Below are positions 1-64,000 of a stretch of 64,000 nt of DNA, one piece after another. Every line of letters starts with the position of its first letter. Position 1 is the stretch's first letter. The stretch covers positions 48,531 to 112,530 of the forward strand of contig CAZMNF010000001.1 of NCBI GenBank assembly GCA_964567595.1, in the 5' to 3' direction. Both the position numbers and the translations under genes were made by a program. Source of the DNA: an uncultured Thermotogae bacterium (GTDB lineage Bacteria > Bipolaricaulota > Bipolaricaulia > RBG-16-55-9). The notes beneath the pieces were generated by a model, which ran no database searches, was not told where the DNA came from, and was given only the letters and a program-made list of their open reading frames with translations.

Positions 1-489
1 GCCGGTGATCTCGTCCATGGTGGTCATTCGGGGCTCGGAGTAGGGCACGCCGAGGACGATCATGCCGTGGTGCAACAGCGTCGTGTGGACGCTCGTGATC
101 GTCGTCTCCTGGCCGCCGTGCTGGGAGCCCGTCGACGTAAACACGCTCGCCACCTTCCCGATGAGCTCGCCACCGAACCACTGCGAGCCCGTCTGATCGA
201 AAAAGTTGCGCATCTGAGCCGCCATGTTGCCGAAGCGGGTGGGCGTTCCGAAGATGAGCGCGTCGGCCTCGCTCAGTTGCGACGGCTCGATGGTCGGGAT
301 GTCACTGAATGCCTCGCGGGCCTCCTTGGCGCCGGACTGTTCGAGCGCATCGTCGGGGACCAGCTCGGGGACTTGGAAAAGCGCGACCTCGGCGCCCTCG
401 ACGCGACGGGCGCCCTCGGCGATCGCTTCGGCCATCCGGTAGATGTGGCCGTACATGCTGTAGAACACGACGTGGACGTTGACGGACAT
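1..489 (-). CDS. wrbA: NAD(P)H:quinone oxidoreductase, WrbA/flavodoxin-like (C-terminus runs off the window)
   Basis: Own translation of the minus strand from ATG at 489: [27 protein letters not shown]...[23 protein letters not shown]...[16 protein letters not shown]. This is collinear with the WrbA signature blocks. It is absent from the ORF track because there is no stop inside the window. Confidence 0.85.
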
Positions 490-539
490 GCGACGTCATC
501 CTTTCACGAAAGATTGGCTGACATGGTGGCTTGCAATCG

Positions 540-1397
540 TCAGAATTGTCCAACCACGCAGATCGTCTCGTTCGGCATGCGGACGCGGCCGTCGGCATCA
601 GCGTAGGCACGAGCGAGCTCGCGGAGCCGCTCGCGCACGGCCGCTTGGTGCTCAGGGGGTTCATCCGACATGGCGATCATCGGCGGCGAAACGTCCTCGT
701 GGAACGCGATGAAGTCCGCCACGGAAGCCCACGATAAGTCGATCGTGAGGCGCTCAGTCGTGACCCCGCGGAATCCGGCGTCCATGGCCATGCGCCGGAG
801 CATCTCCGTATCGGCAAGGTGGAAGGGGCCGGGGGCTTCTTCCGGCGGAGCGGGCGGCTGCAGTTCCGCCTGAACGGCCGTCATGACGAGGTTGATAAAC
901 GGGACGCGCTCGGCCGTGCTCCAGACCGAGGCCGCAAAGCGAGCGCCGGGCTTGAGCGCGCGATGGAGCCCCTCCAGAACGGCCTCCGGATTCGGCACCA
1001 GCATCAGGCCCCAGCGGCTCAGCGCGGCGTCGAATTCGTCGTGGAAGGGGAGCGCCTCGGCGTCGCCGCGTTCAAACGTGACGTTCGTGAGGCCCTGTTC
1101 GCGGGCTCGATCGCGTGCGGTCTCCAGCATGCGCGGAGCTTGGTCGATCCCGACGACTCGACCATGGGCCTCGACGACCCGAGCTGCGCTCGTGGCCGGT
1201 TCGCCGATGCCGGTGGCGACGTCCAATACGCAGTCCCCCGGCTTGGCCTCGGCCAAGGCCACGAGCCGGTCGCTGAGCGCTCGGCCGCCCTGTTCGAACG
1301 TCGGCCACCAGCGCGCCCAGCCCTGGGCGACGGCGTTCCATTGATCGACTTGCTCGGCCTTATAGACAACGGGATCAAACGCGTCGGCGCTCATCAT
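540..1397 (-). CDS. class I SAM-dependent methyltransferase
   Basis: 285-aa ORF with SAM motif I 'VLDVATGIGEPA' and a Methyltransf_11-like layout. Confidence 0.8.
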   Translation of the reverse strand: MMSADAFDPVVYKAEQVDQWNAVAQGWARWWPTFEQGGRALSDRLVALAEAKPGDCVLDVATGIGEPATSAARVVEAHGRVVGIDQAPRMLETARDRAREQGLTNVTFERGDAEALPFHDEFDAALSRWGLMLVPNPEAVLEGLHRALKPGARFAASVWSTAERVPFINLVMTAVQAELQPPAPPEEAPGPFHLADTEMLRRMAMDAGFRGVTTERLTIDLSWASVADFIAFHEDVSPPMIAMSDEPPEHQAAVRERLRELARAYADADGRVRMPNETICVVGQF

Positions 1398-1403
1398 ATC
1401 CGT

Positions 1404-2147
1404 CTATCGGGCTTGGGCCGAGATCGCCCGGTCGAACTGTTCCATCGAGGGAACGCCGGTGAACATCTGGCCGGCGACGGTGATCGTCGGCGTTCCACGT
1501 GCGCCCTGAGCACGGATTTCTTGGGTTGATTCCTGAATCTTGTCCGCATAGCGGTCGGAATCGACGCAGACGCGGAATGCCTCAATGTCATTGACGCCGA
1601 CCTCTCGCGCGTAGCCCGTCAGCTTCTCCAGCGTGAAGCTCTCATCGTTATAGCCGCCCTGATTGCGGAACAGCGTCGTTTTGAACTGGGAAAATAGCTG
1701 GGTGCCGTTGGCCTGATCCTGCTCGTGGACGCACTCGGCGGCCTGGGCTGCGCGCTCCGAGTCCGGTCCGTAGTGGACGAAGTGGCGGAAGACGAACCGA
1801 GCTTCGCCGGTCTCGACGAAGCGATCTTCCAGTTGGGGGGCAATCTGCGTCTCGAAGTGCCCACAGGCCGTGCAATGGAAGTCCTCGTAGACAGTGATGT
1901 CGACAGGTGCTGTGGCCGAACCGTGGGCGGGCGGCGCGCTTATGTACGAGTACGGGTTGGTGCCCGACACGGATGACCCGCCGTCGTTCAGAACCCCCCA
2001 GCCGATCCAGCCGACAACCAGCAAGACCAACAATCCCCCGCCGCCGAGCGCGGCCCACTTGGGCCAGCCTCGGCCGGCTCGGCCCGCTCGACGGCCACGC
2101 GACGTCTTCTGGTTCCGCTCCCGTTTGGCGCGTTCCTTCTTGCCCAT
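1404..2147 (-). CDS. membrane-anchored DsbA-family thiol:disulfide oxidoreductase
   Basis: Basic N-terminus followed by a TM helix (LLVLLVVGWIGWGVL), and a thioredoxin-fold CxxC motif 'FHCTACGHF'. Confidence 0.8.
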   Translation of the reverse strand: MGKKERAKRERNQKTSRGRRAGRAGRGWPKWAALGGGGLLVLLVVGWIGWGVLNDGGSSVSGTNPYSYISAPPAHGSATAPVDITVYEDFHCTACGHFETQIAPQLEDRFVETGEARFVFRHFVHYGPDSERAAQAAECVHEQDQANGTQLFSQFKTTLFRNQGGYNDESFTLEKLTGYAREVGVNDIEAFRVCVDSDRYADKIQESTQEIRAQGARGTPTITVAGQMFTGVPSMEQFDRAISAQAR

Positions 2148-2163
2148 GGGACACTCCTTTTGC

Positions 2164-3084
2164 TCAGTCTCGCTCGGACATCGCCATGTCGATCGACTCG
2201 TCGGGTCGCACGGCGATCTGGGCCGTGTCGGGATCGCCCTGCCATTGGCGCCACTGGACCATCATCGTCGGAACCCGCTCCAGCGTTTCGCCCTCGAGTG
2301 GGCCGCCGACGGCCTGGCCCGTCCCCTCGTCCCACCAGCTGCGCGTCTCGCGGTCCTCCAGAATGGCGTCGATGTCGTGGATGCCGACGACGTCGAAGCT
2401 CAGCGTCCGATGGGACGCGGTCGGCCGATAGGCCATGGGGCTCTTGCAGCTGAAGCACCAGGTCACGAGCACGGGCTCGCCGCCCACGCGATCGTTGATC
2501 GCCAAGTGTCGCTCCAACAGGTCGAGCGGATAGATCACTTCTACCCCGTCGTGTTCGAGCGAAACGACCCAGTCGTCCGGCGCGACGTTGGCGTCCGCGA
2601 CGGGCTGGCGCGCCGGATCGTGCAGCGCCGCATACGAGTGGGTCATACCGAGCGGGCCGACGGCAAAGACGGTCACGACGGCCAGGATGGCGCCCATTAG
2701 GGGGACGATCATCGCCATCGGGAGGCGTTGAGCCCCCGTCCGCCACGCCCATCCGAACGCGCCGAGGAGCGTCGACGCGCTCAGCAGCAGCCAGAGCGGT
2801 CTGTATGTTTGAGCGAGCGCGTTCAGGCTCGGATCGAGGACGTCAAGTCGGAGGAGCAGCTCGCTGTCGAGGGCGTACGCCGCGGCGCCGCCCCAACCGA
2901 GCAGCGCCAAGGCCGTCAAGCCGATCCAGCGAGTTGGCGAGGTCACATTGTTCAGCATGTCATGCCCGTCGAAATCTCGCTCGTGCGTCGGAAGCATCCG
3001 GTGACGTGGGGTCCGTCCGTCATTGACATTTTTCTCCATGGGAATGTGACCCGAGAGGCCAGTATGCGTTATCGTGAGTCTCAC
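2164..3084 (-). CDS. polytopic membrane protein with C-terminal DUF3179 domain (start uncertain, 2958-3084)
   Basis: Three predicted TM helices followed by 'INDRVGGEPVLVTWCFSCKSPMAYRP...DRETRSWWDEGTGQAVGGPLEG', which fits the DUF3179 pattern (vtyCPLC...D.eT.S.W). The first codon of the ORF is GTG. Confidence 0.7.
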   Translation of the reverse strand: MRLTITHTGLSGHIPMEKNVNDGRTPRHRMLPTHERDFDGHDMLNNVTSPTRWIGLTALALLGWGGAAAYALDSELLLRLDVLDPSLNALAQTYRPLWLLLSASTLLGAFGWAWRTGAQRLPMAMIVPLMGAILAVVTVFAVGPLGMTHSYAALHDPARQPVADANVAPDDWVVSLEHDGVEVIYPLDLLERHLAINDRVGGEPVLVTWCFSCKSPMAYRPTASHRTLSFDVVGIHDIDAILEDRETRSWWDEGTGQAVGGPLEGETLERVPTMMVQWRQWQGDPDTAQIAVRPDESIDMAMSERD

Positions 3085-3087
3085 GGC

Positions 3088-3103
3088 TGTAAGCCCGCTT
3101 ACA
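3088..3103. promoter_or_regulatory. 16-bp palindromic operator-like site TGTAAGC-CC-GCTTACA (copy 1)
   Basis: 7-bp perfect inverted arms. Lies in the divergent intergenic region between the DUF3179 gene and the acs-like gene. Confidence 0.45.
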
Positions 3104-3132
3104 ACAGGTCAAGCATGAGGGCAAGAGAGGGG

Positions 3133-3167
3133 GCGAGGGGACGGCTCGGGGTGGACCGTCCCCTCGC
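3133..3167. other. perfect 12-bp GC-rich stem-loop (GCGAGGGGACGG / 11-nt loop / CCGTCCCCTCGC)
   Basis: Read directly from the sequence. Sits between the two palindromic sites, with no clear U-tract on either strand. Confidence 0.5.
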
Positions 3168-3231
3168 GTTGTGGGGGCTTCAGGCACGGGGTTGAACCGC
3201 TCGAGCATAGGGCTCGCGGGGCGATCTCAGC

Positions 3232-3247
3232 TGTAAGCCCTCTTACA
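3232..3247. promoter_or_regulatory. 16-bp palindromic operator-like site TGTAAG-CCCT-CTTACA (copy 2)
   Basis: Matches copy 1 at 15 of 16 positions (20 of 21 with flanks, GCTGTAAGCCCnCTTACAA). Centre-to-centre distance is 144 bp. Confidence 0.45.
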
Positions 3248-3379
3248 AACCAAATCGTGTCAGCCCTGCCTCGCGCTTCCGGCCGCACGGAGACCTCACA
3301 TTCCGGGGATGTTGCCAACCCAGGACAGCGTTTGATACAAGGTCCCTAACAGTTCAGTCGCGAAAGCGAGGTCGGTGCG

Positions 3380-5317
3380 ATGGCGGATGAGATCGTCTGG
3401 CGACCCTCCCAGGGGTTGGCAGCTCAAAGCAACGTCAAGCGCTTCATGGACGCCCACGGCATTGCCGACTACGACGAGTTGATCCGTCGCTCGACCGACG
3501 ACGTCGAATGGTTCTGGGACGCCGTCGTTCGCGATTTGGGGATTCCGTTTTTGGCTCCCTACGATCGCGTCCTCGACACCTCCAAGGGGAAGCCATGGGC
3601 CGAATGGTTCATCGGCGGCCGGATCAACGTTGCCCACGCCTGCATCGATCAGCACGCCGAGAGCGACCGTCGGGATCAGACCGCGCTCATCTGGGAAGGC
3701 GAGGACGAGTCAATCGTCCACTGGAGCTATCGCCAATTGGCCGACGAGACCAATCGCCTCGCGAACGGCCTGGCGGAGTTGGGCATCGGCCATGGCGACA
3801 CGGTCGGGCTGTTCATGCCGATGCTGCCGGAGGCCGTCGCCGCGTTCATGGCCATCTCGAAAGTTGGCGCTATCCTCGTGCCGATCTTCTCCGGCTTCGG
3901 CGCGGAAGCCGTGGCCGTCCGGCTCCAGGATGCCGGCGCCAAAGCGCTCATCACGGCCGACGGTTTCTATCGCAAGGGCAAGACGGTTCCCATGAAACAG
4001 GTCGCTGATCAAGCCGTCCGCCAGTCGCCGGGTGTCGAACACGTCGTCATCCATCAACGAGCCGGTCAAGACGTCTCCTGGACCGAGGGACGCGATCGCT
4101 GGTGGCACGAGTTGGTCGAGGGTCAGCCGACCGAACGTTCTCCCGAGAAGACGGACGCGGAAGATCCCTTCATGATCATCTACACCTCGGGCACGACGGG
4201 CAAGCCGAAGGGCGCCGTCCACGTGCACGGCGGCTTCACCGTCAAGATCGCCGAGGAGGTCGCCTACCAGACCGACCTCCAGGACGGCGATGTGCTCTAT
4301 TGGGTTTCCGACATGGGCTGGATCATGGGCCCGTGGGAGGTCGTCGGCGGCCTCGCGCTCGGCGGCACGGTTTTCGTCTACGAAGGCGCTCCGGATTATC
4401 CGCACCCCGATCGCCTCTGGGCCATGATCGCGCGACACCGGGTGACGCAGCTCGGGTTGTCACCGACGCTCATCCGCTCGCTCATGAAGCACGGCACGGC
4501 GCCTTTGGAAAAGCACGATCTCAGCTCCCTGCGCATTATCGGCTCGACGGGCGAGCCATGGAACCCGGAGCCCTACAAGTGGTGCCTGGAGCACGTCGGC
4601 GGCGGTCGCTGCCCGATCATCAACCTCTCGGGCGGCACGGAGATCGGGGCCTGCTTCCTCTCCCCCCACCCGATCAACGAGCTCAAGCCGTGCACGCTGC
4701 GTGGCCCCTCGCTCGGCATGGACCTTGACGTTTACGATCCGTCGGGACAGTCAGTTCGCGGAAGCGTCGGCGAATTAGTGTGTAAACAGCCCTGGCCGAG
4801 CATGACGCGCGGGCTCTGGAAAGATCCCGATCGCTATCTTGAGACCTACTGGTCCGGGTTTGAAGACGTCTGGACGCACGGCGACTGGGCCTACGTCGAC
4901 GAGGACGGGTTCTGGTACCTCCAGGGCCGCAGCGACGACACGATCAAGGTCGCCGGAAAACGCCTGGGGCCGGCTGAGGTGGAGTCGGCGCTCGTGGAAC
5001 ACCCGGCCGTGGCCGAGTCAGCGGCCGTCGGCATCCCCGATGACGTCAAGGGCCAAGCCATCTGGGGCGTTGTCACCCTCCGGCCTGGCCACGAACCGAG
5101 CGACGCCCTGGAGCAGGAGTTGAAGGAACGGGCAGCGAATCAGCTCGGCAAGTCGTTCACGCCGGCACGGATCGTCGTCGTGTCGCAACTGCCGAAGACG
5201 CGCAACGCCAAGATCCTCCGGCGGGCCGTGCGAGCCGTGGCGATCGGTGAAGACTTGGGCGATCTCTCCAGCTTGGAAAATCCCGAGTCGCTCGACGAGA
5301 TCCGCCAGGCGATCTGA
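3380..5317 (+). CDS. AMP-forming acetyl/acyl-CoA synthetase family ligase
   Basis: 645 aa. Contains the Acs-type N-terminus (FW..., WF.GG.iN), the AMP-binding motif 'YTSGTTGKPKG', and a C-terminal 'KTRNAKILRR'. Confidence 0.85.
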   Translation: MADEIVWRPSQGLAAQSNVKRFMDAHGIADYDELIRRSTDDVEWFWDAVVRDLGIPFLAPYDRVLDTSKGKPWAEWFIGGRINVAHACIDQHAESDRRDQTALIWEGEDESIVHWSYRQLADETNRLANGLAELGIGHGDTVGLFMPMLPEAVAAFMAISKVGAILVPIFSGFGAEAVAVRLQDAGAKALITADGFYRKGKTVPMKQVADQAVRQSPGVEHVVIHQRAGQDVSWTEGRDRWWHELVEGQPTERSPEKTDAEDPFMIIYTSGTTGKPKGAVHVHGGFTVKIAEEVAYQTDLQDGDVLYWVSDMGWIMGPWEVVGGLALGGTVFVYEGAPDYPHPDRLWAMIARHRVTQLGLSPTLIRSLMKHGTAPLEKHDLSSLRIIGSTGEPWNPEPYKWCLEHVGGGRCPIINLSGGTEIGACFLSPHPINELKPCTLRGPSLGMDLDVYDPSGQSVRGSVGELVCKQPWPSMTRGLWKDPDRYLETYWSGFEDVWTHGDWAYVDEDGFWYLQGRSDDTIKVAGKRLGPAEVESALVEHPAVAESAAVGIPDDVKGQAIWGVVTLRPGHEPSDALEQELKERAANQLGKSFTPARIVVVSQLPKTRNAKILRRAVRAVAIGEDLGDLSSLENPESLDEIRQAI

Positions 5318-5326
5318 CGGAGCCGC

Positions 5327-6118
5327 ATGCACGTCCTGAATCCGGCCGTCGACGTGGATCGCTTTTTCCACAGCCTGGCAACGGCCGACGAGCGCGCCCT
5401 GTTTCTCGACTTCGACGGCACGCTCGCGCCGTTTCAAGACGATCGTCACCAAGTCGCCCCCTACGACGGCGTCCGCGAGCGCCTGGATGCCATGCTGGCC
5501 CGAGGGCACACCCGCGTCGTCGTCGTCACGGGCCGAGTGGCCCAAGAGATGCCGGAGATGCTCGGGCTTGACGTCGTTCCCGAAATCTGGGGCACCCACG
5601 GCTGGGAGCGACGACGCCCCGACGGGGTCGTCGAGGGGCCGGATCTGGATGCGACCACGGAACAGGCGCTGGCCACCGCGGTTGAGCAGGCCCGATCGCT
5701 CGAGCTCGGCGACCGTCTGGAGCGCAAGCCGGCGACGGTCGCCGTTCATACCCGTGGGCTCTCCGACGAGCAGGCCCGAGCCTTGGTCGATGACGTGAGA
5801 GCACGTTGGCAGTCGCTGGTCGACGATTCTGCGGTCGAACTGCGTGCTTTTGACGGTGGTCTGGAGATGCGCGTGCCGGGCCGGAACAAGGGCACGGCGG
5901 TCACGACCGTCCTCGCCGAAATGGATCAGCCGGTCGTCGCCTACCTCGGAGACGACCTGACCGACGAGGACGCGTTCCGCGCGCTCGACGGCGACGGGTT
6001 GCGCGTGCTGGTCCGTCAAACGTTTCGCGAGACCGGCGCCGACATTTGGATTCGCCCGCCCGACGATCTGTTAGCATGGCTCGATCGCTGGCACGAGGCC
6101 AGCAAGGAGGCCCGCTGA
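5327..6118 (+). CDS. otsB: trehalose-6-phosphate phosphatase
   Basis: HAD motif I 'FLDFDGTLAP', plus 'VVVVTGR' and 'YLGDDLTDEDAF'. Confidence 0.85.
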   Translation: MHVLNPAVDVDRFFHSLATADERALFLDFDGTLAPFQDDRHQVAPYDGVRERLDAMLARGHTRVVVVTGRVAQEMPEMLGLDVVPEIWGTHGWERRRPDGVVEGPDLDATTEQALATAVEQARSLELGDRLERKPATVAVHTRGLSDEQARALVDDVRARWQSLVDDSAVELRAFDGGLEMRVPGRNKGTAVTTVLAEMDQPVVAYLGDDLTDEDAFRALDGDGLRVLVRQTFRETGADIWIRPPDDLLAWLDRWHEASKEAR

Positions 6119-6120
6119 TC

Positions 6121-7287
6121 GTGGATCCGTCGACGTTGACCGTGTACGAGAACCATCTCCTCGAGTGGGGCATTGCGCTCGCCATCGCCGCCGGCGTGTT
6201 CGTCGGCCTGCGCTTGCTCATCCGCCAAGTCATTCGGCGACTCAGCGCCCTGGCCAGCCGAAGCGAGACCGAGATCGACGATCTCGTTGTCAAGCTAGTC
6301 GATCGCACGAAGTGGCTCGTGCTCTTGGCCGTGGCGATCTACACCGGGGCTCTCGCGCTGACGTTGCCCGGCGACGTCGACTCACTCATCTCCTCGCTAG
6401 TCGTCATCGCGTTGTTGGTCCAGCTCGCCTTCTGGGCCGGCGAGTTCCTCACGTTCTGGATCAACGATCGGATTCAGGAGCACGTCGACGACGACGCCGC
6501 GACCGCGACGACGCTGTCCGCCCTCCATTTTGTGGGCAAATTGGTCATCTGGACGGTCGTGTTCCTCTTGGCCCTCGCCAACCTCGGCATCGACATCAGC
6601 GCCCTGATTGCCGGATTGGGCGTCGGCGGCATCGCTGTCGCCCTGGCGCTTCAGGGCTTACTGACGGACCTGTTTGCCTCGCTGTCGATCGTCATGGACA
6701 AGCCGTTCGTCATCGGCGACTTCGTCATCGTCGGCGAGTACATGGGCAACATCGAGCATATCGGGCTCAAGACGACCCGCGTACGGAGCCTCTCGGGCGA
6801 GCAGCTGATCTTTTCCAACAACGACATGCTCAACAGCCGCATTCGCAACTACAAACGCATGGAAGAGCGCCGCATCCTGTTCACCGTCGGCGTCACCTAC
6901 GATACGCCCTCGGAGAAACTGGAGCGCATCCCGACGATGATCCGCGAGATCGTCGAGTCCCAAGAACTGACTCGCTTCGATCGCTCCCATTTCAAGGCAT
7001 TCGGAGACTTTGCCCTGCTTTTCGAGACGGTCTACTACGTGCTCAGCGCCGATTACTACGCCTACATGGACATCCAGCACGCGATCAATTTGGGGATCTA
7101 TCGTCGCTTTGAAGACGAAGCCATCGAATTTGCCTTTCCGACCCAAACGCTGTACCTGCGCCACGAGAGCTCGCCCGCAGAGGCCCCCGCCCCACCTGAC
7201 GCCGATGTATCGGACGCACCACACCAACCAGCCGATCGACCGAATCGAGCAGGCGCCCCACCTGACGCCGATGAATCGGACGCCTGA
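6121..7287 (+). CDS. small-conductance mechanosensitive channel (MscS family)
   Basis: TM helices followed by the MscS core 'SIVMDKPFVIGDFVIVGEYMGNIEHIGLKTTRVRSLSGEQLIFSNNDM'. Start taken at GTG 6121 with a GGAGG 10 nt upstream. An in-frame ATG at 6076 is an alternative. Confidence 0.8.
   Translation: MDPSTLTVYENHLLEWGIALAIAAGVFVGLRLLIRQVIRRLSALASRSETEIDDLVVKLVDRTKWLVLLAVAIYTGALALTLPGDVDSLISSLVVIALLVQLAFWAGEFLTFWINDRIQEHVDDDAATATTLSALHFVGKLVIWTVVFLLALANLGIDISALIAGLGVGGIAVALALQGLLTDLFASLSIVMDKPFVIGDFVIVGEYMGNIEHIGLKTTRVRSLSGEQLIFSNNDMLNSRIRNYKRMEERRILFTVGVTYDTPSEKLERIPTMIREIVESQELTRFDRSHFKAFGDFALLFETVYYVLSADYYAYMDIQHAINLGIYRRFEDEAIEFAFPTQTLYLRHESSPAEAPAPPDADVSDAPHQPADRPNRAGAPPDADESDA
7189..7283 (+). 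repeat. in-frame 29-nt direct repeat (28/29 identical, offset 66 nt) in the MscS C-terminal tail
   Basis: GCCCCACCTGACGCCGATG(T/A)ATCGGACGC occurs at 7189-7217 and 7255-7283. It encodes APPDADVSDA and APPDADESDA. Confidence 0.9.
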
Positions 7288-7308
7288 GTTGATACCATAG
7301 TCGTACCG

Positions 7309-8784
7309 ATGGCCACGCAAACCGACGACCAGCGGCTTGTTGTTGTGTCCAACCGACTCCCGTTTGCGTTCCGACGGGAGAACGGGCAGTGGACGGCTGA
7401 GCCCGGCGCTGGGGGGCTCGTGACCGCCATGGTGCCCGTGTTGGAGAAGCGGGGCGGCATTTGGATCGGCTGGCCTGGCACGACCGAGGCCGAAGCCGAA
7501 GAGCTCAAGGACGAGATCCCCGAAGCGACGCGGGACGCCAACTACGCTGTCGTCCCCGTGCCGCTGACGGAGAACGAAAAGAAGGGTTACTACGAAGGCT
7601 TTGCCAACTCCGTCCTCTGGCCGCTCTTCCACGATTTGCAGACGCGCTGCGTCTTCGAGCCGAGCTACTGGCAGACGTACCAACGGGTCAACCGCAAGTT
7701 TGCCGAGGCCGTCGCCGAGCACGTGGAGCCGGGCGACTTCATCTGGGTGCACGACTACCAACTAATGTGCTTAGGACGCGAGCTGCGCGATCTCGGCGTC
7801 GATAACCAGGTTGGGTTCTTTCTCCATACGCCCTTCGCCGCCGCCGAGATCTATCACAAGCTGCCCTGGCGGCGCGAGCTGCTCGAGGCCATGCTGGCCT
7901 ATGACGTGATCGGCTTCCAGACGATCCGCGATCGGCGCAACTTTGAGTCCTGCCTCTATGAGTTACTGGACGAGGTTGCCGTCGAGGAAGGCGACCGCAG
8001 CCGCGTCAAGGCAGCCAAGCCAGCTGACGGCGAGCGTGACGTCAAGTTGGGGGTCTTCCCCATCAGCATCGACGTGCCGCACTTCGAGCAACTGGCCCAG
8101 ACCGCCAGCGTCGAGTCCAAGATGGACGGGTTGCGGCGCGAGCTGCCCAACCGGACGCTGATCCTCGGCGCCGATCGGCTCGACTACACCAAAGGCATCC
8201 CGGAACGCCTGCGGGCGTTCCGCGAGGCGTTGGAGCGCTATCCGGATCTGCAGGGCAACGTCACGCTGATCCAGATCACGGTGCCGAGCCGCGGCGGCAT
8301 CTCGGAGTACCGTGAACTGCGCGCCGAGATCGCCCGACTCGTCAGCGAAATCAACGGGCAATACACGCGGGCGGGGTGGGTCCCGGTCCACTATCTCTTT
8401 CGGCAACTGGATCGCGAGGACCTGATCGCCACGTACCGAGCTTCGGACGTCGCGCTGATTACCTCCCTCAAGGACGGGATGAACCTCATCTCGAAGGAGT
8501 ACTGCACCTCGCGCGTCAACGACGACGGGGCGTTGATCCTGAGCGAGTTCGCCGGGTCCGCATCGCAACTGCTGCACGACTCGATCGCTGTCAACCCGTA
8601 CGATCAAGCGGGCACGGCCGACGCGATCTACAACGCCTGCCACATGAGTTGGGACGAGCAGAATCGCCGGATGACTCGACTCCGGGCCATCATCCGGCGC
8701 CACGACATTCACTGGTGGGTCGAAGCCTTTCTCCGCGCCGCACGCGAGGTCCCCCCCGCCGGACGCTTATCCCAATCGTCATAG
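7309..8784 (+). CDS. otsA: alpha,alpha-trehalose-phosphate synthase
   Basis: 491 aa with 'LVVVSNRLPF', 'GGLVTAM' and a GT20 layout throughout. Confidence 0.9.
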   Translation: MATQTDDQRLVVVSNRLPFAFRRENGQWTAEPGAGGLVTAMVPVLEKRGGIWIGWPGTTEAEAEELKDEIPEATRDANYAVVPVPLTENEKKGYYEGFANSVLWPLFHDLQTRCVFEPSYWQTYQRVNRKFAEAVAEHVEPGDFIWVHDYQLMCLGRELRDLGVDNQVGFFLHTPFAAAEIYHKLPWRRELLEAMLAYDVIGFQTIRDRRNFESCLYELLDEVAVEEGDRSRVKAAKPADGERDVKLGVFPISIDVPHFEQLAQTASVESKMDGLRRELPNRTLILGADRLDYTKGIPERLRAFREALERYPDLQGNVTLIQITVPSRGGISEYRELRAEIARLVSEINGQYTRAGWVPVHYLFRQLDREDLIATYRASDVALITSLKDGMNLISKEYCTSRVNDDGALILSEFAGSASQLLHDSIAVNPYDQAGTADAIYNACHMSWDEQNRRMTRLRAIIRRHDIHWWVEAFLRAAREVPPAGRLSQSS

Positions 8785-8973
8785 GCACCGAGGCCCATTA
8801 CACGAGCGGCAAGATCGACGTGGCCTGGAAGATCTTGTTGAGCGGCGACGCAGCGTGGGTAGAGGCGTTGAATGGAGCGCTAAGCGAACGCCGCGCTATC
8901 TGGAGCTCGGGACGCGCCAAATGACCGCTCCCGCCGACGTTCTCCGCGGTCGGTCGGCGGCCTTTGGCCGCGT

Positions 8974-9924
8974 CTAAAGATCCCTGGCGAACGTGATCCA
9001 GGCAGGTTGTTTGGCGTAGCCGAGCCGTTCGTTGAGGGCCAACATCGGGCGGTTAGTGCTCGCGTTCAAGGTCTTGATCGTTCGATAGTTGTGCTCGGCA
9101 GCGTACTGGATCGTCTTGAGCTTGAGCGCCAGGGCGAGCCCCTGGTGACGATAATCCCGACGGACGCCCGTCAAGCCCGTATAGAGTTCCTCGGGTGACG
9201 CTTGCGAGGCCCAGAGCGAGCTGACGCCCACGTAGTGATCTCCAGCCGTGGCAACGCAGTAGGCGTCGGGCAGCAGGTTCGGGTTTTGCAGGAACCGCCG
9301 CTTGAAGTGAGCAAAACTTATCCGCGTTCGCTCGTCGGGGAAGGGCACGTCCTCCAGAAGCTCCATGTCGAGCTCGTAGAGCTTTCGGTCGCGATCGGGG
9401 TCGTCGGCCAGTTCGCCGAGCGTCGTCAGGGTGATGCCGCGCTGGGCAACCTCATCCTCAAGCTCCGCGTACGGGGAGAAGTCAAAGGACGGCACCTCCA
9501 GGCGCGACTCCCGCGAGCGCATGACCTCCCTGAAGCCGCGCTTGGTCAAAAAGCGGACGCTGGCCTCGTCGTCCTCGCGTGCGAACGAGCGGAGCGTGAT
9601 CGGATCGAACGGGTCAAGGTCCATCATGAGATAATCGAACAACGCCGTGCCGATGCCCTTGCGCTGCTGATTCGGGTCGACGTAGACGCCGATCTCGAAC
9701 TTTTGCGGGTGATACATCGATGGCGACTGGTCGTACTCGGCGTGCCCGACGACCTGGCCGAACCGATCGGCGACGAAGCGCCGGAATCGACAGTTGGGGT
9801 CACGTTGCCCGTCTCGAGACTGGACTTCCTCGATCGATTTCGGGTATTCGGGGAAAAGCCGATTGCTGAGCTCGACAGTCGCCCCATAGTCCTCGCTCTC
9901 AAATGGCCGAACGTGGAGGTTCAT
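8974..9924 (-). CDS. tandem-GNAT-domain N-acetyltransferase
   Basis: 316 aa with two acetyl-CoA-binding blocks ('QQRKGIGTALF' and 'YRHQGLALALK'). Confidence 0.75.
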   Translation of the reverse strand: MNLHVRPFESEDYGATVELSNRLFPEYPKSIEEVQSRDGQRDPNCRFRRFVADRFGQVVGHAEYDQSPSMYHPQKFEIGVYVDPNQQRKGIGTALFDYLMMDLDPFDPITLRSFAREDDEASVRFLTKRGFREVMRSRESRLEVPSFDFSPYAELEDEVAQRGITLTTLGELADDPDRDRKLYELDMELLEDVPFPDERTRISFAHFKRRFLQNPNLLPDAYCVATAGDHYVGVSSLWASQASPEELYTGLTGVRRDYRHQGLALALKLKTIQYAAEHNYRTIKTLNASTNRPMLALNERLGYAKQPAWITFARDL

Positions 9925-10038
9925 GGCCCTGGTTCCCGTGTCGGATCACAGCGATCACGGAGCGCACAGGAATCGACGTCGTTCGCCAAAGCGACGATCC
10001 GACGGCGATTGCTCCGGATGGCGTGTGGGGCGGTATCG

Positions 10039-10416
10039 TCAGCCCGTGCCTTGGTCGGCTCCGGAGGCGGCCGCTTGCTGTTGTTGAGCTTGCGTCGCCT
10101 GCTTGATCAATTCGCGGCTCTGGCCGATCGGGTATTTCTCGTGGAACTCGTCGATGCTCATGCGGTAGTAATCCAGGTTTTTGTCGGTGAAGAGGCTGAA
10201 CGGTCCCGGCACGTCCTCCTCGGGGTAGACGGCCCGGACGGGACAGACGGCCATGCAGGCGCCGCAGTTGATGCACGTCTGGGGATCGATGTAGAGCTGT
10301 TCCACGTCCTCGAAGTAGTTCTCGCCCTCTTTGGGATGGATGCAGTCGACGGGGCAGACTTTTTCGCACTCGGTCGCTTTGGTCCCGATGCAGGCCTGCG
10401 TAATGACGAAAGACAT
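10039..10416 (-). CDS. fdxA: 7Fe-type ferredoxin ([3Fe-4S]+[4Fe-4S]) with a Q-rich C-terminal tail
   Basis: 'CIGTKATECEKVCPVDCI' and 'CINCGACMAVCPVRAV', an FdxA-like cysteine pattern. Confidence 0.8.
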   Translation of the reverse strand: MSFVITQACIGTKATECEKVCPVDCIHPKEGENYFEDVEQLYIDPQTCINCGACMAVCPVRAVYPEEDVPGPFSLFTDKNLDYYRMSIDEFHEKYPIGQSRELIKQATQAQQQQAAASGADQGTG

Positions 10417-10506
10417 GGGTCGATCACCTCGAAAGATCGTCGGTCGGCAACGAGCGGTCCATTTGGGGGTCCCTTGGACGTGCCGGCGCCCGTACGCGAC
10501 GGCCGT

Positions 10507-11271
10507 CTAGGCGGCCTTCTCGAGTTGGGTCATGAACTCGGCCATGGCGTCGTTCAGCGCCTCGGGCCGTTCCAGCATGACCATGTGCCCAGCGTTCTCC
10601 ATCACCCTAAGGTACGCGTTGGGAATCGCGTCTCGCAAGTGCTCGCTGTATTTGACGGGCGTCATCTGATCGTTCTCGCCGACGGCCACAAGCGTCGGGA
10701 TGTCGATCTCGCCGAGTCGATCCATCACGTCGAACGCGTCGCAGGCGCGGAAGTCTCGCGCGGCCGCTGCTTGGCCGTTCGCTTGCAGCTGGGCGCGGGC
10801 CTGCTCGCGCAACTCCTCAGAAGCCGATGCCGCAAAGAGCCAGGGGGCCAACAGGTCGGCAGCCTCCTTGAGATTGCGGTCGATGGTGGCCAGCAGGTCG
10901 GGATGGACGCGGAGCTTGCCGCCGGTGCCGATCAGGCCGATCCCGCGCAGGTTGTCGGGATGATCCAGCGCAAGCGTCTGGGCGACGGCGCCGCCGAGCG
11001 AGTGGCCCATGACCACCGTTGGCCGCTCCATGTCGTCGAGAACGGCCTGGACGTCGGCGACGTAAGTGGCGATGGCGTCGCCGTCGCGATGGGTGCTGCG
11101 GCCGTGGCCGTTCAGGTCAAGCGCCGCGACCGTGAAGCGATCCTTCAACGCCTGGAGCTGATGGCCCCAGACCGTGTGGTCGCTCCCCGATCCGTGAACG
11201 AGGAGCAAGGGAGGGCCCTGACCCGCTTGCGCGTAGGAGACCGGCCGACCGTCGACCTCAACGGTCGGCAT
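10507..11271 (-). CDS. alpha/beta-fold hydrolase
   Basis: 'LLLVHGSG', nucleophile elbow 'GHSLGG', and a C-terminal 'GHMVMLE'. Confidence 0.8.
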   Translation of the reverse strand: MPTVEVDGRPVSYAQAGQGPPLLLVHGSGSDHTVWGHQLQALKDRFTVAALDLNGHGRSTHRDGDAIATYVADVQAVLDDMERPTVVMGHSLGGAVAQTLALDHPDNLRGIGLIGTGGKLRVHPDLLATIDRNLKEAADLLAPWLFAASASEELREQARAQLQANGQAAAARDFRACDAFDVMDRLGEIDIPTLVAVGENDQMTPVKYSEHLRDAIPNAYLRVMENAGHMVMLERPEALNDAMAEFMTQLEKAA

Positions 11272-13348
11272 GGCGCTCGCCTTCCACGACGAGTTGGGAA
11301 AGATCGCCCACGGCTTGGAACAGTTCCCGAATCCAAGTCAGGAAGGCGAGACGGTTCTCGCGCACCAGGTGGTCCTTGGCCATCACGAGCACGTCCTCAA
11401 AGTAGGCGTCGATCGGCTCCTGTAGCGCCAATAGCCGCTCGACCATGCCGGCGAAGTCGCCCGAAGCCGCCAGTTGCTCCATCTGGCCTTCGGCCTTGAG
11501 GGCCGCCCGCCACAGGGCTTGCTCCGCATCCTCGGTGAAGTACTGCGGGTGGAAGTGCTTGGCCGAGCGGTCGCGCGTGATGTTGGCGACGCGCTCGAAG
11601 GCGTGCACGAGCGTGCGGAAGCGCTCGTCCTCGCGGACGTCCCGGATGGCTTGGGCGCGTTGCCGCGTCCGAAGCGGGTTCAGCTCGGGCACGGCGGTCA
11701 CCGAGTCCACAATGTCGTGCGCGAGCCCGTGGCGCTCGCGCAGCTCGCGCCCCAGTCGCTCGCGGACGAACGACCGGACCTCGTCCAGTGATGCCCGGTC
11801 GGGGAGGAAGCCGTAGAGCGCTTCGATGTCGTCCAGGACCCCGTTCAGATCCAGATCGAGATCCCGCTCGACGAGAATACGCACGATGCCGTTCGTCTTG
11901 CGGCGAATGCCGAGCGGGTCGCGCGACCCCGTGGGCGCTTCGCCCAACAGCAACGAGCCCACGACGGTATCCAGCTTGTCGGCGAGGCTGACGACGATGC
12001 CCACGGACGTTTCGGGCGACGGATCGGCCGCGGTCTTGGGTTGATAGTGCTCGTATATGCCCGCGCAGACGGGCTCGGGATGCCCATCGAGGCGCGCGTA
12101 GATGCCGCCCATGCGGCCTTCCAAGTCGGGAAACTCGCCGACCATCTGGGTAAGCAGATCGGCCTTGCTGAGCCGGACGGCCGAGTCAATATGGGCTTGG
12201 TGGCCGGCCCAGTCGAGCCGCTCCGTCAGCTTGTGGGCGATCTGGCGCATCCGCTCGACTTTGTCATGGATCGTGCCGAGCTGTTCCTGATAGATGACGC
12301 GGTTGAGCCCATCCGCCAATGCGTCGAGCGACGTCCGGCGATCCTCCTCAAAGAAGAACGCCGAGTCCTCCAAACGAGCCACGACGACGCGCTCGTAGCC
12401 CTGGCGCACGACCTCATCCTGGCCCGTCGAGCCATCGCGGAAGCCGACGAAGTACGGCGATGCCTTCGCGCCCACGGCGAACGGGACGAACTTTTGATGT
12501 TCCACGAGCGTCGTCTCCAGCACCTCGCGCGGCAGCTCCAAGAATCGCTCGGGGAACTGCCCCAGCACGGGGGCCGGATTCTCCAGGTTGTCCGCGATTT
12601 CGGCACGAAGATCGTCGCTCAGCGCCGGATGGGCCTTGATGTCGTTGGCGATCGTCGCCAGCGCCGAGTTGATCGCCTCGCGTCGGTCCTCGGGATCGAG
12701 CACGACCCCGTTGTCCGCCAGCACCTGGAAGTAGCGTTCGACGTTGGGGACCTCGATTTCGTCCGCGCCGAGCAGCCGGTGGCCGCGCGTGACCGTGCCG
12801 GACTGGAGTCGCCCCAGGCGCACGTCGATGGCCGTGTCGCCGTAGAGGCTGAGCAGCCAGCGTATAGGGCGGATGAAGCGGAGTCCCGACTCGTCCCAGC
12901 GCATGGTCTCCGACGGCGCCAACGAGCGGACGCTCGTCGGTGCCAGCTCGCTCAGCACCTCGGGGGTCTCGCGCCCCTCCACGCGTTTCTCCGCGAAGAT
13001 GTAGTCGCCTTGGTCAGTCGATTTGACGACGAGGTCGTCGACGGCCACGCCTTGGCTGCGGGCGAAGCCTTCGGCGGCCTGGGTTGGGGTGCCGTCGTCG
13101 TCAAAGCCAATGTGTTTGGCCGGACCACGGGCCTCGTCGACGGTGTCGGGTTGGCGCTCGTCCAGCCCTTGGACATGGAGCGTCAGCCGACGCGGCGTGT
13201 AGTAGACGGCCACGGCGTCGTAGTCGAGCCGTGCCTCCGTCAACTTAGTCTGGGCCGCCGCCTCCAGTTGCTCGGCCAGTCGCGGGGACTCCTTGGGCGG
13301 CAGCTCCTCCACGCCGATCTCAAACAGCCAGTCTCGTGCCATGCGCAT
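11258..13348 (-). CDS. glyS: glycine--tRNA ligase beta subunit
   Basis: 696 aa with N-terminus 'LFEIGVEELPPK', directly downstream of glyQ. Confidence 0.9.
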   Translation of the reverse strand: MRMARDWLFEIGVEELPPKESPRLAEQLEAAAQTKLTEARLDYDAVAVYYTPRRLTLHVQGLDERQPDTVDEARGPAKHIGFDDDGTPTQAAEGFARSQGVAVDDLVVKSTDQGDYIFAEKRVEGRETPEVLSELAPTSVRSLAPSETMRWDESGLRFIRPIRWLLSLYGDTAIDVRLGRLQSGTVTRGHRLLGADEIEVPNVERYFQVLADNGVVLDPEDRREAINSALATIANDIKAHPALSDDLRAEIADNLENPAPVLGQFPERFLELPREVLETTLVEHQKFVPFAVGAKASPYFVGFRDGSTGQDEVVRQGYERVVVARLEDSAFFFEEDRRTSLDALADGLNRVIYQEQLGTIHDKVERMRQIAHKLTERLDWAGHQAHIDSAVRLSKADLLTQMVGEFPDLEGRMGGIYARLDGHPEPVCAGIYEHYQPKTAADPSPETSVGIVVSLADKLDTVVGSLLLGEAPTGSRDPLGIRRKTNGIVRILVERDLDLDLNGVLDDIEALYGFLPDRASLDEVRSFVRERLGRELRERHGLAHDIVDSVTAVPELNPLRTRQRAQAIRDVREDERFRTLVHAFERVANITRDRSAKHFHPQYFTEDAEQALWRAALKAEGQMEQLAASGDFAGMVERLLALQEPIDAYFEDVLVMAKDHLVRENRLAFLTWIRELFQAVGDLSQLVVEGERHADR

Positions 13349-13391
13349 GAACCCCTGACGTGTGGTTTCGATGGCTCAGAGCACGCGAACG

Positions 13392-14282
13392 CTAGCTGGC
13401 GGCCGTGGCGCCGACGTCGCTCGGGTCGGCCTCGTCCGTCGGCTCCAGGCTGGCCAGATATGCCTCTGCGCAGCCCCGGGCGAGATCCTGGATGCGGCCG
13501 ATGTAGCGCTCGCGCTCGGTCGTACTGATCGCCCGGCGCGCGTCCAAAAGATTAAACAAATGCGAACATTTGGCCATGTGGTCGTACGCAATGTAGGGCA
13601 TCTGATGGTCAATCAGCCGCAAGGACTCGCGCTCGTGATGCCCGAAAAGCTCGAACAAAAGATCGACGTCGGCCACGTCGAAGTTGTAATGGCAGTTCTC
13701 CCGCTCCATGGGCAGGTGGAGCTCGCCGTAGGTGGTGTCGTCCGTCCAGCGGAGGTCCCAGACGGTGTCGACGTTCTGCACCGCCATGGCGATCCGCTCC
13801 ATCCCGTAGGTCAGCTCGCACGAGATGGGCTCAAGCTCCACCCCGCCGACTTGTTGGAAGTACGTGAATTGGGAAATCTCCAACCCGTCCAGCACGACCT
13901 CCCAGCCAAGGCCGGCCGCGCCCTGAGTCGGGCTGGTCCAGTCGTCCTTTTCAAAGCGGACGTCGTGGCGCTCCAGGTCGATGCCGAGCGCGTCCAGGCT
14001 CTGCAAATAGAGGTCCTGCACTTCATCCGGGGAGGGTTTCAGAATCACTTGGTACTGGTAGTAGTACTGCATCCGGATGGGGTTGTCGCCGTAGCGCCCA
14101 TCCGTCGGCCGGCGCGACGGCTCCACGTAGCCGACGTTCCACGGCTTCTCGCCCAGCACGCCGAAGAACGTGGCCGGGTTGAAGGTCCCGGCCCCGACTT
14201 CGATGTCGTAGGGCTGTAGCAGCATGCAACCATGCTCGTCCCAAAACCGCTGTAGGGCGAGCAGGAGTTGCTGAAAGTTCAT
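13392..14282 (-). CDS. glyQ: glycine--tRNA ligase alpha subunit
   Basis: '[26 protein letters not shown]...'. Start set at the internal ATG at 14282. The 71 codons upstream in the ORF overlap rplT and are Arg/Pro/Ser junk. Confidence 0.9.
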
Positions 14283-14325
14283 CGTCGACTCACGCTCGGG
14301 CGATCGAGGGTTGAAGACCCATGTC

Positions 14326-14706
14326 TCAGGCCGCCACGGCTTCCTTGGCGTCCTCGGGCAGGTGCTCCTTGGCCAGCTCGACGACCGCGGCGAAGCCCTC
14401 CGGGTCGCGAACGGCCATCTCGGCCAGCATCTTGCGGTTGAGCTGCACCTCGGCCTCGCGAAGCCCCTGCATGAAGCGCGAGTACGGCAGCCCATTCTGA
14501 CGGCTGGCGGCGTTGATTCGCGTGATCCAGAGTTTGCGGAAGTCGCGCTTGCGCAGCCTCCGGCTGATGTAGGCGTTGCGCTGGGCCTTCAAGACGCGCT
14601 GCTTGGCCATTCGGTAGGCGGAGTTCCGCTTGCCGCGGAAGCCCTTGGCCTGACGCATGATTCGTTTGCGCCGCTTGCGACGGATGTTGCCTCGTTTGAC
14701 TCGCAT
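14326..14706 (-). CDS. rplT: 50S ribosomal protein L20
   Basis: '[27 protein letters not shown]'. Confidence 0.95.
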
Positions 14707-14730
14707 GGGTCACTCTCCTCCGTTCGATCG

Positions 14731-14808
14731 GTCCCTGTAGGGACTGACGTCGATCGTTGGCCGCCTCCTTCCGAGCGATCACTTAACTGCTAGAACGGAA
14801 GGGGCGGC
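14731..14808 (-). other. two stem-loops in the 104-nt rpmI-rplT spacer
   Basis: A 13-bp stem at 14760-14773 / 14796-14808 with one bulged T, and a GTCCC-TGTA-GGGAC hairpin at 14731-14744. Confidence 0.5.
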
Positions 14809-14810
14809 TT

Positions 14811-15020
14811 TTAGTCGTTGCCCGAAATCGACATCCAGTTCTGATAATTGCGTTCCTTCTGGTCCTTCAAGGTCGTGCCCTTGCGGGCCTGGCGAACGCG
14901 CTTCTTGCGCTTTTTCATGTTCTTGTGGTGATAACCGCTTTTGGCGGACCGGACCTTGCCGTTCTTCGACATCTTGAAACGCTTGGCCATGCCGCTGTGC
15001 TTTTTCGGCTTGCGAGCCAT
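14811..15020 (-). CDS. rpmI: 50S ribosomal protein L35
   Basis: 'MARKPKKHSGMAKRFKMSKNGKVRSAKSGYHH'. Start at the internal ATG at 15020. Confidence 0.9.
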   Translation of the reverse strand: MARKPKKHSGMAKRFKMSKNGKVRSAKSGYHHKNMKKRKKRVRQARKGTTLKDQKERNYQNWMSISGND

Positions 15021-15051
15021 GTGTTTTCCCTCCTCCACCTGCATGGGGCTG

Positions 15052-15576
15052 TCAGTCGCCGTCTCCGCTCTTGTCGGCATCGGGAATGATCATCATCTGC
15101 AGCGCGCGGCCGCGTTGCGTGGGGCCCGACTCCACACGCCCCACGTCCTGAACCTCGTCTTTGAGCCGCTCGAGCATCTCTCGACCGCGATCCATGTGGA
15201 CGATCTCGCGACCGCGGAAGATCATCGTGACCCGGACGCGATCTTCGCCCTTCAGGAAGCGCTTGATGTGCCGAATCTTGGTGTCAAAGTCGTGCTCATC
15301 GATTCGGGACGTCAAGCGCATCTCCTTCAGCTGTTGAGATTTCTGCTGCTTGCGCTCCTTCTTCTCCTGACGATACTTGTACTTGCCGTAGTCGACGATC
15401 TTGCAGACCGGCGGATCCGCCTGAGGGGCGACCTCAACGAGGTCAAGCCCTTGATCCTTCGCCTTTTGGAGAGCGTCCTGGATCGACATGATGCCGACCT
15501 GCTCGCCGTTCGGGTCAACGACGCGCACCTCGTCGGCGCGAATGCCCTCATTGACCCGTGGAGACCCTTTAGCGAT
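15052..15576 (-). CDS. infC: translation initiation factor IF-3, non-AUG (ATC) start
   Basis: 'IAKGSPRVNEGIRADEVRVVDPNGEQVGI...' is collinear with the IF-3 N-terminus. GAGGAGG lies 5 nt upstream of ATC 15576. No in-frame ATG/GTG/TTG is found between the promoter and residue ~31. Confidence 0.85.
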   Translation of the reverse strand: MAKGSPRVNEGIRADEVRVVDPNGEQVGIMSIQDALQKAKDQGLDLVEVAPQADPPVCKIVDYGKYKYRQEKKERKQQKSQQLKEMRLTSRIDEHDFDTKIRHIKRFLKGEDRVRVTMIFRGREIVHMDRGREMLERLKDEVQDVGRVESGPTQRGRALQMMIIPDADKSGDGD

Positions 15577-15632
15577 ACCTACCTCCTCAAAGCGTGTGTG
15601 GAAGTCGAATTGTAGGTTGCACGTCGCGGCGC

Positions 15633-15661
15633 AACATAGCACATCCCCTTACGGCTGTCAA
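15633..15661 (-). promoter_or_regulatory. sigma70-type promoter TTGACA-17-TATGTT for infC-rpmI-rplT
   Basis: Read on the minus strand: TTGACAgccgtaaggggatgtgcTATGTT, about 57 nt upstream of the infC start. Confidence 0.6.
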
Positions 15662-15764
15662 CTTGCGCCACAACCGTTTTATCGCGCTTCAACCTCGGCG
15701 TTGCGATGGCTTGGCTAGTGCCGTGCCCATCGGGCTAACTCGGCCTACATGGCCTATCGTAACG

Positions 15765-17051
15765 TCAATCGGGCTGATATTCGAATTCGAGCCCGGCTAG
15801 ATAGACGGGGTCGCCCTCTTGGGCGCCTTCGCGGCGCAACGCAGCAAATACCCCGAGCTCGTCCAGTCGATGCTCGAGATAGGCCACGGCGTCCGGCTCG
15901 TCGACGTTGAGCCGCGCGAGGCGCTCGACCTCCTGACCCTCGACGATGAATCCGTCCTCGTCCCGAACGACGCGCACGTTCGGGGCTGCGGGCTCCGGGC
16001 GATAGACCCGTGGCTCGGGCTCAGGGGCGGGGGCGTCGTCCGCTTCCGGCTGTTCCTCCAGCTCGCGCAGCTTCCGGTCGCACGCCTGAATGATCGCCGT
16101 GAGTCCCTGTCCCTGCGCCGCAGAGACGAAGATCGGCTCGATGCCGAGGTCGTGGAATCGCTCCTGAGTCCGCGCCTGCGCCGCTTCGTCCATGAGATCG
16201 ACCTTGTTGCCCACGACGATCTGGGGCTTGTCGACGAGCTGTGGCGCGAACGCCTCCAGCTCCTCGTTGAGCGTGTGATAGTCCTCGATGGGATCGCGAC
16301 CTTCCCAGCCCGACGCGTCGATGACATGAACGAGCACCTGCGTGCGCTCCACGTGCTTCAGGAACCGATCGCCCAGTCCCTTGCCGCCGTGGGCGCCGGC
16401 GATGAGGCCGGGAATGTCGACGATGACGAAGTCGCGCTCGTCGTCGATTTTGACCGTCCCGAGGTGAGGCGCCAGCGTCGTAAACGGGTACGCGGCGATC
16501 TTGGGCTGCTTGTTCGTGACCGTGGACAAAAGCGTCGATTTGCCGGCGTTCGGCACCCCGACAAGCCCAACGTCGGCCAGGATCTTCAGCTCCAGCTTCA
16601 CCCAAAGCTCGTCGCCGGGCTCGCCCTTCTCGTAGATATGCGGCGCTTGCCGCGTGGAGCTCTTGAAGTGGACGTTGCCGCGGCCGCCCTCGCCGCCGTG
16701 GGCGAGCTTGACCTTCTGCTTGGGCCGCTGCAGGTCGGCGAGCACTTCCTGAGTGTGGAGCTGCTTGACGACCGTGCCCACCGGCACGTCGACCACCATC
16801 GGCTTCCCCTTGCGCCCGCGACGGTCGTTGGACGCTCCCGTCTGGCCGCGCTCCGCCTTCCAGTGGATCTGCTCGGTGAACTTCTGCAGCGTCCGGACCT
16901 TGGGGTTGGCCCGCAAGATCACGTCGCCGCCGTCGCCGCCGTCGCCGCCGTCCGGGCCGCCTTTGGGGCGGTGCTTCTCGCGGCGAAAGCTCATGGAGCC
17001 ATGGCCGCCCGAACCGGAGACGAGGCAGATCTTGGCCTCATCAATGAACAT
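15765..17051 (-). CDS. obg: GTPase Obg/CgtA
   Basis: 'MFIDEAKI...GGDGGDGG', G1 motif 'GVPNAGKST', and a C-terminal OCT domain. Confidence 0.95.
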   Translation of the reverse strand: MFIDEAKICLVSGSGGHGSMSFRREKHRPKGGPDGGDGGDGGDVILRANPKVRTLQKFTEQIHWKAERGQTGASNDRRGRKGKPMVVDVPVGTVVKQLHTQEVLADLQRPKQKVKLAHGGEGGRGNVHFKSSTRQAPHIYEKGEPGDELWVKLELKILADVGLVGVPNAGKSTLLSTVTNKQPKIAAYPFTTLAPHLGTVKIDDERDFVIVDIPGLIAGAHGGKGLGDRFLKHVERTQVLVHVIDASGWEGRDPIEDYHTLNEELEAFAPQLVDKPQIVVGNKVDLMDEAAQARTQERFHDLGIEPIFVSAAQGQGLTAIIQACDRKLRELEEQPEADDAPAPEPEPRVYRPEPAAPNVRVVRDEDGFIVEGQEVERLARLNVDEPDAVAYLEHRLDELGVFAALRREGAQEGDPVYLAGLEFEYQPD

Positions 17052-17197
17052 GCTGGGTAACTGACCTCAATGAATGCGTTGGTCTATCGGGGATGAGCCC
17101 GTGCTTCGCCTCGACGATTGTGCCAACCGACCTTCGTGGTTCCGTGAGGCGTTACCGTGTGGCTCCTCAGTAACGGGCAATCGTGGCGGGTGGGCAA

Positions 17198-17431
17198 CTA
17201 GAGGACGTTGACGAATCGGCCTTGGAACTCGACCTCGCCTTCCCGCTTGGCGAAGAGCGTGTCGTCGCGGCCGATGCCGACGCCTACCCCGGGCTTGAAC
17301 TTCGTCCCGCGCTGCCGCACGAGGATCTCGCCGGTCTTGACCGCGTGGCCGCCGAAGCGCTTGACGCCGAGTCGCTTCGAATGGCTATCGCGCCCGTTCT
17401 TGGTGCTGCCCATGCTTGTCTTATGGGCCAT
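17198..17431 (-). CDS. rpmA: 50S ribosomal protein L27 (no N-terminal pro-peptide)
   Basis: '[28 protein letters not shown]'. Confidence 0.95.
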
Positions 17432-17492
17432 GGTGACTCCCTCCTTTCAGCTCAGATGGTTCCCAACTAGGGCCATTGGCGATCGTTCGCGA

Positions 17493-17834
17493 TCAGACGC
17501 TGACCTGGGCTGTCGTGTCCTTGACGGTTACGTGGTCGCCGTACTTGCGCTCGATCTCGTAAAGCCCCAACAGCATCGTCTCGAGGACGGCGTCGATCTC
17601 GCGGTTGAGAAGCTGATCGCGCTTCAACCGGAGCACCCACTCGTCCAGCTCGTTCTCGATCTCCGGATCAAGCTTGAGGTAGCGCTCCAGGCCGACCTTG
17701 GCCGTGTGCAACAGCGTCGTCACGCTCACCTCGGCCGCGAGCAGATCCGAGTCCGTCTCCTCGTCGTCGGAGCCGACCCAACGGATCTCGCGAATGCGCT
17801 GGTCTTCGTCGCGACTGATGTCAACCTGAATCAT
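17493..17834 (-). CDS. Prp (YsxB/DUF464)-like protein lacking the catalytic His and Cys
   Basis: Sits between rplU and rpmA. '[10 protein letters not shown]...[19 protein letters not shown]...[16 protein letters not shown]' is collinear with Prp 'MI.V.I...GHA....HD.VCA..SA...L..ML..L..I...Y'. Confidence 0.7.
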
Positions 17835-18151
17835 AGTTGGATCTCGCGAATGTGGCTCTGCGTGTAGCGCTGGCGGTGGCCCATCTTGCGCCGCTGCCGC
17901 TGCTTGCGCTTGTACGTGAGGACGGTGATCTTGTCGCCCTTGAACTCCTCGTCGACCGTGCCGACGACTTGCGCGCCGTCGACGTAGGGCTGGCCGACGG
18001 TGACCTCGTCCCCGTCGCGCACGAAAAGCACGCGGTCGAAGACGACCTCGTCGCCCGCGTCGTGGTCCGGCAGCCGCTCGGTAATGAGCGGCTCGCCCTC
18101 CTCAACGCGGTATTGCTTGCCACCGGTTTCCACCACTGCGTACTTCGCCAT
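17831..18151 (-). CDS. rplU: 50S ribosomal protein L21
   Basis: '[20 protein letters not shown]'. Confidence 0.95.
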
Positions 18152-18190
18152 GAGTCGTCGTCACCTTGTTCGTCCGTCGGGTAGATGCGT

Positions 18191-18219
18191 ATTGTATCCG
18201 AGTCCCAAGGGCCTTTCAA
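18191..18219 (-). promoter_or_regulatory. sigma70-type promoter TTGAAA-17-TACAAT for rplU-prp-rpmA
   Basis: Minus strand reads TTGAAAggcccttgggactcggaTACAAT, about 40 nt upstream of the rplU ATG. Confidence 0.65.
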
Positions 18220-18230
18220 CACGACGTCGA

Positions 18231-19907
18231 CTAGGCGTCCGGCGTCTGCTTTGCCTGGACGATCGCCTCATACCGCTGCTGCAGCTCGTCGACGTCAATC
18301 TTCTCCAACAGCCGTTCCGTTTCGCCCATTGTGACTGTGTTCTCGGTGGGTCGCCCCACGTCATCGAGCGATGGGGCCGGCAGGCCGAGCACCCGATAGC
18401 TGCGCTCGGCGAACGACGGCACGAAGGGCTCGAGCAGAATCGCCAAGGCCTTGACGAGCTCGTAGGCACTGCGCATCGCGCCGGGATTGTGCGACTCCCA
18501 CGGCTTCTGCGACTGGACGAACTCGTTGCCGACGACCGCCAGTTCGCCGACCTCGCGGATCGCCGGCGCCAGCTGGCCCGACTCGATGGCTTCCGTGTAC
18601 TTGCGTCGGGTCGCCTCAATGGCCGACTGGACCTTGGCGTCGATCTCGGTCGGCTCAAGCGTCCCTCCGTAGCGAGCATTCGTCAGCGACGCGACCCGAT
18701 ACATCAGGTTGGCGATGTTGTTGACGAAGACGCCGTTGATCGCCTTGTCGAGGTCCTCCCAACTGAAGTTGATGTCGCGGTTCTCCGGCCGGAACATGAA
18801 CAGATAGAAGCGCCAATATTCGCTCGGCAACAGCTCCAAGGCCTCGTGACCGTACAGGCCGACGTTGCGCGTTTTGGAAAACTGCTCGCCGCCGATCCAG
18901 TTGAGATACTCCGTGGCCGAGATCTGATCCGGCAGGTGATAATCCATGCCGGAGGAGAGCAACTGCGCCGGGAAAAAGACGGTGTGAAAGGGGATGTTGT
19001 CCTTGCCTTGGGTGTAGACGTGCTTGACCGGGCCGTCTTTATGCTCTTCCAGCCAGAAGGGCTTCCACCCCTCAGGATCACCCTGCTCCTCGAAATACTG
19101 GATCGTGGCGGAGACGTAGCCGAGCGCCGCCTCGGCCCACACGTAGAGCACTTTCCCCTCAGCCCCCGCGAAGGGAGCGGGGATGCCCCACTCGAGGTCT
19201 CGCGTCACAGCCCGTGGCTGCAGGCCCTCGTCCAGCAGGTTCTGTGTGAACGCCGCCACGTTGGCGCCGAAGTCCTTGCCGCCGACAAAGTCCTGCAATT
19301 GGGACTCGAGCTGGGGAAGATCGAGGTACCAGTGTCGAGTTGTTCTGAACGTAATCGTCTTCTGACCGCAAACGCGGCAGTGCGGATCGCTCAGTTCCTC
19401 CGGTTCCAACAGGGCCCCGCAATCGTCGCACTGGTTGCCGTAGGCGTCCGTCGAGCCACACTTTGGGCACGTCCCTTGTATGTAGCGATCGGCGAGGAAG
19501 AGCGCGTCGTGCGTGCAGTAGGCCCGGTCCTCCTCGCGGCTCGAGATGTAGCCGTTCGCCTCCGCGCGGCGGTACAGGTCCTGCGAGAAGCGATAGTGCG
19601 TGGACGCCTCGGTCGTCGTGTAGAACATGTCGATCTGGAAGCGCTCAATCAGATCGACGATCTGCTCGTGGACTTCCCGGTAGAGCTCCTCCGGGGATCG
19701 ACCCTGCTGACGGGCCTCGAATTCGACGTTCGTGCCGTGGGCGTCCGAGCCGCTGACGTGGAGCGCGTCCGCCCCCTTGAGGCGATAGTAGCGCATGAAG
19801 ACGTCCCCCGAGAGCAAGGAGCCGATCAGATTGCCCAGATGGGGAATGCTCGATGCGTACGGCCATGCGCTGCAGACCAAGACCTTGTCGGCGCCCAGTG
19901 CCACCAC
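18231..19907 (-). CDS. metG: methionine--tRNA ligase
   Basis: 'WPYASSIPHLGNLIG' (HIGH region), a Zn knuckle 'CPKCG...CDDCG', and a KMSKS-like 'FSKTRN'. The first codon of the ORF is GTG, so the start is uncertain. Confidence 0.9.
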   Translation of the reverse strand: MVALGADKVLVCSAWPYASSIPHLGNLIGSLLSGDVFMRYYRLKGADALHVSGSDAHGTNVEFEARQQGRSPEELYREVHEQIVDLIERFQIDMFYTTTEASTHYRFSQDLYRRAEANGYISSREEDRAYCTHDALFLADRYIQGTCPKCGSTDAYGNQCDDCGALLEPEELSDPHCRVCGQKTITFRTTRHWYLDLPQLESQLQDFVGGKDFGANVAAFTQNLLDEGLQPRAVTRDLEWGIPAPFAGAEGKVLYVWAEAALGYVSATIQYFEEQGDPEGWKPFWLEEHKDGPVKHVYTQGKDNIPFHTVFFPAQLLSSGMDYHLPDQISATEYLNWIGGEQFSKTRNVGLYGHEALELLPSEYWRFYLFMFRPENRDINFSWEDLDKAINGVFVNNIANLMYRVASLTNARYGGTLEPTEIDAKVQSAIEATRRKYTEAIESGQLAPAIREVGELAVVGNEFVQSQKPWESHNPGAMRSAYELVKALAILLEPFVPSFAERSYRVLGLPAPSLDDVGRPTENTVTMGETERLLEKIDVDELQQRYEAIVQAKQTPDA

Positions 19908-19969
19908 CTCAAATGCGGGGAAGGATGGCTCTACGATAGCAAATGGCTCACCGGCTGACCAACGGCAAG

Positions 19970-21364
19970 TCAGGCGTCAACGGACAGCGTCGCCTGTTCG
20001 CGGGGGCGTCGCTTCAGCCCAAGCCCCAAAAGGGCCAACAACAGGGCCACGCCCGCCGTGACCCCATAGGCCAACTGGTAGCCGCCCAGGCCACCGCCGT
20101 GGGAATCGATCACGGCCCCGATGACCGCGCCGCTCGCGAGCATTCCCATACGGGTCAGCATGCTGATCGCGCCTTGAGCCGAGGCACGATCGACCGCCGA
20201 GGCCTCGCCCAACATGATGTAGCGCAACGGCGCCCCGACCAGACTGGACAGCCCCAATCCCACGACGACCATGCTCGCGTAGAAGCCCGCAAGCTGATCG
20301 CCGAGGGCCGCGACGCCGCCCAGACCGAACGCCAACATGACGGTTCCGAACAGAATCACCCAGCGGGAGCCGATTGCGTCCAACGCCCGGCCCAACAGCG
20401 GGGCACCGATCGCCATGGACACGACCACGGGCACCAGCATGAACGCCGCCGTCGAGCTCGTGACGCCATAGACCGTGACCAACAGCCCGGGGATGAACAC
20501 GAGCGCGCCCTCGAAGAAGCCGGCCCCGAGGGCAAGCAACCCGGCCAGCCGAGATTGGCGCGACCCGAACAACCGGGGCGAGAGAACGGGATCGCTCGCG
20601 CGGCGCTCCAGCGCGACGAACACGGGAACGAGCACGGCCCCGAGCAGCAGGAACGGCCCGATCTCCGCCGACGTCACGCTCTCGAGCAGGTTCTGCGTGT
20701 CCAGCTGATCGAGCCCGTAGGTCAGGCCGGCAAGGGCCCCGCTGAGCGTCAGCATGCCCAGCCAGTCGAACGGGCTCGGCGTCGGTTCGTGGTGGGTCGG
20801 CAGCAGCCGCCAGCCGACGCCGACCAGGCCCACAGCAACGGGCAGATTGATGAGAAAGATCCAGCGCCAGCCGAGCATCAGCAGCGCGCCGCTCAGAATG
20901 GGCCCGATCAAAAACGCAATCCCGAAGACGGCCCCGAGCAGTCCCAACGCTCGACCTCGGCGATCCGCCGGAAACGTGTCGCCGATGACGGCGCTGGCGA
21001 CGGGAAAGATGCCGCCGGAGCCGAGGCCCTGTACAGCCCGGCCAAGCAGCAGCGCGGCAAACGACGGGGCCGTCGCGACGAGCAAGGATCCGATCGCAAA
21101 CAGCGTCACGTCGAGAACGTAGATCGAGCGTCGGCCGAAGCGATCGGCCAACTTGGCCATGAGCGGCGTCCCAACGAGGTTGAACAGCACATAGATCGTA
21201 AAAATCCAGGCCAGCACGCGTTCGCCGACGCCGAAGGCATCCTGGAGCGTGGGCAACACCGGGCCGATGATGGCGATGTCGAGCGCGCCCATCAGGACAC
21301 CCACAAACAGGAGGATCAGCAGGCGTCGTTGCGTCGGCTGATCAGCCGGAGTTGCCTCATCCAT
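19970..21364 (-). CDS. MFS transporter (drug:H+ antiporter-like, 14 TM)
   Basis: 464 aa, hydrophobic throughout, with MFS motif A-like 'LADRFGRRSIY'. Confidence 0.8.
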   Translation of the reverse strand: MDEATPADQPTQRRLLILLFVGVLMGALDIAIIGPVLPTLQDAFGVGERVLAWIFTIYVLFNLVGTPLMAKLADRFGRRSIYVLDVTLFAIGSLLVATAPSFAALLLGRAVQGLGSGGIFPVASAVIGDTFPADRRGRALGLLGAVFGIAFLIGPILSGALLMLGWRWIFLINLPVAVGLVGVGWRLLPTHHEPTPSPFDWLGMLTLSGALAGLTYGLDQLDTQNLLESVTSAEIGPFLLLGAVLVPVFVALERRASDPVLSPRLFGSRQSRLAGLLALGAGFFEGALVFIPGLLVTVYGVTSSTAAFMLVPVVVSMAIGAPLLGRALDAIGSRWVILFGTVMLAFGLGGVAALGDQLAGFYASMVVVGLGLSSLVGAPLRYIMLGEASAVDRASAQGAISMLTRMGMLASGAVIGAVIDSHGGGLGGYQLAYGVTAGVALLLALLGLGLKRRPREQATLSVDA

Positions 21365-22095
21365 CAGTCAGGTCTCGGCGGCGTGTGAGTCCGTTGTGGA
21401 TCGGGGCTCGTCTCGATCAGTCGCTTCGCCGAGTGCTCGCGAACGATTGCCTGGACCGTGCCCCAGCGAGTTCGGACACATGCGGGGAACGACCGGTGTG
21501 CAGCGTACCACTCGTTCAGGAAGCGCTTGGTTTTGGGATCGGCCGGATAGCCGCTGCCGAAGTCGCCGTAGATGGCGTGGAGCCGCTCGATAGCTGCGTC
21601 GCGATAGACCTTCGCCAGGATCGAGGCGGCGGCCACGACGGGATAGTTGGCGTCGGCCTGGTTTTCGGCCGTGATCGCCATCACGTTGGACGGGCAGCGC
21701 TGCTGGACCATGTCCACGAACGTCGGGATGGCCCGCGGTCCGACCGGCGCGTCCACGTAGAGCGCGTCGGGGGCGAGCTCGTCCACGACGTGGGCGATCG
21801 CGCTCAGCTCGACGGCGTTGAGGTTGCCCGCCAGTTGGCGAGGCGCGAAGGCGAGGATGCGGGTGTTCATCGCGATCGCTCGGATCCCCTCAACCATCGA
21901 GCGGCGTCGTTCGGCGGACAGCGCTTTGGAGTCGCGAACCCCGAGGTCGGTCAAGTGCGCCTCCGAGGCGGGATCGATCAGCACCCCGGCCACGACGAGC
22001 GGCCCGATCGCCGGCCCTCGCCCGGCCTCGTCGATGCCCAATCGGGTGGTGGGATCAGCATCGGTTGATGCAGCTGGAACGCCCGTTAGTGCCAT
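21364..22095 (-). CDS. rnhB: ribonuclease HII
   Basis: 'LGIDEAGRGPAIGPLVVAGV'. Start set at the internal ATG at 22095. Confidence 0.8.
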   Translation of the reverse strand: MALTGVPAASTDADPTTRLGIDEAGRGPAIGPLVVAGVLIDPASEAHLTDLGVRDSKALSAERRRSMVEGIRAIAMNTRILAFAPRQLAGNLNAVELSAIAHVVDELAPDALYVDAPVGPRAIPTFVDMVQQRCPSNVMAITAENQADANYPVVAAASILAKVYRDAAIERLHAIYGDFGSGYPADPKTKRFLNEWYAAHRSFPACVRTRWGTVQAIVREHSAKRLIETSPDPQRTHTPPRPD

Positions 22096-22123
22096 TGAAG
22101 CCCTCACATCGAGGGTATACAAT
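22095..22123 (+). promoter_or_regulatory. sigma70-type promoter TTGAAG-17-TACAAT for the MBL hydrolase gene
   Basis: TTGAAGccctcacatcgagggtaTACAAT, 72 nt upstream of the ATG at 22196. Confidence 0.55.
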
Positions 22124-22195
22124 AGCGCATCTTTCGGCAATTCTGATGGGATGATCCATGCGCAAACCACCCGCGCGCAACGATAGGCTGAGGCC

Positions 22196-23041
22196 ATGAA
22201 GTTCCTCGTGTACTCCAAGGGTCTGTACGCGACATGGGTCTACTACGCGCCGGACCGGCTGGCGTTCGACGCCGGCGAGGGCCTGAGCAGCATCCTGGGC
22301 AACAAGTGCTTCGCCATCCAGCGGGTGTTCCTCTCCCATGGCCACGCCGACCATATTTCGGGGCTGATCGGGCTGATCAACATCCGCAATACGGCCATGG
22401 GCGACACGGCGAAGCCCTTGACGATCTATTATCCGAAGGATAACTGGCGAATCCTGGAACTGATCGCCTACATCGCCCGCACGAACGCCAAACTCGACTA
22501 CGATCTCGACTGGGTCCCCCTGGAGCCCGGCGATCGCGTCACGGTGTTCGAGGGCCAGCTTGACCGCTACGTGGAGGCGTTCGAGACCGTACACACGCGG
22601 CACGAAGCCTCGCTCGGCTACAACGTCATCGAGGTCCGCCAACGCTTGAAGGCCGAGTATCAGTCGCTGAGCCAGGACGAGATTGCCGCGCTCGTGCGCG
22701 AGCGCGGCCGGGAGGCGATCACGACGACGTATGCAAAGAATCTCGTCTCCTACGGCGGCGACTCCCGCGCGATCGATGCGGACAAGATCCGCGACACCGA
22801 CGTGCTCTTCCACGACGCGACATTCCTGGAGGAAGCCGACCGCGAGACGCCGACGCACGCCACGCTCGACGAAGCCATCGAGGTTGCCCACGCGGCCAAC
22901 GTCCAAGACACGCTGTACGCGTTCCATCTCTCCTCGCGCTATCGGCCCAATCTGGAGACGTATGCCGCCTACGTGGACAAGCTGGAGACGCCGTTCGATG
23001 TCCATCTCGTGCCGCCCGGTCGCATCTCCCGATACGAGTGA
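22196..23041 (+). CDS. MBL-fold metallo-hydrolase (RNase Z-like)
   Basis: 'SHGHADHISGL' metal motif. Confidence 0.75.
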   Translation: MKFLVYSKGLYATWVYYAPDRLAFDAGEGLSSILGNKCFAIQRVFLSHGHADHISGLIGLINIRNTAMGDTAKPLTIYYPKDNWRILELIAYIARTNAKLDYDLDWVPLEPGDRVTVFEGQLDRYVEAFETVHTRHEASLGYNVIEVRQRLKAEYQSLSQDEIAALVRERGREAITTTYAKNLVSYGGDSRAIDADKIRDTDVLFHDATFLEEADRETPTHATLDEAIEVAHAANVQDTLYAFHLSSRYRPNLETYAAYVDKLETPFDVHLVPPGRISRYE

Positions 23042-23928
23042 CCGTCGATGAGGTGGTGCCCTTGACGCATCCCGACCCTCGCATCCAACAGCTTGCTGAG
23101 GGAATCTGGATTTATCTTCCGGAGTGGCAACGCCTGGAGCCGACGATAGGGCTCGTCTCCACCGGCGAAGGCTGGGTCCTGATCGACAGCGGCAACTCCC
23201 CCGCGCACGCCCGACGCGTCCTAGACGCCATGCGCCGCATACGCGACGTCCCCGTCGCCTACGTGATCAACACGCATCGCCACTTCGACCACGCCTTCGG
23301 CAATCAGGCCTTCGACGCGCCCGTCATCGCCAGCCAGCAATGCCGCCGGCGCTTCCGCGCCAACCTCGACGACGACTGGGCGCCGCACCGCGTGCAGCGC
23401 TGGCTCCGCGACGAGATGCTACCGCACGTGCCCACGCTTGCGCTGGCCGACTTCGAGGGGCTTGCGCCCGTTCCGCCGTCGGTCAGCTTCCAGTCATCGA
23501 TGACGTTGGACGTGGGCGAGACGGAGTTGCGACTCTTCCCCTCGCATGGGGCTCACAGCGACGATCATATCAGCGCGTTCCTGCCCGAACAGCAGATCCT
23601 GTTTATCAGTGACACGTTCTACTTCCACGAATCCGAAGGCCAGATCACCCGCTGGCTGAAGCTCTTGGACGAGCTGGTTCACTACGAGGCGGAGACGATC
23701 GTGCCCGGCCACGAGCCGCCCTACGATCGGATGACGTTCGAGCTGCTGCGTGCTTACGGCCACGAGCTGTTGGAGGTCGTCATCTCCGCGATTCGCTCCC
23801 AAACGCCCGAGGACGAGATCGTCCAAATTCCGCTCTCCAAGCGCTACGACCGGATTCCGTTTCTGAACGCCAAGACGCATCGACGCCTCGTGCAGGCCGC
23901 GTATCGTGAGCTGACCCAGTCGGCTTGA
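23038..23928 (+). CDS. MBL-fold metallo-hydrolase
   Basis: 'INTHRHFDHAFGN'. Overlaps the previous gene by 4 nt. Confidence 0.75.
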   Translation: MTVDEVVPLTHPDPRIQQLAEGIWIYLPEWQRLEPTIGLVSTGEGWVLIDSGNSPAHARRVLDAMRRIRDVPVAYVINTHRHFDHAFGNQAFDAPVIASQQCRRRFRANLDDDWAPHRVQRWLRDEMLPHVPTLALADFEGLAPVPPSVSFQSSMTLDVGETELRLFPSHGAHSDDHISAFLPEQQILFISDTFYFHESEGQITRWLKLLDELVHYEAETIVPGHEPPYDRMTFELLRAYGHELLEVVISAIRSQTPEDEIVQIPLSKRYDRIPFLNAKTHRRLVQAAYRELTQSA

Positions 23929-24118
23929 TCGGCCACGCGCGCCCTTGAGATAGACGATCAATAGGGCTTCGGAGACGTATGTCTGTAGCAGCCCAACGGC
24001 GGTTTGCGGCACGCAGCTCCTGGCGTGAACTGACACAGTCCGTGACGGCATGCGCGCGGAGCATAAACCGCCGCACAGTCGAGGGGTTGGAGGCGGTGGA
24101 TGGACGTCCGTGCCACGC

Positions 24119-24147
24119 TTGACAGCCCTTATGCACGGGGCTACGAT
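24119..24147 (+). promoter_or_regulatory. sigma70-type promoter TTGACA-17-TACGAT for sodA
   Basis: TTGACAgcccttatgcacggggcTACGAT, 74 nt upstream of the ATG at 24222. Confidence 0.6.
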
Positions 24148-24221
24148 AGTCGCGTTCCCCGGTATTTCCCGGTGTGGAAGCGAACTGAACGCATATCTCT
24201 CAACAAAGGAGTGACGCGCCC

Positions 24222-24836
24222 ATGGCGTTCGAACTGCCCGACCTGCCTTATGACTTCAACGCGCTTGAGCCCCACATTGACGAACAGACCATGCGCATCC
24301 ACCACGACAAGCACCACAACGCCTACACCAACAACCTCAACAAGGCGCTTGAGAAGTACCCCCAGCTTCAGAGCAAGTCCATCGAAGACCTCTTGGGCAA
24401 CATTGAGGCCGTCCCCTCGGATATCCGCGGCGCGGTCAACTTCCACGGCGGCGGCTTCTACAATCACGCCGTGTTCTGGAAGAACATGAGCCCCAACGGC
24501 GGCGGGCAGCCGAGCGGCGAGCTGGCCGACGCCATCAACGACACCTTCGGAAGCTTTGAGCAGTTCCAAGAGCAGTTCAAGGCCGCGGCCACGAGCATCC
24601 AGGGCAGCGGCTGGGCCTGGCTGGCCCGCAATCCGCTGACGGGCGGCTTGGAGATTCGCCAGATGCCCAACCAGACCAGCATCCTCACGGAAGGGCTGGT
24701 TCCGGTCGTCGGCATCGACATGTGGGAGCACGCGTTCTACCTGAAGCATCAGAACAACAAGGGTGCCTACGTGGACGAGTGGTGGAACGTCGTCAACTGG
24801 GATGACGCCGCCCAGCGCTTCCAGAACGCGATGTAA
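24222..24836 (+). CDS. sodA: Fe/Mn superoxide dismutase
   Basis: 'MAFELPDLPYDFNALEPHIDEQTMRIHHDKHH...DMWEHAFYL'. Confidence 0.95.
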   Translation: MAFELPDLPYDFNALEPHIDEQTMRIHHDKHHNAYTNNLNKALEKYPQLQSKSIEDLLGNIEAVPSDIRGAVNFHGGGFYNHAVFWKNMSPNGGGQPSGELADAINDTFGSFEQFQEQFKAAATSIQGSGWAWLARNPLTGGLEIRQMPNQTSILTEGLVPVVGIDMWEHAFYLKHQNNKGAYVDEWWNVVNWDDAAQRFQNAM

Positions 24837-24842
24837 GCTCGA

Positions 24843-24893
24843 ACGCGGGCCGGGCCCCGGAGACTACGGGACCGGCCCGCGTCGGTCGTTTCC
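24843..24893 (+). terminator. intrinsic terminator-like hairpin after sodA
   Basis: Perfect 11-bp stem ACGCGGGCCGG/CCGGCCCGCGT (24843-24853 / 24872-24882), followed by cggtcgTTTccc. Confidence 0.5.
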
Positions 24894-25064
24894 CGAGACA
24901 GCCACCCCGTCGTCAGTGGCCCAGAGGGAGATGCCCCCGTCGCCGGCCAACCCTCGTAACATCAAGACGGTCGGCCGTGCTCACGCAAACGGGGACGCAC
25001 GGCGTCGGCGCCCGGTCTCCACTGACGAGAGGTCCAAGTCTCATCGGCCAAGGATGGGCACACC

Positions 25065-26291
25065 ATGAAGGGGATCTTCATCATCGCCGACGGCCTCGGC
25101 GGTCGGCCAACGGACGTCGAGGGCCATACGTGCCTCGAAGCGGCACAGACGCCGCGCATTAACGAGTTGGCGGCGCGCGGCGCCGTCGGCCTGATGGACC
25201 CGATCGACCCCGGCGTGCGACCGGGAAGCGACGTCGCCCATCTGTCCCTTTTCGGCTACGACCCTTACAACGAGTACCCCGGCCGCGGCGTCTTTGAAGC
25301 CGTGGGGGTCGGGCTCGACGTGCGGCCGGGCGACGTCTGCTTCCGGACGAACTTCGCCACGATCGACGAGGACTTCATCGTCGAGGATCGCCGGGCCGGG
25401 CGCATCGAATCGGGCCAGCTCGAGCTGGAGCAGGCGCTCGGCGAGCTCGATCTCGGCGACGACGTGGACGTCATCTTCAAAGCGAGCACCGAACATCGCG
25501 GCGCGCTCATCCTGCGCGGGTCCGGCCTTTCCGCGTCGATCACCGAAGCGGATCCCCACGAGCCCGGACAGCCAGTGTGGGACGTCCGGCCCACGGACCG
25601 CACCGACGAAGCAGCCCACACGGCCGAGCTCGTCAACGCGCTGTTGCGTCAAGCCTATGAGATCCTGAACGACCTGCCGATCAACCGACAGCGCCAGGGA
25701 GCGGGCCAACCGCCCGCGAACGTGATCCTTCCTCGAGGCGCGGCGGCCGCGCCGCATTTCGAGACGCTGCCCGAGAAGTACGGGGTTCAGGGCAGCGTGA
25801 TCGGCGGCGGTGCGCTCTACATCGGCATCGGCAAGCTGCTCGGCTTGGAACATCATCCCGTCGAGGGCGCCACGGGCGGGCTCGACACCAACCTCGTCAA
25901 CAAAGCTGACGCGGCGATCGAGGAGGTTCAGGCCAAGGATTTCGTGTTCCTCCACATCAAGGGGACGGACTCGGCCGGTCATGACCACAACGCCGCGGCC
26001 AAGATCGACTTCATTGAGGAAATCGACGCCGCCGTCGGTCGGATTGCTGATCATCTGGACTGGAACGAGACGCACCTCGCATTCACGGGCGATCATTGCA
26101 CGCCTATCGTCTACGGCGACCACACGGCCGAACCCGTGCCCGTGCTGTTTGCCGGTTGCAACGTGATTCCCGACACCGCAGAACGCTTTGGCGAACGCGT
26201 CGCTCAAAGCGGTGGATTGGGCCGCTTCTCCGGCCAGGTGATCCCGATCATTGCCAGTTATGCCAATTGGCTCAAGAAATACGGCGCCTGA
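25065..26291 (+). CDS. apgM: cofactor-independent phosphoglycerate mutase, archaeal type
   Basis: 'IIADGLGGRP', 'PGSDVAHLSLFGYDP', 'DRRAGRI' and 'HIKGTDSAGHD'. Confidence 0.85.
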   Translation: MKGIFIIADGLGGRPTDVEGHTCLEAAQTPRINELAARGAVGLMDPIDPGVRPGSDVAHLSLFGYDPYNEYPGRGVFEAVGVGLDVRPGDVCFRTNFATIDEDFIVEDRRAGRIESGQLELEQALGELDLGDDVDVIFKASTEHRGALILRGSGLSASITEADPHEPGQPVWDVRPTDRTDEAAHTAELVNALLRQAYEILNDLPINRQRQGAGQPPANVILPRGAAAAPHFETLPEKYGVQGSVIGGGALYIGIGKLLGLEHHPVEGATGGLDTNLVNKADAAIEEVQAKDFVFLHIKGTDSAGHDHNAAAKIDFIEEIDAAVGRIADHLDWNETHLAFTGDHCTPIVYGDHTAEPVPVLFAGCNVIPDTAERFGERVAQSGGLGRFSGQVIPIIASYANWLKKYGA

Positions 26292-26317
26292 CACGGCCGA
26301 CTTAAAAGGAGGAAGTC

Positions 26318-26827
26318 ATGGAGAAGCAACTGACGGACGCGTTGAACGACCAGCTGAACAATGAGCTTTACGCGGCGTATACCTACCTGGCGATGCATGC
26401 CCACTTTGAGGAGGAGAACTGGCCCGGCTTCGCCCACTGGATGGAGCTGCAGAGCCGGGAGGAAGTCGAGCATGCGATGAAGTTTTACAACTTCATCCTG
26501 GAGCGCGGCGAGCAGGTCAAGCTCCAGTCGATCGACGAGCCGCCGTCCGACTTCCAGTCTCCGCTGGACATCTTCCAGAAGGCGCTCGCCCACGAGCAGC
26601 ACGTCACCCAGCGCATCCACGAGGTCTACCAGATCGCCCAGGACGTCGGGGACTACCCGACCCAAGTTTTCCTCCACTGGTTCATCGAGGAACAGGTAGA
26701 GGAGGAGAACGTCACCGGCGATGCGGTCGCGATGCTGGAGCGCGCGAGCGACCACATGGGCGCGCTGATGGTCCTCGATCGCGAGTTCGGCGAGCGCGGC
26801 GGAGGCGGGAACGAGGCAGCCGAATGA
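26318..26827 (+). CDS. ftn: non-haem ferritin
   Basis: 'LNDQLNNELYAAYTYLAMHAHF...EEVEHAMKFYNFI', the ferroxidase-centre pattern. Confidence 0.9.
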   Translation: MEKQLTDALNDQLNNELYAAYTYLAMHAHFEEENWPGFAHWMELQSREEVEHAMKFYNFILERGEQVKLQSIDEPPSDFQSPLDIFQKALAHEQHVTQRIHEVYQIAQDVGDYPTQVFLHWFIEEQVEEENVTGDAVAMLERASDHMGALMVLDREFGERGGGGNEAAE

Positions 26828-26928
26828 GGCCGTCGGGCTCGTGAGCACCCCCTCTTAGAAACGCCGATAGCGGAGTTCACTCAGCCAGACTGATAGACTA
26901 GCGCGCACTGTCCGATTGAACGAGACAC

Positions 26929-26972
26929 AACCCGGTGATGCCCAAGGACGCGGGCATCGCCGGGTTATCTTT
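26929..26972 (+). terminator. Rho-independent terminator (possibly bidirectional, ftn / bioY)
   Basis: 15-bp stem AACCCGGTGATGCCC / GGGCATCGCCGGGTT with one G-U pair and an 8-nt loop, followed by ATCTTT. Confidence 0.7.
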
Positions 26973-27008
26973 AGCTTCTATCGGTTCTACGCCGGAGAGA
27001 TTTGGGCA

Positions 27009-27596
27009 TCAGAGAGACGAGCGACCTAGCCATCGCCAGGCGCTTGGCAGCAGACCCGCAGCTAGCGCGATCTTGGCGAGATCGCCCGGGATGAACGGCA
27101 GCAACCCCGTCGGCAGAACCTGTTCAAGCGGCAGGTAGAACGCCAGCCAGGCCAGACCGACGAGATAGATGGCGAGATTGCCAATTACCATGGCGGCCGC
27201 CGCGCCGAGGATCGTCCGATCCCAAGCGCGCTCGGCGAGCCAGCCCGTCAGTGCCGCCGCGGGGATGAAGCCGACGAGGTATCCGCCCGTCGGACCCAGC
27301 AGATGGGCCAAGCCGCCCGAGGCTCCCGAAAACACGGGCAAGCCCGCCAATCCTTCCAAAAGATAGAGCCCGAGACTGAGCGCGCCCTTGCGGCTGCCGA
27401 GCAGCAGCCCGACCATCAGCACGCCGAACGTCTGGCCCGTGATCGGCACGGGCGTCAATGGCAGCGGCACGCTCACTTGCGCGGTCAGGGCCACCACGAG
27501 GCTGCCGCCGATCACCAGCAGCGCTTGCCGCAGGGCGCTCTCGACGGGCAGGACGGTTTCCGCAAGAGGTCGAGCGGTAGCGGCTCGATCCATCAT
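27009..27596 (-). CDS. bioY: biotin transporter S-component
   Basis: 'VPLPLTPVPITGQTFGVLMVGLLLG' and 'GPTGGYLVGF'. Confidence 0.85.
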   Translation of the reverse strand: MMDRAATARPLAETVLPVESALRQALLVIGGSLVVALTAQVSVPLPLTPVPITGQTFGVLMVGLLLGSRKGALSLGLYLLEGLAGLPVFSGASGGLAHLLGPTGGYLVGFIPAAALTGWLAERAWDRTILGAAAAMVIGNLAIYLVGLAWLAFYLPLEQVLPTGLLPFIPGDLAKIALAAGLLPSAWRWLGRSSL

Positions 27597-27622
27597 GGCG
27601 TGCCTCCTTCGGGTTGAAAAGC

Positions 27623-30376
<2,754 letters not shown>

Positions 30377-30424
30377 CGAGATAGGGTCTCCTCCCTCTGT
30401 GTCGACAATTCGTGGTGGAGCTTA

Positions 30425-30453
30425 ATTATAGAAGGGACCCGACGATCCCTCAA
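30425..30453 (-). promoter_or_regulatory. sigma70-type promoter TTGAGG-17-TATAAT for acnA
   Basis: Minus strand reads TTGAGGgatcgtcgggtcccttcTATAAT, about 48 nt upstream of the acnA ATG. Confidence 0.6.
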
Positions 30454-30530
30454 CAGCCCCGTGCCTCGCAACGACGATTGGAAACGCCGCATTCCGCGAT
30501 TACCATCGTTGTTGGAAGGGGGATTGGTCG

Positions 30531-31295
30531 TTGACCCAAGGAATGTGGATTGCCCTCGGCCTGCTCGGCCTCATCGGCGTGGCCTTGTTGCTCGGCATCG
30601 GGCCGAGTCCGGTTGGGCCGAGGGAAGCGACGTCAGACGGCGACTCCTTCGCCATTCCGGCTTCCCTCAACGGCTGGAGCCGCCTCGACGAGGCGACCCT
30701 GGCGTTCAAAGGCCCGATTCGCGAGGGGAGTTTCGAGCAGATGCGGACGAAGCTAGACGACCGCGTCGACACGCTGGTCATCACCTCGCGCGGTGGCCGA
30801 GTGGCGTCGGGCGTGCGCATGGGCAAGTTGGTGCTCGAGCAGAACCTCGACGTGGTCGTGGAGCGCTACTGTCTGTCCTCCTGCGCCAACTACGTTTTTC
30901 TGGCCGGCGCTCAGAAAACCATACGCGACGGCGTCGTCGGCTTCCACGGCAACATCACGCATTCCATTCGTCAGGCTGGTGGCCCCGAGGCCCGCGCCGA
31001 ACAGATGGCCGATCGCAGCCCACGGTCCAAGGAAGACCTCGTCTCCTGGCTGCGCAAGCGCATCGAGATGGAACAGTCGCTGATCCGGCGGATCGGCGTG
31101 CCCCAGGCGTTTTACGCCATGACGGCGTCGGTGTTGGCCGAACGCAACCGGGCGAGCGACGCCGCCTATGATTTCCTGTTGCCGAGGCAAGAGACGTTCG
31201 CCGAATACGGGATGACCGACATCCAGAGCCAACAGAGCGAGACATGGAAGCGTCGAACCGAACGACAGCTCGGCGTGCGGATGCTGCTGTATTGA
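30531..31295 (+). CDS. hypothetical N-terminally anchored/exported protein (ClpP/crotonase-like periplasmic family suspected)
   Basis: TTG start 7 nt after GGAAGGGGGA. N-terminal TM 'WIALGLLGLIGVALLLGIG'. 'ITSRGGRVASGVRMG...CLSSCANYVFLAG' resembles the COG3904-type family. The functional call is weak. Confidence 0.55.
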   Translation: MTQGMWIALGLLGLIGVALLLGIGPSPVGPREATSDGDSFAIPASLNGWSRLDEATLAFKGPIREGSFEQMRTKLDDRVDTLVITSRGGRVASGVRMGKLVLEQNLDVVVERYCLSSCANYVFLAGAQKTIRDGVVGFHGNITHSIRQAGGPEARAEQMADRSPRSKEDLVSWLRKRIEMEQSLIRRIGVPQAFYAMTASVLAERNRASDAAYDFLLPRQETFAEYGMTDIQSQQSETWKRRTERQLGVRMLLY

Positions 31296-31316
31296 CGACT
31301 GGGAGCGAGAGGGACG

Positions 31317-32099
31317 ATGGACGTAAGAATCCATAACCGCGATGCGTGGAACAAATGTGTCGAGGAAGGCAATCAATGGACGATTCCCTCCTCGCCCGAT
31401 GCCATTGCGGCCGCAAGACGCGGCGAGTGGGAGATCTCCCTGACGAACGTCAAGCCCGTCCCGCGCGATTGGTTTCCCCATCTGGAGGATAGCGACGTCC
31501 TCTGTCTCGCCTCCGGCGGCGGCCAACAGGGGCCGATCCTGGCAGCCGCTGGCGCGCGCAGCGTGACCGTCTTCGACAATTCCCCCAGTCAATTGGAAGG
31601 CGATCGGGCCGTCGCCGAGCGCGAATCGCTCGTCATTGAGACCATCGAGGGCGACATGCGCGATCTGTCCATGTTCTCGGAGGAGAGCTTCGACCTGATT
31701 GTCCAGCCCGTCTCCAACGTCTTCTGTCCCGAGGTTCGGCGGGTCTGGCGCGAAGCTGCTCGCGTCACTCGTCCGGGCGGTGTGCTCATGGCCGGGCTGA
31801 TGAATCCCGACATCTATGTGTTCGACCATGAGCTGGAGGAGCAGGGCATTCTCGAGGTCAAGTTCGCCCTGCCGTACTCGGACGTCGACCGCCTCGACGC
31901 GGACGCCCGCCAGCGCAAGCGGGCCAGCAACCAGCCGCTGGAGTTCAGCCACTCGCTGACCGACCTGATCGGCGGGCAGCTCGATGCGGGGTTCCAACTG
32001 ACCGATCTCTACGAGGATCGCTTCGATCCGGACGAGAGGATCTTGGCCCAATACATGCCGACGATGATCGCCACACGGGCAGTCAAACCTAGCGCCTAG
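31317..32099 (+). CDS. class I SAM-dependent methyltransferase
   Basis: 'VLCLASGGGQQGPILA' (motif I) and 'GGVLMAG'. Confidence 0.8.
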   Translation: MDVRIHNRDAWNKCVEEGNQWTIPSSPDAIAAARRGEWEISLTNVKPVPRDWFPHLEDSDVLCLASGGGQQGPILAAAGARSVTVFDNSPSQLEGDRAVAERESLVIETIEGDMRDLSMFSEESFDLIVQPVSNVFCPEVRRVWREAARVTRPGGVLMAGLMNPDIYVFDHELEEQGILEVKFALPYSDVDRLDADARQRKRASNQPLEFSHSLTDLIGGQLDAGFQLTDLYEDRFDPDERILAQYMPTMIATRAVKPSA

Positions 32100-32147
32100 C
32101 TCGGGCCCCGTTCGGGGATCAGGCGCGCTGTGTCGCCCGCGTGCCGA

Positions 32148-32176
32148 TTGCAGCTCAACCGACGATACGCTAGACT
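32148..32176 (+). promoter_or_regulatory. sigma70-type promoter TTGCAG-17-TAGACT for the tRNA pair
   Basis: TTGCAGctcaaccgacgatacgcTAGACT ends 11 nt before tRNA-Ile. Confidence 0.5.
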
Positions 32177-32187
32177 CATGATAACTT

Positions 32188-32262
32188 GGGGCTATAGCTC
32201 AGTGGTAGAGCGCGCGCCTGATAAGCGCGAGGCCGGTGGTTCGAATCCACCTAGCCCCACCA
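32188..32262 (+). tRNA. tRNA-Ile (anticodon GAU), CCA encoded
   Basis: Folded by hand: acceptor GGGGCTA/TAGCCCC, anticodon stem CGCGC/GCGCG with loop CTGATAA, T-arm GGTGG-TTCGAAT-CCACC, discriminator A plus CCA. Confidence 0.9.
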
Positions 32263-32276
32263 CCTGCCAACGCCAT

Positions 32277-32352
32277 GGGGACGTAGCTCAGTTGGGAGAG
32301 CGCCTGCCTTGCACGCAGGAGGTCGCCGGTTCGAGTCCGGTCGTCTCCACCA
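32277..32352 (+). tRNA. tRNA-Ala (anticodon UGC), CCA encoded
   Basis: Acceptor GGGGACG/CGTCTCC with the G3:U70 identity pair, anticodon loop CTTGCAC, T-loop TTCGAGT, A plus CCA. Confidence 0.9.
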
Positions 32353-32530
32353 CCACCGATCACTTCAACGTCTGCCGTTTCCCTCTGCCAAACATCTCAG
32401 TCAACCCCGAACATCTCGTTGGTGTTGGGCAATTACAGAGATCAACCGAACTCACTGGGACATGAGTCCTTGAAATCGTACGTGACGTCAATCAGGCTCG
32501 ATCCCATCCGACAACAGCGGTGGTGAGGAC

Positions 32531-33298
32531 ATGCGAACGATTGCGGTGGCATCGCAGAAGGGCGGTGTGGGCAAGACGTCCTTTGTGCAGAACGTCGGCT
32601 ACCAGCTTGCCTCGCAAGGCCAGACCGTCGCGCTGATCGACTTCGATCCCCAAGCCAATCTCACCATGAGCTACGGCGTCGAGGCCGACGACAAACGGGC
32701 GACCGTGCTCGACGCGCTCGAGGCCCCCGAGCGGACGCCGGAGACGCTGACGCGGGCCCGCGAGGGGCTTCCCTTGTATCTCATGCCCTCGTCGATGGAC
32801 CTGTCCGCCGCGGAGGTCAACTACGCCTCGGACATCGAACGCCAGTTCAAGCTGGACGAGGCGATCCGCGGACTGGAAGGACAAGGTGTCGACGTCGTTA
32901 TGATCGATGCGCCCCCGTCCTTGGGCTTCTACACGGTCAACGCCCTGGTGGCGGCCAACGAGTTTCTCATTCCGCTGCAGTGCCAAGGGCTGGCGTGGCG
33001 AGCCCTGGATCAGCTCTTCGGCATCATCGACCGCATCAAGCGCAAACTCAATGCCGAGCTGAGCTTCGGCGGCATCGCCCTGACGTTTTTCGACTCGCGC
33101 AACAACCTCTCCATCCAAGTGGCCGACCAGGCGCGCGAGCAGTTCGCTGGCAAGGTCTTCGAATACGTGGTGCCCGTGAACGTCAAGATCGCCGAGGCGC
33201 CGCTGCGCGGGCTGACCGTGATCGAACACGCGCCGGCGTCGCGAGGCGCTGAGGCCTATCGCCATCTCGCCGAGGAGGTGATCCAGCATGGCGAATGA
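32531..33298 (+). CDS. parA: ParA/Soj-family partition ATPase
   Basis: Deviant Walker A 'SQKGGVGKTS', plus 'VVMIDAPPSLG'. Confidence 0.85.
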   Translation: MRTIAVASQKGGVGKTSFVQNVGYQLASQGQTVALIDFDPQANLTMSYGVEADDKRATVLDALEAPERTPETLTRAREGLPLYLMPSSMDLSAAEVNYASDIERQFKLDEAIRGLEGQGVDVVMIDAPPSLGFYTVNALVAANEFLIPLQCQGLAWRALDQLFGIIDRIKRKLNAELSFGGIALTFFDSRNNLSIQVADQAREQFAGKVFEYVVPVNVKIAEAPLRGLTVIEHAPASRGAEAYRHLAEEVIQHGE

Positions 33299-33584
33299 TC
33301 GACTGGAGCTGGGCAAGGTTCGCAATTGGGAGCACGCCATCGATGCCGGGCCGACCGACAGTCGGCAGCAGGGAACGCCCAAGCCGGAGAAGTGGAAGCG
33401 GCGCACGTTCCTCTTGACGCCCGAGTTGGCCGAGCGCATCGATGAGCTGGCCGAGCAATACGCCGTGGAGAAGAACGCGCTCGTGCGCTACGCGCTCGAC
33501 GTGATGATCTCGCAAATTGAGACGGGCGAGCACGAGCTCCCCGTCAAGGAGAAGGTCGTGCGCGAGATCGAGTGGGAGGGTTGA
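33288..33584 (+). CDS. small ribbon-helix-helix-like protein, putative ParG-type partner of ParA
   Basis: Its ATG overlaps the parA 3' end by 11 nt. Disordered, charged N-terminus, then 'KRRTFLLTPELAERIDELAEQYAVEKNALVRYALDVMISQ' (beta-alpha-alpha pattern). Confidence 0.6.
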   Translation: MANDRLELGKVRNWEHAIDAGPTDSRQQGTPKPEKWKRRTFLLTPELAERIDELAEQYAVEKNALVRYALDVMISQIETGEHELPVKEKVVREIEWEG

Positions 33585-33675
33585 CCGTCGGGGCAGAGCT
33601 GGATGCCCGCCCGTGAAGGGCAAACAAGAGGGTTCGCCCCCTTCAGAAATAGACAGAAACACACGGACTTGAGCG

Positions 33676-34461
33676 CTAGGCTGGCACGATCCGCCGCGCG
33701 AGCATCAGAAACCCCGTGTGTCGGACCCCTTCGTGTTGGGGGCGCACGCTCGGCGGGTTGACGTGCCAGAAGCGCAACAGCGATTCAAACGTGTCGAGCT
33801 GTTGGAACTCGGGATGCTCGCGTAGGTCGTCCACGAACCGCTCAATCTGCGTCACGCTCGGGACGTAGACGGCCAACAGGCCACCGGGTTGGAGGGCCTC
33901 AGTCAACTCGGGCAGCGCGGCCCACGGCTCGGGCAGATCGAGAATGACCCGATCCAGGCCCCGTTCGGCGATGCCGTCGGCGACGTCGCCAATTCGCAAG
34001 TGGAGCCACGAGGGCCTCTTGTCGAAAAATTCAGCAGCGTTCTCGCGCGTCAGTGCCAGCATGTCCTCGCGGACATCGTAGCTGTAGACTCGGCCTTTCG
34101 GTCCAACGGCGCTCAACAGCGCCAGCGACAGCGCGCCTGAGCCCGCTCCCGCCGTCATGACGCGCATCCCGGCCCGAATGTCGGCCCACACCAACAGCGC
34201 CCCGATCTCCTTCGGGTAGACGATCCCGCTCTTGCGCTTCATGTTCAGAATGAAGTCGCTCAGCGTCGGTCGGACGATCGTGACCGGCCGGTCCAGGTGC
34301 GTGCGGACCTTCAAGCCGGGCGGGCGCCCGATGATCGCGTCACAGTCGATCGTGCCCAAGTGGAGCGAGAGGTGCTCGCCCGCCTGGAGCCGCTTAAGCA
34401 CGACGTTCTGCTGGGCGTGGATGGCGATCAGGTCGCCGTCTTGGAGGCCGTCGTCAGGCAT
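33676..34461 (-). CDS. trmI: tRNA (adenine-N1)-methyltransferase TrmI/Gcd14 family
   Basis: N-terminal beta-domain followed by 'VMTAGAGSGALSLALL' and 'DRVILDLPEPW'. Confidence 0.85.
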   Translation of the reverse strand: MPDDGLQDGDLIAIHAQQNVVLKRLQAGEHLSLHLGTIDCDAIIGRPPGLKVRTHLDRPVTIVRPTLSDFILNMKRKSGIVYPKEIGALLVWADIRAGMRVMTAGAGSGALSLALLSAVGPKGRVYSYDVREDMLALTRENAAEFFDKRPSWLHLRIGDVADGIAERGLDRVILDLPEPWAALPELTEALQPGGLLAVYVPSVTQIERFVDDLREHPEFQQLDTFESLLRFWHVNPPSVRPQHEGVRHTGFLMLARRIVPA

Positions 34462-34494
34462 GGCCCAAGGCCCACATCCGGGACGCGGGGCGCG

Positions 34495-35265
34495 TCACAA
34501 TGCCCCGCGCACGTCGTCGAGATAGCTCCGCACGCCCTTGGCGAAGAGGCCGCTCGTGCCGGTGCACAGCCACTGGATCCCGCTCTCGCGCCACCGTTGC
34601 GCGGCCTCCGCGTTCTGGGCGATCGTCCCGACGGCCTTGCCGGCCTCGCGGGCATGTTGCGACAGCCGCTCGATGATGCGTATCACGTCCGGATGCTGGG
34701 CCTGTCCCGGCAGGCCGAGGGCGGTTGATAAGTCCGACGGGCCGAAAAAGATCAAGTCGACGTGGTCCGTGTTGGCAATGTCGTCGAAATGATCGACGGC
34801 CTCGTGGGTTTCAATCTGCACGCCGATGAACGTCTCGCGGTTGGCGTCTTCCACGTGCTGGCCGATGCCGCCCTCACCGAGGCCCCACTGCGAGGTCCGG
34901 CTCGGCGCCAGGCCGCGCTTTCCAATGGGGGGATACTTCACGGCGTCCACGACGCGCTGGGCGTCGTCGCCCGTGTTGACCAACGGGATCAGCACGCCCT
35001 GGGCGCCGCTCTCCAGGAACTTCTGGATCGTCTGTGGGTCGTTCCGGCCCACGCGGGCGACGGGCGTGACGTCGTGAAGTTCGGCCGCGCGAATCAGCTC
35101 TTCGGCCAGCTTCGGCGTCAGGCTGGTGTGCTCGGCGTCAACAATGACGAAGTCGATCCCGCTCAGGCCGAGGATCTCCACGAGTTCGGGATGCGGAACG
35201 TTGACGAACGCCCCAACGAGCGACTCGCCATCCTGGATGCGTTGCTTCATTCGGTTGGGTCTCAT
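34495..35265 (-). CDS. HpcH/HpaI-family aldolase
   Basis: 'IDFVIVDAEHTSL', 'ARVGRNDPQTIQKFLESGAQGVLIP' and 'VQIET'. Confidence 0.8.
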   Translation of the reverse strand: MRPNRMKQRIQDGESLVGAFVNVPHPELVEILGLSGIDFVIVDAEHTSLTPKLAEELIRAAELHDVTPVARVGRNDPQTIQKFLESGAQGVLIPLVNTGDDAQRVVDAVKYPPIGKRGLAPSRTSQWGLGEGGIGQHVEDANRETFIGVQIETHEAVDHFDDIANTDHVDLIFFGPSDLSTALGLPGQAQHPDVIRIIERLSQHAREAGKAVGTIAQNAEAAQRWRESGIQWLCTGTSGLFAKGVRSYLDDVRGAL

Positions 35266-35275
35266 GAGGAGGATC

Positions 35276-37033
35276 CTAGGTCTGTTGTTGCTGCTGGCGT
35301 TGGCGTTCCTTTTCGCGCTCCTTCTCGCGCCGCTTCTTCGCCTTGCGCTCCTCGATCTGGATCTTTGACCACTGGTCCTTCAACGTCACGGCCCGGTTGA
35401 GGACGACGCGATCGTCCGAGGAGGCCTCGTCGACGCGGAAGTAGCCGAGCCGCTCGAACTGGATCGTCTCGCCAATTGCCAGCTCCTGGACGCTCGGCTC
35501 TGCCAAACAGCCATCCACAATCTCCAGCGAATCGGGATTCAGGCTGTTCTTCCAGTCCTCGCCCTCCTCGACGTCGGTGGGATCTTCGCGGTTGAAGAGC
35601 CGATCGTAGAGCCGGGCTTCCACGGGGACGGCGTGCGGCGCGGAGACCCAGTGCAGCGTCGACTTCACCTTGCGCCCGTCCGGGGCGTAGCCGCCGCGGG
35701 TCTCGGGATCGTAGGTGCAGCGCACTTCCACGATGGTTCCCTCGTCGTCCTTCACGATGTCCGTGCACGTGACAAAATACCCGTAGCGCAGCCGAACCTC
35801 GCGGCCGGGGGTGAGGCGATAGAACTTGTTCGGCGGGTCCTCCATGAAGTCGCTCTGCTCGATGTAGAGCTCCCGCGAGAACGGGATCTTCCGTTGGCCG
35901 GCACTTTCGTCCTCCGGGTTGTTGACCGCGTCCAGGTGCTCGACCTCGTCCTCGGGATAGTTGTCAATGACCAGCTTCAGTGGCCGCAAGACGCCCATGC
36001 GGCGCGGAGCCTCCTGGTTGAGCACGTCGCGGACGCACTCCTCGAGCATCCCCATCTCGTGGACGCTGTTCTTCTTGGCCACCCCGATCTGGTGACAGAA
36101 GTCTCGAATCGCTCCGGGCGGAAACCCGCGCCGGCGCATGCCGCGCAGCGTCGGCATGCGCGGGTCGTCCCAACCGCTCACGTGGCCTTGCTCGACGAGC
36201 TCGATCAGCTTGCGCTTGCTCAGCACCGTGTAGCTGATGTTGAGTCGAGCAAACTCGATCTGCTTCGGCGGATCCTCAAATTCCAACTGCTCGATCAGCC
36301 AGTTGTAGAGCGGGCGGTGATCCTGGAACTCCAGCGAGCAGAGCGAGTGCGTGATCCCCTCGATGGCGTCGGATTGGCCGTGGGCCATGTCGTAGGTGGG
36401 ATAGATGCACCACGCCTCGCCCGTGCGATGGTGCGAGGCGTGCAGCACCCGATACAGCACGGGATCGCGCATGTTCATGTTGGAGGCGGCCATGTCGATC
36501 TTGGCCCGCAGCACGGCCTCGCCCTCGTTGAACTCCCCGTTCTTCATGCGCTCAAACAGATCGAGGTTTTCCTCGACCGAGCGATCGCGATAGGGGCTGT
36601 TCGTCCCGGATTCGTTCCAGGAGCCGCGGTACTCGCGGATCTCGTCGGGGCTGAGGCTATCGACGTACGCCTTGCCCTTCTTGATGAGATCGACGGCAAA
36701 TTCATAGAGCTCGTCGAAGTAGTCGGAGGCGTAGAACTCGCGATCCGCCCAGTCAAAGCCGAGCCAATGGATATCTTCCTTCATCGCTTCGGCGTAGTGG
36801 CTCTCCTCGGCGATCGGGTTGGTGTCGTCAAAGCGCAAATTGCACTTGCCCCCGTACTCCTCGGCGACACTGAAGTTGAGCACGATCGCCTTGGAGTGGC
36901 CAATGTGGAGATACCCGTTCGGCTCGGGCGGGAAGCGGGTGTGGACGCACCCGTCGTAGGCACCCTTGTCAATGTCGTCCTCAATGATCTCGCGGACGAA
37001 GTCCAGTGGGTCGTCGGTTCCGGCTTTCGACAT
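35276..37033 (-). CDS. glnS: glutamine--tRNA ligase with a K/R/E/Q-rich C-terminal tail
   Basis: '[17 protein letters not shown]' (HIGH) and 'VLSKRKL' (KMSKS). The tail reads '[26 protein letters not shown]'. Confidence 0.9.
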
Positions 37034-37203
37034 AAAGGTCAGTCACTCCCGATAATGATGTCACGCGTGCGGCGCTCGCGAGGCTTGCCAAATTGCTCCT
37101 GATCGTAACTTGGGCCCCCTTGGGTTGCAATTTGAGGATATCGGTTGGGATTCTGTTGGCAGGGCAGCTGTGTCATCGCGTTTGTCAACGAGGAGGTCCA
37201 ACC

Positions 37204-37515
37204 ATGCTGATCTTCCAGTTCCATCACTACGTCAAGTCCGAGCACGTGGAGACCTACAAGGACGCCATCCTGGCCAACGCCCGCGAGACGCTCAAGGAGC
37301 CGGGCGTGCTCCGCTTCGACGTCCTCCAAGATGCCGAGGATCCCACCCACTTCAGTCTGTTGGAAGTCTATCGCGATGAGGCCGCCCGCGAACACCATCT
37401 GGAGACCGAGCACTTCAAGACGTTCAGGGACCTCGTCCGCGAGCACGACGTCTTCGTGCAGTCCGGGCAAGCGAATCAGTTCGAGGCGCTCTTCCCTGAC
37501 GATTTTCCGAATTGA
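37204..37515 (+). CDS. ABM-domain (antibiotic biosynthesis monooxygenase-like) protein
   Basis: 103 aa, 'MLIFQFHHYVK...RFDVLQD..DPTHFSLLEVYRDEAAREHHLETEHF'. GAGGAGG lies 7 nt upstream of the ATG at 37204. Confidence 0.75.
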   Translation: MLIFQFHHYVKSEHVETYKDAILANARETLKEPGVLRFDVLQDAEDPTHFSLLEVYRDEAAREHHLETEHFKTFRDLVREHDVFVQSGQANQFEALFPDDFPN

Positions 37516-37519
37516 GTGC

Positions 37520-38494
37520 TTATGACCCGCCGAGGTCGGACGCGCTTGGTACGCCGCCCAAACTCGTCGCCTCGGTGACCGCCCGTCGAATGGCGCCCGT
37601 GAGCGCGTCCTGAGCGAAGCCGGCGATGTGGTTCAGGTCGACGTCGGAGCGCTGCTGGCCCGTGGAGACCGCGACCCCGACGTCGCCGTCGAACGTCCCG
37701 TGCGCGGGCGAGTGGGTGCGCACCAATGCTCCATCCGTCATGCGGGCCAGGCGGGTCAGCTCGGATCGACCGAGCTCAACCTCGGTTGCGACGACCCAGA
37801 GCGTCGTGTTGCTGCCGCGTCCGCTGAAGCGTCGGCGCAACGTCCCCTGGCGGATCTGCTCCGCCGTCGAGATGAAGTGCTCGCCCGTTTCATCCCGCAG
37901 CCCGGCGATGATCCCGCCAGTCTCTGCATCGAGAATATCGCCGAAGGCGTTGACAATGGCGAGCGCCCCGATCGGGCCGTAGGGGCTGTCCACGCTGGCC
38001 GTGCCGAGCCCCGTCTTCGTCGCCCGCTCTAGGCTGAAGAGGTTTCCAATGGTTGCGCCCGTCCCCGCGCCGACGCAGCCCTCGTCGATGGTGCCGTCCG
38101 TGGCACGCTCGCACGCTTGATGGCCCATCTCGACGTCGGGCCGTCGGTCGGCGTCGCCGACCCCGAGGTCGAAGAGAATGGCCGTGGGCACGATGGGCAC
38201 GACGGCGACGCCGACGTCGAACCCGATGCCGTGGCCTTCGAGACAGCGCATCGCGCCGCCGCCCGCGTCGAGGCCGTAGTCGCTGCCGCCGGACAACACC
38301 AAAGCGTGGATCGTCTCGTTCAGATGGGTCTCCCGAAAGACGTCGGCCTTGCGGGTGCCCGTGGCGTAACCGGGCGGCGCCCAGCCGGCGCGGGCGCCGC
38401 CTTCAAAGACGACCGCGGTGCAGCCCGTGATCGCGTCGAGGTCGTGGGCGTGCCCGACACGGATCCCGGCAACGTCCGTGATGGCGCCGGACAT
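37520..38494 (-). CDS. DmpA/S58 (P1) family aminopeptidase
   Basis: 'ITDVAGIRVGHAHD...TGCTAVVF' and 'GSNTTLWVVATE'. Start at the internal ATG at 38494. Confidence 0.8.
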   Translation of the reverse strand: MSGAITDVAGIRVGHAHDLDAITGCTAVVFEGGARAGWAPPGYATGTRKADVFRETHLNETIHALVLSGGSDYGLDAGGGAMRCLEGHGIGFDVGVAVVPIVPTAILFDLGVGDADRRPDVEMGHQACERATDGTIDEGCVGAGTGATIGNLFSLERATKTGLGTASVDSPYGPIGALAIVNAFGDILDAETGGIIAGLRDETGEHFISTAEQIRQGTLRRRFSGRGSNTTLWVVATEVELGRSELTRLARMTDGALVRTHSPAHGTFDGDVGVAVSTGQQRSDVDLNHIAGFAQDALTGAIRRAVTEATSLGGVPSASDLGGS

Positions 38495-38498
38495 CGAC

Positions 38499-40007
38499 CT
38501 AGTCCAGCGCGCCGTAGATGCCGCTGTACTTGTCCCGGATGTAGTCGATGAAGTCGTCGGCGCCGAGCGTCTGTCCCGTAGCCCGCTGCAACAGCTCCTG
38601 GGGCGCGAACTTTTTGCCATGCTGGTGGACGTTCGTGCGCATCCAGGTCAACAGATCGCCGAACTCGCCATTGGCGATCTGATCCTCGAGATCGGGGATC
38701 GATGCGTTGGCCGCGCGATAGAGCTGGCACGACATCAGGTTGCCGAGCGCGTACGTGGGGAAGTACCCCAAAGCGCCCATGGACCAGTGGATGTCCTGCA
38801 GCACGCCCTGGGCGTGGTTGGGCGGCGTGATGCCGAGATAATCTTCCATCTTCGCGTTCCAGGCGTCGGGCAGGTCCCCGATGGCGATCTCGTCGTCGAG
38901 CATGGCGTTCTCCAACTCGAACCGCAGCATAATGTGAAGGTTGTAGGTGACCTCATCGGCTTCCACGCGGATGAACGAGGGCTCGGCGCGGTTGATCGCG
39001 CGATAGAAGTGATCCAGCGTGACATCGCCCAGTTGGTCCGGGAACGTCTCTTGGAGTTCGGGATAGTAGTGGCGCCAGAAGGCGTAGCTCCGCCCGACGA
39101 GGTTCTCCCAGAGGCGCGACTGGGACTCGTGGAGCCCGAGCGAGGCGTTGCTGCCCAAGGGCGTGTCGGCCAGCTCCTCGGGAATGCCTTGCTCGTAGAG
39201 CCCGTGACCGCACTCGTGCAGCGTGCCGAACAGCCCGCTCGGGAGATAGGTCTCCGACATCCGGGTGGTCAATCGGACGTCGGTGGGGGCGAAACTGGTC
39301 GTGAACGGGTGCGTGGAGTAGTCCTGCCGACCGCAGTTCGTGTCGAAGCCGTAGTCTTCCACCACCGACAATCCGAATGCCCACTGCTTGTCCGTGGGGA
39401 AGTGGCGTTTAACGACGCCGCCGTCGGGCGGCTCCCGTTCCGAAATCTGCTGGACGATCGGGACGAGCTTCTCGCGCAGGTCTTGAAAGATGCGCTCGAC
39501 GTCGGCCGTCTTCATCTCGGGCTCGAAGTTGTCGAGCAGCGCGTCGTACATGCGGTCGGCGTAGCCGAGCGCGTCGGCCACCCGCTTGTTCAGATCGACC
39601 AGCTTCTCCAAATGCGGCTGGAATTTGGCGAAATCGTCGGTCTCGCGGGCCTCTTTCCAGGCTTCCTTGGCGTGGGAGCTCGTGCGGCTCAGCTCGGCGA
39701 TCAGCTCGCTGGGGATCTTGGTCGCCTTGTCGAACTCGCGCCGCGTGACCCGGACGAGGCTGGCCTCGTACGAGTCGGGATCGGCGTCGGCGTGCTCGCT
39801 CTCGAGCTGATCCAGCAACGTTCCGATCTCGTCGTCGGTGAAGAACTGGTGCGAGAGCTGGGTGAGCGTGGCCAAGTGCTGGGCCCGCGCCTCGGCGCCG
39901 CCGGCTGGCATGTAAGTCTCCTGGTCCCAGTTCAGCACGGCGGATGCCGAACCGAGGTGTGACACGCGCGCCAACAGCTGGTGGAGTCGATCGAGTTTCT
40001 CGGACAC
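38499..40007 (-). CDS. M32 carboxypeptidase (Taq type)
   Basis: 'HECGHGLYEQG' (HExxH), 'HESQSRLWEN' and 'IRVEADEVTYNLHI'. GTG start at 40007, 5 nt after GAAGGAGG. Confidence 0.85.
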   Translation of the reverse strand: MSEKLDRLHQLLARVSHLGSASAVLNWDQETYMPAGGAEARAQHLATLTQLSHQFFTDDEIGTLLDQLESEHADADPDSYEASLVRVTRREFDKATKIPSELIAELSRTSSHAKEAWKEARETDDFAKFQPHLEKLVDLNKRVADALGYADRMYDALLDNFEPEMKTADVERIFQDLREKLVPIVQQISEREPPDGGVVKRHFPTDKQWAFGLSVVEDYGFDTNCGRQDYSTHPFTTSFAPTDVRLTTRMSETYLPSGLFGTLHECGHGLYEQGIPEELADTPLGSNASLGLHESQSRLWENLVGRSYAFWRHYYPELQETFPDQLGDVTLDHFYRAINRAEPSFIRVEADEVTYNLHIMLRFELENAMLDDEIAIGDLPDAWNAKMEDYLGITPPNHAQGVLQDIHWSMGALGYFPTYALGNLMSCQLYRAANASIPDLEDQIANGEFGDLLTWMRTNVHQHGKKFAPQELLQRATGQTLGADDFIDYIRDKYSGIYGALD

Positions 40008-40146
40008 GGTGCCTCCTTCTGTGGGGTTCGATAGGTGTCGTGACGCCCTACGATAGCCGACCGTTCGGTCATGAATCAAGCATTCCTTGAGAGCATGGGG
40101 GATTTCGCCGTCGTCTGCTAGGATGGATCGGAAGGAGGATGAGATC

Positions 40147-40569
40147 ATGCCGAATGTCAATCTGACCTGGAACCGGGGCCTGCGCTTCGTGGCGCAGACG
40201 GACAGCGGCCACGCGGTGGTGGCCGACACTGACCCCGACGTGGGCGGGCTGGCGTCCGCGGCTTCGCCCGTCGAGCTGCTGCTCGGCGGCGTCGCCGGAT
40301 GCACGGCGATGGACGTCATGTCCATCTTGAGGAAAAAGCGCGTCCAAGTGGACGACCTCGAGATCGAGACCGAGGCAGAGATGGCATCCGAGCCCCCGAA
40401 GCATTTGCCGGCGATCCATCTCGTCTACAAGGTCTGGGGCCCGAACGTCACCGAGGAGGCGCTCGAGCGGGCGATCGAGCTCTCCCACGAGAAGTACTGC
40501 ACGGTCTCCAACACCGTCAACGGCGTCGCGACGATCACCTGGGAGCACCGGATCAACCCGGAAGGGTGA
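40147..40569 (+). CDS. osmC: OsmC/Ohr-family peroxiredoxin
   Basis: 'PVELLLGGVAGCTAMD' and 'SHEKYCTVSNTV'. Confidence 0.85.
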   Translation: MPNVNLTWNRGLRFVAQTDSGHAVVADTDPDVGGLASAASPVELLLGGVAGCTAMDVMSILRKKRVQVDDLEIETEAEMASEPPKHLPAIHLVYKVWGPNVTEEALERAIELSHEKYCTVSNTVNGVATITWEHRINPEG

Positions 40570-40716
40570 ATCCCGAGCGTCTGGAAGATCCGGGCTTCCC
40601 CTTCTAGAATCGGTTCAGCATGCGGCTATACCTGCCGCCATCAGAATATCGCACACGCTCCGGCTGGCGTGATCCGACCGGCCCGAGCGTGCGGCGATGC
40701 TCACAAAGGGGGATGT

Positions 40717-41562
40717 ATGAAGGCAAGACTTTGGCTCCGGCTGGGTGCGTTGGTGCTGTTGGGGATCGGCCTGATCGCGGGCGGCGCGGTGTCCCAGTCG
40801 CCCCAGCAGGCCGAGACCACGACGGTCACGTTCGAGAACGTCTGCTCGGAAGGGACCGTCCTCATCAACGAGATCGTGCTCACCGACGGGCGCAACCTGG
40901 ACGTCACGCTCCAGGAGATCACCCTGGAGCCGGGGCAGACGTCGGCGCTGTCCAAAGACCTGTCGTTCACGCCGACCCGACTCGGGCTGGGAGGCACAGT
41001 CGACGGGCAAGAGTTCAGCTTTACGATCGATCCGCTCCCGCTCAACGAGACGTTCAACCCTGACCAGGCCCAAGGCTGTCTGGAGATCACCGTTGAAGCG
41101 CCCGGCGACGGCGCGGAGATCCCGACCGAGCGCGACAAGCCGATCGCCGAGGGCGACAACCTGCAGACGGTGGTGAACACGCTCCAGCTGAACGGGATCG
41201 CCGAGGACAAGGTTGAGGGCAGCCAGTCGGCCCCGAAGATCGCCGACGTCGGCAGTCCATCGCTGGTGCGCGGCATCCCCGCCTCCAGCTTCCAACTCCT
41301 CTGGGTCGGGTCCAGCGCGGGCCAGTTGCGCAGCGCGATCGCATGGGACAACCCGTCGGTCGATCTCGATCTGCTCGTGTTCGGCAACGCCGGCGCCTGC
41401 TTCCAGCTCAACGCGCCGGGCAACCTGGCGGAGCTGTGCGACCGCCCGGCCGGGCCCCGACACGGCCCCACAGGCGGCCCCGTTGCCGGCAACGTCTTCG
41501 CCGTGCTCGTGATCAATTGGTCGTCGCAGACGCAGTCCTACACGTTGTCCCTGTCCCCGTAG
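40717..41562 (+). CDS. hypothetical secreted protein
   Basis: Signal peptide 'MKARLWLRLGALVLLGIGLIAGGAVS'. The C-terminal 'DLDLLVF...VLVINW...YTLSLSP' resembles a PPC/beta-sandwich tail. Confidence 0.6.
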   Translation: MKARLWLRLGALVLLGIGLIAGGAVSQSPQQAETTTVTFENVCSEGTVLINEIVLTDGRNLDVTLQEITLEPGQTSALSKDLSFTPTRLGLGGTVDGQEFSFTIDPLPLNETFNPDQAQGCLEITVEAPGDGAEIPTERDKPIAEGDNLQTVVNTLQLNGIAEDKVEGSQSAPKIADVGSPSLVRGIPASSFQLLWVGSSAGQLRSAIAWDNPSVDLDLLVFGNAGACFQLNAPGNLAELCDRPAGPRHGPTGGPVAGNVFAVLVINWSSQTQSYTLSLSP

Positions 41563-41603
41563 GGGCCCCAGCAAGCCCCACGACCCGAACGCGCAGACGG
41601 AGG

Positions 41604-41649
41604 CGGGGTGCAAGGGCGAGGATCGCTCTCCTTGCGCCCCGTCGCTTTT
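41604..41649 (+). terminator. Rho-independent terminator
   Basis: 12-bp stem CGGGGTGCAAGG / CCTTGCGCCCCG with one G-U pair, then tcgCTTTT. Confidence 0.6.
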
Positions 41650-41826
41650 GCGAGCCGCAAGGGCTGAGGCATATCATGGCACCGCTGGCTCGTGACGGGA
41701 TCATGCCCCCAGGGCTACTGATCACCGCGGAAGCAGGGTTAAGTGATGGCCGCGACGCGGGCGAAACTTGCGGTCATTGAGTCATCCTTCTTGTGCAGCG
41801 GTCAATAAGACGGGAGGAGTGTTTCG

Positions 41827-43380
41827 ATGAGCAGCATAGATCTCGATCTGGCTCCGTACGGCATTCGCCGGCCGGGCCACATCCACTGGAATCGCAGCGT
41901 GCCGGCGCTCTATCAAGAATCGCTCAAGCGCAACGAGAGCTGGCTTGCCCAAGGCGGCCCGTTGGTGGTCAAGACGGGCCAGCACACGGGTCGCTCGCCC
42001 AAGGACCGCTTCATCGTGGAGGACGAGCTCACCCGCGACGCGATCAACTGGGGCGAGATCAACCAGCCGATTTCCCCGGAAAGCTTCGACCAGCTTCACG
42101 ACCTGATCGCCCATCACCTGGAAGGCCGCGATCTGTTCGTTCAGGATCTCTATGCGGGCGCCGATCCGGATTACCGGATGCCCGTCCGTGTTGTGACCGA
42201 ACTGGCGTGGCACAGCCTGTTCGCGCGCAACCTCTTCGTCCGGCCCGCTGACGAGCGCGAGCCGCACGAGGAGCCCGGCTTTACCGTCATCGCCGCCCCG
42301 CACTGCACCGCCGATCCGGAACGCCACGACATCCGAAGCTCGACCTTCGTGCTGCTCAACTTTTCCCAGCGCCTCGTGCTCATCGGCGGCACCCACTACG
42401 GCGGCGAGATCAAGAAGGCCATCTTTACCGCGCTCAACTTCCTGTTGACCGAGCAGGACGTCTTCCCCATGCACTGTTCGGCCAACGTCGGCCCGGATGG
42501 CGACGTGGCGCTGTTCTTCGGGCTCTCGGGCACGGGGAAGACGACGCTGTCCACCGAACCCCATCGCGAGCTGATCGGCGACGACGAACACGGCTGGCAC
42601 GAGGACGGCGTCTTCAACTTCGAGGGCGGCTGTTACGCGAAGACGATCCGCATCAAGCCCGAGGACGAGCCGGAGATCTATCGCGCCGTGACCCAGTTCG
42701 GGGCGGTTCTGGAGAACGTCGTGCTCGATCCCGATACGCGCGAGCCGCGCTTCGACGCCGACACGTTCACCGAGAACACTCGCGGTGCGTACCCGATCGA
42801 GCATCTCGAGCAAGTCGTGCCCCAGGGAACGGGCGGAATTCCCAGCTCGGTCTTCATGCTGAGCTTCGACGCGTTCGGCGTGCTGCCGCCCATTGCCAAG
42901 CTGACCCCCGAGCAGGCCATGAAGTATTTCCTATTAGGCTACACCGCCAAGGTGGCCGGGACGGAGCGAGGAATTGACGAGCCGCAAGTGACGTTCAGCA
43001 GCGGCTTCGGCGCGCCGTTCTTGCCGCGGCCGCCGGAAGTCTATGCGCGGATGCTGCGCGACCGCATGGAGCGGCACGACACGAGCGTCTGGTTCGTCAA
43101 CACGGGAATTACGGGCGGCCCCTACGGCGTGGGCCGGCGGATGCCTTTGGCGCAGACCCGCGCGCTCATCCACGCCGCGCTCGACGGCACCCTCGAAGCC
43201 GGCGAGTTCGAGACCGACGACGTCTTCGGGCTCCGGGTGCCGACGGCGTGCCCCGGCGTGAGCGAGAAGCTGCTCAATCCCAAGTGGGCTTGGGACGACC
43301 CGGAGGCCTACGACGCCAAGGCCCACGACCTGGTGAAGCGCTTCGAGAAGCGCTTCAAGGCGTTCGAGCTCCAGCCATGA
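41827..43380 (+). CDS. pckA: phosphoenolpyruvate carboxykinase (ATP)
   Basis: 'FFGLSGTGKTTLS', 'IGDDEHGW' and 'GGCYAK'. Confidence 0.95.
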   Translation: MSSIDLDLAPYGIRRPGHIHWNRSVPALYQESLKRNESWLAQGGPLVVKTGQHTGRSPKDRFIVEDELTRDAINWGEINQPISPESFDQLHDLIAHHLEGRDLFVQDLYAGADPDYRMPVRVVTELAWHSLFARNLFVRPADEREPHEEPGFTVIAAPHCTADPERHDIRSSTFVLLNFSQRLVLIGGTHYGGEIKKAIFTALNFLLTEQDVFPMHCSANVGPDGDVALFFGLSGTGKTTLSTEPHRELIGDDEHGWHEDGVFNFEGGCYAKTIRIKPEDEPEIYRAVTQFGAVLENVVLDPDTREPRFDADTFTENTRGAYPIEHLEQVVPQGTGGIPSSVFMLSFDAFGVLPPIAKLTPEQAMKYFLLGYTAKVAGTERGIDEPQVTFSSGFGAPFLPRPPEVYARMLRDRMERHDTSVWFVNTGITGGPYGVGRRMPLAQTRALIHAALDGTLEAGEFETDDVFGLRVPTACPGVSEKLLNPKWAWDDPEAYDAKAHDLVKRFEKRFKAFELQP

Positions 43381-44066
43381 ATGAGGGGAGCGACCTGAAG
43401 GCGCGGGCGGCCGAGCGGGCGCTCGACTTCCTCGAGGGCGTGCGGGTGCTCGGGCTCGGCACGGGAAGCACGGCAGAACGCTTCACGCGGCGCGTCGCCG
43501 AGCTCTATCGGACCGGCGAGTTGGGCGATTTGCTCGTCGTGCCGACGTCCGGTGAGACGGCTGACCTGGCGGATGATTTGGAGATTCCGCTCACCACCTT
43601 GGACGAGCACCCGGAGCTGGACCTGACCGTCGACGGGGCGGACGAGGTCGATCCCGAGTTGAACCTCATCAAGGGCCTCGGTGGGGCCCTTACGCGCGAA
43701 AAGATCGTCGCTCACGCCAGTCGACGCTTCGTGGTCATCGTCGACGAGGGCAAGCGCGTTGGGCGCCTGGGAACGCGAGGGCCCGTGCCCATCGAGCTGC
43801 TGGCGTTTGGGCGCGGCCCCGTCGAGCGCGCACTGCAGGATCGGGGCGCCGCGCTGTCCCGGCGAAGCGACGGGACCGAGCTGTTCACCACGGACGAAGG
43901 GAACCTGATCGTCGACGCCGCCTTCGCCGGCGGCATCGACGATCCAATGGAGCTTGACGGGTGGTTGAACGGGCTGCCCGGCGTTGTCGAGCACGGGCTG
44001 TTTCTGGGGATGGCGGATGCGGTCGTTGCGGCAAGCGAGTCAGGCGTCGAGACCCTGGAGCGTTGA
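43377..44066 (+). CDS. rpiA: ribose-5-phosphate isomerase A
   Basis: 'LGLGTGST', 'DGADEVD' and 'KGLGGALTREK'. ATGA overlap with the pckA stop. Confidence 0.9.
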   Translation: MNEGSDLKARAAERALDFLEGVRVLGLGTGSTAERFTRRVAELYRTGELGDLLVVPTSGETADLADDLEIPLTTLDEHPELDLTVDGADEVDPELNLIKGLGGALTREKIVAHASRRFVVIVDEGKRVGRLGTRGPVPIELLAFGRGPVERALQDRGAALSRRSDGTELFTTDEGNLIVDAAFAGGIDDPMELDGWLNGLPGVVEHGLFLGMADAVVAASESGVETLER

Positions 44067-44086
44067 TCCGTCGCTGCGAATGATGG

Positions 44087-44539
44087 CTATTCCTCGGACT
44101 CGGTTGTGGTCATCCGCACGGTCATGACCGGCGCTTGAGAGGTCCGCACGACCTCCTCGGTGACGCTGCCCAGTAGCATGCGGTTGATGCCACGGCGGCC
44201 GTGGGTCCCCATGACCACGAGGTCGATGTCGTTCGCCTCGGCGTACGCCTTGATCTCTTCGGCCGGATGCCCCTGACGAAGCTCGGTCTGCACCGCGGAC
44301 AGGCCCCGGTTGCGGAAGCGCTCTGCCGTTTCGTCCAGGATCTGTCGGCCCGACTCCTGCAGCGTCTCCATGATGTTGGTGAGCGCGACGCTGGCGCCGT
44401 ACTCGTGAAACCTTGGGGGCTCGGCGACAAAGATAACGTGGATGCGGGCGTCGAACGCCTCGGCGACGGACACGGCGGCGTCGATCGCTCGGCCCACTCC
44501 CTCTGAGCCGTCGGTCGGCAAGAGAATCTGGCGGAACAT
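44087..44539 (-). CDS. universal stress protein (UspA family)
   Basis: 'MFRQILLPTDGSE' and 'DLVVMGTHGRRGINRMLLGSVTEEVVR'. Confidence 0.9.
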   Translation of the reverse strand: MFRQILLPTDGSEGVGRAIDAAVSVAEAFDARIHVIFVAEPPRFHEYGASVALTNIMETLQESGRQILDETAERFRNRGLSAVQTELRQGHPAEEIKAYAEANDIDLVVMGTHGRRGINRMLLGSVTEEVVRTSQAPVMTVRMTTTESEE

Positions 44540-44568
44540 GGCGATTCCTTTCGCGGCCCGTCCAGAAG

Positions 44569-44609
44569 CCGCACTCGCTATTGTAGCCTCAGTGCGGAAA
44601 GACACGCAA
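44569..44609 (-). promoter_or_regulatory. promoter TTGCGT-18-TACAAT for usp, with inverted repeat CCGCACT-N15-AGTGCGG bracketing the -10
   Basis: Minus strand reads TTGCGTgtctttccgcactgaggcTACAAT. The inverted-repeat arms lie at 44569-44575 and 44591-44597. Confidence 0.55.
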
Positions 44610-44641
44610 TCCGGGCCTCGCTCCGCCGGACGTGGCGTTGA

Positions 44642-44650
44642 TGTTACAAT
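44642..44650 (+). promoter_or_regulatory. extended -10 element TGtTACAAT; predicted leaderless or near-leaderless crp/fnr mRNA
   Basis: TACAAT ends 8 nt before the ATG at 44659. No SD sequence lies between them. Confidence 0.4.
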
Positions 44651-44658
44651 GTTTCGGC

Positions 44659-45348
44659 ATGAGTGAGTCGAACCGGTGCCAAGTCTGTTTCAACGACAAG
44701 TGCATCCTGCTCGACGTGAGTCGTCAGGACGTCGACTTCCGTCCCGACGAGTTCGCCACGCTGCTGCGCTACGAGAAGGGCCAGACGCTCTTCCAGGAGA
44801 ACGAGCCGGCTTACGGCTACTTCATCGTCTGCCACGGCGCCGTCAAGCTGAGCCATCACCTGGAGGATGGCCGCATCCACATCGTCGCCGTGCTCGGGCC
44901 CGGCGACTTGATCGGCATGGAGGCCCATGCCACGGGCCGGTTCCGCGTCGAGGCCGAGGCGATGGCCCCGACCGAGGTCGGCTTCGTTGACCGGAACGAG
45001 CTGCAGTCGCTGGTGGAGCGGTTCCCGGCCTTCGCGACCTCGCTCATCGAAAAGCTGACGGAGGAACTGGGCATGCTCCAGGAGCGGATCTGGGCGACGG
45101 CCCGTCCGGGCGCGTCCAGTCGACTGGCCTACCTGTTGCTCGATCTGGCCCGAACGCACGGACATGACCGCGCCGAGGGCACGGAGATCGACCTGGCGCT
45201 CACCCGCGAGGAGCTGGGAGAGATGGCCGGCGTCTCCCGCGAGACGGCCAGCCTGACGCTCAGTCGCTTTGCGGAGCGCGGCTGGATCGACGCCGATCGG
45301 CGCCGCATCGTCGTCAAGGACGCCGACTCGCTCCAGGCGATGGTGTGA
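44659..45348 (+). CDS. Crp/Fnr-family transcriptional regulator with an N-terminal Cys cluster
   Basis: 'CQVCFNDKC' at the N-terminus, a cNMP-like beta-barrel, and C-terminal HTH 'TREELGEMAGVSRETASLTLSRF'. Alternative in-frame starts are GTG 44632 and ATG 44641. Confidence 0.8.
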   Translation: MSESNRCQVCFNDKCILLDVSRQDVDFRPDEFATLLRYEKGQTLFQENEPAYGYFIVCHGAVKLSHHLEDGRIHIVAVLGPGDLIGMEAHATGRFRVEAEAMAPTEVGFVDRNELQSLVERFPAFATSLIEKLTEELGMLQERIWATARPGASSRLAYLLLDLARTHGHDRAEGTEIDLALTREELGEMAGVSRETASLTLSRFAERGWIDADRRRIVVKDADSLQAMV

Positions 45349-45367
45349 CCGCTGCTGTCCCCTTCAT

Positions 45368-45396
45368 GGGACAGTGTTAGCTATCCAACACTGCCC
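45368..45396. promoter_or_regulatory. inverted repeat CAGTGTT-N8-AACACTG (hairpin or operator) just after the crp/fnr stop
   Basis: Read from the sequence. The stem extends by three G-C pairs if one A is bulged. There is no U-tract. Confidence 0.4.
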
Positions 45397-45497
45397 TGTG
45401 GAGTCGTTCAACGCGGGCGCCCAATCGGGCGTTTAGAATGGTCCCATCCTGCGGTGATCGCTAACGGTAACCGCTTACGGACACGGGTGATCACAGG

Positions 45498-47387
45498 GTG
45501 GGCACCAGCCAACTGGAAGCGACGATTCGGCAGACGCTGGCGTCGGCGGAATCGGAGCTGCACACCGAACAATTGGCCCAAGAGCTTGGGATCGCTCGCC
45601 ACACGGCCTCCAAGTACTTGGCCATTCTGCACACGAAGGGCGAGGTTCGATGTCGGAAAGTCGGCAACGCCAAGCTCTGGAGCATCGCTCCAACGGCCGA
45701 GCCGACAACAGGGGGTGACCGGGCCTGTGCGGAGCGCGTGTTCCTGGAGCTGCATCCGCCGCTGGACGACGCGGCGGCGGTCGTGGAAGCCGAGCGGTGT
45801 CTGGACTGCGGCGGCCCCTTGTCGCCGGCGCCCTGCGTGACGGCCTGCCCCACGTCGATCGACGTGCCGCGCTTCATCCAAGAGATTCGCGAGGGGCGGC
45901 CGCTCGACGCGGCCCGCACGATCTTCGACGCCAACGTCCTGGGCGGCAGTTGTGCCCGCGTCTGCCCCGTTGAGGAGCTCTGCGAGGGCGCCTGCGTTCT
46001 GGAAACGGAAGGCCGACGGGCCGTCGACATCAGGCGCCTGCAGCGCTATGCGACCGACCGTGCTCTGGCGGCCGAGGGCCCATCGTTTGCGACCGATGCG
46101 ACCGATGCGACCGAGGCGACTGCCTCGAGAACCGACGCAGCCAGCGTGGCCGTCGTCGGGGCCGGCCCGGCCGGGCTCGGCTGCGCGGCAGAATTGGCCC
46201 GACTTGGGCATCGGGTCGTCGTGTACGAGCGACGGTCCTGCCCGGGCGGCCTGATCACCAGCGCCATCGCCCCCTACAAACAGCTCGTCGATCCGCTGCC
46301 CGACGAGGTGGCTCGCCTCGAGTCGCTCGGCGTGGCGTTCCGCTTCGGCGTGACCCTGGGCCAGGACGTCACGCTGGACGCGCTGGAGCGTCGTTACGAT
46401 GCCGTCTTCCTCGGCATCGGCCTCGGGCCGGACATCCCGGCCAACCTCCCCGGCGAGCACCTCAACGGCGTCTGGGACTCGCTCGAGTTCATCGAGCACG
46501 TCAAGGAATCGCGGTTCGACGAGCTCGACCTCGACACGCCGCTTGCCGTGATCGGCGGCGGCAACACCGCCATCGACGTCGCCCGGGAGGCCAAGCGACT
46601 CGGGGTGTCGACCGTGACCGTGCTCTATCGGCGCACGGAAGACCAGATGCCGGCCTACGACCACGAGATCGAGGAGGCCAAGGCGGAGGGCGTGGACTTC
46701 CAGTTTTTGACCAATCCGACGCGATTTGTGGGCGACGACGGCCAGGTTCGAGGCGTCGAATGCGTCGAAATGACCCTGGGCGAGCCGGACGCATCGGGCC
46801 GCCCGCGACCGGAGCCCGTTGCGGATGCCGAGTACGTCGTCGAGGCCAACACGGTCGTCAAGGCGATCGGTCAGCGGCCGTGGACCGACCGGCTCGAGGC
46901 GTGGAACCTCGACCACGACCGCGGCTGGATCGAGACCCGGCGCCGCCGCACGAATCGTCCGACGGTCTACGCCGGCGGCGACTGCGTCAACGGCGGGGCA
47001 ACGGTCGTGGAGGCCGTACGGGACGGCCGCTCGGCGGCCCGTCGCATGCACGAAGCCATCGTCGGGCAGGCCTTGCCCAAGCCGATCACGACGGTCCGGG
47101 GCGAGACCGAACAGGCCGACGAGCGGACGTACTATTCGCAGGGGGCGGGGCACTACGTCGGGACGGAGCCGCGGCTCTGCAAGGGCTGTGAGCTCTGCGT
47201 CAACAGCTGCCCCAAGGGCGTGCTCGACCTCGACGCCAAGGGCAAGATCGTCATGAGCGACCCGAGCGAGTGCGTCTTCTGCGGGGTTTGTGAAGCCCGT
47301 TGTCCCGACTTCGCCATCTGGGTCGTCAAGGACGACGAGGGCGAGCGGGCGCCCGAGCGAGAGCCCGCGGAGGTGACGCTGACATGA
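45498..47387 (+). CDS. three-domain fusion: wHTH + GltD/PreT-like FAD/NAD(P)H oxidoreductase (2x[4Fe-4S]) + KorD-like 2x[4Fe-4S] ferredoxin
   Basis: aa 1-65: 'LHTEQLAQELGIARHTASKYLAILHTKGEVRCRKVGNAKLW' (wHTH). Then 'RCLDCGG...CVTACP' and 'GSCARVCPVEELCEGAC'. Two dinucleotide folds: 'VAVVGAGPAGLGCA' and 'LAVIGGGNTAIDVA'. C-terminus: 'CKGCELCVNSCP...CVFCGVCEARCP'. GTG start. Stop overlaps the korA ATG. Confidence 0.8.
   Translation: MGTSQLEATIRQTLASAESELHTEQLAQELGIARHTASKYLAILHTKGEVRCRKVGNAKLWSIAPTAEPTTGGDRACAERVFLELHPPLDDAAAVVEAERCLDCGGPLSPAPCVTACPTSIDVPRFIQEIREGRPLDAARTIFDANVLGGSCARVCPVEELCEGACVLETEGRRAVDIRRLQRYATDRALAAEGPSFATDATDATEATASRTDAASVAVVGAGPAGLGCAAELARLGHRVVVYERRSCPGGLITSAIAPYKQLVDPLPDEVARLESLGVAFRFGVTLGQDVTLDALERRYDAVFLGIGLGPDIPANLPGEHLNGVWDSLEFIEHVKESRFDELDLDTPLAVIGGGNTAIDVAREAKRLGVSTVTVLYRRTEDQMPAYDHEIEEAKAEGVDFQFLTNPTRFVGDDGQVRGVECVEMTLGEPDASGRPRPEPVADAEYVVEANTVVKAIGQRPWTDRLEAWNLDHDRGWIETRRRRTNRPTVYAGGDCVNGGATVVEAVRDGRSAARRMHEAIVGQALPKPITTVRGETEQADERTYYSQGAGHYVGTEPRLCKGCELCVNSCPKGVLDLDAKGKIVMSDPSECVFCGVCEARCPDFAIWVVKDDEGERAPEREPAEVTLT
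46089..46115 (+). repeat. 9-nt tandem repeat (GCGACCGAT x3) in an interdomain linker
   Basis: Encodes ATD-ATD-ATE. Confidence 0.85.
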
Positions 47388-48550
47388 GCCGGGCCACTCC
47401 CACGGCGACGCCGACGCAGCAGTTGGTGCAGGGCAACGAGGCGTGCGCCTACGGCGCGCTCTACGCGGGATGTGATTTTTACGCCGGGTATCCGATCACG
47501 CCCAGCTCCGAGGTCATGGAGATCATGAGCCGCGAGCAGCCCAAGCGCGGCGGGGCGTTCATCCAGATGGAGGATGAGATCGCCTCGATCTCCGCCATCA
47601 TTGGCGCGGCTTGGACGGGCGCGAAGGCCATGACGGCCACGAGCGGGCCAGGGTTTTCGCTGATGCAGGAGGGGCTCGGCTACGCCTGCATGACGGAGAC
47701 GCCGTGCGTCATCGTCGATTCCCAGCGCGGCGGCCCGTCGACGGGGCAGCCGACCAAGCCCGCCCAAGGCGACGTCATGCAAGCAATCTGGGGCACGCAC
47801 GGCGATCATCCCATTGTCGTGCTGACGGCCTCCGACGTGCGCGCGGCGTTCGAGATGACCGTGCAGGCGTTCAACATTTCCGAACGCTTCCGCGTCCCCG
47901 TCATTCTGCTGCTCGACGAAGTCCTCTCGCACATGCGCGAGAACATGGCCTGGCCCGAGCCGGGCGAAATCGAGGTCGTCGACCGGGCACGGCCCGCGTC
48001 GTTGGAGGGCTTCGAGGCCTTCGGGGGCGCGGAGTTCGTGCCGTTCGGCGAGGGACTGCGCTTCAACGTGACCGGCCTGTCGCACGACGGCCAGGGCCAG
48101 TACATCAAAGGCAGCGAGGCGGAAGCGATGTTCCGGCGGACCATGGACCGCGTCTACGGCAACGTCGAGCAGATCGCCCTCTACGACAACGTCGAGCTTG
48201 ACGACGCCGAGTACGTCATCGTCAGCTACGGCATCACGTCGCGAGCGGCCATGAGCGCCGTGGAGCGCTTCCGCGCCGACGGCCACCGGGTCGGCCTGCT
48301 CAACCTCAAGACGCTCTGGCCCTTCCCCGACTTCCTCTTCGAACGATTCTGCGACTGCGTGAAGGGGATCCTGGTTCCCGAACTGAACCTCGGGCAAGTC
48401 GTCCGCGAGGTGAGCCGCGCGGCGGGCGAGCGGCTCGGGCGCGAGGTCGCCGTCGAGTCGCTCTCGCGGGTCGACGGCCAACTGATCACGCCCCAGCAGA
48501 TCATCGATCGGATCCGGAGTTGGATCGACGAAGGAGGGCGGCATGAGTGA
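47384..48550 (+). CDS. korA: 2-oxoacid:ferredoxin oxidoreductase, alpha subunit
   Basis: 'GNEACAYGALYAGCDFYAGYPITPSSE' and 'SGPGFSLMQEGLGYA'. Confidence 0.9.
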   Translation: MSRATPTATPTQQLVQGNEACAYGALYAGCDFYAGYPITPSSEVMEIMSREQPKRGGAFIQMEDEIASISAIIGAAWTGAKAMTATSGPGFSLMQEGLGYACMTETPCVIVDSQRGGPSTGQPTKPAQGDVMQAIWGTHGDHPIVVLTASDVRAAFEMTVQAFNISERFRVPVILLLDEVLSHMRENMAWPEPGEIEVVDRARPASLEGFEAFGGAEFVPFGEGLRFNVTGLSHDGQGQYIKGSEAEAMFRRTMDRVYGNVEQIALYDNVELDDAEYVIVSYGITSRAAMSAVERFRADGHRVGLLNLKTLWPFPDFLFERFCDCVKGILVPELNLGQVVREVSRAAGERLGREVAVESLSRVDGQLITPQQIIDRIRSWIDEGGRHE

Positions 48551-49367
48551 GCACGGCGGCCAGTACCTGCGGGCGGACTACCTGCCGACGGTCTGGTGCC
48601 CCGGCTGCGGCAACGGCGTCATCGTCAAGTCGATGGCCGAGGCGATGGCCGACGTCGGCTGGGATCCGGACCAGACGGTCGTGGTGGGCGGCATCGGGTG
48701 TTCGGGGCGGACGCCGTTCTATCTGGATGCCAACACGATGCACACCACCCACGGCCGCGCACTGGCGTTCGCCACGGGCGTCAAGATGGCCCGGCCTCGG
48801 TTCAACGTCGTCGTCACCATGGGCGACGGCGACGCCAGCGGCATCGGCGGCAACCACTTCATCCATGCCTGCCGGCGCAACATCGACCTGACCGCGATCG
48901 TGTTCGACAACTCCATCTACGGCCAAACGGGCGGTCAGCTCGCCCCGACGACGCCCACGGGCAAAGTGAGCACGACGTCGCCGCAGGGCAGCGTCGATCC
49001 GTCGTTCGATCTGTGCCAGTTGGCCGAGGGCTCGGGCGCGAGCTTCGTGGCGCGGACCTCGACATTCGATTTCCAGCAGCTGCAGGATCTCTTGGTGCGC
49101 GGCTTCCAACACCGCGGCTTTGCCCTCGTCGAGGTCATGACGACCTGTCCGACGTACTACGGCCGCATGAACGGGGTCCGCGATCCCTACGCCATGCTGC
49201 GCGAGATCGAACAAATAACGCAGGACAGCAACGGGCACGCCAACGGACATGGAGACGGAGAGCCCCTTGACCTGAATGCGCGACCGACAGGGGTCTTCGT
49301 CAATGAGTCCCGCGACGAGTACACCGACATCTATCGACGGCGCTGTGAGGAGGCGAGGTCGGGATGA
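48543..49367 (+). CDS. korB: 2-oxoacid:ferredoxin oxidoreductase, beta (TPP) subunit
   Basis: 'WCPGCGNG' and 'GDGDASGIGGNHFIHACRRN'. Confidence 0.9.
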   Translation: MSEHGGQYLRADYLPTVWCPGCGNGVIVKSMAEAMADVGWDPDQTVVVGGIGCSGRTPFYLDANTMHTTHGRALAFATGVKMARPRFNVVVTMGDGDASGIGGNHFIHACRRNIDLTAIVFDNSIYGQTGGQLAPTTPTGKVSTTSPQGSVDPSFDLCQLAEGSGASFVARTSTFDFQQLQDLLVRGFQHRGFALVEVMTTCPTYYGRMNGVRDPYAMLREIEQITQDSNGHANGHGDGEPLDLNARPTGVFVNESRDEYTDIYRRRCEEARSG

Positions 49368-49933
49368 CGACACGACGGGCTCCCGATGGGCGTGTGGAGC
49401 TGCGCCTCAGTGGCGCGGGCGGCCAAGGGCTCATCACCGCCGGCGTGATCCTTTCCGAGGCGGCCGTGCTGGACAGACGCCAGGTCGTGCAGACCCAGAG
49501 CTACGGGCCGGAGGCGCGCCTCGGCGCCAGCCGAGCCGAGGTCATCGTCGCCCGCGAGACGATCGCCTACCCGCAGGTCGTTGAGCCCGACGTCATCCTC
49601 TGTCTGTCCCAAGATTCCTTCGACAAATACATCGGCGACGCCAACGAGGAGACGCTCGTCGTCGTCGACGCCAGCAACGTCGAGGTCAACGGCTCGACAA
49701 ACGGGGCCCAAGTCTACGCATTTCCCATCACGGAGACGGCGATCGAGGTCGGTCACAAGGTCGTGGCCAACGTTGTCGCGCTCGGCGCGCTCAACGCGTT
49801 GGCCGAGGTGGTCTCTTCCGAGAGCCTGACGGAGGCCGTGCTGCGCCGCGTGCCCGATAAACACCGCGAGATGAACGAAAGGGCCATCGAAGCGGGCCAC
49901 GAGCTGGTCGCGGCGTCCGCGGCGACGTCCTAG
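49364..49933 (+). CDS. korC: 2-oxoacid:ferredoxin oxidoreductase, gamma subunit
   Basis: 'LRLSGAGGQGLITAGVIL' and 'SYGPEARLGASRAEV'. Confidence 0.85.
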   Translation: MTTRRAPDGRVELRLSGAGGQGLITAGVILSEAAVLDRRQVVQTQSYGPEARLGASRAEVIVARETIAYPQVVEPDVILCLSQDSFDKYIGDANEETLVVVDASNVEVNGSTNGAQVYAFPITETAIEVGHKVVANVVALGALNALAEVVSSESLTEAVLRRVPDKHREMNERAIEAGHELVAASAATS

Positions 49934-49950
49934 GCAGCGATCCTGATGGC

Positions 49951-50046
49951 TATCTCAAGATATCGATATCTCATACGAAAAATTCCAGAACTGCCGCAAA
50001 ATCCAGAACGTGAGCTGATTACGGGCATATCGGCCGATGATAAAGA
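49951..50046 (+). promoter_or_regulatory. AT-rich control region upstream of the GltD-like/nuo operon
   Basis: Perfect 14-bp palindrome AGATATCGATATCT at 49958-49971. TATCTCA occurs twice (49951 and 49967). Direct repeats AAAAT(T)CCAGAAC at 49979-49991 and 49998-50009. Possible extended -10 TGaTAAAGA at 50038-50046. Confidence 0.5.
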
Positions 50047-50100
50047 TCATTGGCGCCACGCGACCACGTTTGCAAACTCACCTTAGCGGAGGGGTGGACG

Positions 50101-51675
50101 ATGCCGAAGCTGACCGATTCTGAACTGAAAGAACGGCTACAGGGCCACTACGAGTACGAGCAGCTGCCCGAGCGCAAGGTCCCGCCGGAAGAGCGCATGA
50201 CGTTCGAGGAGCTGGCGCTCGGCTACGACGAGGACAGCGTTCGCGCGGAGGCCGATCGCTGCATGCAGTGCCAGGATCCGCCGTGCGTCAAGGCCTGCCC
50301 CGCGCACCTCAACGTGCCGGGCTACGTCCAAAAGATCGCCGAGGGCGACGACAAGGGCGCGCTCCAGACCATCATGGACACGTACCCCTTGCCGGCCAGC
50401 TGTGGCCGCGTCTGCTTCCATCCCTGCACCGACGTCTGCCTGCGCGGGGTCCAGGGCGAGCCGCTCAACATCCCGCGGCTGCGGCGCTTCGTCGCGGACA
50501 AAGTGAGCCAGTACGACTTGGACTACGACATCCCCGAGTCGACCGGCAAGCGGATCGCCTGCATCGGCTCCGGCCCGGCCAGTCTGTCGTGTGCTTATCA
50601 CCTGCGCCGGCGGGGTCACGACGTCGTCGTCTTTGAGAGCAATGAGAAGCCGGGCGGCGCGCTCAACACCATTCCCGACTACCGGCTGCCCAACGACGTG
50701 CTCCAGGAGGAAGTCGACGTGCTGCGCTGGCTCGGCGTTGACGTCCGCACGGACGAGGGCGTCGGCGGCGACGGCTGCATCGACGCGCTTCTGAAGGCCT
50801 ATGACGCCATCTTTATCGGCGCGGGTGCGGTCAGCTCCTGGAAGCCCGGCATGCCCGGCATCGACCTGCCCGGCAGCATCACGGGGCTCGACTTCCTGCG
50901 CGCGGCCGACCGCGGCGAGATGCCGGAATTCAACCGCGTGGCCGTCATCGGCGGCGGCGACGTCGCCATGGACGCGCTGCGGACGTCGCTGCGCCGCGCT
51001 GAGACCGTGCATTGGGTCTATCGCCGCAGCGCCGAACAGATGCCGAGCACCGAGGACGAGGTCGTCGAGCTCGGCGAGGAGGTCGTGCTCCACGACCTGG
51101 ACGAGATCGAGGACGCCTTCGTCGATCCTTACAAGGAGAACGTCCTCCATGAAGCGCGCGAGAAGCTGCTCCACTTGACGTTCGAGAAGCGCCAGGAGAT
51201 CGAGGCCGAGATCGACAAGGGCATCAAGTCGCGCGCGGTTGAGGCCATCAACCGCGAAGCCGATGAGCACGATGGCAAGCTGGTTGTCCAGCTGCTGACC
51301 AACCCGACGCAGCTCTTGGGCGAGGACCGCGTCGAGGGCATGGAGCTGCAGCGCATGGAACTCGGCCCGCCCGATGACAGCGGCCGCCGCAAGCCCCAGC
51401 CCGTGGAGGGCTCGGAGTTCGTCGTCGACGTCGACACCGTCATCTGGTGCATCGGCCAGGACGTCGACTCCAGCTGGCTCCCCGAGGACAGCGGGATCGA
51501 GCTGAAGAAGTGGGGCGAGGTGATCGCCGACGAGACCCAGCGGACGAGCCGCGAGCGCGTCTTCGCCGGGGGCGACGCCGTGCGCGGCCCCTCCAGCATG
51601 ATCGACGCGCTGGCCGACGGCATCCGCGCGGCCGACGAAATTCATGACGAGATCACCGCGGAGGTGCCCGCATGA
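50101..51675 (+). CDS. GltD/NfnB-like FAD + 2x[4Fe-4S] NAD(P)H oxidoreductase, translationally coupled to nuoA
   Basis: '[14 protein letters not shown]', '[14 protein letters not shown]', '[14 protein letters not shown]', '[13 protein letters not shown]' and 'GGDAVRG'. ATG 50101 lies 6 nt after GGAGGGGTGG. The stop shares ATGA with the nuoA start. Confidence 0.85.
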
Positions 51676-52037
51676 ACGCCTTGGGAGGCTATCTGCCGCT
51701 TTTGATGATCAGCGTCGTCGGGATCGGCATCGTCGCCGTCGTGCTCTGGCTCGGCCACAAGCTGACCCCGCCCGACGACAGCGGCGAGAAGGGCGAGACC
51801 TACGAGTGCGGCGAGAAGCCGATCGGCTCGACCCAGAAGCCGATCGACATCAAGTACTACATGTACGTGCTGCTCTTCCTCGTCATCGACGTGGAGATCG
51901 CGTTCCTGATTCCCTGGGCGATCGAGTTCCGCTCGTTCGGGCTGCTCGCCTTTATCGAGATCATGATCTTCGTCGGCATTCTGCTCCTGGCTTGGGCCTA
52001 CGCCTGGAAGGAGGGGTTCCTGAAGTGGCTCCGCTAA
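51672..52037 (+). CDS. nuoA: NADH-quinone oxidoreductase-type subunit A
   Basis: 'YECGEKP...[23 protein letters not shown]'. Confidence 0.9.
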
Positions 52038-52651
52038 ACGACGACGTGCGACCGAACGGCCAAAACGGCCCGAACGGCCAGAAGGGCCAAGCCGAGGGGC
52101 TCGACCGCGGCATCGACGCGCTGGCCCAAGAGAAGGGCGGCTTGAGCGGGTTTGCTCTCGCCAAGGCGGACGAGTTCCTCAATTGGGCCCGCAGCAACTC
52201 CATGTGGCCGCTCACGTTCGGGCTCGCCTGCTGCGCGCTGGAGATGATGTCCTGTCAGGACTCGCGCTTCGACATGGCGCGGTTCGGCTCGGAGATTTTT
52301 CGGCCGTCGCCGCGACAGGCTGATTTGATGATCGTGGCCGGGACGGTCACGAAGCGCATGGCCCCACGCGTGAAAACCATTTACGACCAGATGGCCGATC
52401 CGAAGTACGTCATCGCCATGGGCGCCTGCACCATCAACGGCGGGCCCTATCAGACGACCTACAGCGTCGTCAAGGGGGTCGACTTGATCGTCCCCGTCGA
52501 CGTCCACTGCCCCGGGTGCCCGCCGACGCCGAACGCGCTGTTGCACGCGCTCATGACGCTGCAGGAGAAGATCCGCGACCGCGAGGGGGGCTACCGCGTG
52601 CCCCCGCTCGTTCGAGAGGAGCTGCAGCCGACATGGCAGAGCCCGTCATGA
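52025..52651 (+). CDS. nuoB: complex I subunit B (N2 cluster)
   Basis: '[15 protein letters not shown]', '[10 protein letters not shown]' and 'CPGCPPTP'. GTG start 8 nt after GGAGGGG. Confidence 0.9.
52052..52087 (+). repeat. 18-nt tandem duplication in the NuoB N-terminal tail
   Basis: CCGAACGGCCAAAACGGC / CCGAACGGCCAGAAGGGC, encoding [12 protein letters not shown]. Confidence 0.85.
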
Positions 52652-53160
52652 GCGAGCGATCCTCGATCCTCGACGGCCTGAAACCCAAGGTCGCCGACGC
52701 GATTCAGGAAGAGACGATGTTGTTGGACAAGCCGATGTGGATCGTCGACGGCAAACGCCTGCGTGAGGTCGGCGAGGCGGCCAAGTCGAGCGGCTTCGTC
52801 CATCTGGCCTGCATCACCGCGATCGACAAGCTCGACGAGGAGGCCATCGACGTCGTCTACAACCTCTATGCCTACGAGACGCTCGAGCATCTGGCGCTGA
52901 AGGTCCGGACGCCGCGCGACGACGCGCGCGTGCCGTCGGTCGTGCCCGTCTGGAAGGCGGCGGACTTCCTGGAGCGCGAGCAGTACGACCTCGTCGGGGT
53001 CGTCTTCGAGGGGCACCCGAACTTGCGGCGCATCCTGCTGCCCGAGCCCTGGCAAGGGCATCCCCTTCGAAAGGACTACGACATGGCCACCGAGCAATAC
53101 ATCAGCAAGGGCCCCGAGGGCGGCGACGTCGTCTCCACGGACCCCGAAAGCGGGTGGTAG
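52633..53160 (+). CDS. nuoC: complex I subunit C
   Basis: 'ITAIDKL...VVYNLY', '[14 protein letters not shown]' and 'HPLRKDY'. Start is ATG 52633 or ATG 52648. Confidence 0.85.
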
Positions 53161-54326
53161 CGATGAGCACGGAGATCGAGCGCTCCCCAGAGATTCAGCC
53201 CTACACGCTGGAGAAGACCGAGCAAGAGGACAAGCTCATCATGAACATGGGCCCGCACCACCCGGCCACGCACGGCGTGTTGCGGCTGGTCTTGACCTTG
53301 GACGGCGAGGTCGTCAAGCGGGCCCAGCCCGTCGTGGGGTATCTGCACCGCAGCTTCGAGAAGATGGCGGAGCTGAACCGCTATCCGCAGTTCATCGTGG
53401 AGTGCAACCGCGCCGACTACGTGGCGGCCTCCCACTATGAGGCCGCTTATGTGCGCGCCGTCGAGGAGCTGGCCGGGATCGAGCCGACCCCGCGCGGGCA
53501 GTACATGCGCGTGATCGTCAACGAGCTCGATCGCATCCAGAGCCATCTGCTGTGGCTCGGCACCTTCGGCCTCGACATCGGCGCGCTCAACGCCTTCTTC
53601 TACGCGTTTCGTGAGCGCGAGTTCGTCCTGGAGCTCTTCCAGGAGCTGACCGGCGCGCGCATGCACTACAACTTCCTGCGCTTCGGCGGCGTCAAGGCCG
53701 ACTTCCCGGAGGGATTCGAGGCCAAGGTCCGCGAGGCCTGCGATATTGCCGAGCAGAAGGTCGACGAATACGAGGATTTCCTGTCGGGCAGCGACACGTT
53801 CCTCATGCGGACCCAGGGCGTCGGCGTGCTCACCCAGGAGGAAGCGCTCGAGTGGGGCATCACCGGCCCCAATCTCCGCGCGGTGGGCATCGATCACGAC
53901 CTGCGCCGCGACGAGCCCTACTTCGCCTACGGCGACCTTGAGGTCGACGTGCCCACGCGCACCAACGGCGACGCCTACGCCCGCTATGAAGTTCGGCTGG
54001 ATGAGATCCGGGCCTCGGTGAAGCTGGTCCGCCAGGCGCTCGATCGGATGCCGGACGGGCCCGTCGTGCCGCGCGGCCTGGAGAAGGGCTACCAACTGCT
54101 CGTCACGACCGAGGGCGAGCACTACACGCAGATTGAAGGCGCCCGCGGCCCGATCGGCGTCTTCCTCGTCGGCGACGGGACGACGTTCCCCTATCGGGTC
54201 AAGCTGCGCTCGCCGTGTTTCGTCAACCTGGCGATCCTGCCGGAGCTGTTCCGCGACGGGATCATCTCCGACTTGGTCGCGATCAACGGCAGCTTCGACG
54301 TGATCCTGCCGTGCGTCGACCGATGA
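53154..54326 (+). CDS. nuoD: complex I subunit D
   Basis: 'MNMGPHHPATHGVLRL', 'GYLHRSFEK' and 'RSPCFVNL'. Confidence 0.95.
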   Translation: MVAMSTEIERSPEIQPYTLEKTEQEDKLIMNMGPHHPATHGVLRLVLTLDGEVVKRAQPVVGYLHRSFEKMAELNRYPQFIVECNRADYVAASHYEAAYVRAVEELAGIEPTPRGQYMRVIVNELDRIQSHLLWLGTFGLDIGALNAFFYAFREREFVLELFQELTGARMHYNFLRFGGVKADFPEGFEAKVREACDIAEQKVDEYEDFLSGSDTFLMRTQGVGVLTQEEALEWGITGPNLRAVGIDHDLRRDEPYFAYGDLEVDVPTRTNGDAYARYEVRLDEIRASVKLVRQALDRMPDGPVVPRGLEKGYQLLVTTEGEHYTQIEGARGPIGVFLVGDGTTFPYRVKLRSPCFVNLAILPELFRDGIISDLVAINGSFDVILPCVDR

Positions 54327-54381
54327 GACCCCGAGAGGCGATGGCGATGCGACAGGGACTGAAAGGGACGGTGAACGACCG

Positions 54382-55365
54382 ATGACGCCCGCACAGATCG
54401 GCATTTATGCGGTCGGGTCCGTGGCCCTGATCGGCTTCGTGGCCGGGGCGGGCGGCGTCCTGACCTACGTATTTCGCAAGCTCTTTGCCGACTTCGGCCA
54501 GCGGATCGGCCCCAATCGCGTCGGCCCCTACGGCGTGATCCAGTTCGTCGCCGACGGCGTCAAGCTGATCTCCAAGGAAGACACCATTCCGCGACGCTCG
54601 GAGAAAATCGGCTTCCGGCTGGCGCCCTATTTCATGTTCGTGCCCGCAGTGCTCGCGTTCAGCCCGATTCCCTTCGGCAAGGGATTGTTGATCACCGACG
54701 TCCGGCTCGGGCTGGTGCTCTTGTTCGCGCTGGCCGCGTTCGCGCCGGTGGGGGAGCTCCTGGCGGGCTGGTCGTCCCATAACAAGTACTCGCTGATCGG
54801 CGCGCTGCGCGCCGGCGCCATGGACGTCAGCTACGGGGTGCCGCTCCTGTTCTCCGCGCTATCGGTCATCATGCTGACGGGCTCGGCCAACACGCAGGAG
54901 ATCGTCGAGGCCCAGCGCGGGCTCTGGTACTTTATCCCCCAAATCCTCGGACTGTTTGTCTTCTTCACCGCCCTCGTGGGGAAAGTCGGCGTCATTCCCT
55001 TCGACTTGGCCGAGGCGGAAAGCGAGCTGATCGCCGGATTCATGACCGAATACAGCGGCATGCGCTTTGCGTTCTTCTTTTTGACCATCTTCGCCAACGT
55101 CTTCTTCATCGCGGCGCTGACCGTGACGCTCTACTTCGGCGGCTGGCTCGGCCCATTCGGGTTGGATCTGCCCTGGCAACTGTCGTTCGTCTGGTTCTTC
55201 GCCAAGGCGATCGTGCTCGTGTTCGTGGTCTTCTGGGTCTGGAACAGCCTGCCGCGCGTCCGCATTGATCAATTCTTGAACATCAACTGGAAGTTCCTGT
55301 TTCCGCTCTCGCTCGTCAACCTCGTGTTGACGGCCATTCTCGTTCTGACCGGGGTGATCCAATAA
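54382..55365 (+). CDS. nuoH: complex I subunit H
   Basis: 'QRIGPNRVGPYGVIQFVADGVKL' and 'FDLAEAESELIAGFMTEYSGMRFA'. Confidence 0.95.
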   Translation: MTPAQIGIYAVGSVALIGFVAGAGGVLTYVFRKLFADFGQRIGPNRVGPYGVIQFVADGVKLISKEDTIPRRSEKIGFRLAPYFMFVPAVLAFSPIPFGKGLLITDVRLGLVLLFALAAFAPVGELLAGWSSHNKYSLIGALRAGAMDVSYGVPLLFSALSVIMLTGSANTQEIVEAQRGLWYFIPQILGLFVFFTALVGKVGVIPFDLAEAESELIAGFMTEYSGMRFAFFFLTIFANVFFIAALTVTLYFGGWLGPFGLDLPWQLSFVWFFAKAIVLVFVVFWVWNSLPRVRIDQFLNINWKFLFPLSLVNLVLTAILVLTGVIQ

Positions 55366-55862
55366 TGATTGTCGGCGCCCTTCGTGGCATGGCCGTGACG
55401 TTGACAAACTTCTTCCGTCGTTCTGTGGTTGTCCAGTATCCCGAAGAGCGCCCCCATCTGCCGGAGCGCTTCCGGGGGCGGCTGTTTCTCGACGCCGACA
55501 TTTGCACGGGCTGTCTCATGTGCGAGCAGGCCTGTCCGAATGGGGCGCTCAAGATGGTTCCCTGGGAGCCCATCGACAACACCGCCAACCCGCAGGACCG
55601 CGAGGCCAACCTCTATCCGCAAGTCGATGTCGCCATGTGCACCTACTGCGGCTGGTGCGAGGAGGTCTGCCCCACCAGCGCCATCCGCCACACGACCCAG
55701 TTCGAGCTCTCCAAGTACGAACGCGACAACTTCGACTACAACCCGGCGATGCTCGGCCATCGTGAGGAGGAGATCTGGGAGGCCCCGGTGCCGCCTCAGA
55801 CGCCTCCGCCCCAGCCCAGCGAGGACGGGACGCCGCTCGCCGAGACAGGAGAACGGTCATGA
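55365..55862 (+). CDS. nuoI: complex I subunit I (2x[4Fe-4S])
   Basis: 'CTGCLMCEQACP' and 'CTYCGWCEEVCP', plus a Pro-rich C-terminal tail. Confidence 0.9.
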   Translation: MIVGALRGMAVTLTNFFRRSVVVQYPEERPHLPERFRGRLFLDADICTGCLMCEQACPNGALKMVPWEPIDNTANPQDREANLYPQVDVAMCTYCGWCEEVCPTSAIRHTTQFELSKYERDNFDYNPAMLGHREEEIWEAPVPPQTPPPQPSEDGTPLAETGERS

Positions 55863-56107
55863 TCGTCTTCGCAGTTCTGGCGATCGCGTTGGTGGTAACC
55901 GCGGTCATGGCCATCCACGTCGAGAAGCTGACCTACGCAGCGCTGTGGCTAGCCGGCACGCTCGGCGTCGTGGCGTCGCTGTTTTTGACGCTCGGCGCGG
56001 AGTTCCTGGCGGTGGTCCAGTTGCTCGTCTACGCCGGCGCGGTCGTGACGCTCATTCTCTTCGCCATCATGTTCGCCAATCGCGAAGCCGAGGAGGGGGA
56101 GAGCTGA
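55859..56107 (+). CDS. nuoJ: complex I subunit J, N-terminal half (J1)
   Basis: 82 aa with 3 TM helices, 'AEFLAVVQLLVYAGAVVTLILFAIMF'. Confidence 0.8.
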   Translation: MIVFAVLAIALVVTAVMAIHVEKLTYAALWLAGTLGVVASLFLTLGAEFLAVVQLLVYAGAVVTLILFAIMFANREAEEGES

Positions 56108-56108
56108 C

Positions 56109-56339
56109 ATGCGACGCGCGCTCGCCGGCCTCGCCGCCGGCCTGTTTGCGATCATCCTGGTGGTCCTGATTCTGGCGCCGGAGGCTTGGCAGAGTGCCCC
56201 TCTCGGCGCCGAAAACTTTAAGGCGATCGGAGACGTCCTCTTTGGGCCCTATCTGCTGGCGTTCGAGATCGTGTCGGTGTTGCTCGTGGCCGCCTTGGTC
56301 GGGGCGCTCTATCTCGCGTGGAAGGGGGCCTCATCGTGA
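56109..56339 (+). CDS. nuoJ: complex I subunit J, C-terminal half (J2)
   Basis: 76 aa, '[26 protein letters not shown]'. Its own ATG lies 1 nt after the J1 stop, in a different frame. Confidence 0.75.
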
Positions 56340-56638
56340 TGTCGATATCCGCCTATCTCGCGCTCAGCGCGCTGCTCTTTGCCATCGGCACATACGGGCT
56401 GTTGGTCTCCCGCAACGGCATCCGGATCCTGATCTGCGTGGAGCTGCTCCTGAACGCCGCCAACATCAACCTCGTGGCGTTCGCGGCGTTCCACGAGCAC
56501 GCGCTCGGCTACGTCTTCGCGCTGTTCTCCATTGCGCTGGCGGCAGCGGAAGCCGCCGTGGGATTGTCGATCTTCATCGCGCTGTTCCGGCTTCGAAAGA
56601 ACATCGACGTGAGCCTGCTTACGACCTTGAGGGGCTGA
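56339..56638 (+). CDS. nuoK: complex I subunit K
   Basis: '[18 protein letters not shown]' and '[12 protein letters not shown]'. Confidence 0.9.
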
Positions 56639-56642
56639 TGAG

Positions 56643-58559
56643 ATGAGCTATCAACTTGCCTGGCTGATTCCGGCGATTCCCCTGGCGGCAGCGTTCGTCA
56701 TCGCCGTGTTGGGGCCGCGTCTGCGCGACGGCGGCGGCTGGCTGGCCGTGGTCGCGGGCGGCCTGTCCGTGGTCATCGCGTTGCCCTTGGGCTGGCAGGC
56801 GCTGCACAGTGAAGAAGCCTTCCATCAGACGTTCACCTGGTTCAGCGCCGGGGACTTGCAACTGAACGTCGGCATTTACCTCGACCACTTGGCGGCCCTG
56901 TTGATGATGGTCGTCAGCTTCGTCAGCTTCCTCATCCTCGTCTACTCCATCAGCTACATGAGCCACGAGGGCAAGCGCCGCCCGCGCTACTTCGCCGAGG
57001 TCTCGCTGTTCATCGGCGCCATGCTCGGCGTCGTGCTGGCCGACAACTATCTCGAAGTCTACGTCTTCTGGGAGCTGGTGGGGCTCTGTTCGTATCTGCT
57101 CATCGGGTTCTGGTACGAGCGTCCGTCGGCGTCGGCCGCCGCCATCAAGGCGTTTCTCGTCACGCGCGTGGGCGATCTCTTCTTCCTGCTCGGGTTGGTC
57201 GTGCTGCTCGTGCAGTTCCAGACGCTGCAGTTCGACGAGCTGTTCACCATGACCGTCCCGCCGGATCAGATGTGGGCCATTGGTCTCGCTGGCTTGTTTA
57301 TCTTCGGCGGCGCGGTTGGAAAATCCGCACAGTTCCCGCTGCACATCTGGCTGCCCGACGCCATGGAGGGTCCCACGACCGTCTCGGCGCTCATCCACGC
57401 GGCCGCGATGGTCAAAGCCGGCGTCTATCTCGTCGCGCGCACCATGCCCTTGCTCGTCATGATGAGCGGCAACCTCGTCTTCATCGCGCTGATCGGCGGC
57501 TTCACCGCCATCATGGCGGCGGTATTGGCGACGATGAAGAACGACATCAAGCGCGTGCTCGCCTACTCCACGATCTCGCAGCTGGGCTACATGTTCCTGG
57601 GCCTCGGCGTCGGCGGGCTCGCGTACGCCGTTCACGACCACGAGGCCACGGGCTACACCGCCGGGCTGTTCCACCTCATGAACCACGCGTTCTTTAAGGC
57701 CCTGCTCTTCCTCTGCGCCGGGTCGGTGATGCACGCCATGAGCGAGCGGACGGATATGCGACGAATGGGGCAGCTCTGGCCGAAGCTCAAGATCACGGGG
57801 ACCGCCATGCTCGTGGGGGCGCTCTCCAACGCCGGTATCCCGCCGACGAGCGGCTTCTGGAGCAAGGACGAAATTCTGGCGTCGGCGCTGACCACCGCCA
57901 ACGGGAACTTCCTGGTGACCCTGGCCTGGGTCTTCGGCTTCATCACTGTCTTCCTCACGTCCTTCTATCTCTTCCGACTCTGGTTCATGACGTTCGCGGG
58001 GACCAAGCGTTGGGACCCCGACGTCCACCCGCACGAGTCGCCCCCGCTCATGACGTGGCCGCTCATCATTCTGGCGATCTTCGCCTTCGGCTCCGGCTTT
58101 CTCGTCTTCGCCGGATTTGGGAGCTTCATCGCCTTCGGCGAGCCGCACGCGGTCGCGCCGGGCGCGTATCTGGCGCAAACCTTCGGCAATCCGTGGGCAC
58201 TGCTGTCGATCGCCTTGGCGCTGGGCGGGATCGGCCTCGCCTATCTGATCTATCACCGCGGCATGGACGTCTCGCGCTACCGCACCGCCGCGGGCGCGGC
58301 GTGCTATCGCGTGCTCGATCGGAACTACTACCTCGACGACGTCGCCAACGGGCTGGCCGGCAAGGTCACGGTCGGCTTGGCCAAGGGCGTCGACTTTGTC
58401 GACCGACGCGGCGTGGACGGGATCATCAACGGGGTCGCCCTGGGCAGCGCGCGGCTCGGCACGCGCTTACGGCATACGGCCACCGGCTTGGTCAGCGACT
58501 ACGCGGGCTGGGTGCTCGCCGGGGTCATCGTCCTCATGGTCGTCTTCATCTGGAGGTAA
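56643..58559 (+). CDS. nuoL: complex I subunit L
   Basis: 638 aa antiporter-like protein, '[32 protein letters not shown]'-type motif. Confidence 0.95.
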   Translation: [638 protein letters not shown]

Positions 58560-58565
58560 CGTCCA

Positions 58566-60032
58566 ATGGGTCTCGTGACATGGATGCTGCTAACCTCGCT
58601 CTTCGGCGCCCTCATCCTCTGGGTCGTCCGGGCCGACGCCGTCAAGCCGATCGCGCTGGCGCTTGCCGTCGTCGTCTTTGTGCTGGCGACGCTGGCGGCG
58701 CTGTCGTTCCACCCGGGCGCGCCCGGCTATCAGTTCGTCGACGAGGCCTCCTGGGTGCCGCAGATCGGCGTCCAGTACAAGGTCGGCCTCGACGGCATCA
58801 GCCTGCCCATGGTCTGGCTGACGGCGCTGCTGACGCTTTTGGTCGTCGTGTTCTCCTGGAACATCGCCGACCGGGCGTACTACGCGCTCTTCTTCCTGTT
58901 GCAACTGGCCGTGATCGGCGTTTTCACCGCGCTTGACCTCTTTCTGTTCTACGTCTTCTGGGAGCTGGTGCTGGTGCCGATGTACTTCATCATTCGCGGC
59001 TGGGGCGGCGAACGCAAGGAATATGCCGCGATCAAGTTCTTCGTCTACACGTTCACCGCCAGCCTGGTGATGCTCGTCGGCATCATGGCGCTCTATTTCT
59101 CAACGGGCGCGCAGACGTTTGACATCACCCAATTGGCTGGAATGGCACCGGACCTGGCGCGCAACGCTCAGATCTGGATCTTTGCGGCACTGTTCATCGG
59201 ATTTCTCGTCAAGATGCCGCAGATCCCCGTCCACACCTGGCTTCCCGACGCCCACGTCCAGGCGCCCACGGGCGGCTCGGTCATCCTGGCCGGCGTCTTG
59301 CTGAAGCTGGGCTCCTACGGGCTGATCCGGGTGTCGCTGCCGCTGCTGCCCGAGGGCGCGCAGGCCTTCGTGCCGGTGATGGTCGTCTTGGGCGTACTCA
59401 GCATCCTCTACGCCGCGCTCGTCTGTCTGGCGCAGCGCGATCTCAAACGCCTGGTCGCCTATTCGAGCATCAGCCACATGGGGATGGTGCTGCTCGGCAC
59501 GGCCGTGTTGGGCCAGGCCGGGATCACCGCCGCCGTCTACATGATGTTCGCGCACGGGCTCATCAGCGGGCTCTTGTTCATGATCGTCGGCGCGATCCAC
59601 CACGGCGCCGGGACGCGCGAGATCCCGAACCTGGGCGGCCTGGCGCTCACGGCACCCAAGGCCGGGATGATCATCATGGCCGGCGCGCTGGCGTCGTTGG
59701 GCCTGCCGGGCATGGTCCAGTTCGTCGCCGAGTTCACGGTGTTCGTGTCGGCGTTCGCGGCCTTCGGCTGGTGGATCCTGCTGCCCGTGCTCACGGTGGT
59801 GCTGACGGCCGGGTATTATCTCTGGGCGCTCAAACGGAGCATGTTCGGGCAACTGGCGCCGATGGCCGAGGCGGCCCACGACGTCAAGTCGTACGAGTTC
59901 TGGCCCATGATGGCGCTGGTGGCGCTGATCATCGTCTTCGGCGTCGTCCCGGCCGTCTGGATGGGACCGATCGACGCCGCCGTCGCGCAGAACGTGCTTG
60001 AGCCGATCTTGACGCTAGGGGTGAGACCGTGA
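58566..60032 (+). CDS. nuoM: complex I subunit M
   Basis: 'KMPQIPVHTWLPDAHVQAPTGGSVILAGVLLKLG'. Confidence 0.95.
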   Translation: MGLVTWMLLTSLFGALILWVVRADAVKPIALALAVVVFVLATLAALSFHPGAPGYQFVDEASWVPQIGVQYKVGLDGISLPMVWLTALLTLLVVVFSWNIADRAYYALFFLLQLAVIGVFTALDLFLFYVFWELVLVPMYFIIRGWGGERKEYAAIKFFVYTFTASLVMLVGIMALYFSTGAQTFDITQLAGMAPDLARNAQIWIFAALFIGFLVKMPQIPVHTWLPDAHVQAPTGGSVILAGVLLKLGSYGLIRVSLPLLPEGAQAFVPVMVVLGVLSILYAALVCLAQRDLKRLVAYSSISHMGMVLLGTAVLGQAGITAAVYMMFAHGLISGLLFMIVGAIHHGAGTREIPNLGGLALTAPKAGMIIMAGALASLGLPGMVQFVAEFTVFVSAFAAFGWWILLPVLTVVLTAGYYLWALKRSMFGQLAPMAEAAHDVKSYEFWPMMALVALIIVFGVVPAVWMGPIDAAVAQNVLEPILTLGVRP

Positions 60033-61459
60033 CCGCCTACGACCTTCTCGGGATCCTGCCCGAGCTGATCCTCGTCGTCACCGCGTTTGCCATTCTGCTG
60101 ACGCGCCGCGTGGAGCAGGAGTTGGCGCTCTTCGGCTTGGTGTTGGCGCTCGCCAGCCTGACCGTGATCCCGCAGGAGACGTTCTTCTTCGGCACGATCG
60201 CCATCGACGCCTTCGCGCTGGCATTCATGGCGCTCTTCCTCGGCATGGCTGTCTTAGTGGGGCTCGGCTCCACCGAGCGCGTCCACGCCGATCGGGCCAA
60301 GGAGTACTACGCGCTCCTGCTCTTCGCCACCGTCGGGATGCTCGGCGTGGCGGGCTCCACGGATCTGATCACGCTCTTCGTCAGCTTCGAGCTGTCCAGT
60401 CTGTCCACCTACGCATTGGTCGCGTATACGAAACAGAGAGAAGCTTCGGTCGAGGCGGCCACAAAATTCTTCGTCATCGGGGCGTTCAGCAGCGCGCTGG
60501 CGCTCTACGGCATTTCACTATTGTACGGCGTCTCGGGCACGACGACGATCAGTGAGCTGGCCACCAACGTCGAGGCATCCGGCTTGACATCCGTCTTTCA
60601 GATCGGCGTCGTGCTGGTCCTGGCCGGCTTCGGCTTCAAGATCACGGTGATCCCGTTCCACCTCTGGGCGCCGGACACCTACGAGGGCGCGCCGACGCCC
60701 ATCACCGCCCTCTTAGCAACGGGCTCCAAAAAAATGGGCTTCGCCGTGCTGTTGAAGATCTTCTTCCTGGGACTCATCGCCATGAAGATGCAGTGGGCGC
60801 CGATCTTCGGCGTGCTGGCCGTGCTGACGATGACGATGGGCAACCTGATGGCGCTCGCGCAGTCGAGCGTCAAGCGGATGCTGGCCTATTCCTCGATCGC
60901 CCAGGCCGGCTACATCCTGATTGCGTTTGCCGTGGCGACGCCGTATGGCCTGGCAGGCGGGCTGTTCCACATCGTCACGCACTCGGTCATGACCGTGGGA
61001 GCGTTCTTGGTGGTTGCGGCGGTGAGTGGGGTCGAGCGCGACGACTTCCCCTTGTTTGCTGGCCTGTCGCAGCGCCAGCCGTTCTTGGCCGTGTCGATGG
61101 CCGTGTTCATGATCTCCTTGGCCGGCATTCCGCCGCTGGTCGGGTTCCAGAGCAAGTTCGTGCTCTTCTCCAGCGCGGTCCAGACCGGCATCGAGGGGCC
61201 GTCCTGGCTGGTCTGGCTGGCGATCTTCGGCGTGCTCAACTCGGCGCTGTCCCTCGGCTACTACGCCCGCGTCCTGAAGGCCATGTACTTCACCGAGGTC
61301 GCCCCACAGTTCGCCAGCAATCCGCACCCGAAGCGCTTGACGGTTCCCGTGCCTCTGTTGGCCTCCATCGCCGTGGCGCTGGCGTTCGTGATCGGGTTCG
61401 GGCTCTTCCCGGCGCCGATCCTCGACGCGCTGTTGAGCGTGGCGGGGACGTTGCTGTAG
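60029..61459 (+). CDS. nuoN: complex I subunit N
   Basis: 'FKITVIPFHLWAPDTYEGAPTPITALL'. GTG start overlaps the nuoM stop. Confidence 0.95.
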   Translation: MTAYDLLGILPELILVVTAFAILLTRRVEQELALFGLVLALASLTVIPQETFFFGTIAIDAFALAFMALFLGMAVLVGLGSTERVHADRAKEYYALLLFATVGMLGVAGSTDLITLFVSFELSSLSTYALVAYTKQREASVEAATKFFVIGAFSSALALYGISLLYGVSGTTTISELATNVEASGLTSVFQIGVVLVLAGFGFKITVIPFHLWAPDTYEGAPTPITALLATGSKKMGFAVLLKIFFLGLIAMKMQWAPIFGVLAVLTMTMGNLMALAQSSVKRMLAYSSIAQAGYILIAFAVATPYGLAGGLFHIVTHSVMTVGAFLVVAAVSGVERDDFPLFAGLSQRQPFLAVSMAVFMISLAGIPPLVGFQSKFVLFSSAVQTGIEGPSWLVWLAIFGVLNSALSLGYYARVLKAMYFTEVAPQFASNPHPKRLTVPVPLLASIAVALAFVIGFGLFPAPILDALLSVAGTLL

Positions 61460-61693
61460 CTCGATCTCTCGCTGTGGCAATGCTTGTAGGCACACCCTTT
61501 TCCAGATGGCCTGCCAAAGGGCCGACCGTGGTCGAGTCGGTACCAATGTGGTTGGCAACCGCTGATCATGACGGACCTGAACTAGTCGGCGAATTAAGAT
61601 CGAGTCAACATGGATCCATCCGTCGTCAGCTTGGCGCTTCACTGTGCCGTAGCGACGGGCTATTGCTCGACTGGAGCCCACGCCCCGTGCCAG

Positions 61694-61722
61694 TTGCGCT
61701 GACCTGTGCCAGCGTTTATCAT
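61694..61722 (+). promoter_or_regulatory. sigma70-type promoter TTGCGC-17-TATCAT for pntAA
   Basis: TTGCGCtgacctgtgccagcgttTATCAT, 46 nt upstream of the ATG at 61769. Confidence 0.5.
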
Positions 61723-61768
61723 AACGTATCCTTGTGTACATCCCGTTTGCGGGCATGAAGGGAGCGCC

Positions 61769-62986
61769 ATGATCGTTGGAGTTCCCCGCGAAACCTACCC
61801 CGGCGAGCGACGCGTCGCGCTGATCCCCTCGTTCGCCAAACGCCTCATCCAGTCCGAGCACGAGGTCTGGGTCGAACCCAGCGCCGGCGACGAGGCCGGA
61901 CACCCGGACGATGCCTTCGAAAACCAAGGGGCCCAAATCAAAAGCCGAGACGAGATTTTCCAAGGCGCCGACATGATCGCGCAGGTGCGCGGGCTTGGCG
62001 CCAATCGCGACGCCGGTCAACAGGACCTGGAACGCTTGCGTGAGGGGCAAGGGCTGGTCGCGATGATGGACCCGCTCAGCGAGCCCGAGGCGGCCCGCGA
62101 GCTGTCCGAGCAGGGCGTCACGAGCTACGCCATGGAGCTGATGCCGCGCATCTCCCGCGCGCAGAGCATGGACGCGCTGTCGTCACAGGCCAACATCGGC
62201 GGGTACAAGTCGGTGCTGTTGGCGGCCGAGGCCCTTCCCAAGATCTTCCCCATGATGATGACGGCGGCGGGGACGATCACGCCCGCTCGCGTCTTCATCG
62301 TCGGCGCGGGCGTGGCCGGACTCCAGGCGATCGCAACTGCCAGACGCTTGGGGGCCGTCGTGAAGTCCTACGACATCCGCCCGGAGGTGAAGGAACAGGT
62401 CGAAAGCCTCGGCGCCAAATTCGTCGAGCTGGAGCTGGAAACCGAGGATGCCTCGGGCGAGGGCGGCTACGCGCAGGCGATGGATGAGGAGTTCTATCGC
62501 AAACAGCGAGAAATGATGAATGAGGTCGTCGCCGAGAGCGACGTCGTCATCACGACGGCCGCGGTCCCCGGCAAGCAGGCGCCCATTCTCGTGACCGAGG
62601 AGATGGTCCAGGGGATGGCGCCCGGCTCGGTTCTGGTCGATTTGGCCGCCGAACGGGGCGGCAACTGTGAGCTGACCGAACCGGGCCAAAACGTCGATGC
62701 TCACGGTGTTACCGTCATTGGCCCCGAAAACCTGCCCTCAAGCGTCCCGAAGCACGCCAGCCAGATGTACGCGTCCAACGTCGTCAACTTCCTCGAACAC
62801 CTGCTGGATCATGGGGGCTTGGATGATCCGGACACCGAGGATCAGATCGTGCACGACACGATGCTGACCCGAGACGGGCTCCTCGTTCACGAGACGGTCC
62901 GCGAGCTGCTCGGGGAAGCGCCGGCCGAGACGGCCTCAGCATCGGCCGACGACGCACCCACCGATACGGAAGGGGAGAGCTCCTAA
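61769..62986 (+). CDS. pntAA: NAD(P) transhydrogenase alpha subunit, part 1 (dI)
   Basis: 'MIVGVPRETYPGERRVALIP', 'RISRAQSMDALSSQANIGGYK' and 'VFIVGAGVAGLQAIATA'. Start at the internal ATG after GAAGGGAG. Confidence 0.9.
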   Translation: MIVGVPRETYPGERRVALIPSFAKRLIQSEHEVWVEPSAGDEAGHPDDAFENQGAQIKSRDEIFQGADMIAQVRGLGANRDAGQQDLERLREGQGLVAMMDPLSEPEAARELSEQGVTSYAMELMPRISRAQSMDALSSQANIGGYKSVLLAAEALPKIFPMMMTAAGTITPARVFIVGAGVAGLQAIATARRLGAVVKSYDIRPEVKEQVESLGAKFVELELETEDASGEGGYAQAMDEEFYRKQREMMNEVVAESDVVITTAAVPGKQAPILVTEEMVQGMAPGSVLVDLAAERGGNCELTEPGQNVDAHGVTVIGPENLPSSVPKHASQMYASNVVNFLEHLLDHGGLDDPDTEDQIVHDTMLTRDGLLVHETVRELLGEAPAETASASADDAPTDTEGESS

Positions 62987-63000
62987 GGAGGCCCGAGTCC

Positions 63001-63279
63001 ATGGAATTGATCACGGCACTGACCATCTTTGTCCTGGCCATTTTCGTCGGGTTCGAGGTCATCACGAAGGTCCCGCCGATCCTGCATACGCCCTTGATGT
63101 CGGGGGCCAACGCCATCTCGGGCATTACGGTGATCGGCGCCGTCGTGGCGGCCGGCGCGGAGTCCGAGATGCTCACCACCGTCTTGGGCTTTTTGGCCGT
63201 CGTCTTCGCCACGACCAACGTGGTCGGCGGGTTCTCCGTCACCCACCGGATGCTGCAGATGTTCCACGGAAAGGACTGA
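63001..63279 (+). CDS. pntAB: NAD(P) transhydrogenase alpha subunit, part 2 (membrane)
   Basis: 92 aa, 'HTPLMSGANAISGITVIGA'. Confidence 0.9.
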   Translation: MELITALTIFVLAIFVGFEVITKVPPILHTPLMSGANAISGITVIGAVVAAGAESEMLTTVLGFLAVVFATTNVVGGFSVTHRMLQMFHGKD

Positions 63280-63286
63280 CCTCGCG

Positions 63287-64000
63287 ATGACGCTCTCGCC
63301 CGCAATCGTCAACCTCGTCTATCTCCTCGCGGCTGCGCTGTTCATCTTCGGGTTGAAAAACCTCGGTCACCCCCGAACAGCCGTGCGCGGCAACATCATG
63401 GGCGCGCTCGGCATGCTCTTGGCCGTGGTCGTCACGCTCGTCAGCCAGGACATCGTCGCTTGGTGGGTCGTCCTGGCGGGCCTCGCCGTCGGGGGAGCGC
63501 TCGGCGGAACGCTCGCTTTCACCGTTGAGATGACCGCGATGCCCCAACTGGTGGCGGTTTTCAATGGCTTCGGCGGCGGCGCGTCGGCACTGGTGGCGGG
63601 AGCTGAACTGGTGCAGCGCGTGGCCGAGTCCTCAGGCGCCCCGTTCGGGCTCGTCTTCCTGGTCGCCGCGGCGGCATCGGGACTTATCGGGGCGCTGACC
63701 TTCTGGGGCAGCCTGATCGCCTTCGGCAAACTCCAGGGCGTCGTCAATGAGAACGCCGTGCGGTTCCCGGGCCAACACGCCATCAACGCCGTGCTGTTCC
63801 TCGGGGCGCTGGCGCTCGCGATCGGCGTCATTGTCTCGCCCACGGTTCCGTGGTTCTATCTTGGACTCGTCGCCGTGGCATCGGCCCTCGGCGTCCTATT
63901 GGTTATTCCCATCGGCGGCGCGGACATGCCGGTGGTCGTGTCGCTCTTGAACTCCTATTCCGGCCTGGCGGCCGCCGCGACCGGCTTTGTGCTGTTCAAC
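63287..64000 (+). CDS. pntB: NAD(P) transhydrogenase beta subunit (N-terminal part; runs off the window)
   Basis: Own translation from ATG 63287: 'MTLSPAIVNLVYLLAAALFIFGLKNLGHPRTAVRGNIMGALGM...'. The frame stays open to the window end. Confidence 0.85.
   Translation, partial: MTLSPAIVNLVYLLAAALFIFGLKNLGHPRTAVRGNIMGALGMLLAVVVTLVSQDIVAWWVVLAGLAVGGALGGTLAFTVEMTAMPQLVAVFNGFGGGASALVAGAELVQRVAESSGAPFGLVFLVAAAASGLIGALTFWGSLIAFGKLQGVVNENAVRFPGQHAINAVLFLGALALAIGVIVSPTVPWFYLGLVAVASALGVLLVIPIGGADMPVVVSLLNSYSGLAAAATGFVLFN

What the first reader, a model, noticed from the sequence alone, without database searches (positions are those of the whole stretch)
45498..47387. Unusual three-domain fusion: wHTH + GltD-like NAD(P)H flavoprotein + KorD-type ferredoxin, heading a korABC operon
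SEEN:
- A single 629-codon frame with no internal stop.
- Residues 1-65 look like a winged helix-turn-helix (LAQELGIARHTASKYLAILHTKGEVRCRKVGNAKLW).
- Residues ~85-540 form a GltD/PreT-type module with 2x[4Fe-4S], an FAD fold and an NAD(P)H fold.
- Residues 561-603 are a 2x CxxCxxCxxxCP ferredoxin, in the position normally occupied by the OFOR delta subunit. The gene order is delta-alpha-beta-gamma, and the stop overlaps the korA ATG.

INFERENCE:
- Electrons from 2-oxoacid oxidation could flow through the fused ferredoxin straight to FAD and NAD(P)+.
- This would make a 2-oxoacid:NAD(P)+ oxidoreductase, functionally analogous to eukaryotic pyruvate:NADP+ oxidoreductase fusions.
- Run in reverse, it could drive NADPH-dependent reductive carboxylation.
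- The wHTH could make the enzyme a redox-sensing autoregulator, or it could be a non-DNA-binding adaptor.

CAVEAT: The annotated start is GTG with a weak SD. An internal GTG (the V of 'ERVFLEL', ~45741) would remove the wHTH.
Basis: partly seen in the sequence, partly recalled or inferred. Interest (0 to 1): 0.65.

Follow-up and report, generated by a model that had tools for sequence, protein, structure and literature searches.

The report
DNA-binding domain fused to NADPH-linked oxoacid oxidoreductase subunit
In an uncultured Bipolaricaulia bacterium, the electron-carrying subunit of a 2-oxoacid oxidoreductase, probably NADP-linked and of a known and widespread type, has gained a DNA-binding domain that most likely switches its own operon off by binding a palindrome just upstream.

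Summary
45498-47387 is one 629-codon gene encoding a winged helix (wHTH), an NfnB/GltD-type Fe-S flavoprotein and a KorD ferredoxin. It overlaps korA by ATGA and heads korABC.

Two parts of the finding are ordinary:
- The flavoprotein::KorD fusion in front of korABC also occurs in Phycisphaerales, Bacillota and Gemmatimonadaceae.
- It has a biochemical precedent, the 2-oxoglutarate:NADP+ oxidoreductase of Azoarcus evansii.

A conserved YRR motif points to NADP(H) as the cofactor.

The wHTH is the unusual part:
- It is translated and constrained: dN/dS is about 0.11, five orthologues share the GTG start, and GGTGATC forms a good Shine-Dalgarno sequence.
- It folds as a canonical DNA-binding winged helix.
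- Its nearest relatives are stand-alone wHTH-GNAT proteins encoded at the same position in sister genera.

In about a dozen genomes from several families, the gene carrying this wHTH (or its operon head) is preceded by the palindrome GGTnACC-N6-GGTnACC. Here the palindrome lies at 45453-45472, just downstream of a TAGAAT -10 box and two CRP/FNR-like boxes. The 68 nt before the GTG are almost invariant in five genomes with dS 0.4-1.1.

Best reading: an NADP-linked 2-oxoacid (probably 2-oxoglutarate) oxidoreductase whose flavoprotein subunit doubles as the operon's autorepressor. Nothing has been tested biochemically. I class it as a new variant of a known kind.

The parts
44659..45348 (+). Crp/Fnr-family regulator gene (229 aa by homologous gene calls). 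It has an N-terminal C-x2-C-x4-C motif plus one more Cys. It is the candidate binder of boxes A and B.
   Evidence: Pfam cNMP_binding + HTH_Crp_2. The gene sits next to the wHTH gene in G001, G002, G006 and G007. Gene calls of 229 aa in L101-L103. The Cys motif is read.
45374..45391 (+). Box A, GTGTTAGCTATCCAACAC. It is a CRP/FNR-like site and is the perfect palindrome TGTGAGAAAnCTCACA in relatives.
   Evidence: Conserved in five close genomes. The same box is seen in G002, G004, G006, G024 and G035 promoters.
45397..45412 (+). Box B, TGTGGAGTCGTTCAAC. It is a degenerate TGTGA-N6-TCAC site centred about 41.5 bp upstream of the inferred transcription start.
   Evidence: Alignment. It is the perfect palindrome TGTGAGAATTCTCACA in G002. 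The position was computed from the sequence. The transcription start is inferred, not measured.
45434..45439 (+). Probable -10 hexamer TAGAAT. There is no -35 element, which fits an activator-dependent promoter.
   Evidence: Invariant in five genomes. TAGAATGG recurs in the G004 promoters. The consensus sigma-70 scan found no full promoter.
45453..45472 (+). Palindromic operator GGTGATC-GCTAAC-GGTAACC (family consensus GGTnACC-N6-GGTnACC). It is the predicted binding site of the wHTH. An overlapping weaker repeat lies at 45466-45485.
   Evidence: Background frequency is 0.0106 hits per 150 nt in this genome.
45486..45492 (+). Shine-Dalgarno sequence GGTGATC, 5 nt before the GTG start. It is also the second copy of the operator half-site.
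   Evidence: Sequence; invariant core.
45498..47387 (+). The 629-aa fusion gene: wHTH, NfnB/GltD-like flavoprotein and KorD.
45498..45686 (+). Winged helix-turn-helix, residues 1-63. The recognition helix is RHTASKYLAILHT and the wing is RKVGNAKLW.
   Evidence: AF2 pLDDT 88. Foldseek matches AbfR2, SmtB, CadC, HlyU, IclR and RbkR. dN/dS 0.11. Conserved motif in alignment A1.
45687..45740 (+). Variable Pro/Ala/Thr-rich linker, residues 64-81.
   Evidence: Length and sequence vary among homologues. pLDDT is below 50. dN/dS 0.29-0.46.
45741..46070 (+). N-terminal 2x[4Fe-4S] domain (Fer4_20) with eight invariant Cys: C101, C104, C113, C117, C152, C156, C162, C166.
   Evidence: Pfam, invariant columns, alignment to Pyrococcus NfnI.
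46143..47027 (+). FAD and NAD(P)H Rossmann domains. The YRR motif (Y377-R379) lies at 46626-46634.
   Evidence: Pfam Pyr_redox_2. Nearest solved structures are NfnB chains 5jca_L and 4ylf_B. YRR is invariant, and its meaning comes from PMC7596348.
47166..47318 (+). KorD-type 2x[4Fe-4S] ferredoxin domain, residues 557-607.
   Evidence: Pfam Fer4_7. Matches the OGOR delta chain 8ys5_D. It is 49-58% identical to stand-alone korD before korA in relatives.
47384..48550 (+). korA (alpha subunit).
   Evidence: POR_N + PFOR_II. NF006412 scores 511 bits against a cut-off of 411. PDB matches 1yd7, 8ys5_A and 6n2n_A.
48543..49367 (+). korB (beta subunit, TPP-binding).
   Evidence: TPP_enzyme_C. PDB 8ys5_C, E = 3e-74.
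49364..49933 (+). korC (gamma subunit).
   Evidence: POR family.

Best explanation
The operon encodes a four-polypeptide 2-oxoacid oxidoreductase, most likely acting on 2-oxoglutarate. Its delta (ferredoxin) subunit is fused to an NfnB/GltD-type Fe-S flavoprotein.

Inferred electron path: TPP and the [4Fe-4S] cluster of KorA/KorB, then the two clusters of the KorD domain, then the two clusters of the Fer4_20 domain, then FAD, then NADP+. That gives 2-oxoacid + CoA + NADP+ -> acyl-CoA + CO2 + NADPH, as in Azoarcus evansii KGOR.

In this genus the same polypeptide also carries, on a flexible linker, the winged-helix domain of a small family of autoregulated transcription factors. That family is otherwise found as wHTH-GNAT proteins encoded at the same position. 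As part of a dimeric assembly, this domain binds the palindrome GGTGATC-N6-GGTAACC at 45453-45472. The palindrome lies just downstream of the -10 box of an FNR/CRP-activated promoter, so binding would repress the operon.

Shown: gene and domain anatomy, synteny, purifying selection, fold, and co-occurrence of the wHTH with the palindrome.

Inferred: NADP+ as acceptor, the substrate, DNA binding, repression, and any link between enzyme state and DNA binding.
For: Anatomy.

KorD orthology and the history of the fusion:
- Order-level relatives have gltD (455 aa), then a por-like OFOR (2-oxoacid:ferredoxin oxidoreductase), then a separate korD, then korABC.
- G006 has a separate wHTH-GNAT ORF directly before GltD::KorD-korABC.
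- G002 has a wHTH-GNAT-GltD fusion.

All eight wHTH-GltD-KorD homologues examined are followed by kor genes: korA-korB-korC where the contig reaches that far, and at least korA otherwise.

The flavoprotein::KorD + korABC arrangement also occurs in Phycisphaerales, Bacillota and Gemmatimonadaceae.

The core is nearest to NfnB (5jca_L, E = 2e-89), with the Cys ligands aligned.

YRR is invariant and marks NADP(H) use in DsrL-2 (PMC7596348).

The KGOR subunit of A. evansii is classed in this flavoprotein superfamily (PMC10134865).

wHTH:
- dN/dS 0.105-0.125 at dS 0.43-1.1.
- Same GTG start in five orthologues.
- Confident winged-helix model matching DNA-binding regulators.
- Relatives pass the HTH_11 and FaeA cut-offs.

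Operator:
- The palindrome lies roughly 25-70 nt upstream of the wHTH-family gene in G000, G001, L101-L103, G002 (two copies), G006, G009, G020, G024, G035 and L105. The right half is visible in G007, and in G004 the palindrome sits at the operon head.
- Background is 0.0106 per 150 nt.
- All 0-1-mismatch hits are in wHTH-bearing genomes, and none occur in the 17 wHTH-less g10 genomes.
- 66 of the 68 nt before the GTG are invariant in five genomes.
- In G009 the operator follows a textbook TTGACA-17-TATACT promoter by 10 nt.
Against: - No biochemical or expression data could be obtained.
- HTH_11 is below Pfam's cut-off in this protein itself (21.5-22.8 bits against 25).
- The consensus promoter scan found no sigma-70 promoter in the leader, so the -10 box and transcription start are assigned by eye and by conservation.
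- wHTH presence and operator presence are both largely confined to the same related families. The correlation is therefore partly phylogenetic, and the adjacent Crp/Fnr gene shows a similar distribution.
- The second operator in this genome (G000:C7:15273-15292) is degenerate in the sister species G001. A regulon beyond autoregulation is therefore shaky.
- The operator was not found before G006 copy 2, G014 or L106.
- The invariant leader could also form a -28 kcal/mol hairpin that hides the SD and the GTG.
- The full-length model is poor (pLDDT 65), so domain packing is unknown.
- Orthology to A. evansii KorC was not tested, because neither the sequence nor the paper was available.
Confidence: 0.6

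Rival explanations
1. The wHTH is a leftover of a gene fusion, or a protein-protein adaptor, and no longer binds DNA. The palindrome would be the site of another factor, for example the neighbouring Crp/Fnr-family protein or an unidentified regulator.
For: HTH_11 scores below its cut-off here. The Crp/Fnr gene is equally syntenic. Winged helices can serve non-DNA roles; for example, a methyltransferase dimerisation domain is among the Foldseek hits (4a6d).
Against: dN/dS of 0.11 is as strict as for the catalytic core. The recognition-helix motif RHTAxKYL and the wing GNAKLW are conserved. The palindrome follows the wHTH gene even where no Crp gene or GltD is adjacent (G009, G020, G024). From established knowledge of the family, Crp/Fnr proteins recognise TGTGA/TTGAT-type sites, and such sites are separately present as boxes A and B.
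Confidence: 0.15
2. The flavoprotein is not a plain NADP+ reductase. It would keep NfnB-like electron-bifurcating chemistry, or work in reverse. With a second, unidentified partner it would couple NADPH to low-potential electrons for reductive carboxylation (2-oxoacid synthesis).
For: The closest solved relatives are bifurcating NfnB subunits. In G004 and L104 the same fusion sits in an operon with HdrA/MvhD- and HdrBC-like genes. This genome carries three further GltD modules on OFORs.
Against: No NfnA-like or Hdr-like gene lies in this operon. GltD and DsrL relatives work without bifurcation (PMC7596348). From my own recollection of Ebenau-Jehle et al. 2003, the KGOR precedent simply reduces NADP+.
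Confidence: 0.15
3. The invariant 68-nt leader acts mainly as RNA. A hairpin would pair the two GGUGAUC copies and the start codon, giving translational control. This is not exclusive of a DNA operator.
For: Consensus fold of -27.7 kcal/mol that sequesters the SD and the GTG. The conservation extends beyond the 20-bp palindrome.
Against: There is no covariation, with 0 compensatory pairs, and no Rfam family matches. In other genera only the palindrome, the -10 box and the CRP-like boxes are retained, while the rest of the leader differs. The extra conservation can instead be explained by an overlapping second operator repeat.
Confidence: 0.15
4. Translation also, or only, starts at the internal GTG (V81, about 45738). 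This would give a wHTH-less enzyme subunit like those of other phyla.
For: wHTH-less homologues begin a few residues upstream of this point (P0017). A GGAG lies 3 nt before this GTG.
Against: The codon is GTC, GCG or GTT in orthologues, and the GGAG is not conserved. The wHTH codons are under strong purifying selection. A good SD precedes GTG 45498.
Confidence: 0.1

Closest known systems
2-oxoglutarate:NADP+ oxidoreductase (KGOR, KorABC) of Azoarcus evansii (Ebenau-Jehle, Boll and Fuchs 2003, J Bacteriol 185:6119). Its flavoprotein subunit is classed in the GltD/NfnB superfamily in PMC10134865.
   Same: It is a TPP-dependent 2-oxoacid oxidoreductase. It carries its own FAD/Fe-S subunit of the GltD/NfnB type and is encoded with the kor genes. 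NADP(H) is the likely partner here, judged from the YRR motif.
   Different: The Azoarcus enzyme is the two-subunit KorAB type plus a flavoprotein (from my own recollection). Here the enzyme is the four-part delta-alpha-beta-gamma type, with the flavoprotein fused to delta. The known enzyme has no DNA-binding domain. Sequence orthology was not tested.
DsrL (NAD(P)H:acceptor oxidoreductase of dissimilatory sulfite reductase; PMC7596348)
   Same: Same domain order: an N-terminal 2x[4Fe-4S] domain, FAD and NAD(P) Rossmann folds, a linker, then a C-terminal 2x[4Fe-4S] ferredoxin. It has the YRR NADP(H) motif, as in DsrL-2.
   Different: DsrL is defined by linkage to dsrAB, and the authors explicitly excluded look-alikes linked to OFOR genes. 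Its linker is about 100 aa, against about 36 aa here. It has no wHTH.
[quoted passage not shown]
   Same: It is the closest solved relative of the flavoprotein core (E = 2e-89). The Cys ligand pattern and the CEGAC motif align.
   Different: No NfnA partner is present in the operon. A ferredoxin domain is fused in place of free ferredoxin. Bifurcation is not implied.
Enzyme-repressor fusions ('trigger enzymes'): BirA (HTH_11 + biotin ligase), PutA (DNA-binding domain + flavoenzyme) and RbkR (wHTH + riboflavin kinase; PDB 5trd)
   Same: An N-terminal DNA-binding domain on a metabolic enzyme, which controls the genes of its own pathway. RbkR is among the structural matches of the wHTH.
   Different: The partner here is an Fe-S flavoprotein subunit of a multi-subunit OFOR. 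I found no such case in the held literature. Whether enzyme state controls DNA binding is unknown.
Eukaryotic pyruvate:NADP+ oxidoreductase (Euglena, Cryptosporidium)
   Same: Functional analogy only: an OFOR with a built-in NADP+-reducing module.
   Different: PNO fuses a single-chain PFOR to a cytochrome-P450-reductase-like flavodoxin/FNR module. Here the module is of the Pyr_redox_2/Fer4_20 type.

Membership tests
OFOR delta subunit (KorD/OorD) | Two CxxCxxCxxxCP [4Fe-4S] motifs in about 60 residues | tested here: met
   C561/564/567/571-P and C592/595/598/602-P. Pfam Fer4_7 at 44.6 bits against a cut-off of 27.
OFOR delta subunit (KorD/OorD) | Encoded directly 5' of korA in delta-alpha-beta-gamma order, and orthologous to stand-alone korD | tested here: met
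   ATGA overlap with korA. A separate korD, 49-58% identical, sits at the same place in L015-L020.
OFOR delta subunit (KorD/OorD) | Passes the curated NCBIfam OorD model | tested here: not met
   NF007205 scores 45.9 bits against a cut-off of 93. It is a homologue but not an equivalog. PDB 8ys5_D gives E = 1.3e-9.
GltD/NfnB-type Fe-S flavoprotein | Fer4_20 domain with Cys ligands for two clusters, plus an FAD fold and an NAD(P)H fold | tested here: met
   Pfam, eight invariant Cys, alignment to NfnI.
Glutamate synthase small subunit proper (GltD/GltA) | Passes the curated equivalog models and is partnered with a GltB large subunit | tested here: not met
   TIGR01316 scores 344.5 against 471.75, and TIGR01317 scores 185 against 447.7. 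The neighbours are kor genes, not gltB.
NADP+-linked 2-oxoglutarate oxidoreductase (KGOR type) | Flavoprotein subunit of the GltD/NfnB family encoded together with the TPP subunits | tested here: met
   Classification of the KGOR subunit comes from PMC10134865.
NADP+-linked 2-oxoglutarate oxidoreductase (KGOR type) | 2-oxoglutarate- and CoA-dependent reduction of NADP+; FAD and TPP content | not testable with these tools
   The YRR motif only suggests NADP(H). The substrate is guessed from the nearest solved OGORs.
NADP+-linked 2-oxoglutarate oxidoreductase (KGOR type) | Sequence orthology to the A. evansii/Aromatoleum flavoprotein subunit | not tested
   The sequence and the 2003 paper were not available in the tools.
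Winged-helix transcription regulators (HTH_11-like) | Three-helix bundle plus a beta-hairpin wing | tested here: met
   AF2: H3-16, H23-30, H34-46, E50-55, E58-63, pLDDT 88. Foldseek TM 0.6-0.79 to AbfR2, SmtB, HlyU and IclR.
Winged-helix transcription regulators (HTH_11-like) | Passes Pfam's HTH_11 gathering score | tested here: not met
   21.5-22.8 bits against 25 for this protein. Its homologues do pass: 31.4 bits for the G006 wHTH-GNAT protein and 28.0 bits for P0126.
Winged-helix transcription regulators (HTH_11-like) | Palindromic operator in front of its own gene (autoregulation) | tested here: met
   GGTnACC-N6-GGTnACC upstream of the wHTH gene or operon head in about 12 genomes, against 0.0106 expected per 150 nt.
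Winged-helix transcription regulators (HTH_11-like) | Sequence-specific DNA binding | not testable with these tools
   Needs EMSA or footprinting.
DsrL | Linked to dsrAB and not linked to OFOR genes; linker of about 100 aa (criteria of PMC7596348) | tested here: not met
   The gene is translationally coupled to korA. The linker spans residues 521-556, about 36 aa.
NfnAB transhydrogenase | An NfnA ([2Fe-2S]/FAD) partner encoded alongside | tested here: not met
   The operon holds only the fusion gene and korABC. The rest of the genome was not searched for nfnA.
Eukaryotic-type pyruvate:NADP+ oxidoreductase | PFOR fused to a flavodoxin/FNR (CPR-like) module | tested here: not met
   No Flavodoxin, FAD_binding_1 or NAD_binding_1 hits. 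The module is Fer4_20 + Pyr_redox_2.

The most novel reading that the evidence does not exclude
The protein would be a true redox 'trigger enzyme'. The reduction state of its FAD and Fe-S chain (set by 2-oxoacid supply and the NADPH/NADP+ ratio), or its assembly into the Kor complex, would directly switch the tethered wHTH on and off the GGTnACC-N6-GGTnACC operator. The catalytic subunit itself would then report metabolic flux to the promoter. This would be a PutA-like logic not yet described for an Fe-S flavoprotein or for any OFOR. The sensor module would have been swapped in evolution from an acyl-CoA-binding GNAT domain to the flavoprotein.
Probability: 0.25. Interest if true: 0.8.

Novelty: new variant of a known kind. 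Interest (0 to 1): 0.55.

Why it matters
The enzyme part adds to evidence that OFORs hard-wired to NADP(H) through NfnB/GltD-type flavoproteins are common in uncultured phyla. Annotation gives them only generic names such as 'FAD-dependent oxidoreductase', 'PreT' or 'glutamate synthase small chain'. This changes how ferredoxin and NADPH budgets should be reconstructed for such genomes. This one genome carries at least four such pairings.

The regulatory part gives a concrete, cheaply testable system: a 63-residue winged helix, a defined 20-bp operator, and a natural series of architectures (stand-alone wHTH-GNAT, wHTH-GNAT-GltD, wHTH-GltD, wHTH-GltD-KorD). The series shows a transcription factor being absorbed into the enzyme it regulates. 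If enzyme state controls DNA binding, it would be a new kind of redox sensor.

Tried and rejected
- Rfam scan of the leader found only noise.
- RNAalifold of the leader gives a stable hairpin but no covariation, so it is kept only as a rival.
- The sigma-70/terminator consensus scan of 45300-45520 found nothing.
- BLAST of the 70-nt leader against 41 relatives found it only in this genus. However, weak partial hits led to the operator in G004.
- Full-length AlphaFold2 with an 18-sequence alignment gave pLDDT 65, too poor for domain packing, so no fold search was run on it.
- The Ebenau-Jehle 2003 paper and two reviews are not held. PMC9765128 and PMC5736913 gave nothing on KorC beyond a 'korAB and bzdV' mention.
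- The 2026 PFOR-diversity review does not mention GltD/NfnB fusions or HTH domains.
- A search for HTH + NfnB papers found nothing relevant.
- The listing of cluster members gave no organism names.
- The idea that the operator defines a stable regulon including the gltD-por operon was weakened, because the G000:C7 site is degenerate in G001.
- The G014:C18 operator-like site lies before unrelated genes (enoyl-CoA hydratase and a molybdenum hydroxylase). It was set aside as possibly a chance match.
- No operator lies upstream of the GltD2-nuo operon at 49934-50100.


Full report
**1. Observation**

The frame 45498..47387 (+) is open for 629 codons from a GTG.

Pfam places four domains:
- a weak HTH_11 at residues 9-48 (21.5 bits against a cut-off of 25);
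- Fer4_20 at 82-191;
- Pyr_redox_2 at 216-510;
- a dicluster ferredoxin (Fer4_7) at 561-603.

The two CxxCxxCxxxCP motifs, the GxGxxG FAD fold and the GGGNTAxD NAD(P)H fold are visible in the translation. The TGA stop overlaps the korA ATG as ATGA, with GGAGGTGA a few bases upstream.

KorA (POR_N + PFOR_II), KorB (TPP_enzyme_C) and KorC (the gamma subunit, POR family) follow with overlapping junctions. The description is therefore correct.

**2. Organism and relatives**

The nearest database protein (84% identity) is from a 'Candidatus Bipolaricaulia bacterium' MAG. The assembly is 2.1 Mb in 103 contigs.

Full-length homologues that include the N-terminal domain exist down to about 50% identity. 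Every one whose context I fetched is followed by kor genes, as far as each contig reaches: G001, G004 and the contigs encoding P0004, P0006, P0009, P0011, P0015 and P0020.

**3. The start codon and the wHTH are real**

- Five close orthologues all begin with GTG at the same position.
- GGTGATC lies 5 nt upstream of the GTG. From my own knowledge, this matches the usual 16S rRNA 3' end.
- Codons 2-62 have dN/dS of 0.105-0.125 at dS 0.43-1.1. That is at least as constrained as the flavoprotein core, which has 0.15-0.19.
- The internal GTG at V81 is GTC, GCG or GTT in orthologues, and its GGAG is not conserved.
- AlphaFold2 on a 16-sequence alignment gives a confident helix-helix-helix-strand-strand winged helix (pLDDT 88).
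- The best structural matches are DNA-binding regulators: AbfR2, SmtB, CadC, HlyU, IclR, and also RbkR, a wHTH-kinase fusion.
- The following linker (residues 64-81) varies in length and sequence and is modelled as disordered.

**4. The flavoprotein-KorD part is ordinary**

The C-terminal ferredoxin matches the delta chain of a solved 2-oxoglutarate oxidoreductase (8ys5_D).

In order-level relatives the layout is gltD (about 455 aa, 59-61% identical to our core), a second por-like OFOR, a separate korD (49-58% identical to our C-terminus), then korABC. The fusion therefore joins GltD to the genuine KorD, after loss of the intervening por genes.

The same flavoprotein::KorD fusion in front of korABC, without any wHTH, occurs in Phycisphaerales, Bacillota and Gemmatimonadaceae genomes. 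By length and domain content it also appears among many further hits, some of them named as Fimbriimonadales.

The core is closest to the NfnB subunits of Nfn transhydrogenases (5jca_L at 2e-89, and 4ylf_B), then to GltD and dihydropyrimidine dehydrogenase. The cluster ligands align. It fails the curated glutamate-synthase models.

The invariant Y377-R378-R379 corresponds to the YRR motif. Loeffler et al. link this motif to strict NADP(H) use in DsrL-2. The same paper notes that DsrL-like genes linked to OFOR genes exist and were excluded from their analysis (PMC7596348).

A 2023 paper classes a subunit of the Azoarcus evansii 2-oxoglutarate:NADP+ oxidoreductase in this flavoprotein superfamily (PMC10134865). 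From my own recollection, that enzyme was purified in 2003 and contains FAD, TPP and Fe-S. It is the closest biochemical precedent. The original paper was not available to me.

KorA and KorB are nearest to solved 2-oxoglutarate or 2-keto acid enzymes (1yd7, 8ys5, 6n2n). 2-oxoglutarate is therefore the best guess for the substrate, but no more than that.

**5. Where the wHTH comes from**

A profile search of 1.84 billion representative proteins shows that the closest relatives of this wHTH are:
- wHTH-GNAT proteins of 228-283 aa;
- a wHTH-GNAT-GltD fusion of about 706 aa;
- the present fusion.

In genome G006 (same family), a 252-aa wHTH-GNAT ORF lies between the Crp/Fnr gene and a 556-aa GltD::KorD gene, overlapping the latter by 22 nt. 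G002 has wHTH-GNAT-GltD in one 715-aa protein. G035 has wHTH-GltD of 540 aa. This genus and G004 have wHTH-GltD-KorD.

Among 41 relatives, strong wHTH matches occur in 11 genomes. None occurs in the 17 genomes of genus g10, which have the gltD-por-korDABC layout. In G000 the fused copy is the only one.

**6. The operator**

Sixty-six of the 68 nt before the GTG are invariant across five genomes whose synonymous divergence is 0.4-1.1.

Comparison with more distant promoters isolates four shared elements:
- two CRP/FNR-like boxes, which are perfect TGTGAGAAnnCTCACA palindromes in G002, G006 and G024; here they lie at 45374-45391 and 45397-45412 and are degenerate;
- a -10 box, TAGAAT (45434-45439);
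- a 20-bp palindrome, GGTnACC-N6-GGTnACC (45453-45472).

The palindrome lies roughly 25-70 nt upstream of the wHTH-family gene, whatever that gene is fused to. This holds in G000, G001, three metagenomic contigs, G002 (both copies), G006, G009, G020, G024, G035 and L105. In G007 only the right half is visible, beside a masked stretch. In G004 the wHTH gene is internal to a longer operon, and the palindrome sits at the operon head.

Its background frequency in this genome is 0.0106 per 150 nt. With a stricter pattern, all hits with 0-1 mismatch fall in wHTH-bearing genomes, and the 2-mismatch hits elsewhere are at the level of the reversed-pattern control.

In G009 the palindrome follows a textbook TTGACA-17-TATACT promoter by 10 nt. 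That is a repressor position.

The natural assignment has two parts. The Crp/Fnr-family neighbour binds the TGTGA-type boxes; from established knowledge, this is what that family recognises. The wHTH binds the palindrome. The Crp/Fnr protein also carries an FNR-like Cys motif. This assignment is an inference. Both regulators and both kinds of site are concentrated in the same families, so phylogeny confounds the correlation.

**7. Limits and contrary data**

- The consensus promoter scan finds no sigma-70 promoter in the leader. This fits an activator-dependent promoter but does not prove one.
- The leader can fold into a hairpin that hides the SD and the GTG, without covariation, and there is no Rfam match.
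- A perfect palindrome also precedes a second operon in this genome (G000:C7:15273-15292). That operon encodes three more GltD-OFOR pairings. A palindrome also precedes a gltD paralogue in G004. However, the G000:C7 site is degenerate in the sister species G001, so control beyond autoregulation is uncertain.
- No operator precedes the GltD2-nuo operon.

**8. Mechanism proposed**

Shown: the anatomy, the synteny, the constraint, the fold and the operator co-occurrence.

Inferred, enzyme: KorAB oxidises a 2-oxoacid. Electrons pass through the KorD-domain clusters and the Fer4_20 clusters to FAD, and then to NADP+.

Inferred, regulation: OFOR cores of all subunit types dimerise (PMC13768988). The two copies of the fusion protein in a dimeric holoenzyme, or in a free dimer, would then place two winged helices on the palindrome. 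The palindrome overlaps the early transcribed region, so binding would repress the operon. An FNR-like activator would act from about -41.5 and about -63.5.

Whether flavin or cluster redox state, NADPH, or complex assembly modulates binding is open. The ancestral partner of the wHTH is a GNAT domain with an intact acyl-CoA-binding motif (GLGIGRRL; read). This suggests that the original signal was an acyl-CoA, which is the product of the OFOR.

**9. Verdict**

The enzyme is a new member of a known kind, the KGOR-type NADP-linked OFOR. The covalent attachment of its autoregulator is a new variant that I could not find described. Interest is moderate, and higher if enzyme state proves to gate DNA binding.

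Earlier notes of this scan on other genomes reached the same closest-known for flavoprotein-ferredoxin fusions with korAB. They are AI notes and I do not count them as evidence.

Noticed in passing
G000:C7:1-15300 (locus L110), minus strand: A second large operon in the same genome sits behind the perfect palindrome GGTGACCGCTAGCGGTCACC. It encodes three more OFORs, each with a GltD/NfnB module: GltD (455 aa) + PorGD-PorA-(PorB); PorG + GltD::ferredoxin (586 aa) + PorA + PorB; and a 997-aa IorA-like POR_N+TPP_C protein fused to a GltD module. A 598-aa ORF between them has no Pfam hit. Open frames of about 990-1500 aa carrying a GltD-like match are common across the order.
   Followed up: partly
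window 50050-52037: A second GltD-like flavoprotein (541 aa, with an insertion around residues 350-415) overlaps nuoA by ATGA. The adjacency of GltD2 and nuoA is conserved in G001, G035 and the P0006 and P0009 contigs. It is covered by a separate finding of this scan.
   Followed up: no
window 44659-45348: The Crp/Fnr-family regulator has an N-terminal C-x2-C-x4-C motif plus a Cys in the barrel, which is FNR-like. The pattern is conserved in the G006 homologue. It sits next to the wHTH gene in G001, G002, G006 and G007. Its likely sites are the TGTGAG-N4-CTCACA boxes.
   Followed up: partly
L104 (contig encoding P0011) and G004:C109 (L108 + L012): In these relatives the wHTH-GltD-KorD gene lies inside a longer operon: korDABC#2, then an HdrA-like protein of 819 aa with an MvhD/FlpD domain, then an HdrBC-like CCG protein, then wHTH-GltD-KorD, then korABC. 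This hints at an Hdr-type electron-bifurcating link between two OFORs.
   Followed up: no
L110:15100-15260 and L119 (G001:C50), leader of the gltD-por operon: About 130 nt of 5' leader are strongly conserved between G000 and G001 (TCCTGACCCGGATCATGGTG ... GATAATrAGACCTGGAATTAAG ... GGAAGGAAGG), although the operator upstream is not. The function is unknown.
   Followed up: no
P0124, P0128, P0131, P0139 and others: The wHTH profile also hits proteins of 380-900 aa made of 5-11 tandem copies of a similar winged helix. Their nature was not examined.
   Followed up: no
window 45466-45492: Half-site-like repeats continue after the main palindrome (GGTAACC GCTTAC GGACACG GGTGATC) and run into the SD sequence. 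This may be a second, weaker operator, and it may explain why the whole leader is invariant.
   Followed up: partly
G014:C18:263182-263201 (L114): An operator-like site, GGTGACCGCTTATGGTGACC (1 mismatch), lies upstream of an enoyl-CoA hydratase and a molybdenum hydroxylase (xanthine dehydrogenase family) cluster in a wHTH-bearing genome. It could be chance or a further target.
   Followed up: partly

Follow-up and report, generated by a model that had tools for sequence, protein, structure and literature searches.

In archaeal Fpo/Fqo, the FpoF/FqoF subunit carries a flavin and two [4Fe-4S] clusters, oxidizes a hydride carrier and feeds an 11-subunit complex I homologue without NuoEFG, presumably at the clusters of NuoI/FpoI. 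Its function is biochemically established. FpoF is of the FrhB-type family, which is unrelated to the GltD type, and its substrate is F420H2 and not NAD(P)H. The Campylobacter proteins Cj1574c/Cj1575c illustrate that complex I can work with substitutes for NuoE and NuoF and can receive electrons from a 2-oxoacid oxidoreductase.

The electron donor of the widespread 11-subunit complex I that lacks NuoEFG is a long-standing open question, and Moparthi and Hagerhall (2011), as cited in PMC11238625, found no common donor (PMC11238625). GltD-family proteins are an established module for the delivery of electrons from NAD(P)H to a partner, for example in GltS and DPD (PMC8097209). Before this work, GltD-related subunits were on record from Mbx-like operons only: for those of Thermotoga and proteobacteria, Degli Esposti (2015; PMC4758237) described a gltD-related flavoprotein as the proposed NAD(P)-reactive site. 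Here we analyzed a 64-kb stretch of Bipolaricaulota DNA (the window), in which a gltD-like gene, gltDx, directly precedes a nuo operon. In the literature on Bipolaricaulota/Acetothermia with nuo or GltD we found no description of this arrangement.

Results

Table 1. Positions of the features of the gltDx-nuo locus within the window.
Feature	Position	Strand	Basis or remark
GltD_up, paralogue upstream of GltDx	45498-47387	+	Pfam Fer4_20, Pyr_redox_2, Fer4_7
korA-korB-korG, 2-oxoacid:ferredoxin oxidoreductase	47300-49933	+	Pfam POR_N/PFOR_II, TPP_enzyme_C, POR
korA	47300-48550	+	true start probably later
korB	48543-49367	+	
korG	49364-49933	+	
Intergenic region korG-gltDx, 167 nt	49934-50100	+	direct repeat, palindrome, SD
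GltDx, 524-aa Fe-S flavoprotein, GltD/NfnB/SudA family	50101-51675	+	candidate electron-input subunit
Fer4_20 domain, aa 33-137, with both 4-Cys motifs	50197-50511	+	Pfam
Family-specific insert, ~62 aa (aa 330-391), NADPH domain	51088-51273	+	PDB alignments, AF2
ATGA stop/start overlap, gltDx/nuoA	51672-51675	+	sequence
nuoABCDHIJKLMN operon, 11 subunits, without nuoEFG	51672-61459	+	Pfam, NCBIfam
nuoA	51672-52037	+	
nuoB	52025-52651	+	
nuoC	about 52633-53160	+	
nuoD	53154-54326	+	
nuoH	54382-55365	+	
nuoI	55365-55862	+	
nuoJ1	55859-56107	+	
nuoJ2	56109-56339	+	
nuoK	56318-56638	+	
nuoL	56643-58559	+	
nuoM	58566-60032	+	
nuoN	60029-61459	+	
pntAa-pntAb-pntB, proton-translocating NAD(P) transhydrogenase	61706-64000	+	NCBIfam, Pfam
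pntAa	61706-62986	+	
pntAb	63001-63279	+	
pntB	63287 to past window end	+	Pfam PNTB_4TM, PNTB

The gltDx reading frame was confirmed as originally predicted, from ATG 50101 to a TGA at 51673-51675, and its product indeed carries two 4-Cys motifs (C54-x2-C57-x4-C62-x3-C66-P and C101-x3-C105-x3-C109-x3-C113). Two dinucleotide-binding motifs are also present. Both had been noted as GxGxxG/A, which is true of the second (GGGDVA, GxGxxA) but not of the first (GSGPAS, GxGxxS). Pfam assigns a Fer4_20 domain (PF14691, 1e-30) and a Pyr_redox_2 match (residues 151-507) with adrenodoxin-reductase-like FAD and NAD(P)H domains; the predicted cofactors are two [4Fe-4S] clusters, FAD and NADPH. Sequence matches in the PDB were NfnABC, NfnI-L and NfnB (1e-83 to 5e-96), and an AF2 model (pLDDT 77.7) matched NfnI-L, NfnB and GltD in Foldseek (5jca_L, 4ylf_B, 6s6s; TMt 0.83-0.84, probability 1.00). 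The NCBIfam model PRK13984 matches both GltDx and the NuoI of the window. Public annotations of its relatives, including the gene in Bipolaricaulota genomes, currently go no further than ‘FAD-dependent oxidoreductase’ or ‘glutamate synthase small chain’.

As modelled, GltDx has the GltD/NfnB fold plus an insert of some 62 residues, a helical hairpin specific to the family. This insert was found in 31 of 31 family members and has no counterpart in any solved homologue, the PDB alignments breaking at residues 329/387-399. AF2 places helices at residues 333-354 and 361-389 (pLDDT 50-67), and the hairpin thus predicted may serve in docking or dimerization. Arg128 and a GDGC motif (Cys226) are invariant in the family, and so is Y307-R308-R309 in all 31 members. 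The latter lies within V306-Y-R-R-S310, equally invariant, after the second Rossmann strand, and VYRRS..MP aligns with the YRR(S/T)..EMPA segment of the NADPH-binding proteins NfnB and NfnI-L. YRR is an NADPH-type motif, by which GltDx probably uses NADPH.

Downstream, nuoABCDHIJKLMN follow in this order with nuoJ split into two genes, and nuoEFG are absent from the operon as well as from the 64-kb window. NuoI is intact, NuoB keeps the tandem-Cys N2 motif (GLACCALEM, HCPGCPP) and NuoD keeps the His and Tyr of the quinone site (GPHHPATHG, GYLHR). The NuoD sequence, which ends in ...LPCVDR, contains neither a NiFe CxxC motif nor a vestigial NiFe Cys, and its nearest solved structure is NdhH of the ferredoxin-fed cyanobacterial complex (2e-108). 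Mrp antiporter genes were not found in the window. Judged by these sequence features, the complex is of the 11-subunit (NUO11) quinone-reducing type.

Upstream, the kor cluster is headed by GltD_up, in which a GltD-like flavoprotein continues into a C-terminal KorD/OorD-like ferredoxin domain for 2x[4Fe-4S] (NCBIfam OorD match at residues 557-614); the kor alpha subunit scores 511 bits against an NCBIfam cut-off of 411. The pnt genes begin 246 nt 3' of nuoN (PntA, 410 bits against a cut-off of 383), and a pntA-like gene likewise follows nuoN in locus L002. By their gene content, the kor cluster with its GltD_up/ferredoxin fusion and pntAB fit an NADPH-centered supply. No gene for an NfnA/SudB PyrK-like small subunit was found in the window or beside the orthologues, and no gltB in the window or in related loci. 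A separate 2x[4Fe-4S] ferredoxin gene lies at 10039-10416.

The gltDx TGA overlaps the nuoA ATG (51672-51674) as described, and the same 4-nt overlap precedes nuoA in L001 and L002; elsewhere it measures 1 nt (L006), 11 nt (L013, L014), 20 nt (L062) or 25 nt (L060). The original prediction read the junction as a mark of subunits of one complex. As a sign of co-transcription the overlap holds up, but it says little about a shared complex: overlaps occur in 17 of the 45 co-directional neighbor pairs of the window (longest-ORF starts), which makes the ATGA weak evidence. Such pairs include unrelated genes, for instance an MFS transporter and RNase HII. Scans for sigma-70 promoters and intrinsic terminators covered 49300-52700 and 61300-64000. 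They returned no + strand terminator-like site anywhere in 49300-52700 and no promoter at the junction, where a terminator would have spoken against the predicted coupling.

The gap between korG and gltDx is 167 nt long and AT-rich, as noted before (50% GC, window 64.6%). It ends in the Shine-Dalgarno sequence GGAGGGGTGG (50088-50097), 3 nt 5' of the ATG, and further holds a direct repeat of TCCAGAAC (49984-49991 and 50002-50009) and the palindrome ATGATAAAGATCAT (50037-50050), which was found by eye and in the alignment. The inverted-repeat search reported no repeats in this gap, ATGATAAAGATCAT included, and Rfam gave no match within 49800-50200. Since repeat, palindrome and SD are blocks conserved in L001 and L008, the gap is a probable promoter/operator region of the gltDx-nuo unit. 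The sigma-70 consensus scan found no promoter-like site in the gap; because even this obvious intergenic region was blank, the scan says little on the promoters of this organism. A further palindrome, AGATATCGATATCT (~49957-49970), was dropped as it is not conserved in L001 or L008.

Comparison of 13 distinct Bipolaricaulota loci (48-93% identity to GltDx) revealed a gltDx-family gene or tandem pair directly 5' of nuoA in about 10 of them (the window, L001, L002, L006, L009-L011, L013, L014, L060 and L062), the tandem pairs being members of the two family clades. Orthologues are thus mostly found before nuoA and not consistently away from nuo, a distribution that agrees with the original prediction. 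In loci without kor, family members as little as 48% identical to GltDx still adjoin nuoA, and most nuoA-adjacent loci have no kor genes upstream and no OFOR nearby. By comparison, none of about 33 ordinary GltD-like loci lies next to nuo. For a link between gltDx and nuo this comparative evidence is stronger than the ATGA overlap. OFOR genes also adjoin the gltDx-family gene in the window, L001, L002 and L063. In L063, a clade-A orthologue (58% identity) shares 1 nt with the OFOR beta gene and is not followed by nuo genes; its only link is to 2-oxoacid:ferredoxin oxidoreductase. Clade-B members in L007, L061 and probably L012 stand alone (two or three genes), away from nuo. Co-translation of gltDx and nuoA is not universal, because in L009-L011 nuoA is preceded by gaps of 133-222 nt; these contain promoter-like TTGAC(A/C)-N17-TAxxxT-like sequences.

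GltD modules are also found covalently joined to Nuo subunits. The protein P0274 consists of the NuoI N-terminus, a GltD module and the NuoI ferredoxin core; its gene takes the place of nuoI, marked x, in a nuoABCDH-[x]-JK... operon whose NuoD and NuoB are quinone-type. P0158, a chimera of the same type with NuoH added, was found in three metagenomes. NuoC::GltD (9 clusters) and NuoB::GltD fusions (3 clusters) sit in Mrp-Mbh/Mbx-like clusters. When 1.84 billion representatives were searched by HMMER with NuoH-NuoI::GltD as query, the three-part fusion proved to be rare while NuoI::GltD chimeras recurred; the other long matches were mostly OYE- or DHODH-GltD fusions unrelated to nuo. By analogy, the fusions show that direct wiring of GltD to Nuo is a solution in use. 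They illustrate the principle and not the case of GltDx, because the fused modules are other GltD subfamilies without the insert.

Discussion

We give an even chance to the idea that GltDx is a lineage-specific, NADPH-oxidizing substitute for NuoEFG that is wired to NuoI, and that the complex acts as a proton-pumping NADPH:quinone oxidoreductase in Bipolaricaulota. Hydride from NADPH, the presumed substrate in place of NADH, would reduce the FAD of GltDx, and single electrons would then pass through its two N-terminal [4Fe-4S] clusters to N6a/N6b of NuoI and on to N2 in NuoB. From there they would reach menaquinone, the likely acceptor of the window complex, at the NuoD/NuoH site, and quinone reduction would drive proton pumping by NuoL, NuoM and NuoN. 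Gene order and the domain fusions suggest that GltDx, as a separate protein, docks on NuoI; electrons would run from it into Nuo. The lack of nuoEFG, of an NfnA/PyrK-like gene and of gltB in the window supports a role as input module. The predicted surrogate N-module at NuoI is thereby borne out in part: the conserved position, the terminator-free junction and the Nuo::GltD fusions speak for it, the overlap is a weak argument in this genome, and the gaps in L009-L011 and the orthologues away from nuo speak against it. A replacement electron-input module is credible, albeit unproven.

The main alternative is that GltDx is a soluble NADP(H):ferredoxin oxidoreductase, which we consider possible but rather unlikely. 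The 2-oxoacid oxidoreductase would reduce ferredoxin, GltDx would equilibrate the ferredoxin and NADP(H) pools, and complex I would be fed by free ferredoxin like cyanobacterial NDH-1; the genes would then cluster because ferredoxin is shared, not because the proteins bind. The similarity of NuoD to NdhH of ferredoxin-dependent NDH-1 fits free ferredoxin as direct donor, and a 2x[4Fe-4S] ferredoxin is encoded in the window. The adjacency of OFOR genes in four loci, exclusive in L063, and the family members that stand alone point the same way, as does the finding that the two [4Fe-4S] clusters of NfnB form the ferredoxin-facing branch of Nfn (PMC8097209). However, OFOR is not nearby in most nuo-adjacent loci, and GltD is covalently fused to NuoI, NuoH, NuoC or NuoB elsewhere. 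Moreover, a second soluble enzyme would be redundant because the GltD_up::ferredoxin fusion already links OFOR to NADP. Electrons might also flow the other way, entering the complex from reduced ferredoxin and leaving it at GltDx, where NADP+ would be reduced. This would be a ferredoxin:NADP+ oxidoreductase that may translocate ions. Such a role is proposed in PMC4758237 for the gltD-related flavoprotein encoded by the Mbx-like operons of Thermotoga and proteobacteria, and the NuoC::GltD and NuoB::GltD fusions are located in such clusters. Here it seems improbable, as the window contains nuoA, J, K, L, M and N but lacks Mrp genes, its NuoI is intact, and the N2 motif and quinone-site residues are kept without vestigial NiFe Cys; flow from NuoI to GltDx would also skip N2 and the quinone site and, with them, the place of coupling.

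That GltDx is an ordinary glutamate synthase small subunit, NfnB or the last kor gene, placed next to nuoA by coincidence, would suit the annotations of its relatives and the many overlapping gene ends in this genome, yet we regard this as highly improbable. The gltB or NfnA/PyrK-like partner is absent here and in related loci, the NCBIfam scores fall far below the gltA/gltD cut-offs (TIGR01316, 323.6 against 471.75; TIGR01318, 277.2 against 482.95), 167 nt separate gltDx from korG, and adjacency to nuoA persists at 48% identity in loci without kor. On these grounds the three identities were rejected. Equally hard to credit is a bifurcating, more extreme variant of an NADPH-driven complex, in which an NfnB-like FAD would send one electron downhill via Nuo to quinone and one uphill to ferredoxin.

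More broadly, and more tentatively than for the NuoEFG substitute itself, we suggest that the complex I/Mbh superfamily acquired GltD-type NAD(P)H modules several times independently, at different attachment points (at NuoI, NuoH plus NuoI, NuoC, NuoB, or as free proteins). In Bipolaricaulota, this may have produced a proton-pumping NADPH:menaquinone oxidoreductase which, together with pntAB and an NADP-linked 2-oxoacid oxidoreductase, would form an NADPH-centered respiratory chain. For one phylum, the gltDx locus offers a concrete, testable answer to the donor question in the form of a single candidate gene with a recognizable family signature, and natural NuoI::GltD counterparts suggest where its product may dock. 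If true, no complex I before it would have been shown to run on NADPH through a flavoprotein other than NuoF. The modular view of complex I evolution would then be broadened, and inferences on energy metabolism from Bipolaricaulota genomes would change.

Comparison with known systems

GltDx has its best sequence and structure matches in NfnB/NfnI-L/SudA and GltD, with which it shares Fer4_20, the FAD/NADPH domains and YRR. Unlike these proteins, it has no NfnA/SudB or GltB partner gene and carries the 62-aa helical hairpin and the invariant GDGC motif (Cys226). Its Arg128 aligns with the Glu of the ‘LERF’ segment in NfnB and NfnI-L, which we take to be a non-Cys cluster ligand; NfnABC/Stn-type chains have Lys at this position. 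With the Mbx-like operons the locus has in common that a GltD-family flavoprotein is encoded with genes of a complex I/Mbx-type Q-module. There, however, the flavoprotein stands in for NuoI or is merged with it, in complexes that contain Mrp and are not of the quinone type, and it is interpreted as an NADP+-reducing output. GltDx is a separate gene product with a unique insert, and its gene precedes a full quinone-type nuoA-N operon whose NuoI is intact. The fusion loci L005, L057 and L059 fit the Mbx-like description; the window does not. Like the NuoEFG N-module, GltDx is predicted to be a peripheral electron-input module above NuoI, but it is not homologous to NuoE, NuoF or NuoG and would use FAD where they use FMN. 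NADPH is the predicted substrate of GltDx, as opposed to NADH for NuoEFG or flavodoxin in Campylobacter. The closest functional analogue of GltDx is FpoF/FqoF, whose role is established by biochemistry while that of GltDx is only predicted.

Gene context of gltDx

The electron donor of the 11-subunit complex I is an open question (PMC11238625). In the window, GltDx, a GltD/NfnB-like Fe-S flavoprotein, is encoded ahead of a nuo operon; neither this operon nor the rest of the window contains nuoE, nuoF or nuoG. NuoB retains the tandem-Cys N2 motif and NuoD retains HHPATHG and GYLHR without NiFe cysteines; judged by sequence, the complex is a quinone-type complex I without nuoEFG (NUO11). Among solved structures, NuoD is nearest to cyanobacterial and chloroplast NdhH (2e-108), with Thermus Nqo4 at 6e-96. 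One of the two nuoJ genes matches the N-terminal half of Oxidored_q3 and the other the C-terminal half; loci L002, L060 and L062 share this split, whereas L006 does not.

The ORF, its Shine-Dalgarno sequence, two four-Cys motifs and the stop/start overlap with nuoA described in the original prediction are all present in the sequence, as is an AT-rich gap of 167 nt between korG and gltDx (50% GC versus 64.6% for the window). Two Rossmann GxGxxG/A motifs had also been named: GGGDVA agrees, but the first, GSGPAS, is a GxGxxS variant. The overlap had further been taken as a sign of subunits of one complex. Genes overlap in 17 of the 45 co-directional neighbor pairs of the window, unrelated ones included, and the ATGA is therefore an operon sign rather than a shared-complex sign. 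A scan of the + strand near the junction found no terminator-like site. The korG-gltDx gap holds a direct repeat and a palindrome, both kept in L001 and L008 while the bases around them vary, which makes them candidates for an operator or promoter.

Features of the window and of GltDx (window numbering unless residues are given)
Feature	Position	Strand	Description
gltDx	ATG 50101 to TGA 51673-51675	+	524 aa
Shine-Dalgarno sequence of gltDx	50088-50097		GGAGGGGTGG
Direct repeat, korG-gltDx gap	49984-49991, 50002-50009		TCCAGAAC
Palindrome, korG-gltDx gap	50037-50050		ATGATAAAGATCAT
nuoA start	51672-51674	+	overlaps gltDx stop as ATGA
nuoA, B, C, D, H, I, J1, J2, K, L, M, N	51672-61459		downstream of gltDx
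nuoD	53154-54326		
Split nuoJ	55859-56339		
pntAa, pntAb, pntB	61706-64000	as nuoN	246 nt after nuoN; proton-translocating NAD(P) transhydrogenase
GltD_up gene	45498-47387		first gene of kor cluster, upstream of gltDx; GltD-like plus KorD/OorD-like 2x[4Fe-4S] ferredoxin domain
Crp/Fnr-family regulator	44632-45348		
2x[4Fe-4S] ferredoxin	10039-10416		
UbiE/COQ5-type methyltransferase	540-1397		
Trehalose-phosphate synthase and phosphatase, MscS channel (osmoadaptation); Fe/Mn superoxide dismutase, ferritin (oxygen exposure)	5327-8784, 24222-26827		
Fer4_20 (Pfam)	residues 33-137		
Pyr_redox_2 (Pfam)	residues 151-507		
Cys motif 1	residues 54-66		C54-x2-C57-x4-C62-x3-C66-P
Cys motif 2	residues 101-113		C101-x3-C105-x3-C109-x3-C113
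Dinucleotide-binding motifs			GSGPAS, GGGDVA
Arg128	50482-50484		
Cys226	50776-50778		GDGC motif

Near gltDx, pntAB represents another NADPH-related function, and a pntA-like gene follows nuoN in L002 too. The isolate name of the closest public relative starts with 'DAL-Ass'.

GltDx has family-specific marks

The best solved relatives of GltDx are the GltD-like chains of NfnABC (9n5u, 9bov), NfnI-L (5jca), NfnB (4ylf), Xfn, StnC, GltD and DPD; its NCBIfam scores fall far under the glutamate synthase equivalog cut-offs. When overlaid on NfnI-L, NfnB and GltD, an AF2 model built from a 31-sequence family alignment (pLDDT 77.7, pTM 0.79) gives TMt 0.83-0.84. All solved homologues have a short 'EEGV' turn where GltDx carries an insert of ~62 aa (residues 330-391), modelled as a helical hairpin (helices 333-354 and 361-389). 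In alignment, Arg128 is invariant in the family, whereas at this position, which we take to be that of a non-Cys cluster ligand, NfnABC/Stn-type chains carry a Lys and NfnB and NfnI-L the Glu of 'LERF'. The GDGC motif is likewise invariant, and H107, T110 and D111 of CFHPCTDVC nearly so. By sequence comparison, insert, Arg128 and GDGC are three marks that separate the family from its relatives. Also invariant is V-Y307-R-R-S..MP, which matches YRR(S/T)..EMPA of the NADPH-binding NfnB and NfnI-L and, from what is known of the family, makes NADPH the likelier substrate.

Adjacency to nuoA is a family trait

The insert-bearing family comprises ~33 clusters at 90% identity, beneath which identity falls sharply to ordinary NfnB-like proteins of 450-470 aa. 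It forms two clades, A (the window protein, P0002-P0021) and B (P0022-P0032), and all named members are Bipolaricaulia or Bipolaricaulota; the window itself comes from a Candidatus Bipolaricaulia bacterium. As in the window, gltDx lies directly 5' of nuoA with a 4-nt overlap in L001 (93% identity to the window protein, as for all percentages here) and in L002-L004 (55%), the latter with kor upstream and a pntA-like gene downstream. The overlap is 20 nt in L062 (55%) and 25 nt in L060 (clade B, 50%); in L006, L013 and L014, tandem clade A and clade B genes precede nuoA with 1- or 11-nt overlaps. In L009, L010 and L011 (55-58%), a gap of 133-222 nt holds TTGAC(A/C)-N17-TAxxxT-like sequences, so that nuoA is probably served by a separate promoter in these loci. 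A palindrome like TGACCnnnGGTCA lies just past the stop codon in these gaps (L009 ~3280-3400, L010 ~5530-5740, L011 ~7600-7760). Most loci with gltDx before nuoA lack kor genes. In the same scan, none of ~33 loci of ordinary GltD-like genes adjoined nuo, and many of these genes sit just downstream of genes for 2-oxoacid:ferredoxin oxidoreductase (OFOR). Adjacency to nuoA is therefore a conserved trait of the GltDx family, but not an absolute one. In L063 (clade A, 58%), gltDx comes after GltD_up and OFOR, overlapping the OFOR beta gene by 1 nt, and nuo genes are missing downstream; clade B genes (49-50%) occur on their own in L007, in L061 and probably in L012. One metagenome (Ga0207797) has both a 90%-identical, kor-linked clade A copy on a truncated contig (L008) and the probably stand-alone clade B copy of L012. 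Taken with the tandem loci, this is a hint that clade A and clade B proteins may function together even if their genes are not adjacent. The nuoB of L062 (2549-4285; 578 aa) has an Intein_splicing domain between its NuoB domain halves.

GltD modules fused to complex I subunits or linked to OFOR

GltD modules of subfamilies other than GltDx are fused to Q-module subunits. The loci of NuoC::GltD fusions (9 clusters) resemble Ech or Mrp-Mbx (L005, L059), and NuoB::GltD fusions (3 clusters) include that of L057, a true [NiFe] Mrp-Mbh with CxxC motifs and HycI. P0158 (1004 aa), present in three metagenomes, joins NuoH, the NuoI N-terminus, GltD and the NuoI ferredoxin core in the context nuoD-[x]-J-K-L-M-N, followed by a NAD kinase gene (L058). 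P0274 (653 aa; a 6-member cluster) is a NuoI::GltD fusion that takes the place of nuoI in nuoA-B-C-D-H-[x]-J-K-... (L064), an operon with NuoD and NuoB of the quinone type. A GltD module wired directly to NuoI thus exists in nature, in genuine NUO11 operons. PRK13984 ('putative oxidoreductase'; NCBIfam) matches window NuoI and GltDx alike.

A separate, large family consists of ordinary GltD-like genes that follow closely on OFOR genes in ~25 metagenome loci. With GltD_up, whose N-terminus gives a weak HTH_11 match, the OFOR-linked loci (window, L002, L063, L018-L047) suggest NAD(P)-linked 2-oxoacid oxidoreductases, an arrangement that recalls the Pad system, an NAD-dependent phenylglyoxylate dehydrogenase to which some of the NCBIfam matches point.

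GltDx as a candidate input module

How might GltDx serve the cell? The original prediction of a complex I input module is borne out in part: the conserved adjacency to nuoA speaks for it, L063 and the stand-alone genes against it. An NADPH-oxidising input subunit of complex I is the best-supported reading, and we give it an even chance. Electrons would pass from NADPH via FAD and two [4Fe-4S] clusters to N6a/N6b of NuoI, N2 of NuoB and menaquinone, with proton pumping; in this scheme, how GltDx docks, what it oxidises, which way electrons flow and what the insert does are all inferred. The main rival, which we entertain only tentatively, would have GltDx act as a soluble NADP(H):ferredoxin oxidoreductase on a ferredoxin pool common to OFOR and a ferredoxin-fed NUO11. 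Such an enzyme would suit L063, with OFOR and without nuo, the stand-alone genes and the NdhH-like NuoD; the adjacency to nuoA favors the input subunit.

In Thermotoga and proteobacteria, Mbx-like operons have a gltD-related flavoprotein in place of NuoI, and it was read as the site of NAD(P)+ reduction (Degli Esposti, 2015; PMC4758237). A corresponding NADP+-reducing output is improbable for GltDx, as it fits poorly with the intact quinone site. That gltDx is a GltD, Nfn or kor gene placed there by chance is more improbable still: the window has no NfnA/PyrK-like gene or gltB as partner, and synteny is conserved.

GltD-like modules are known to pass NAD(P)H electrons to partners via two low-potential clusters, and complex I is absent from the list of partners (PMC8097209). 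The literature searched describes neither a separate GltD-like gene at the head of a quinone-type nuo operon nor the Bipolaricaulota GltDx family. The gltDx locus makes the long-standing donor question directly testable in one lineage. As an input subunit, GltDx would join the modular electron inputs already known in the complex I superfamily, and FpoF on Fpo would be the functional analogue of the role proposed for it.
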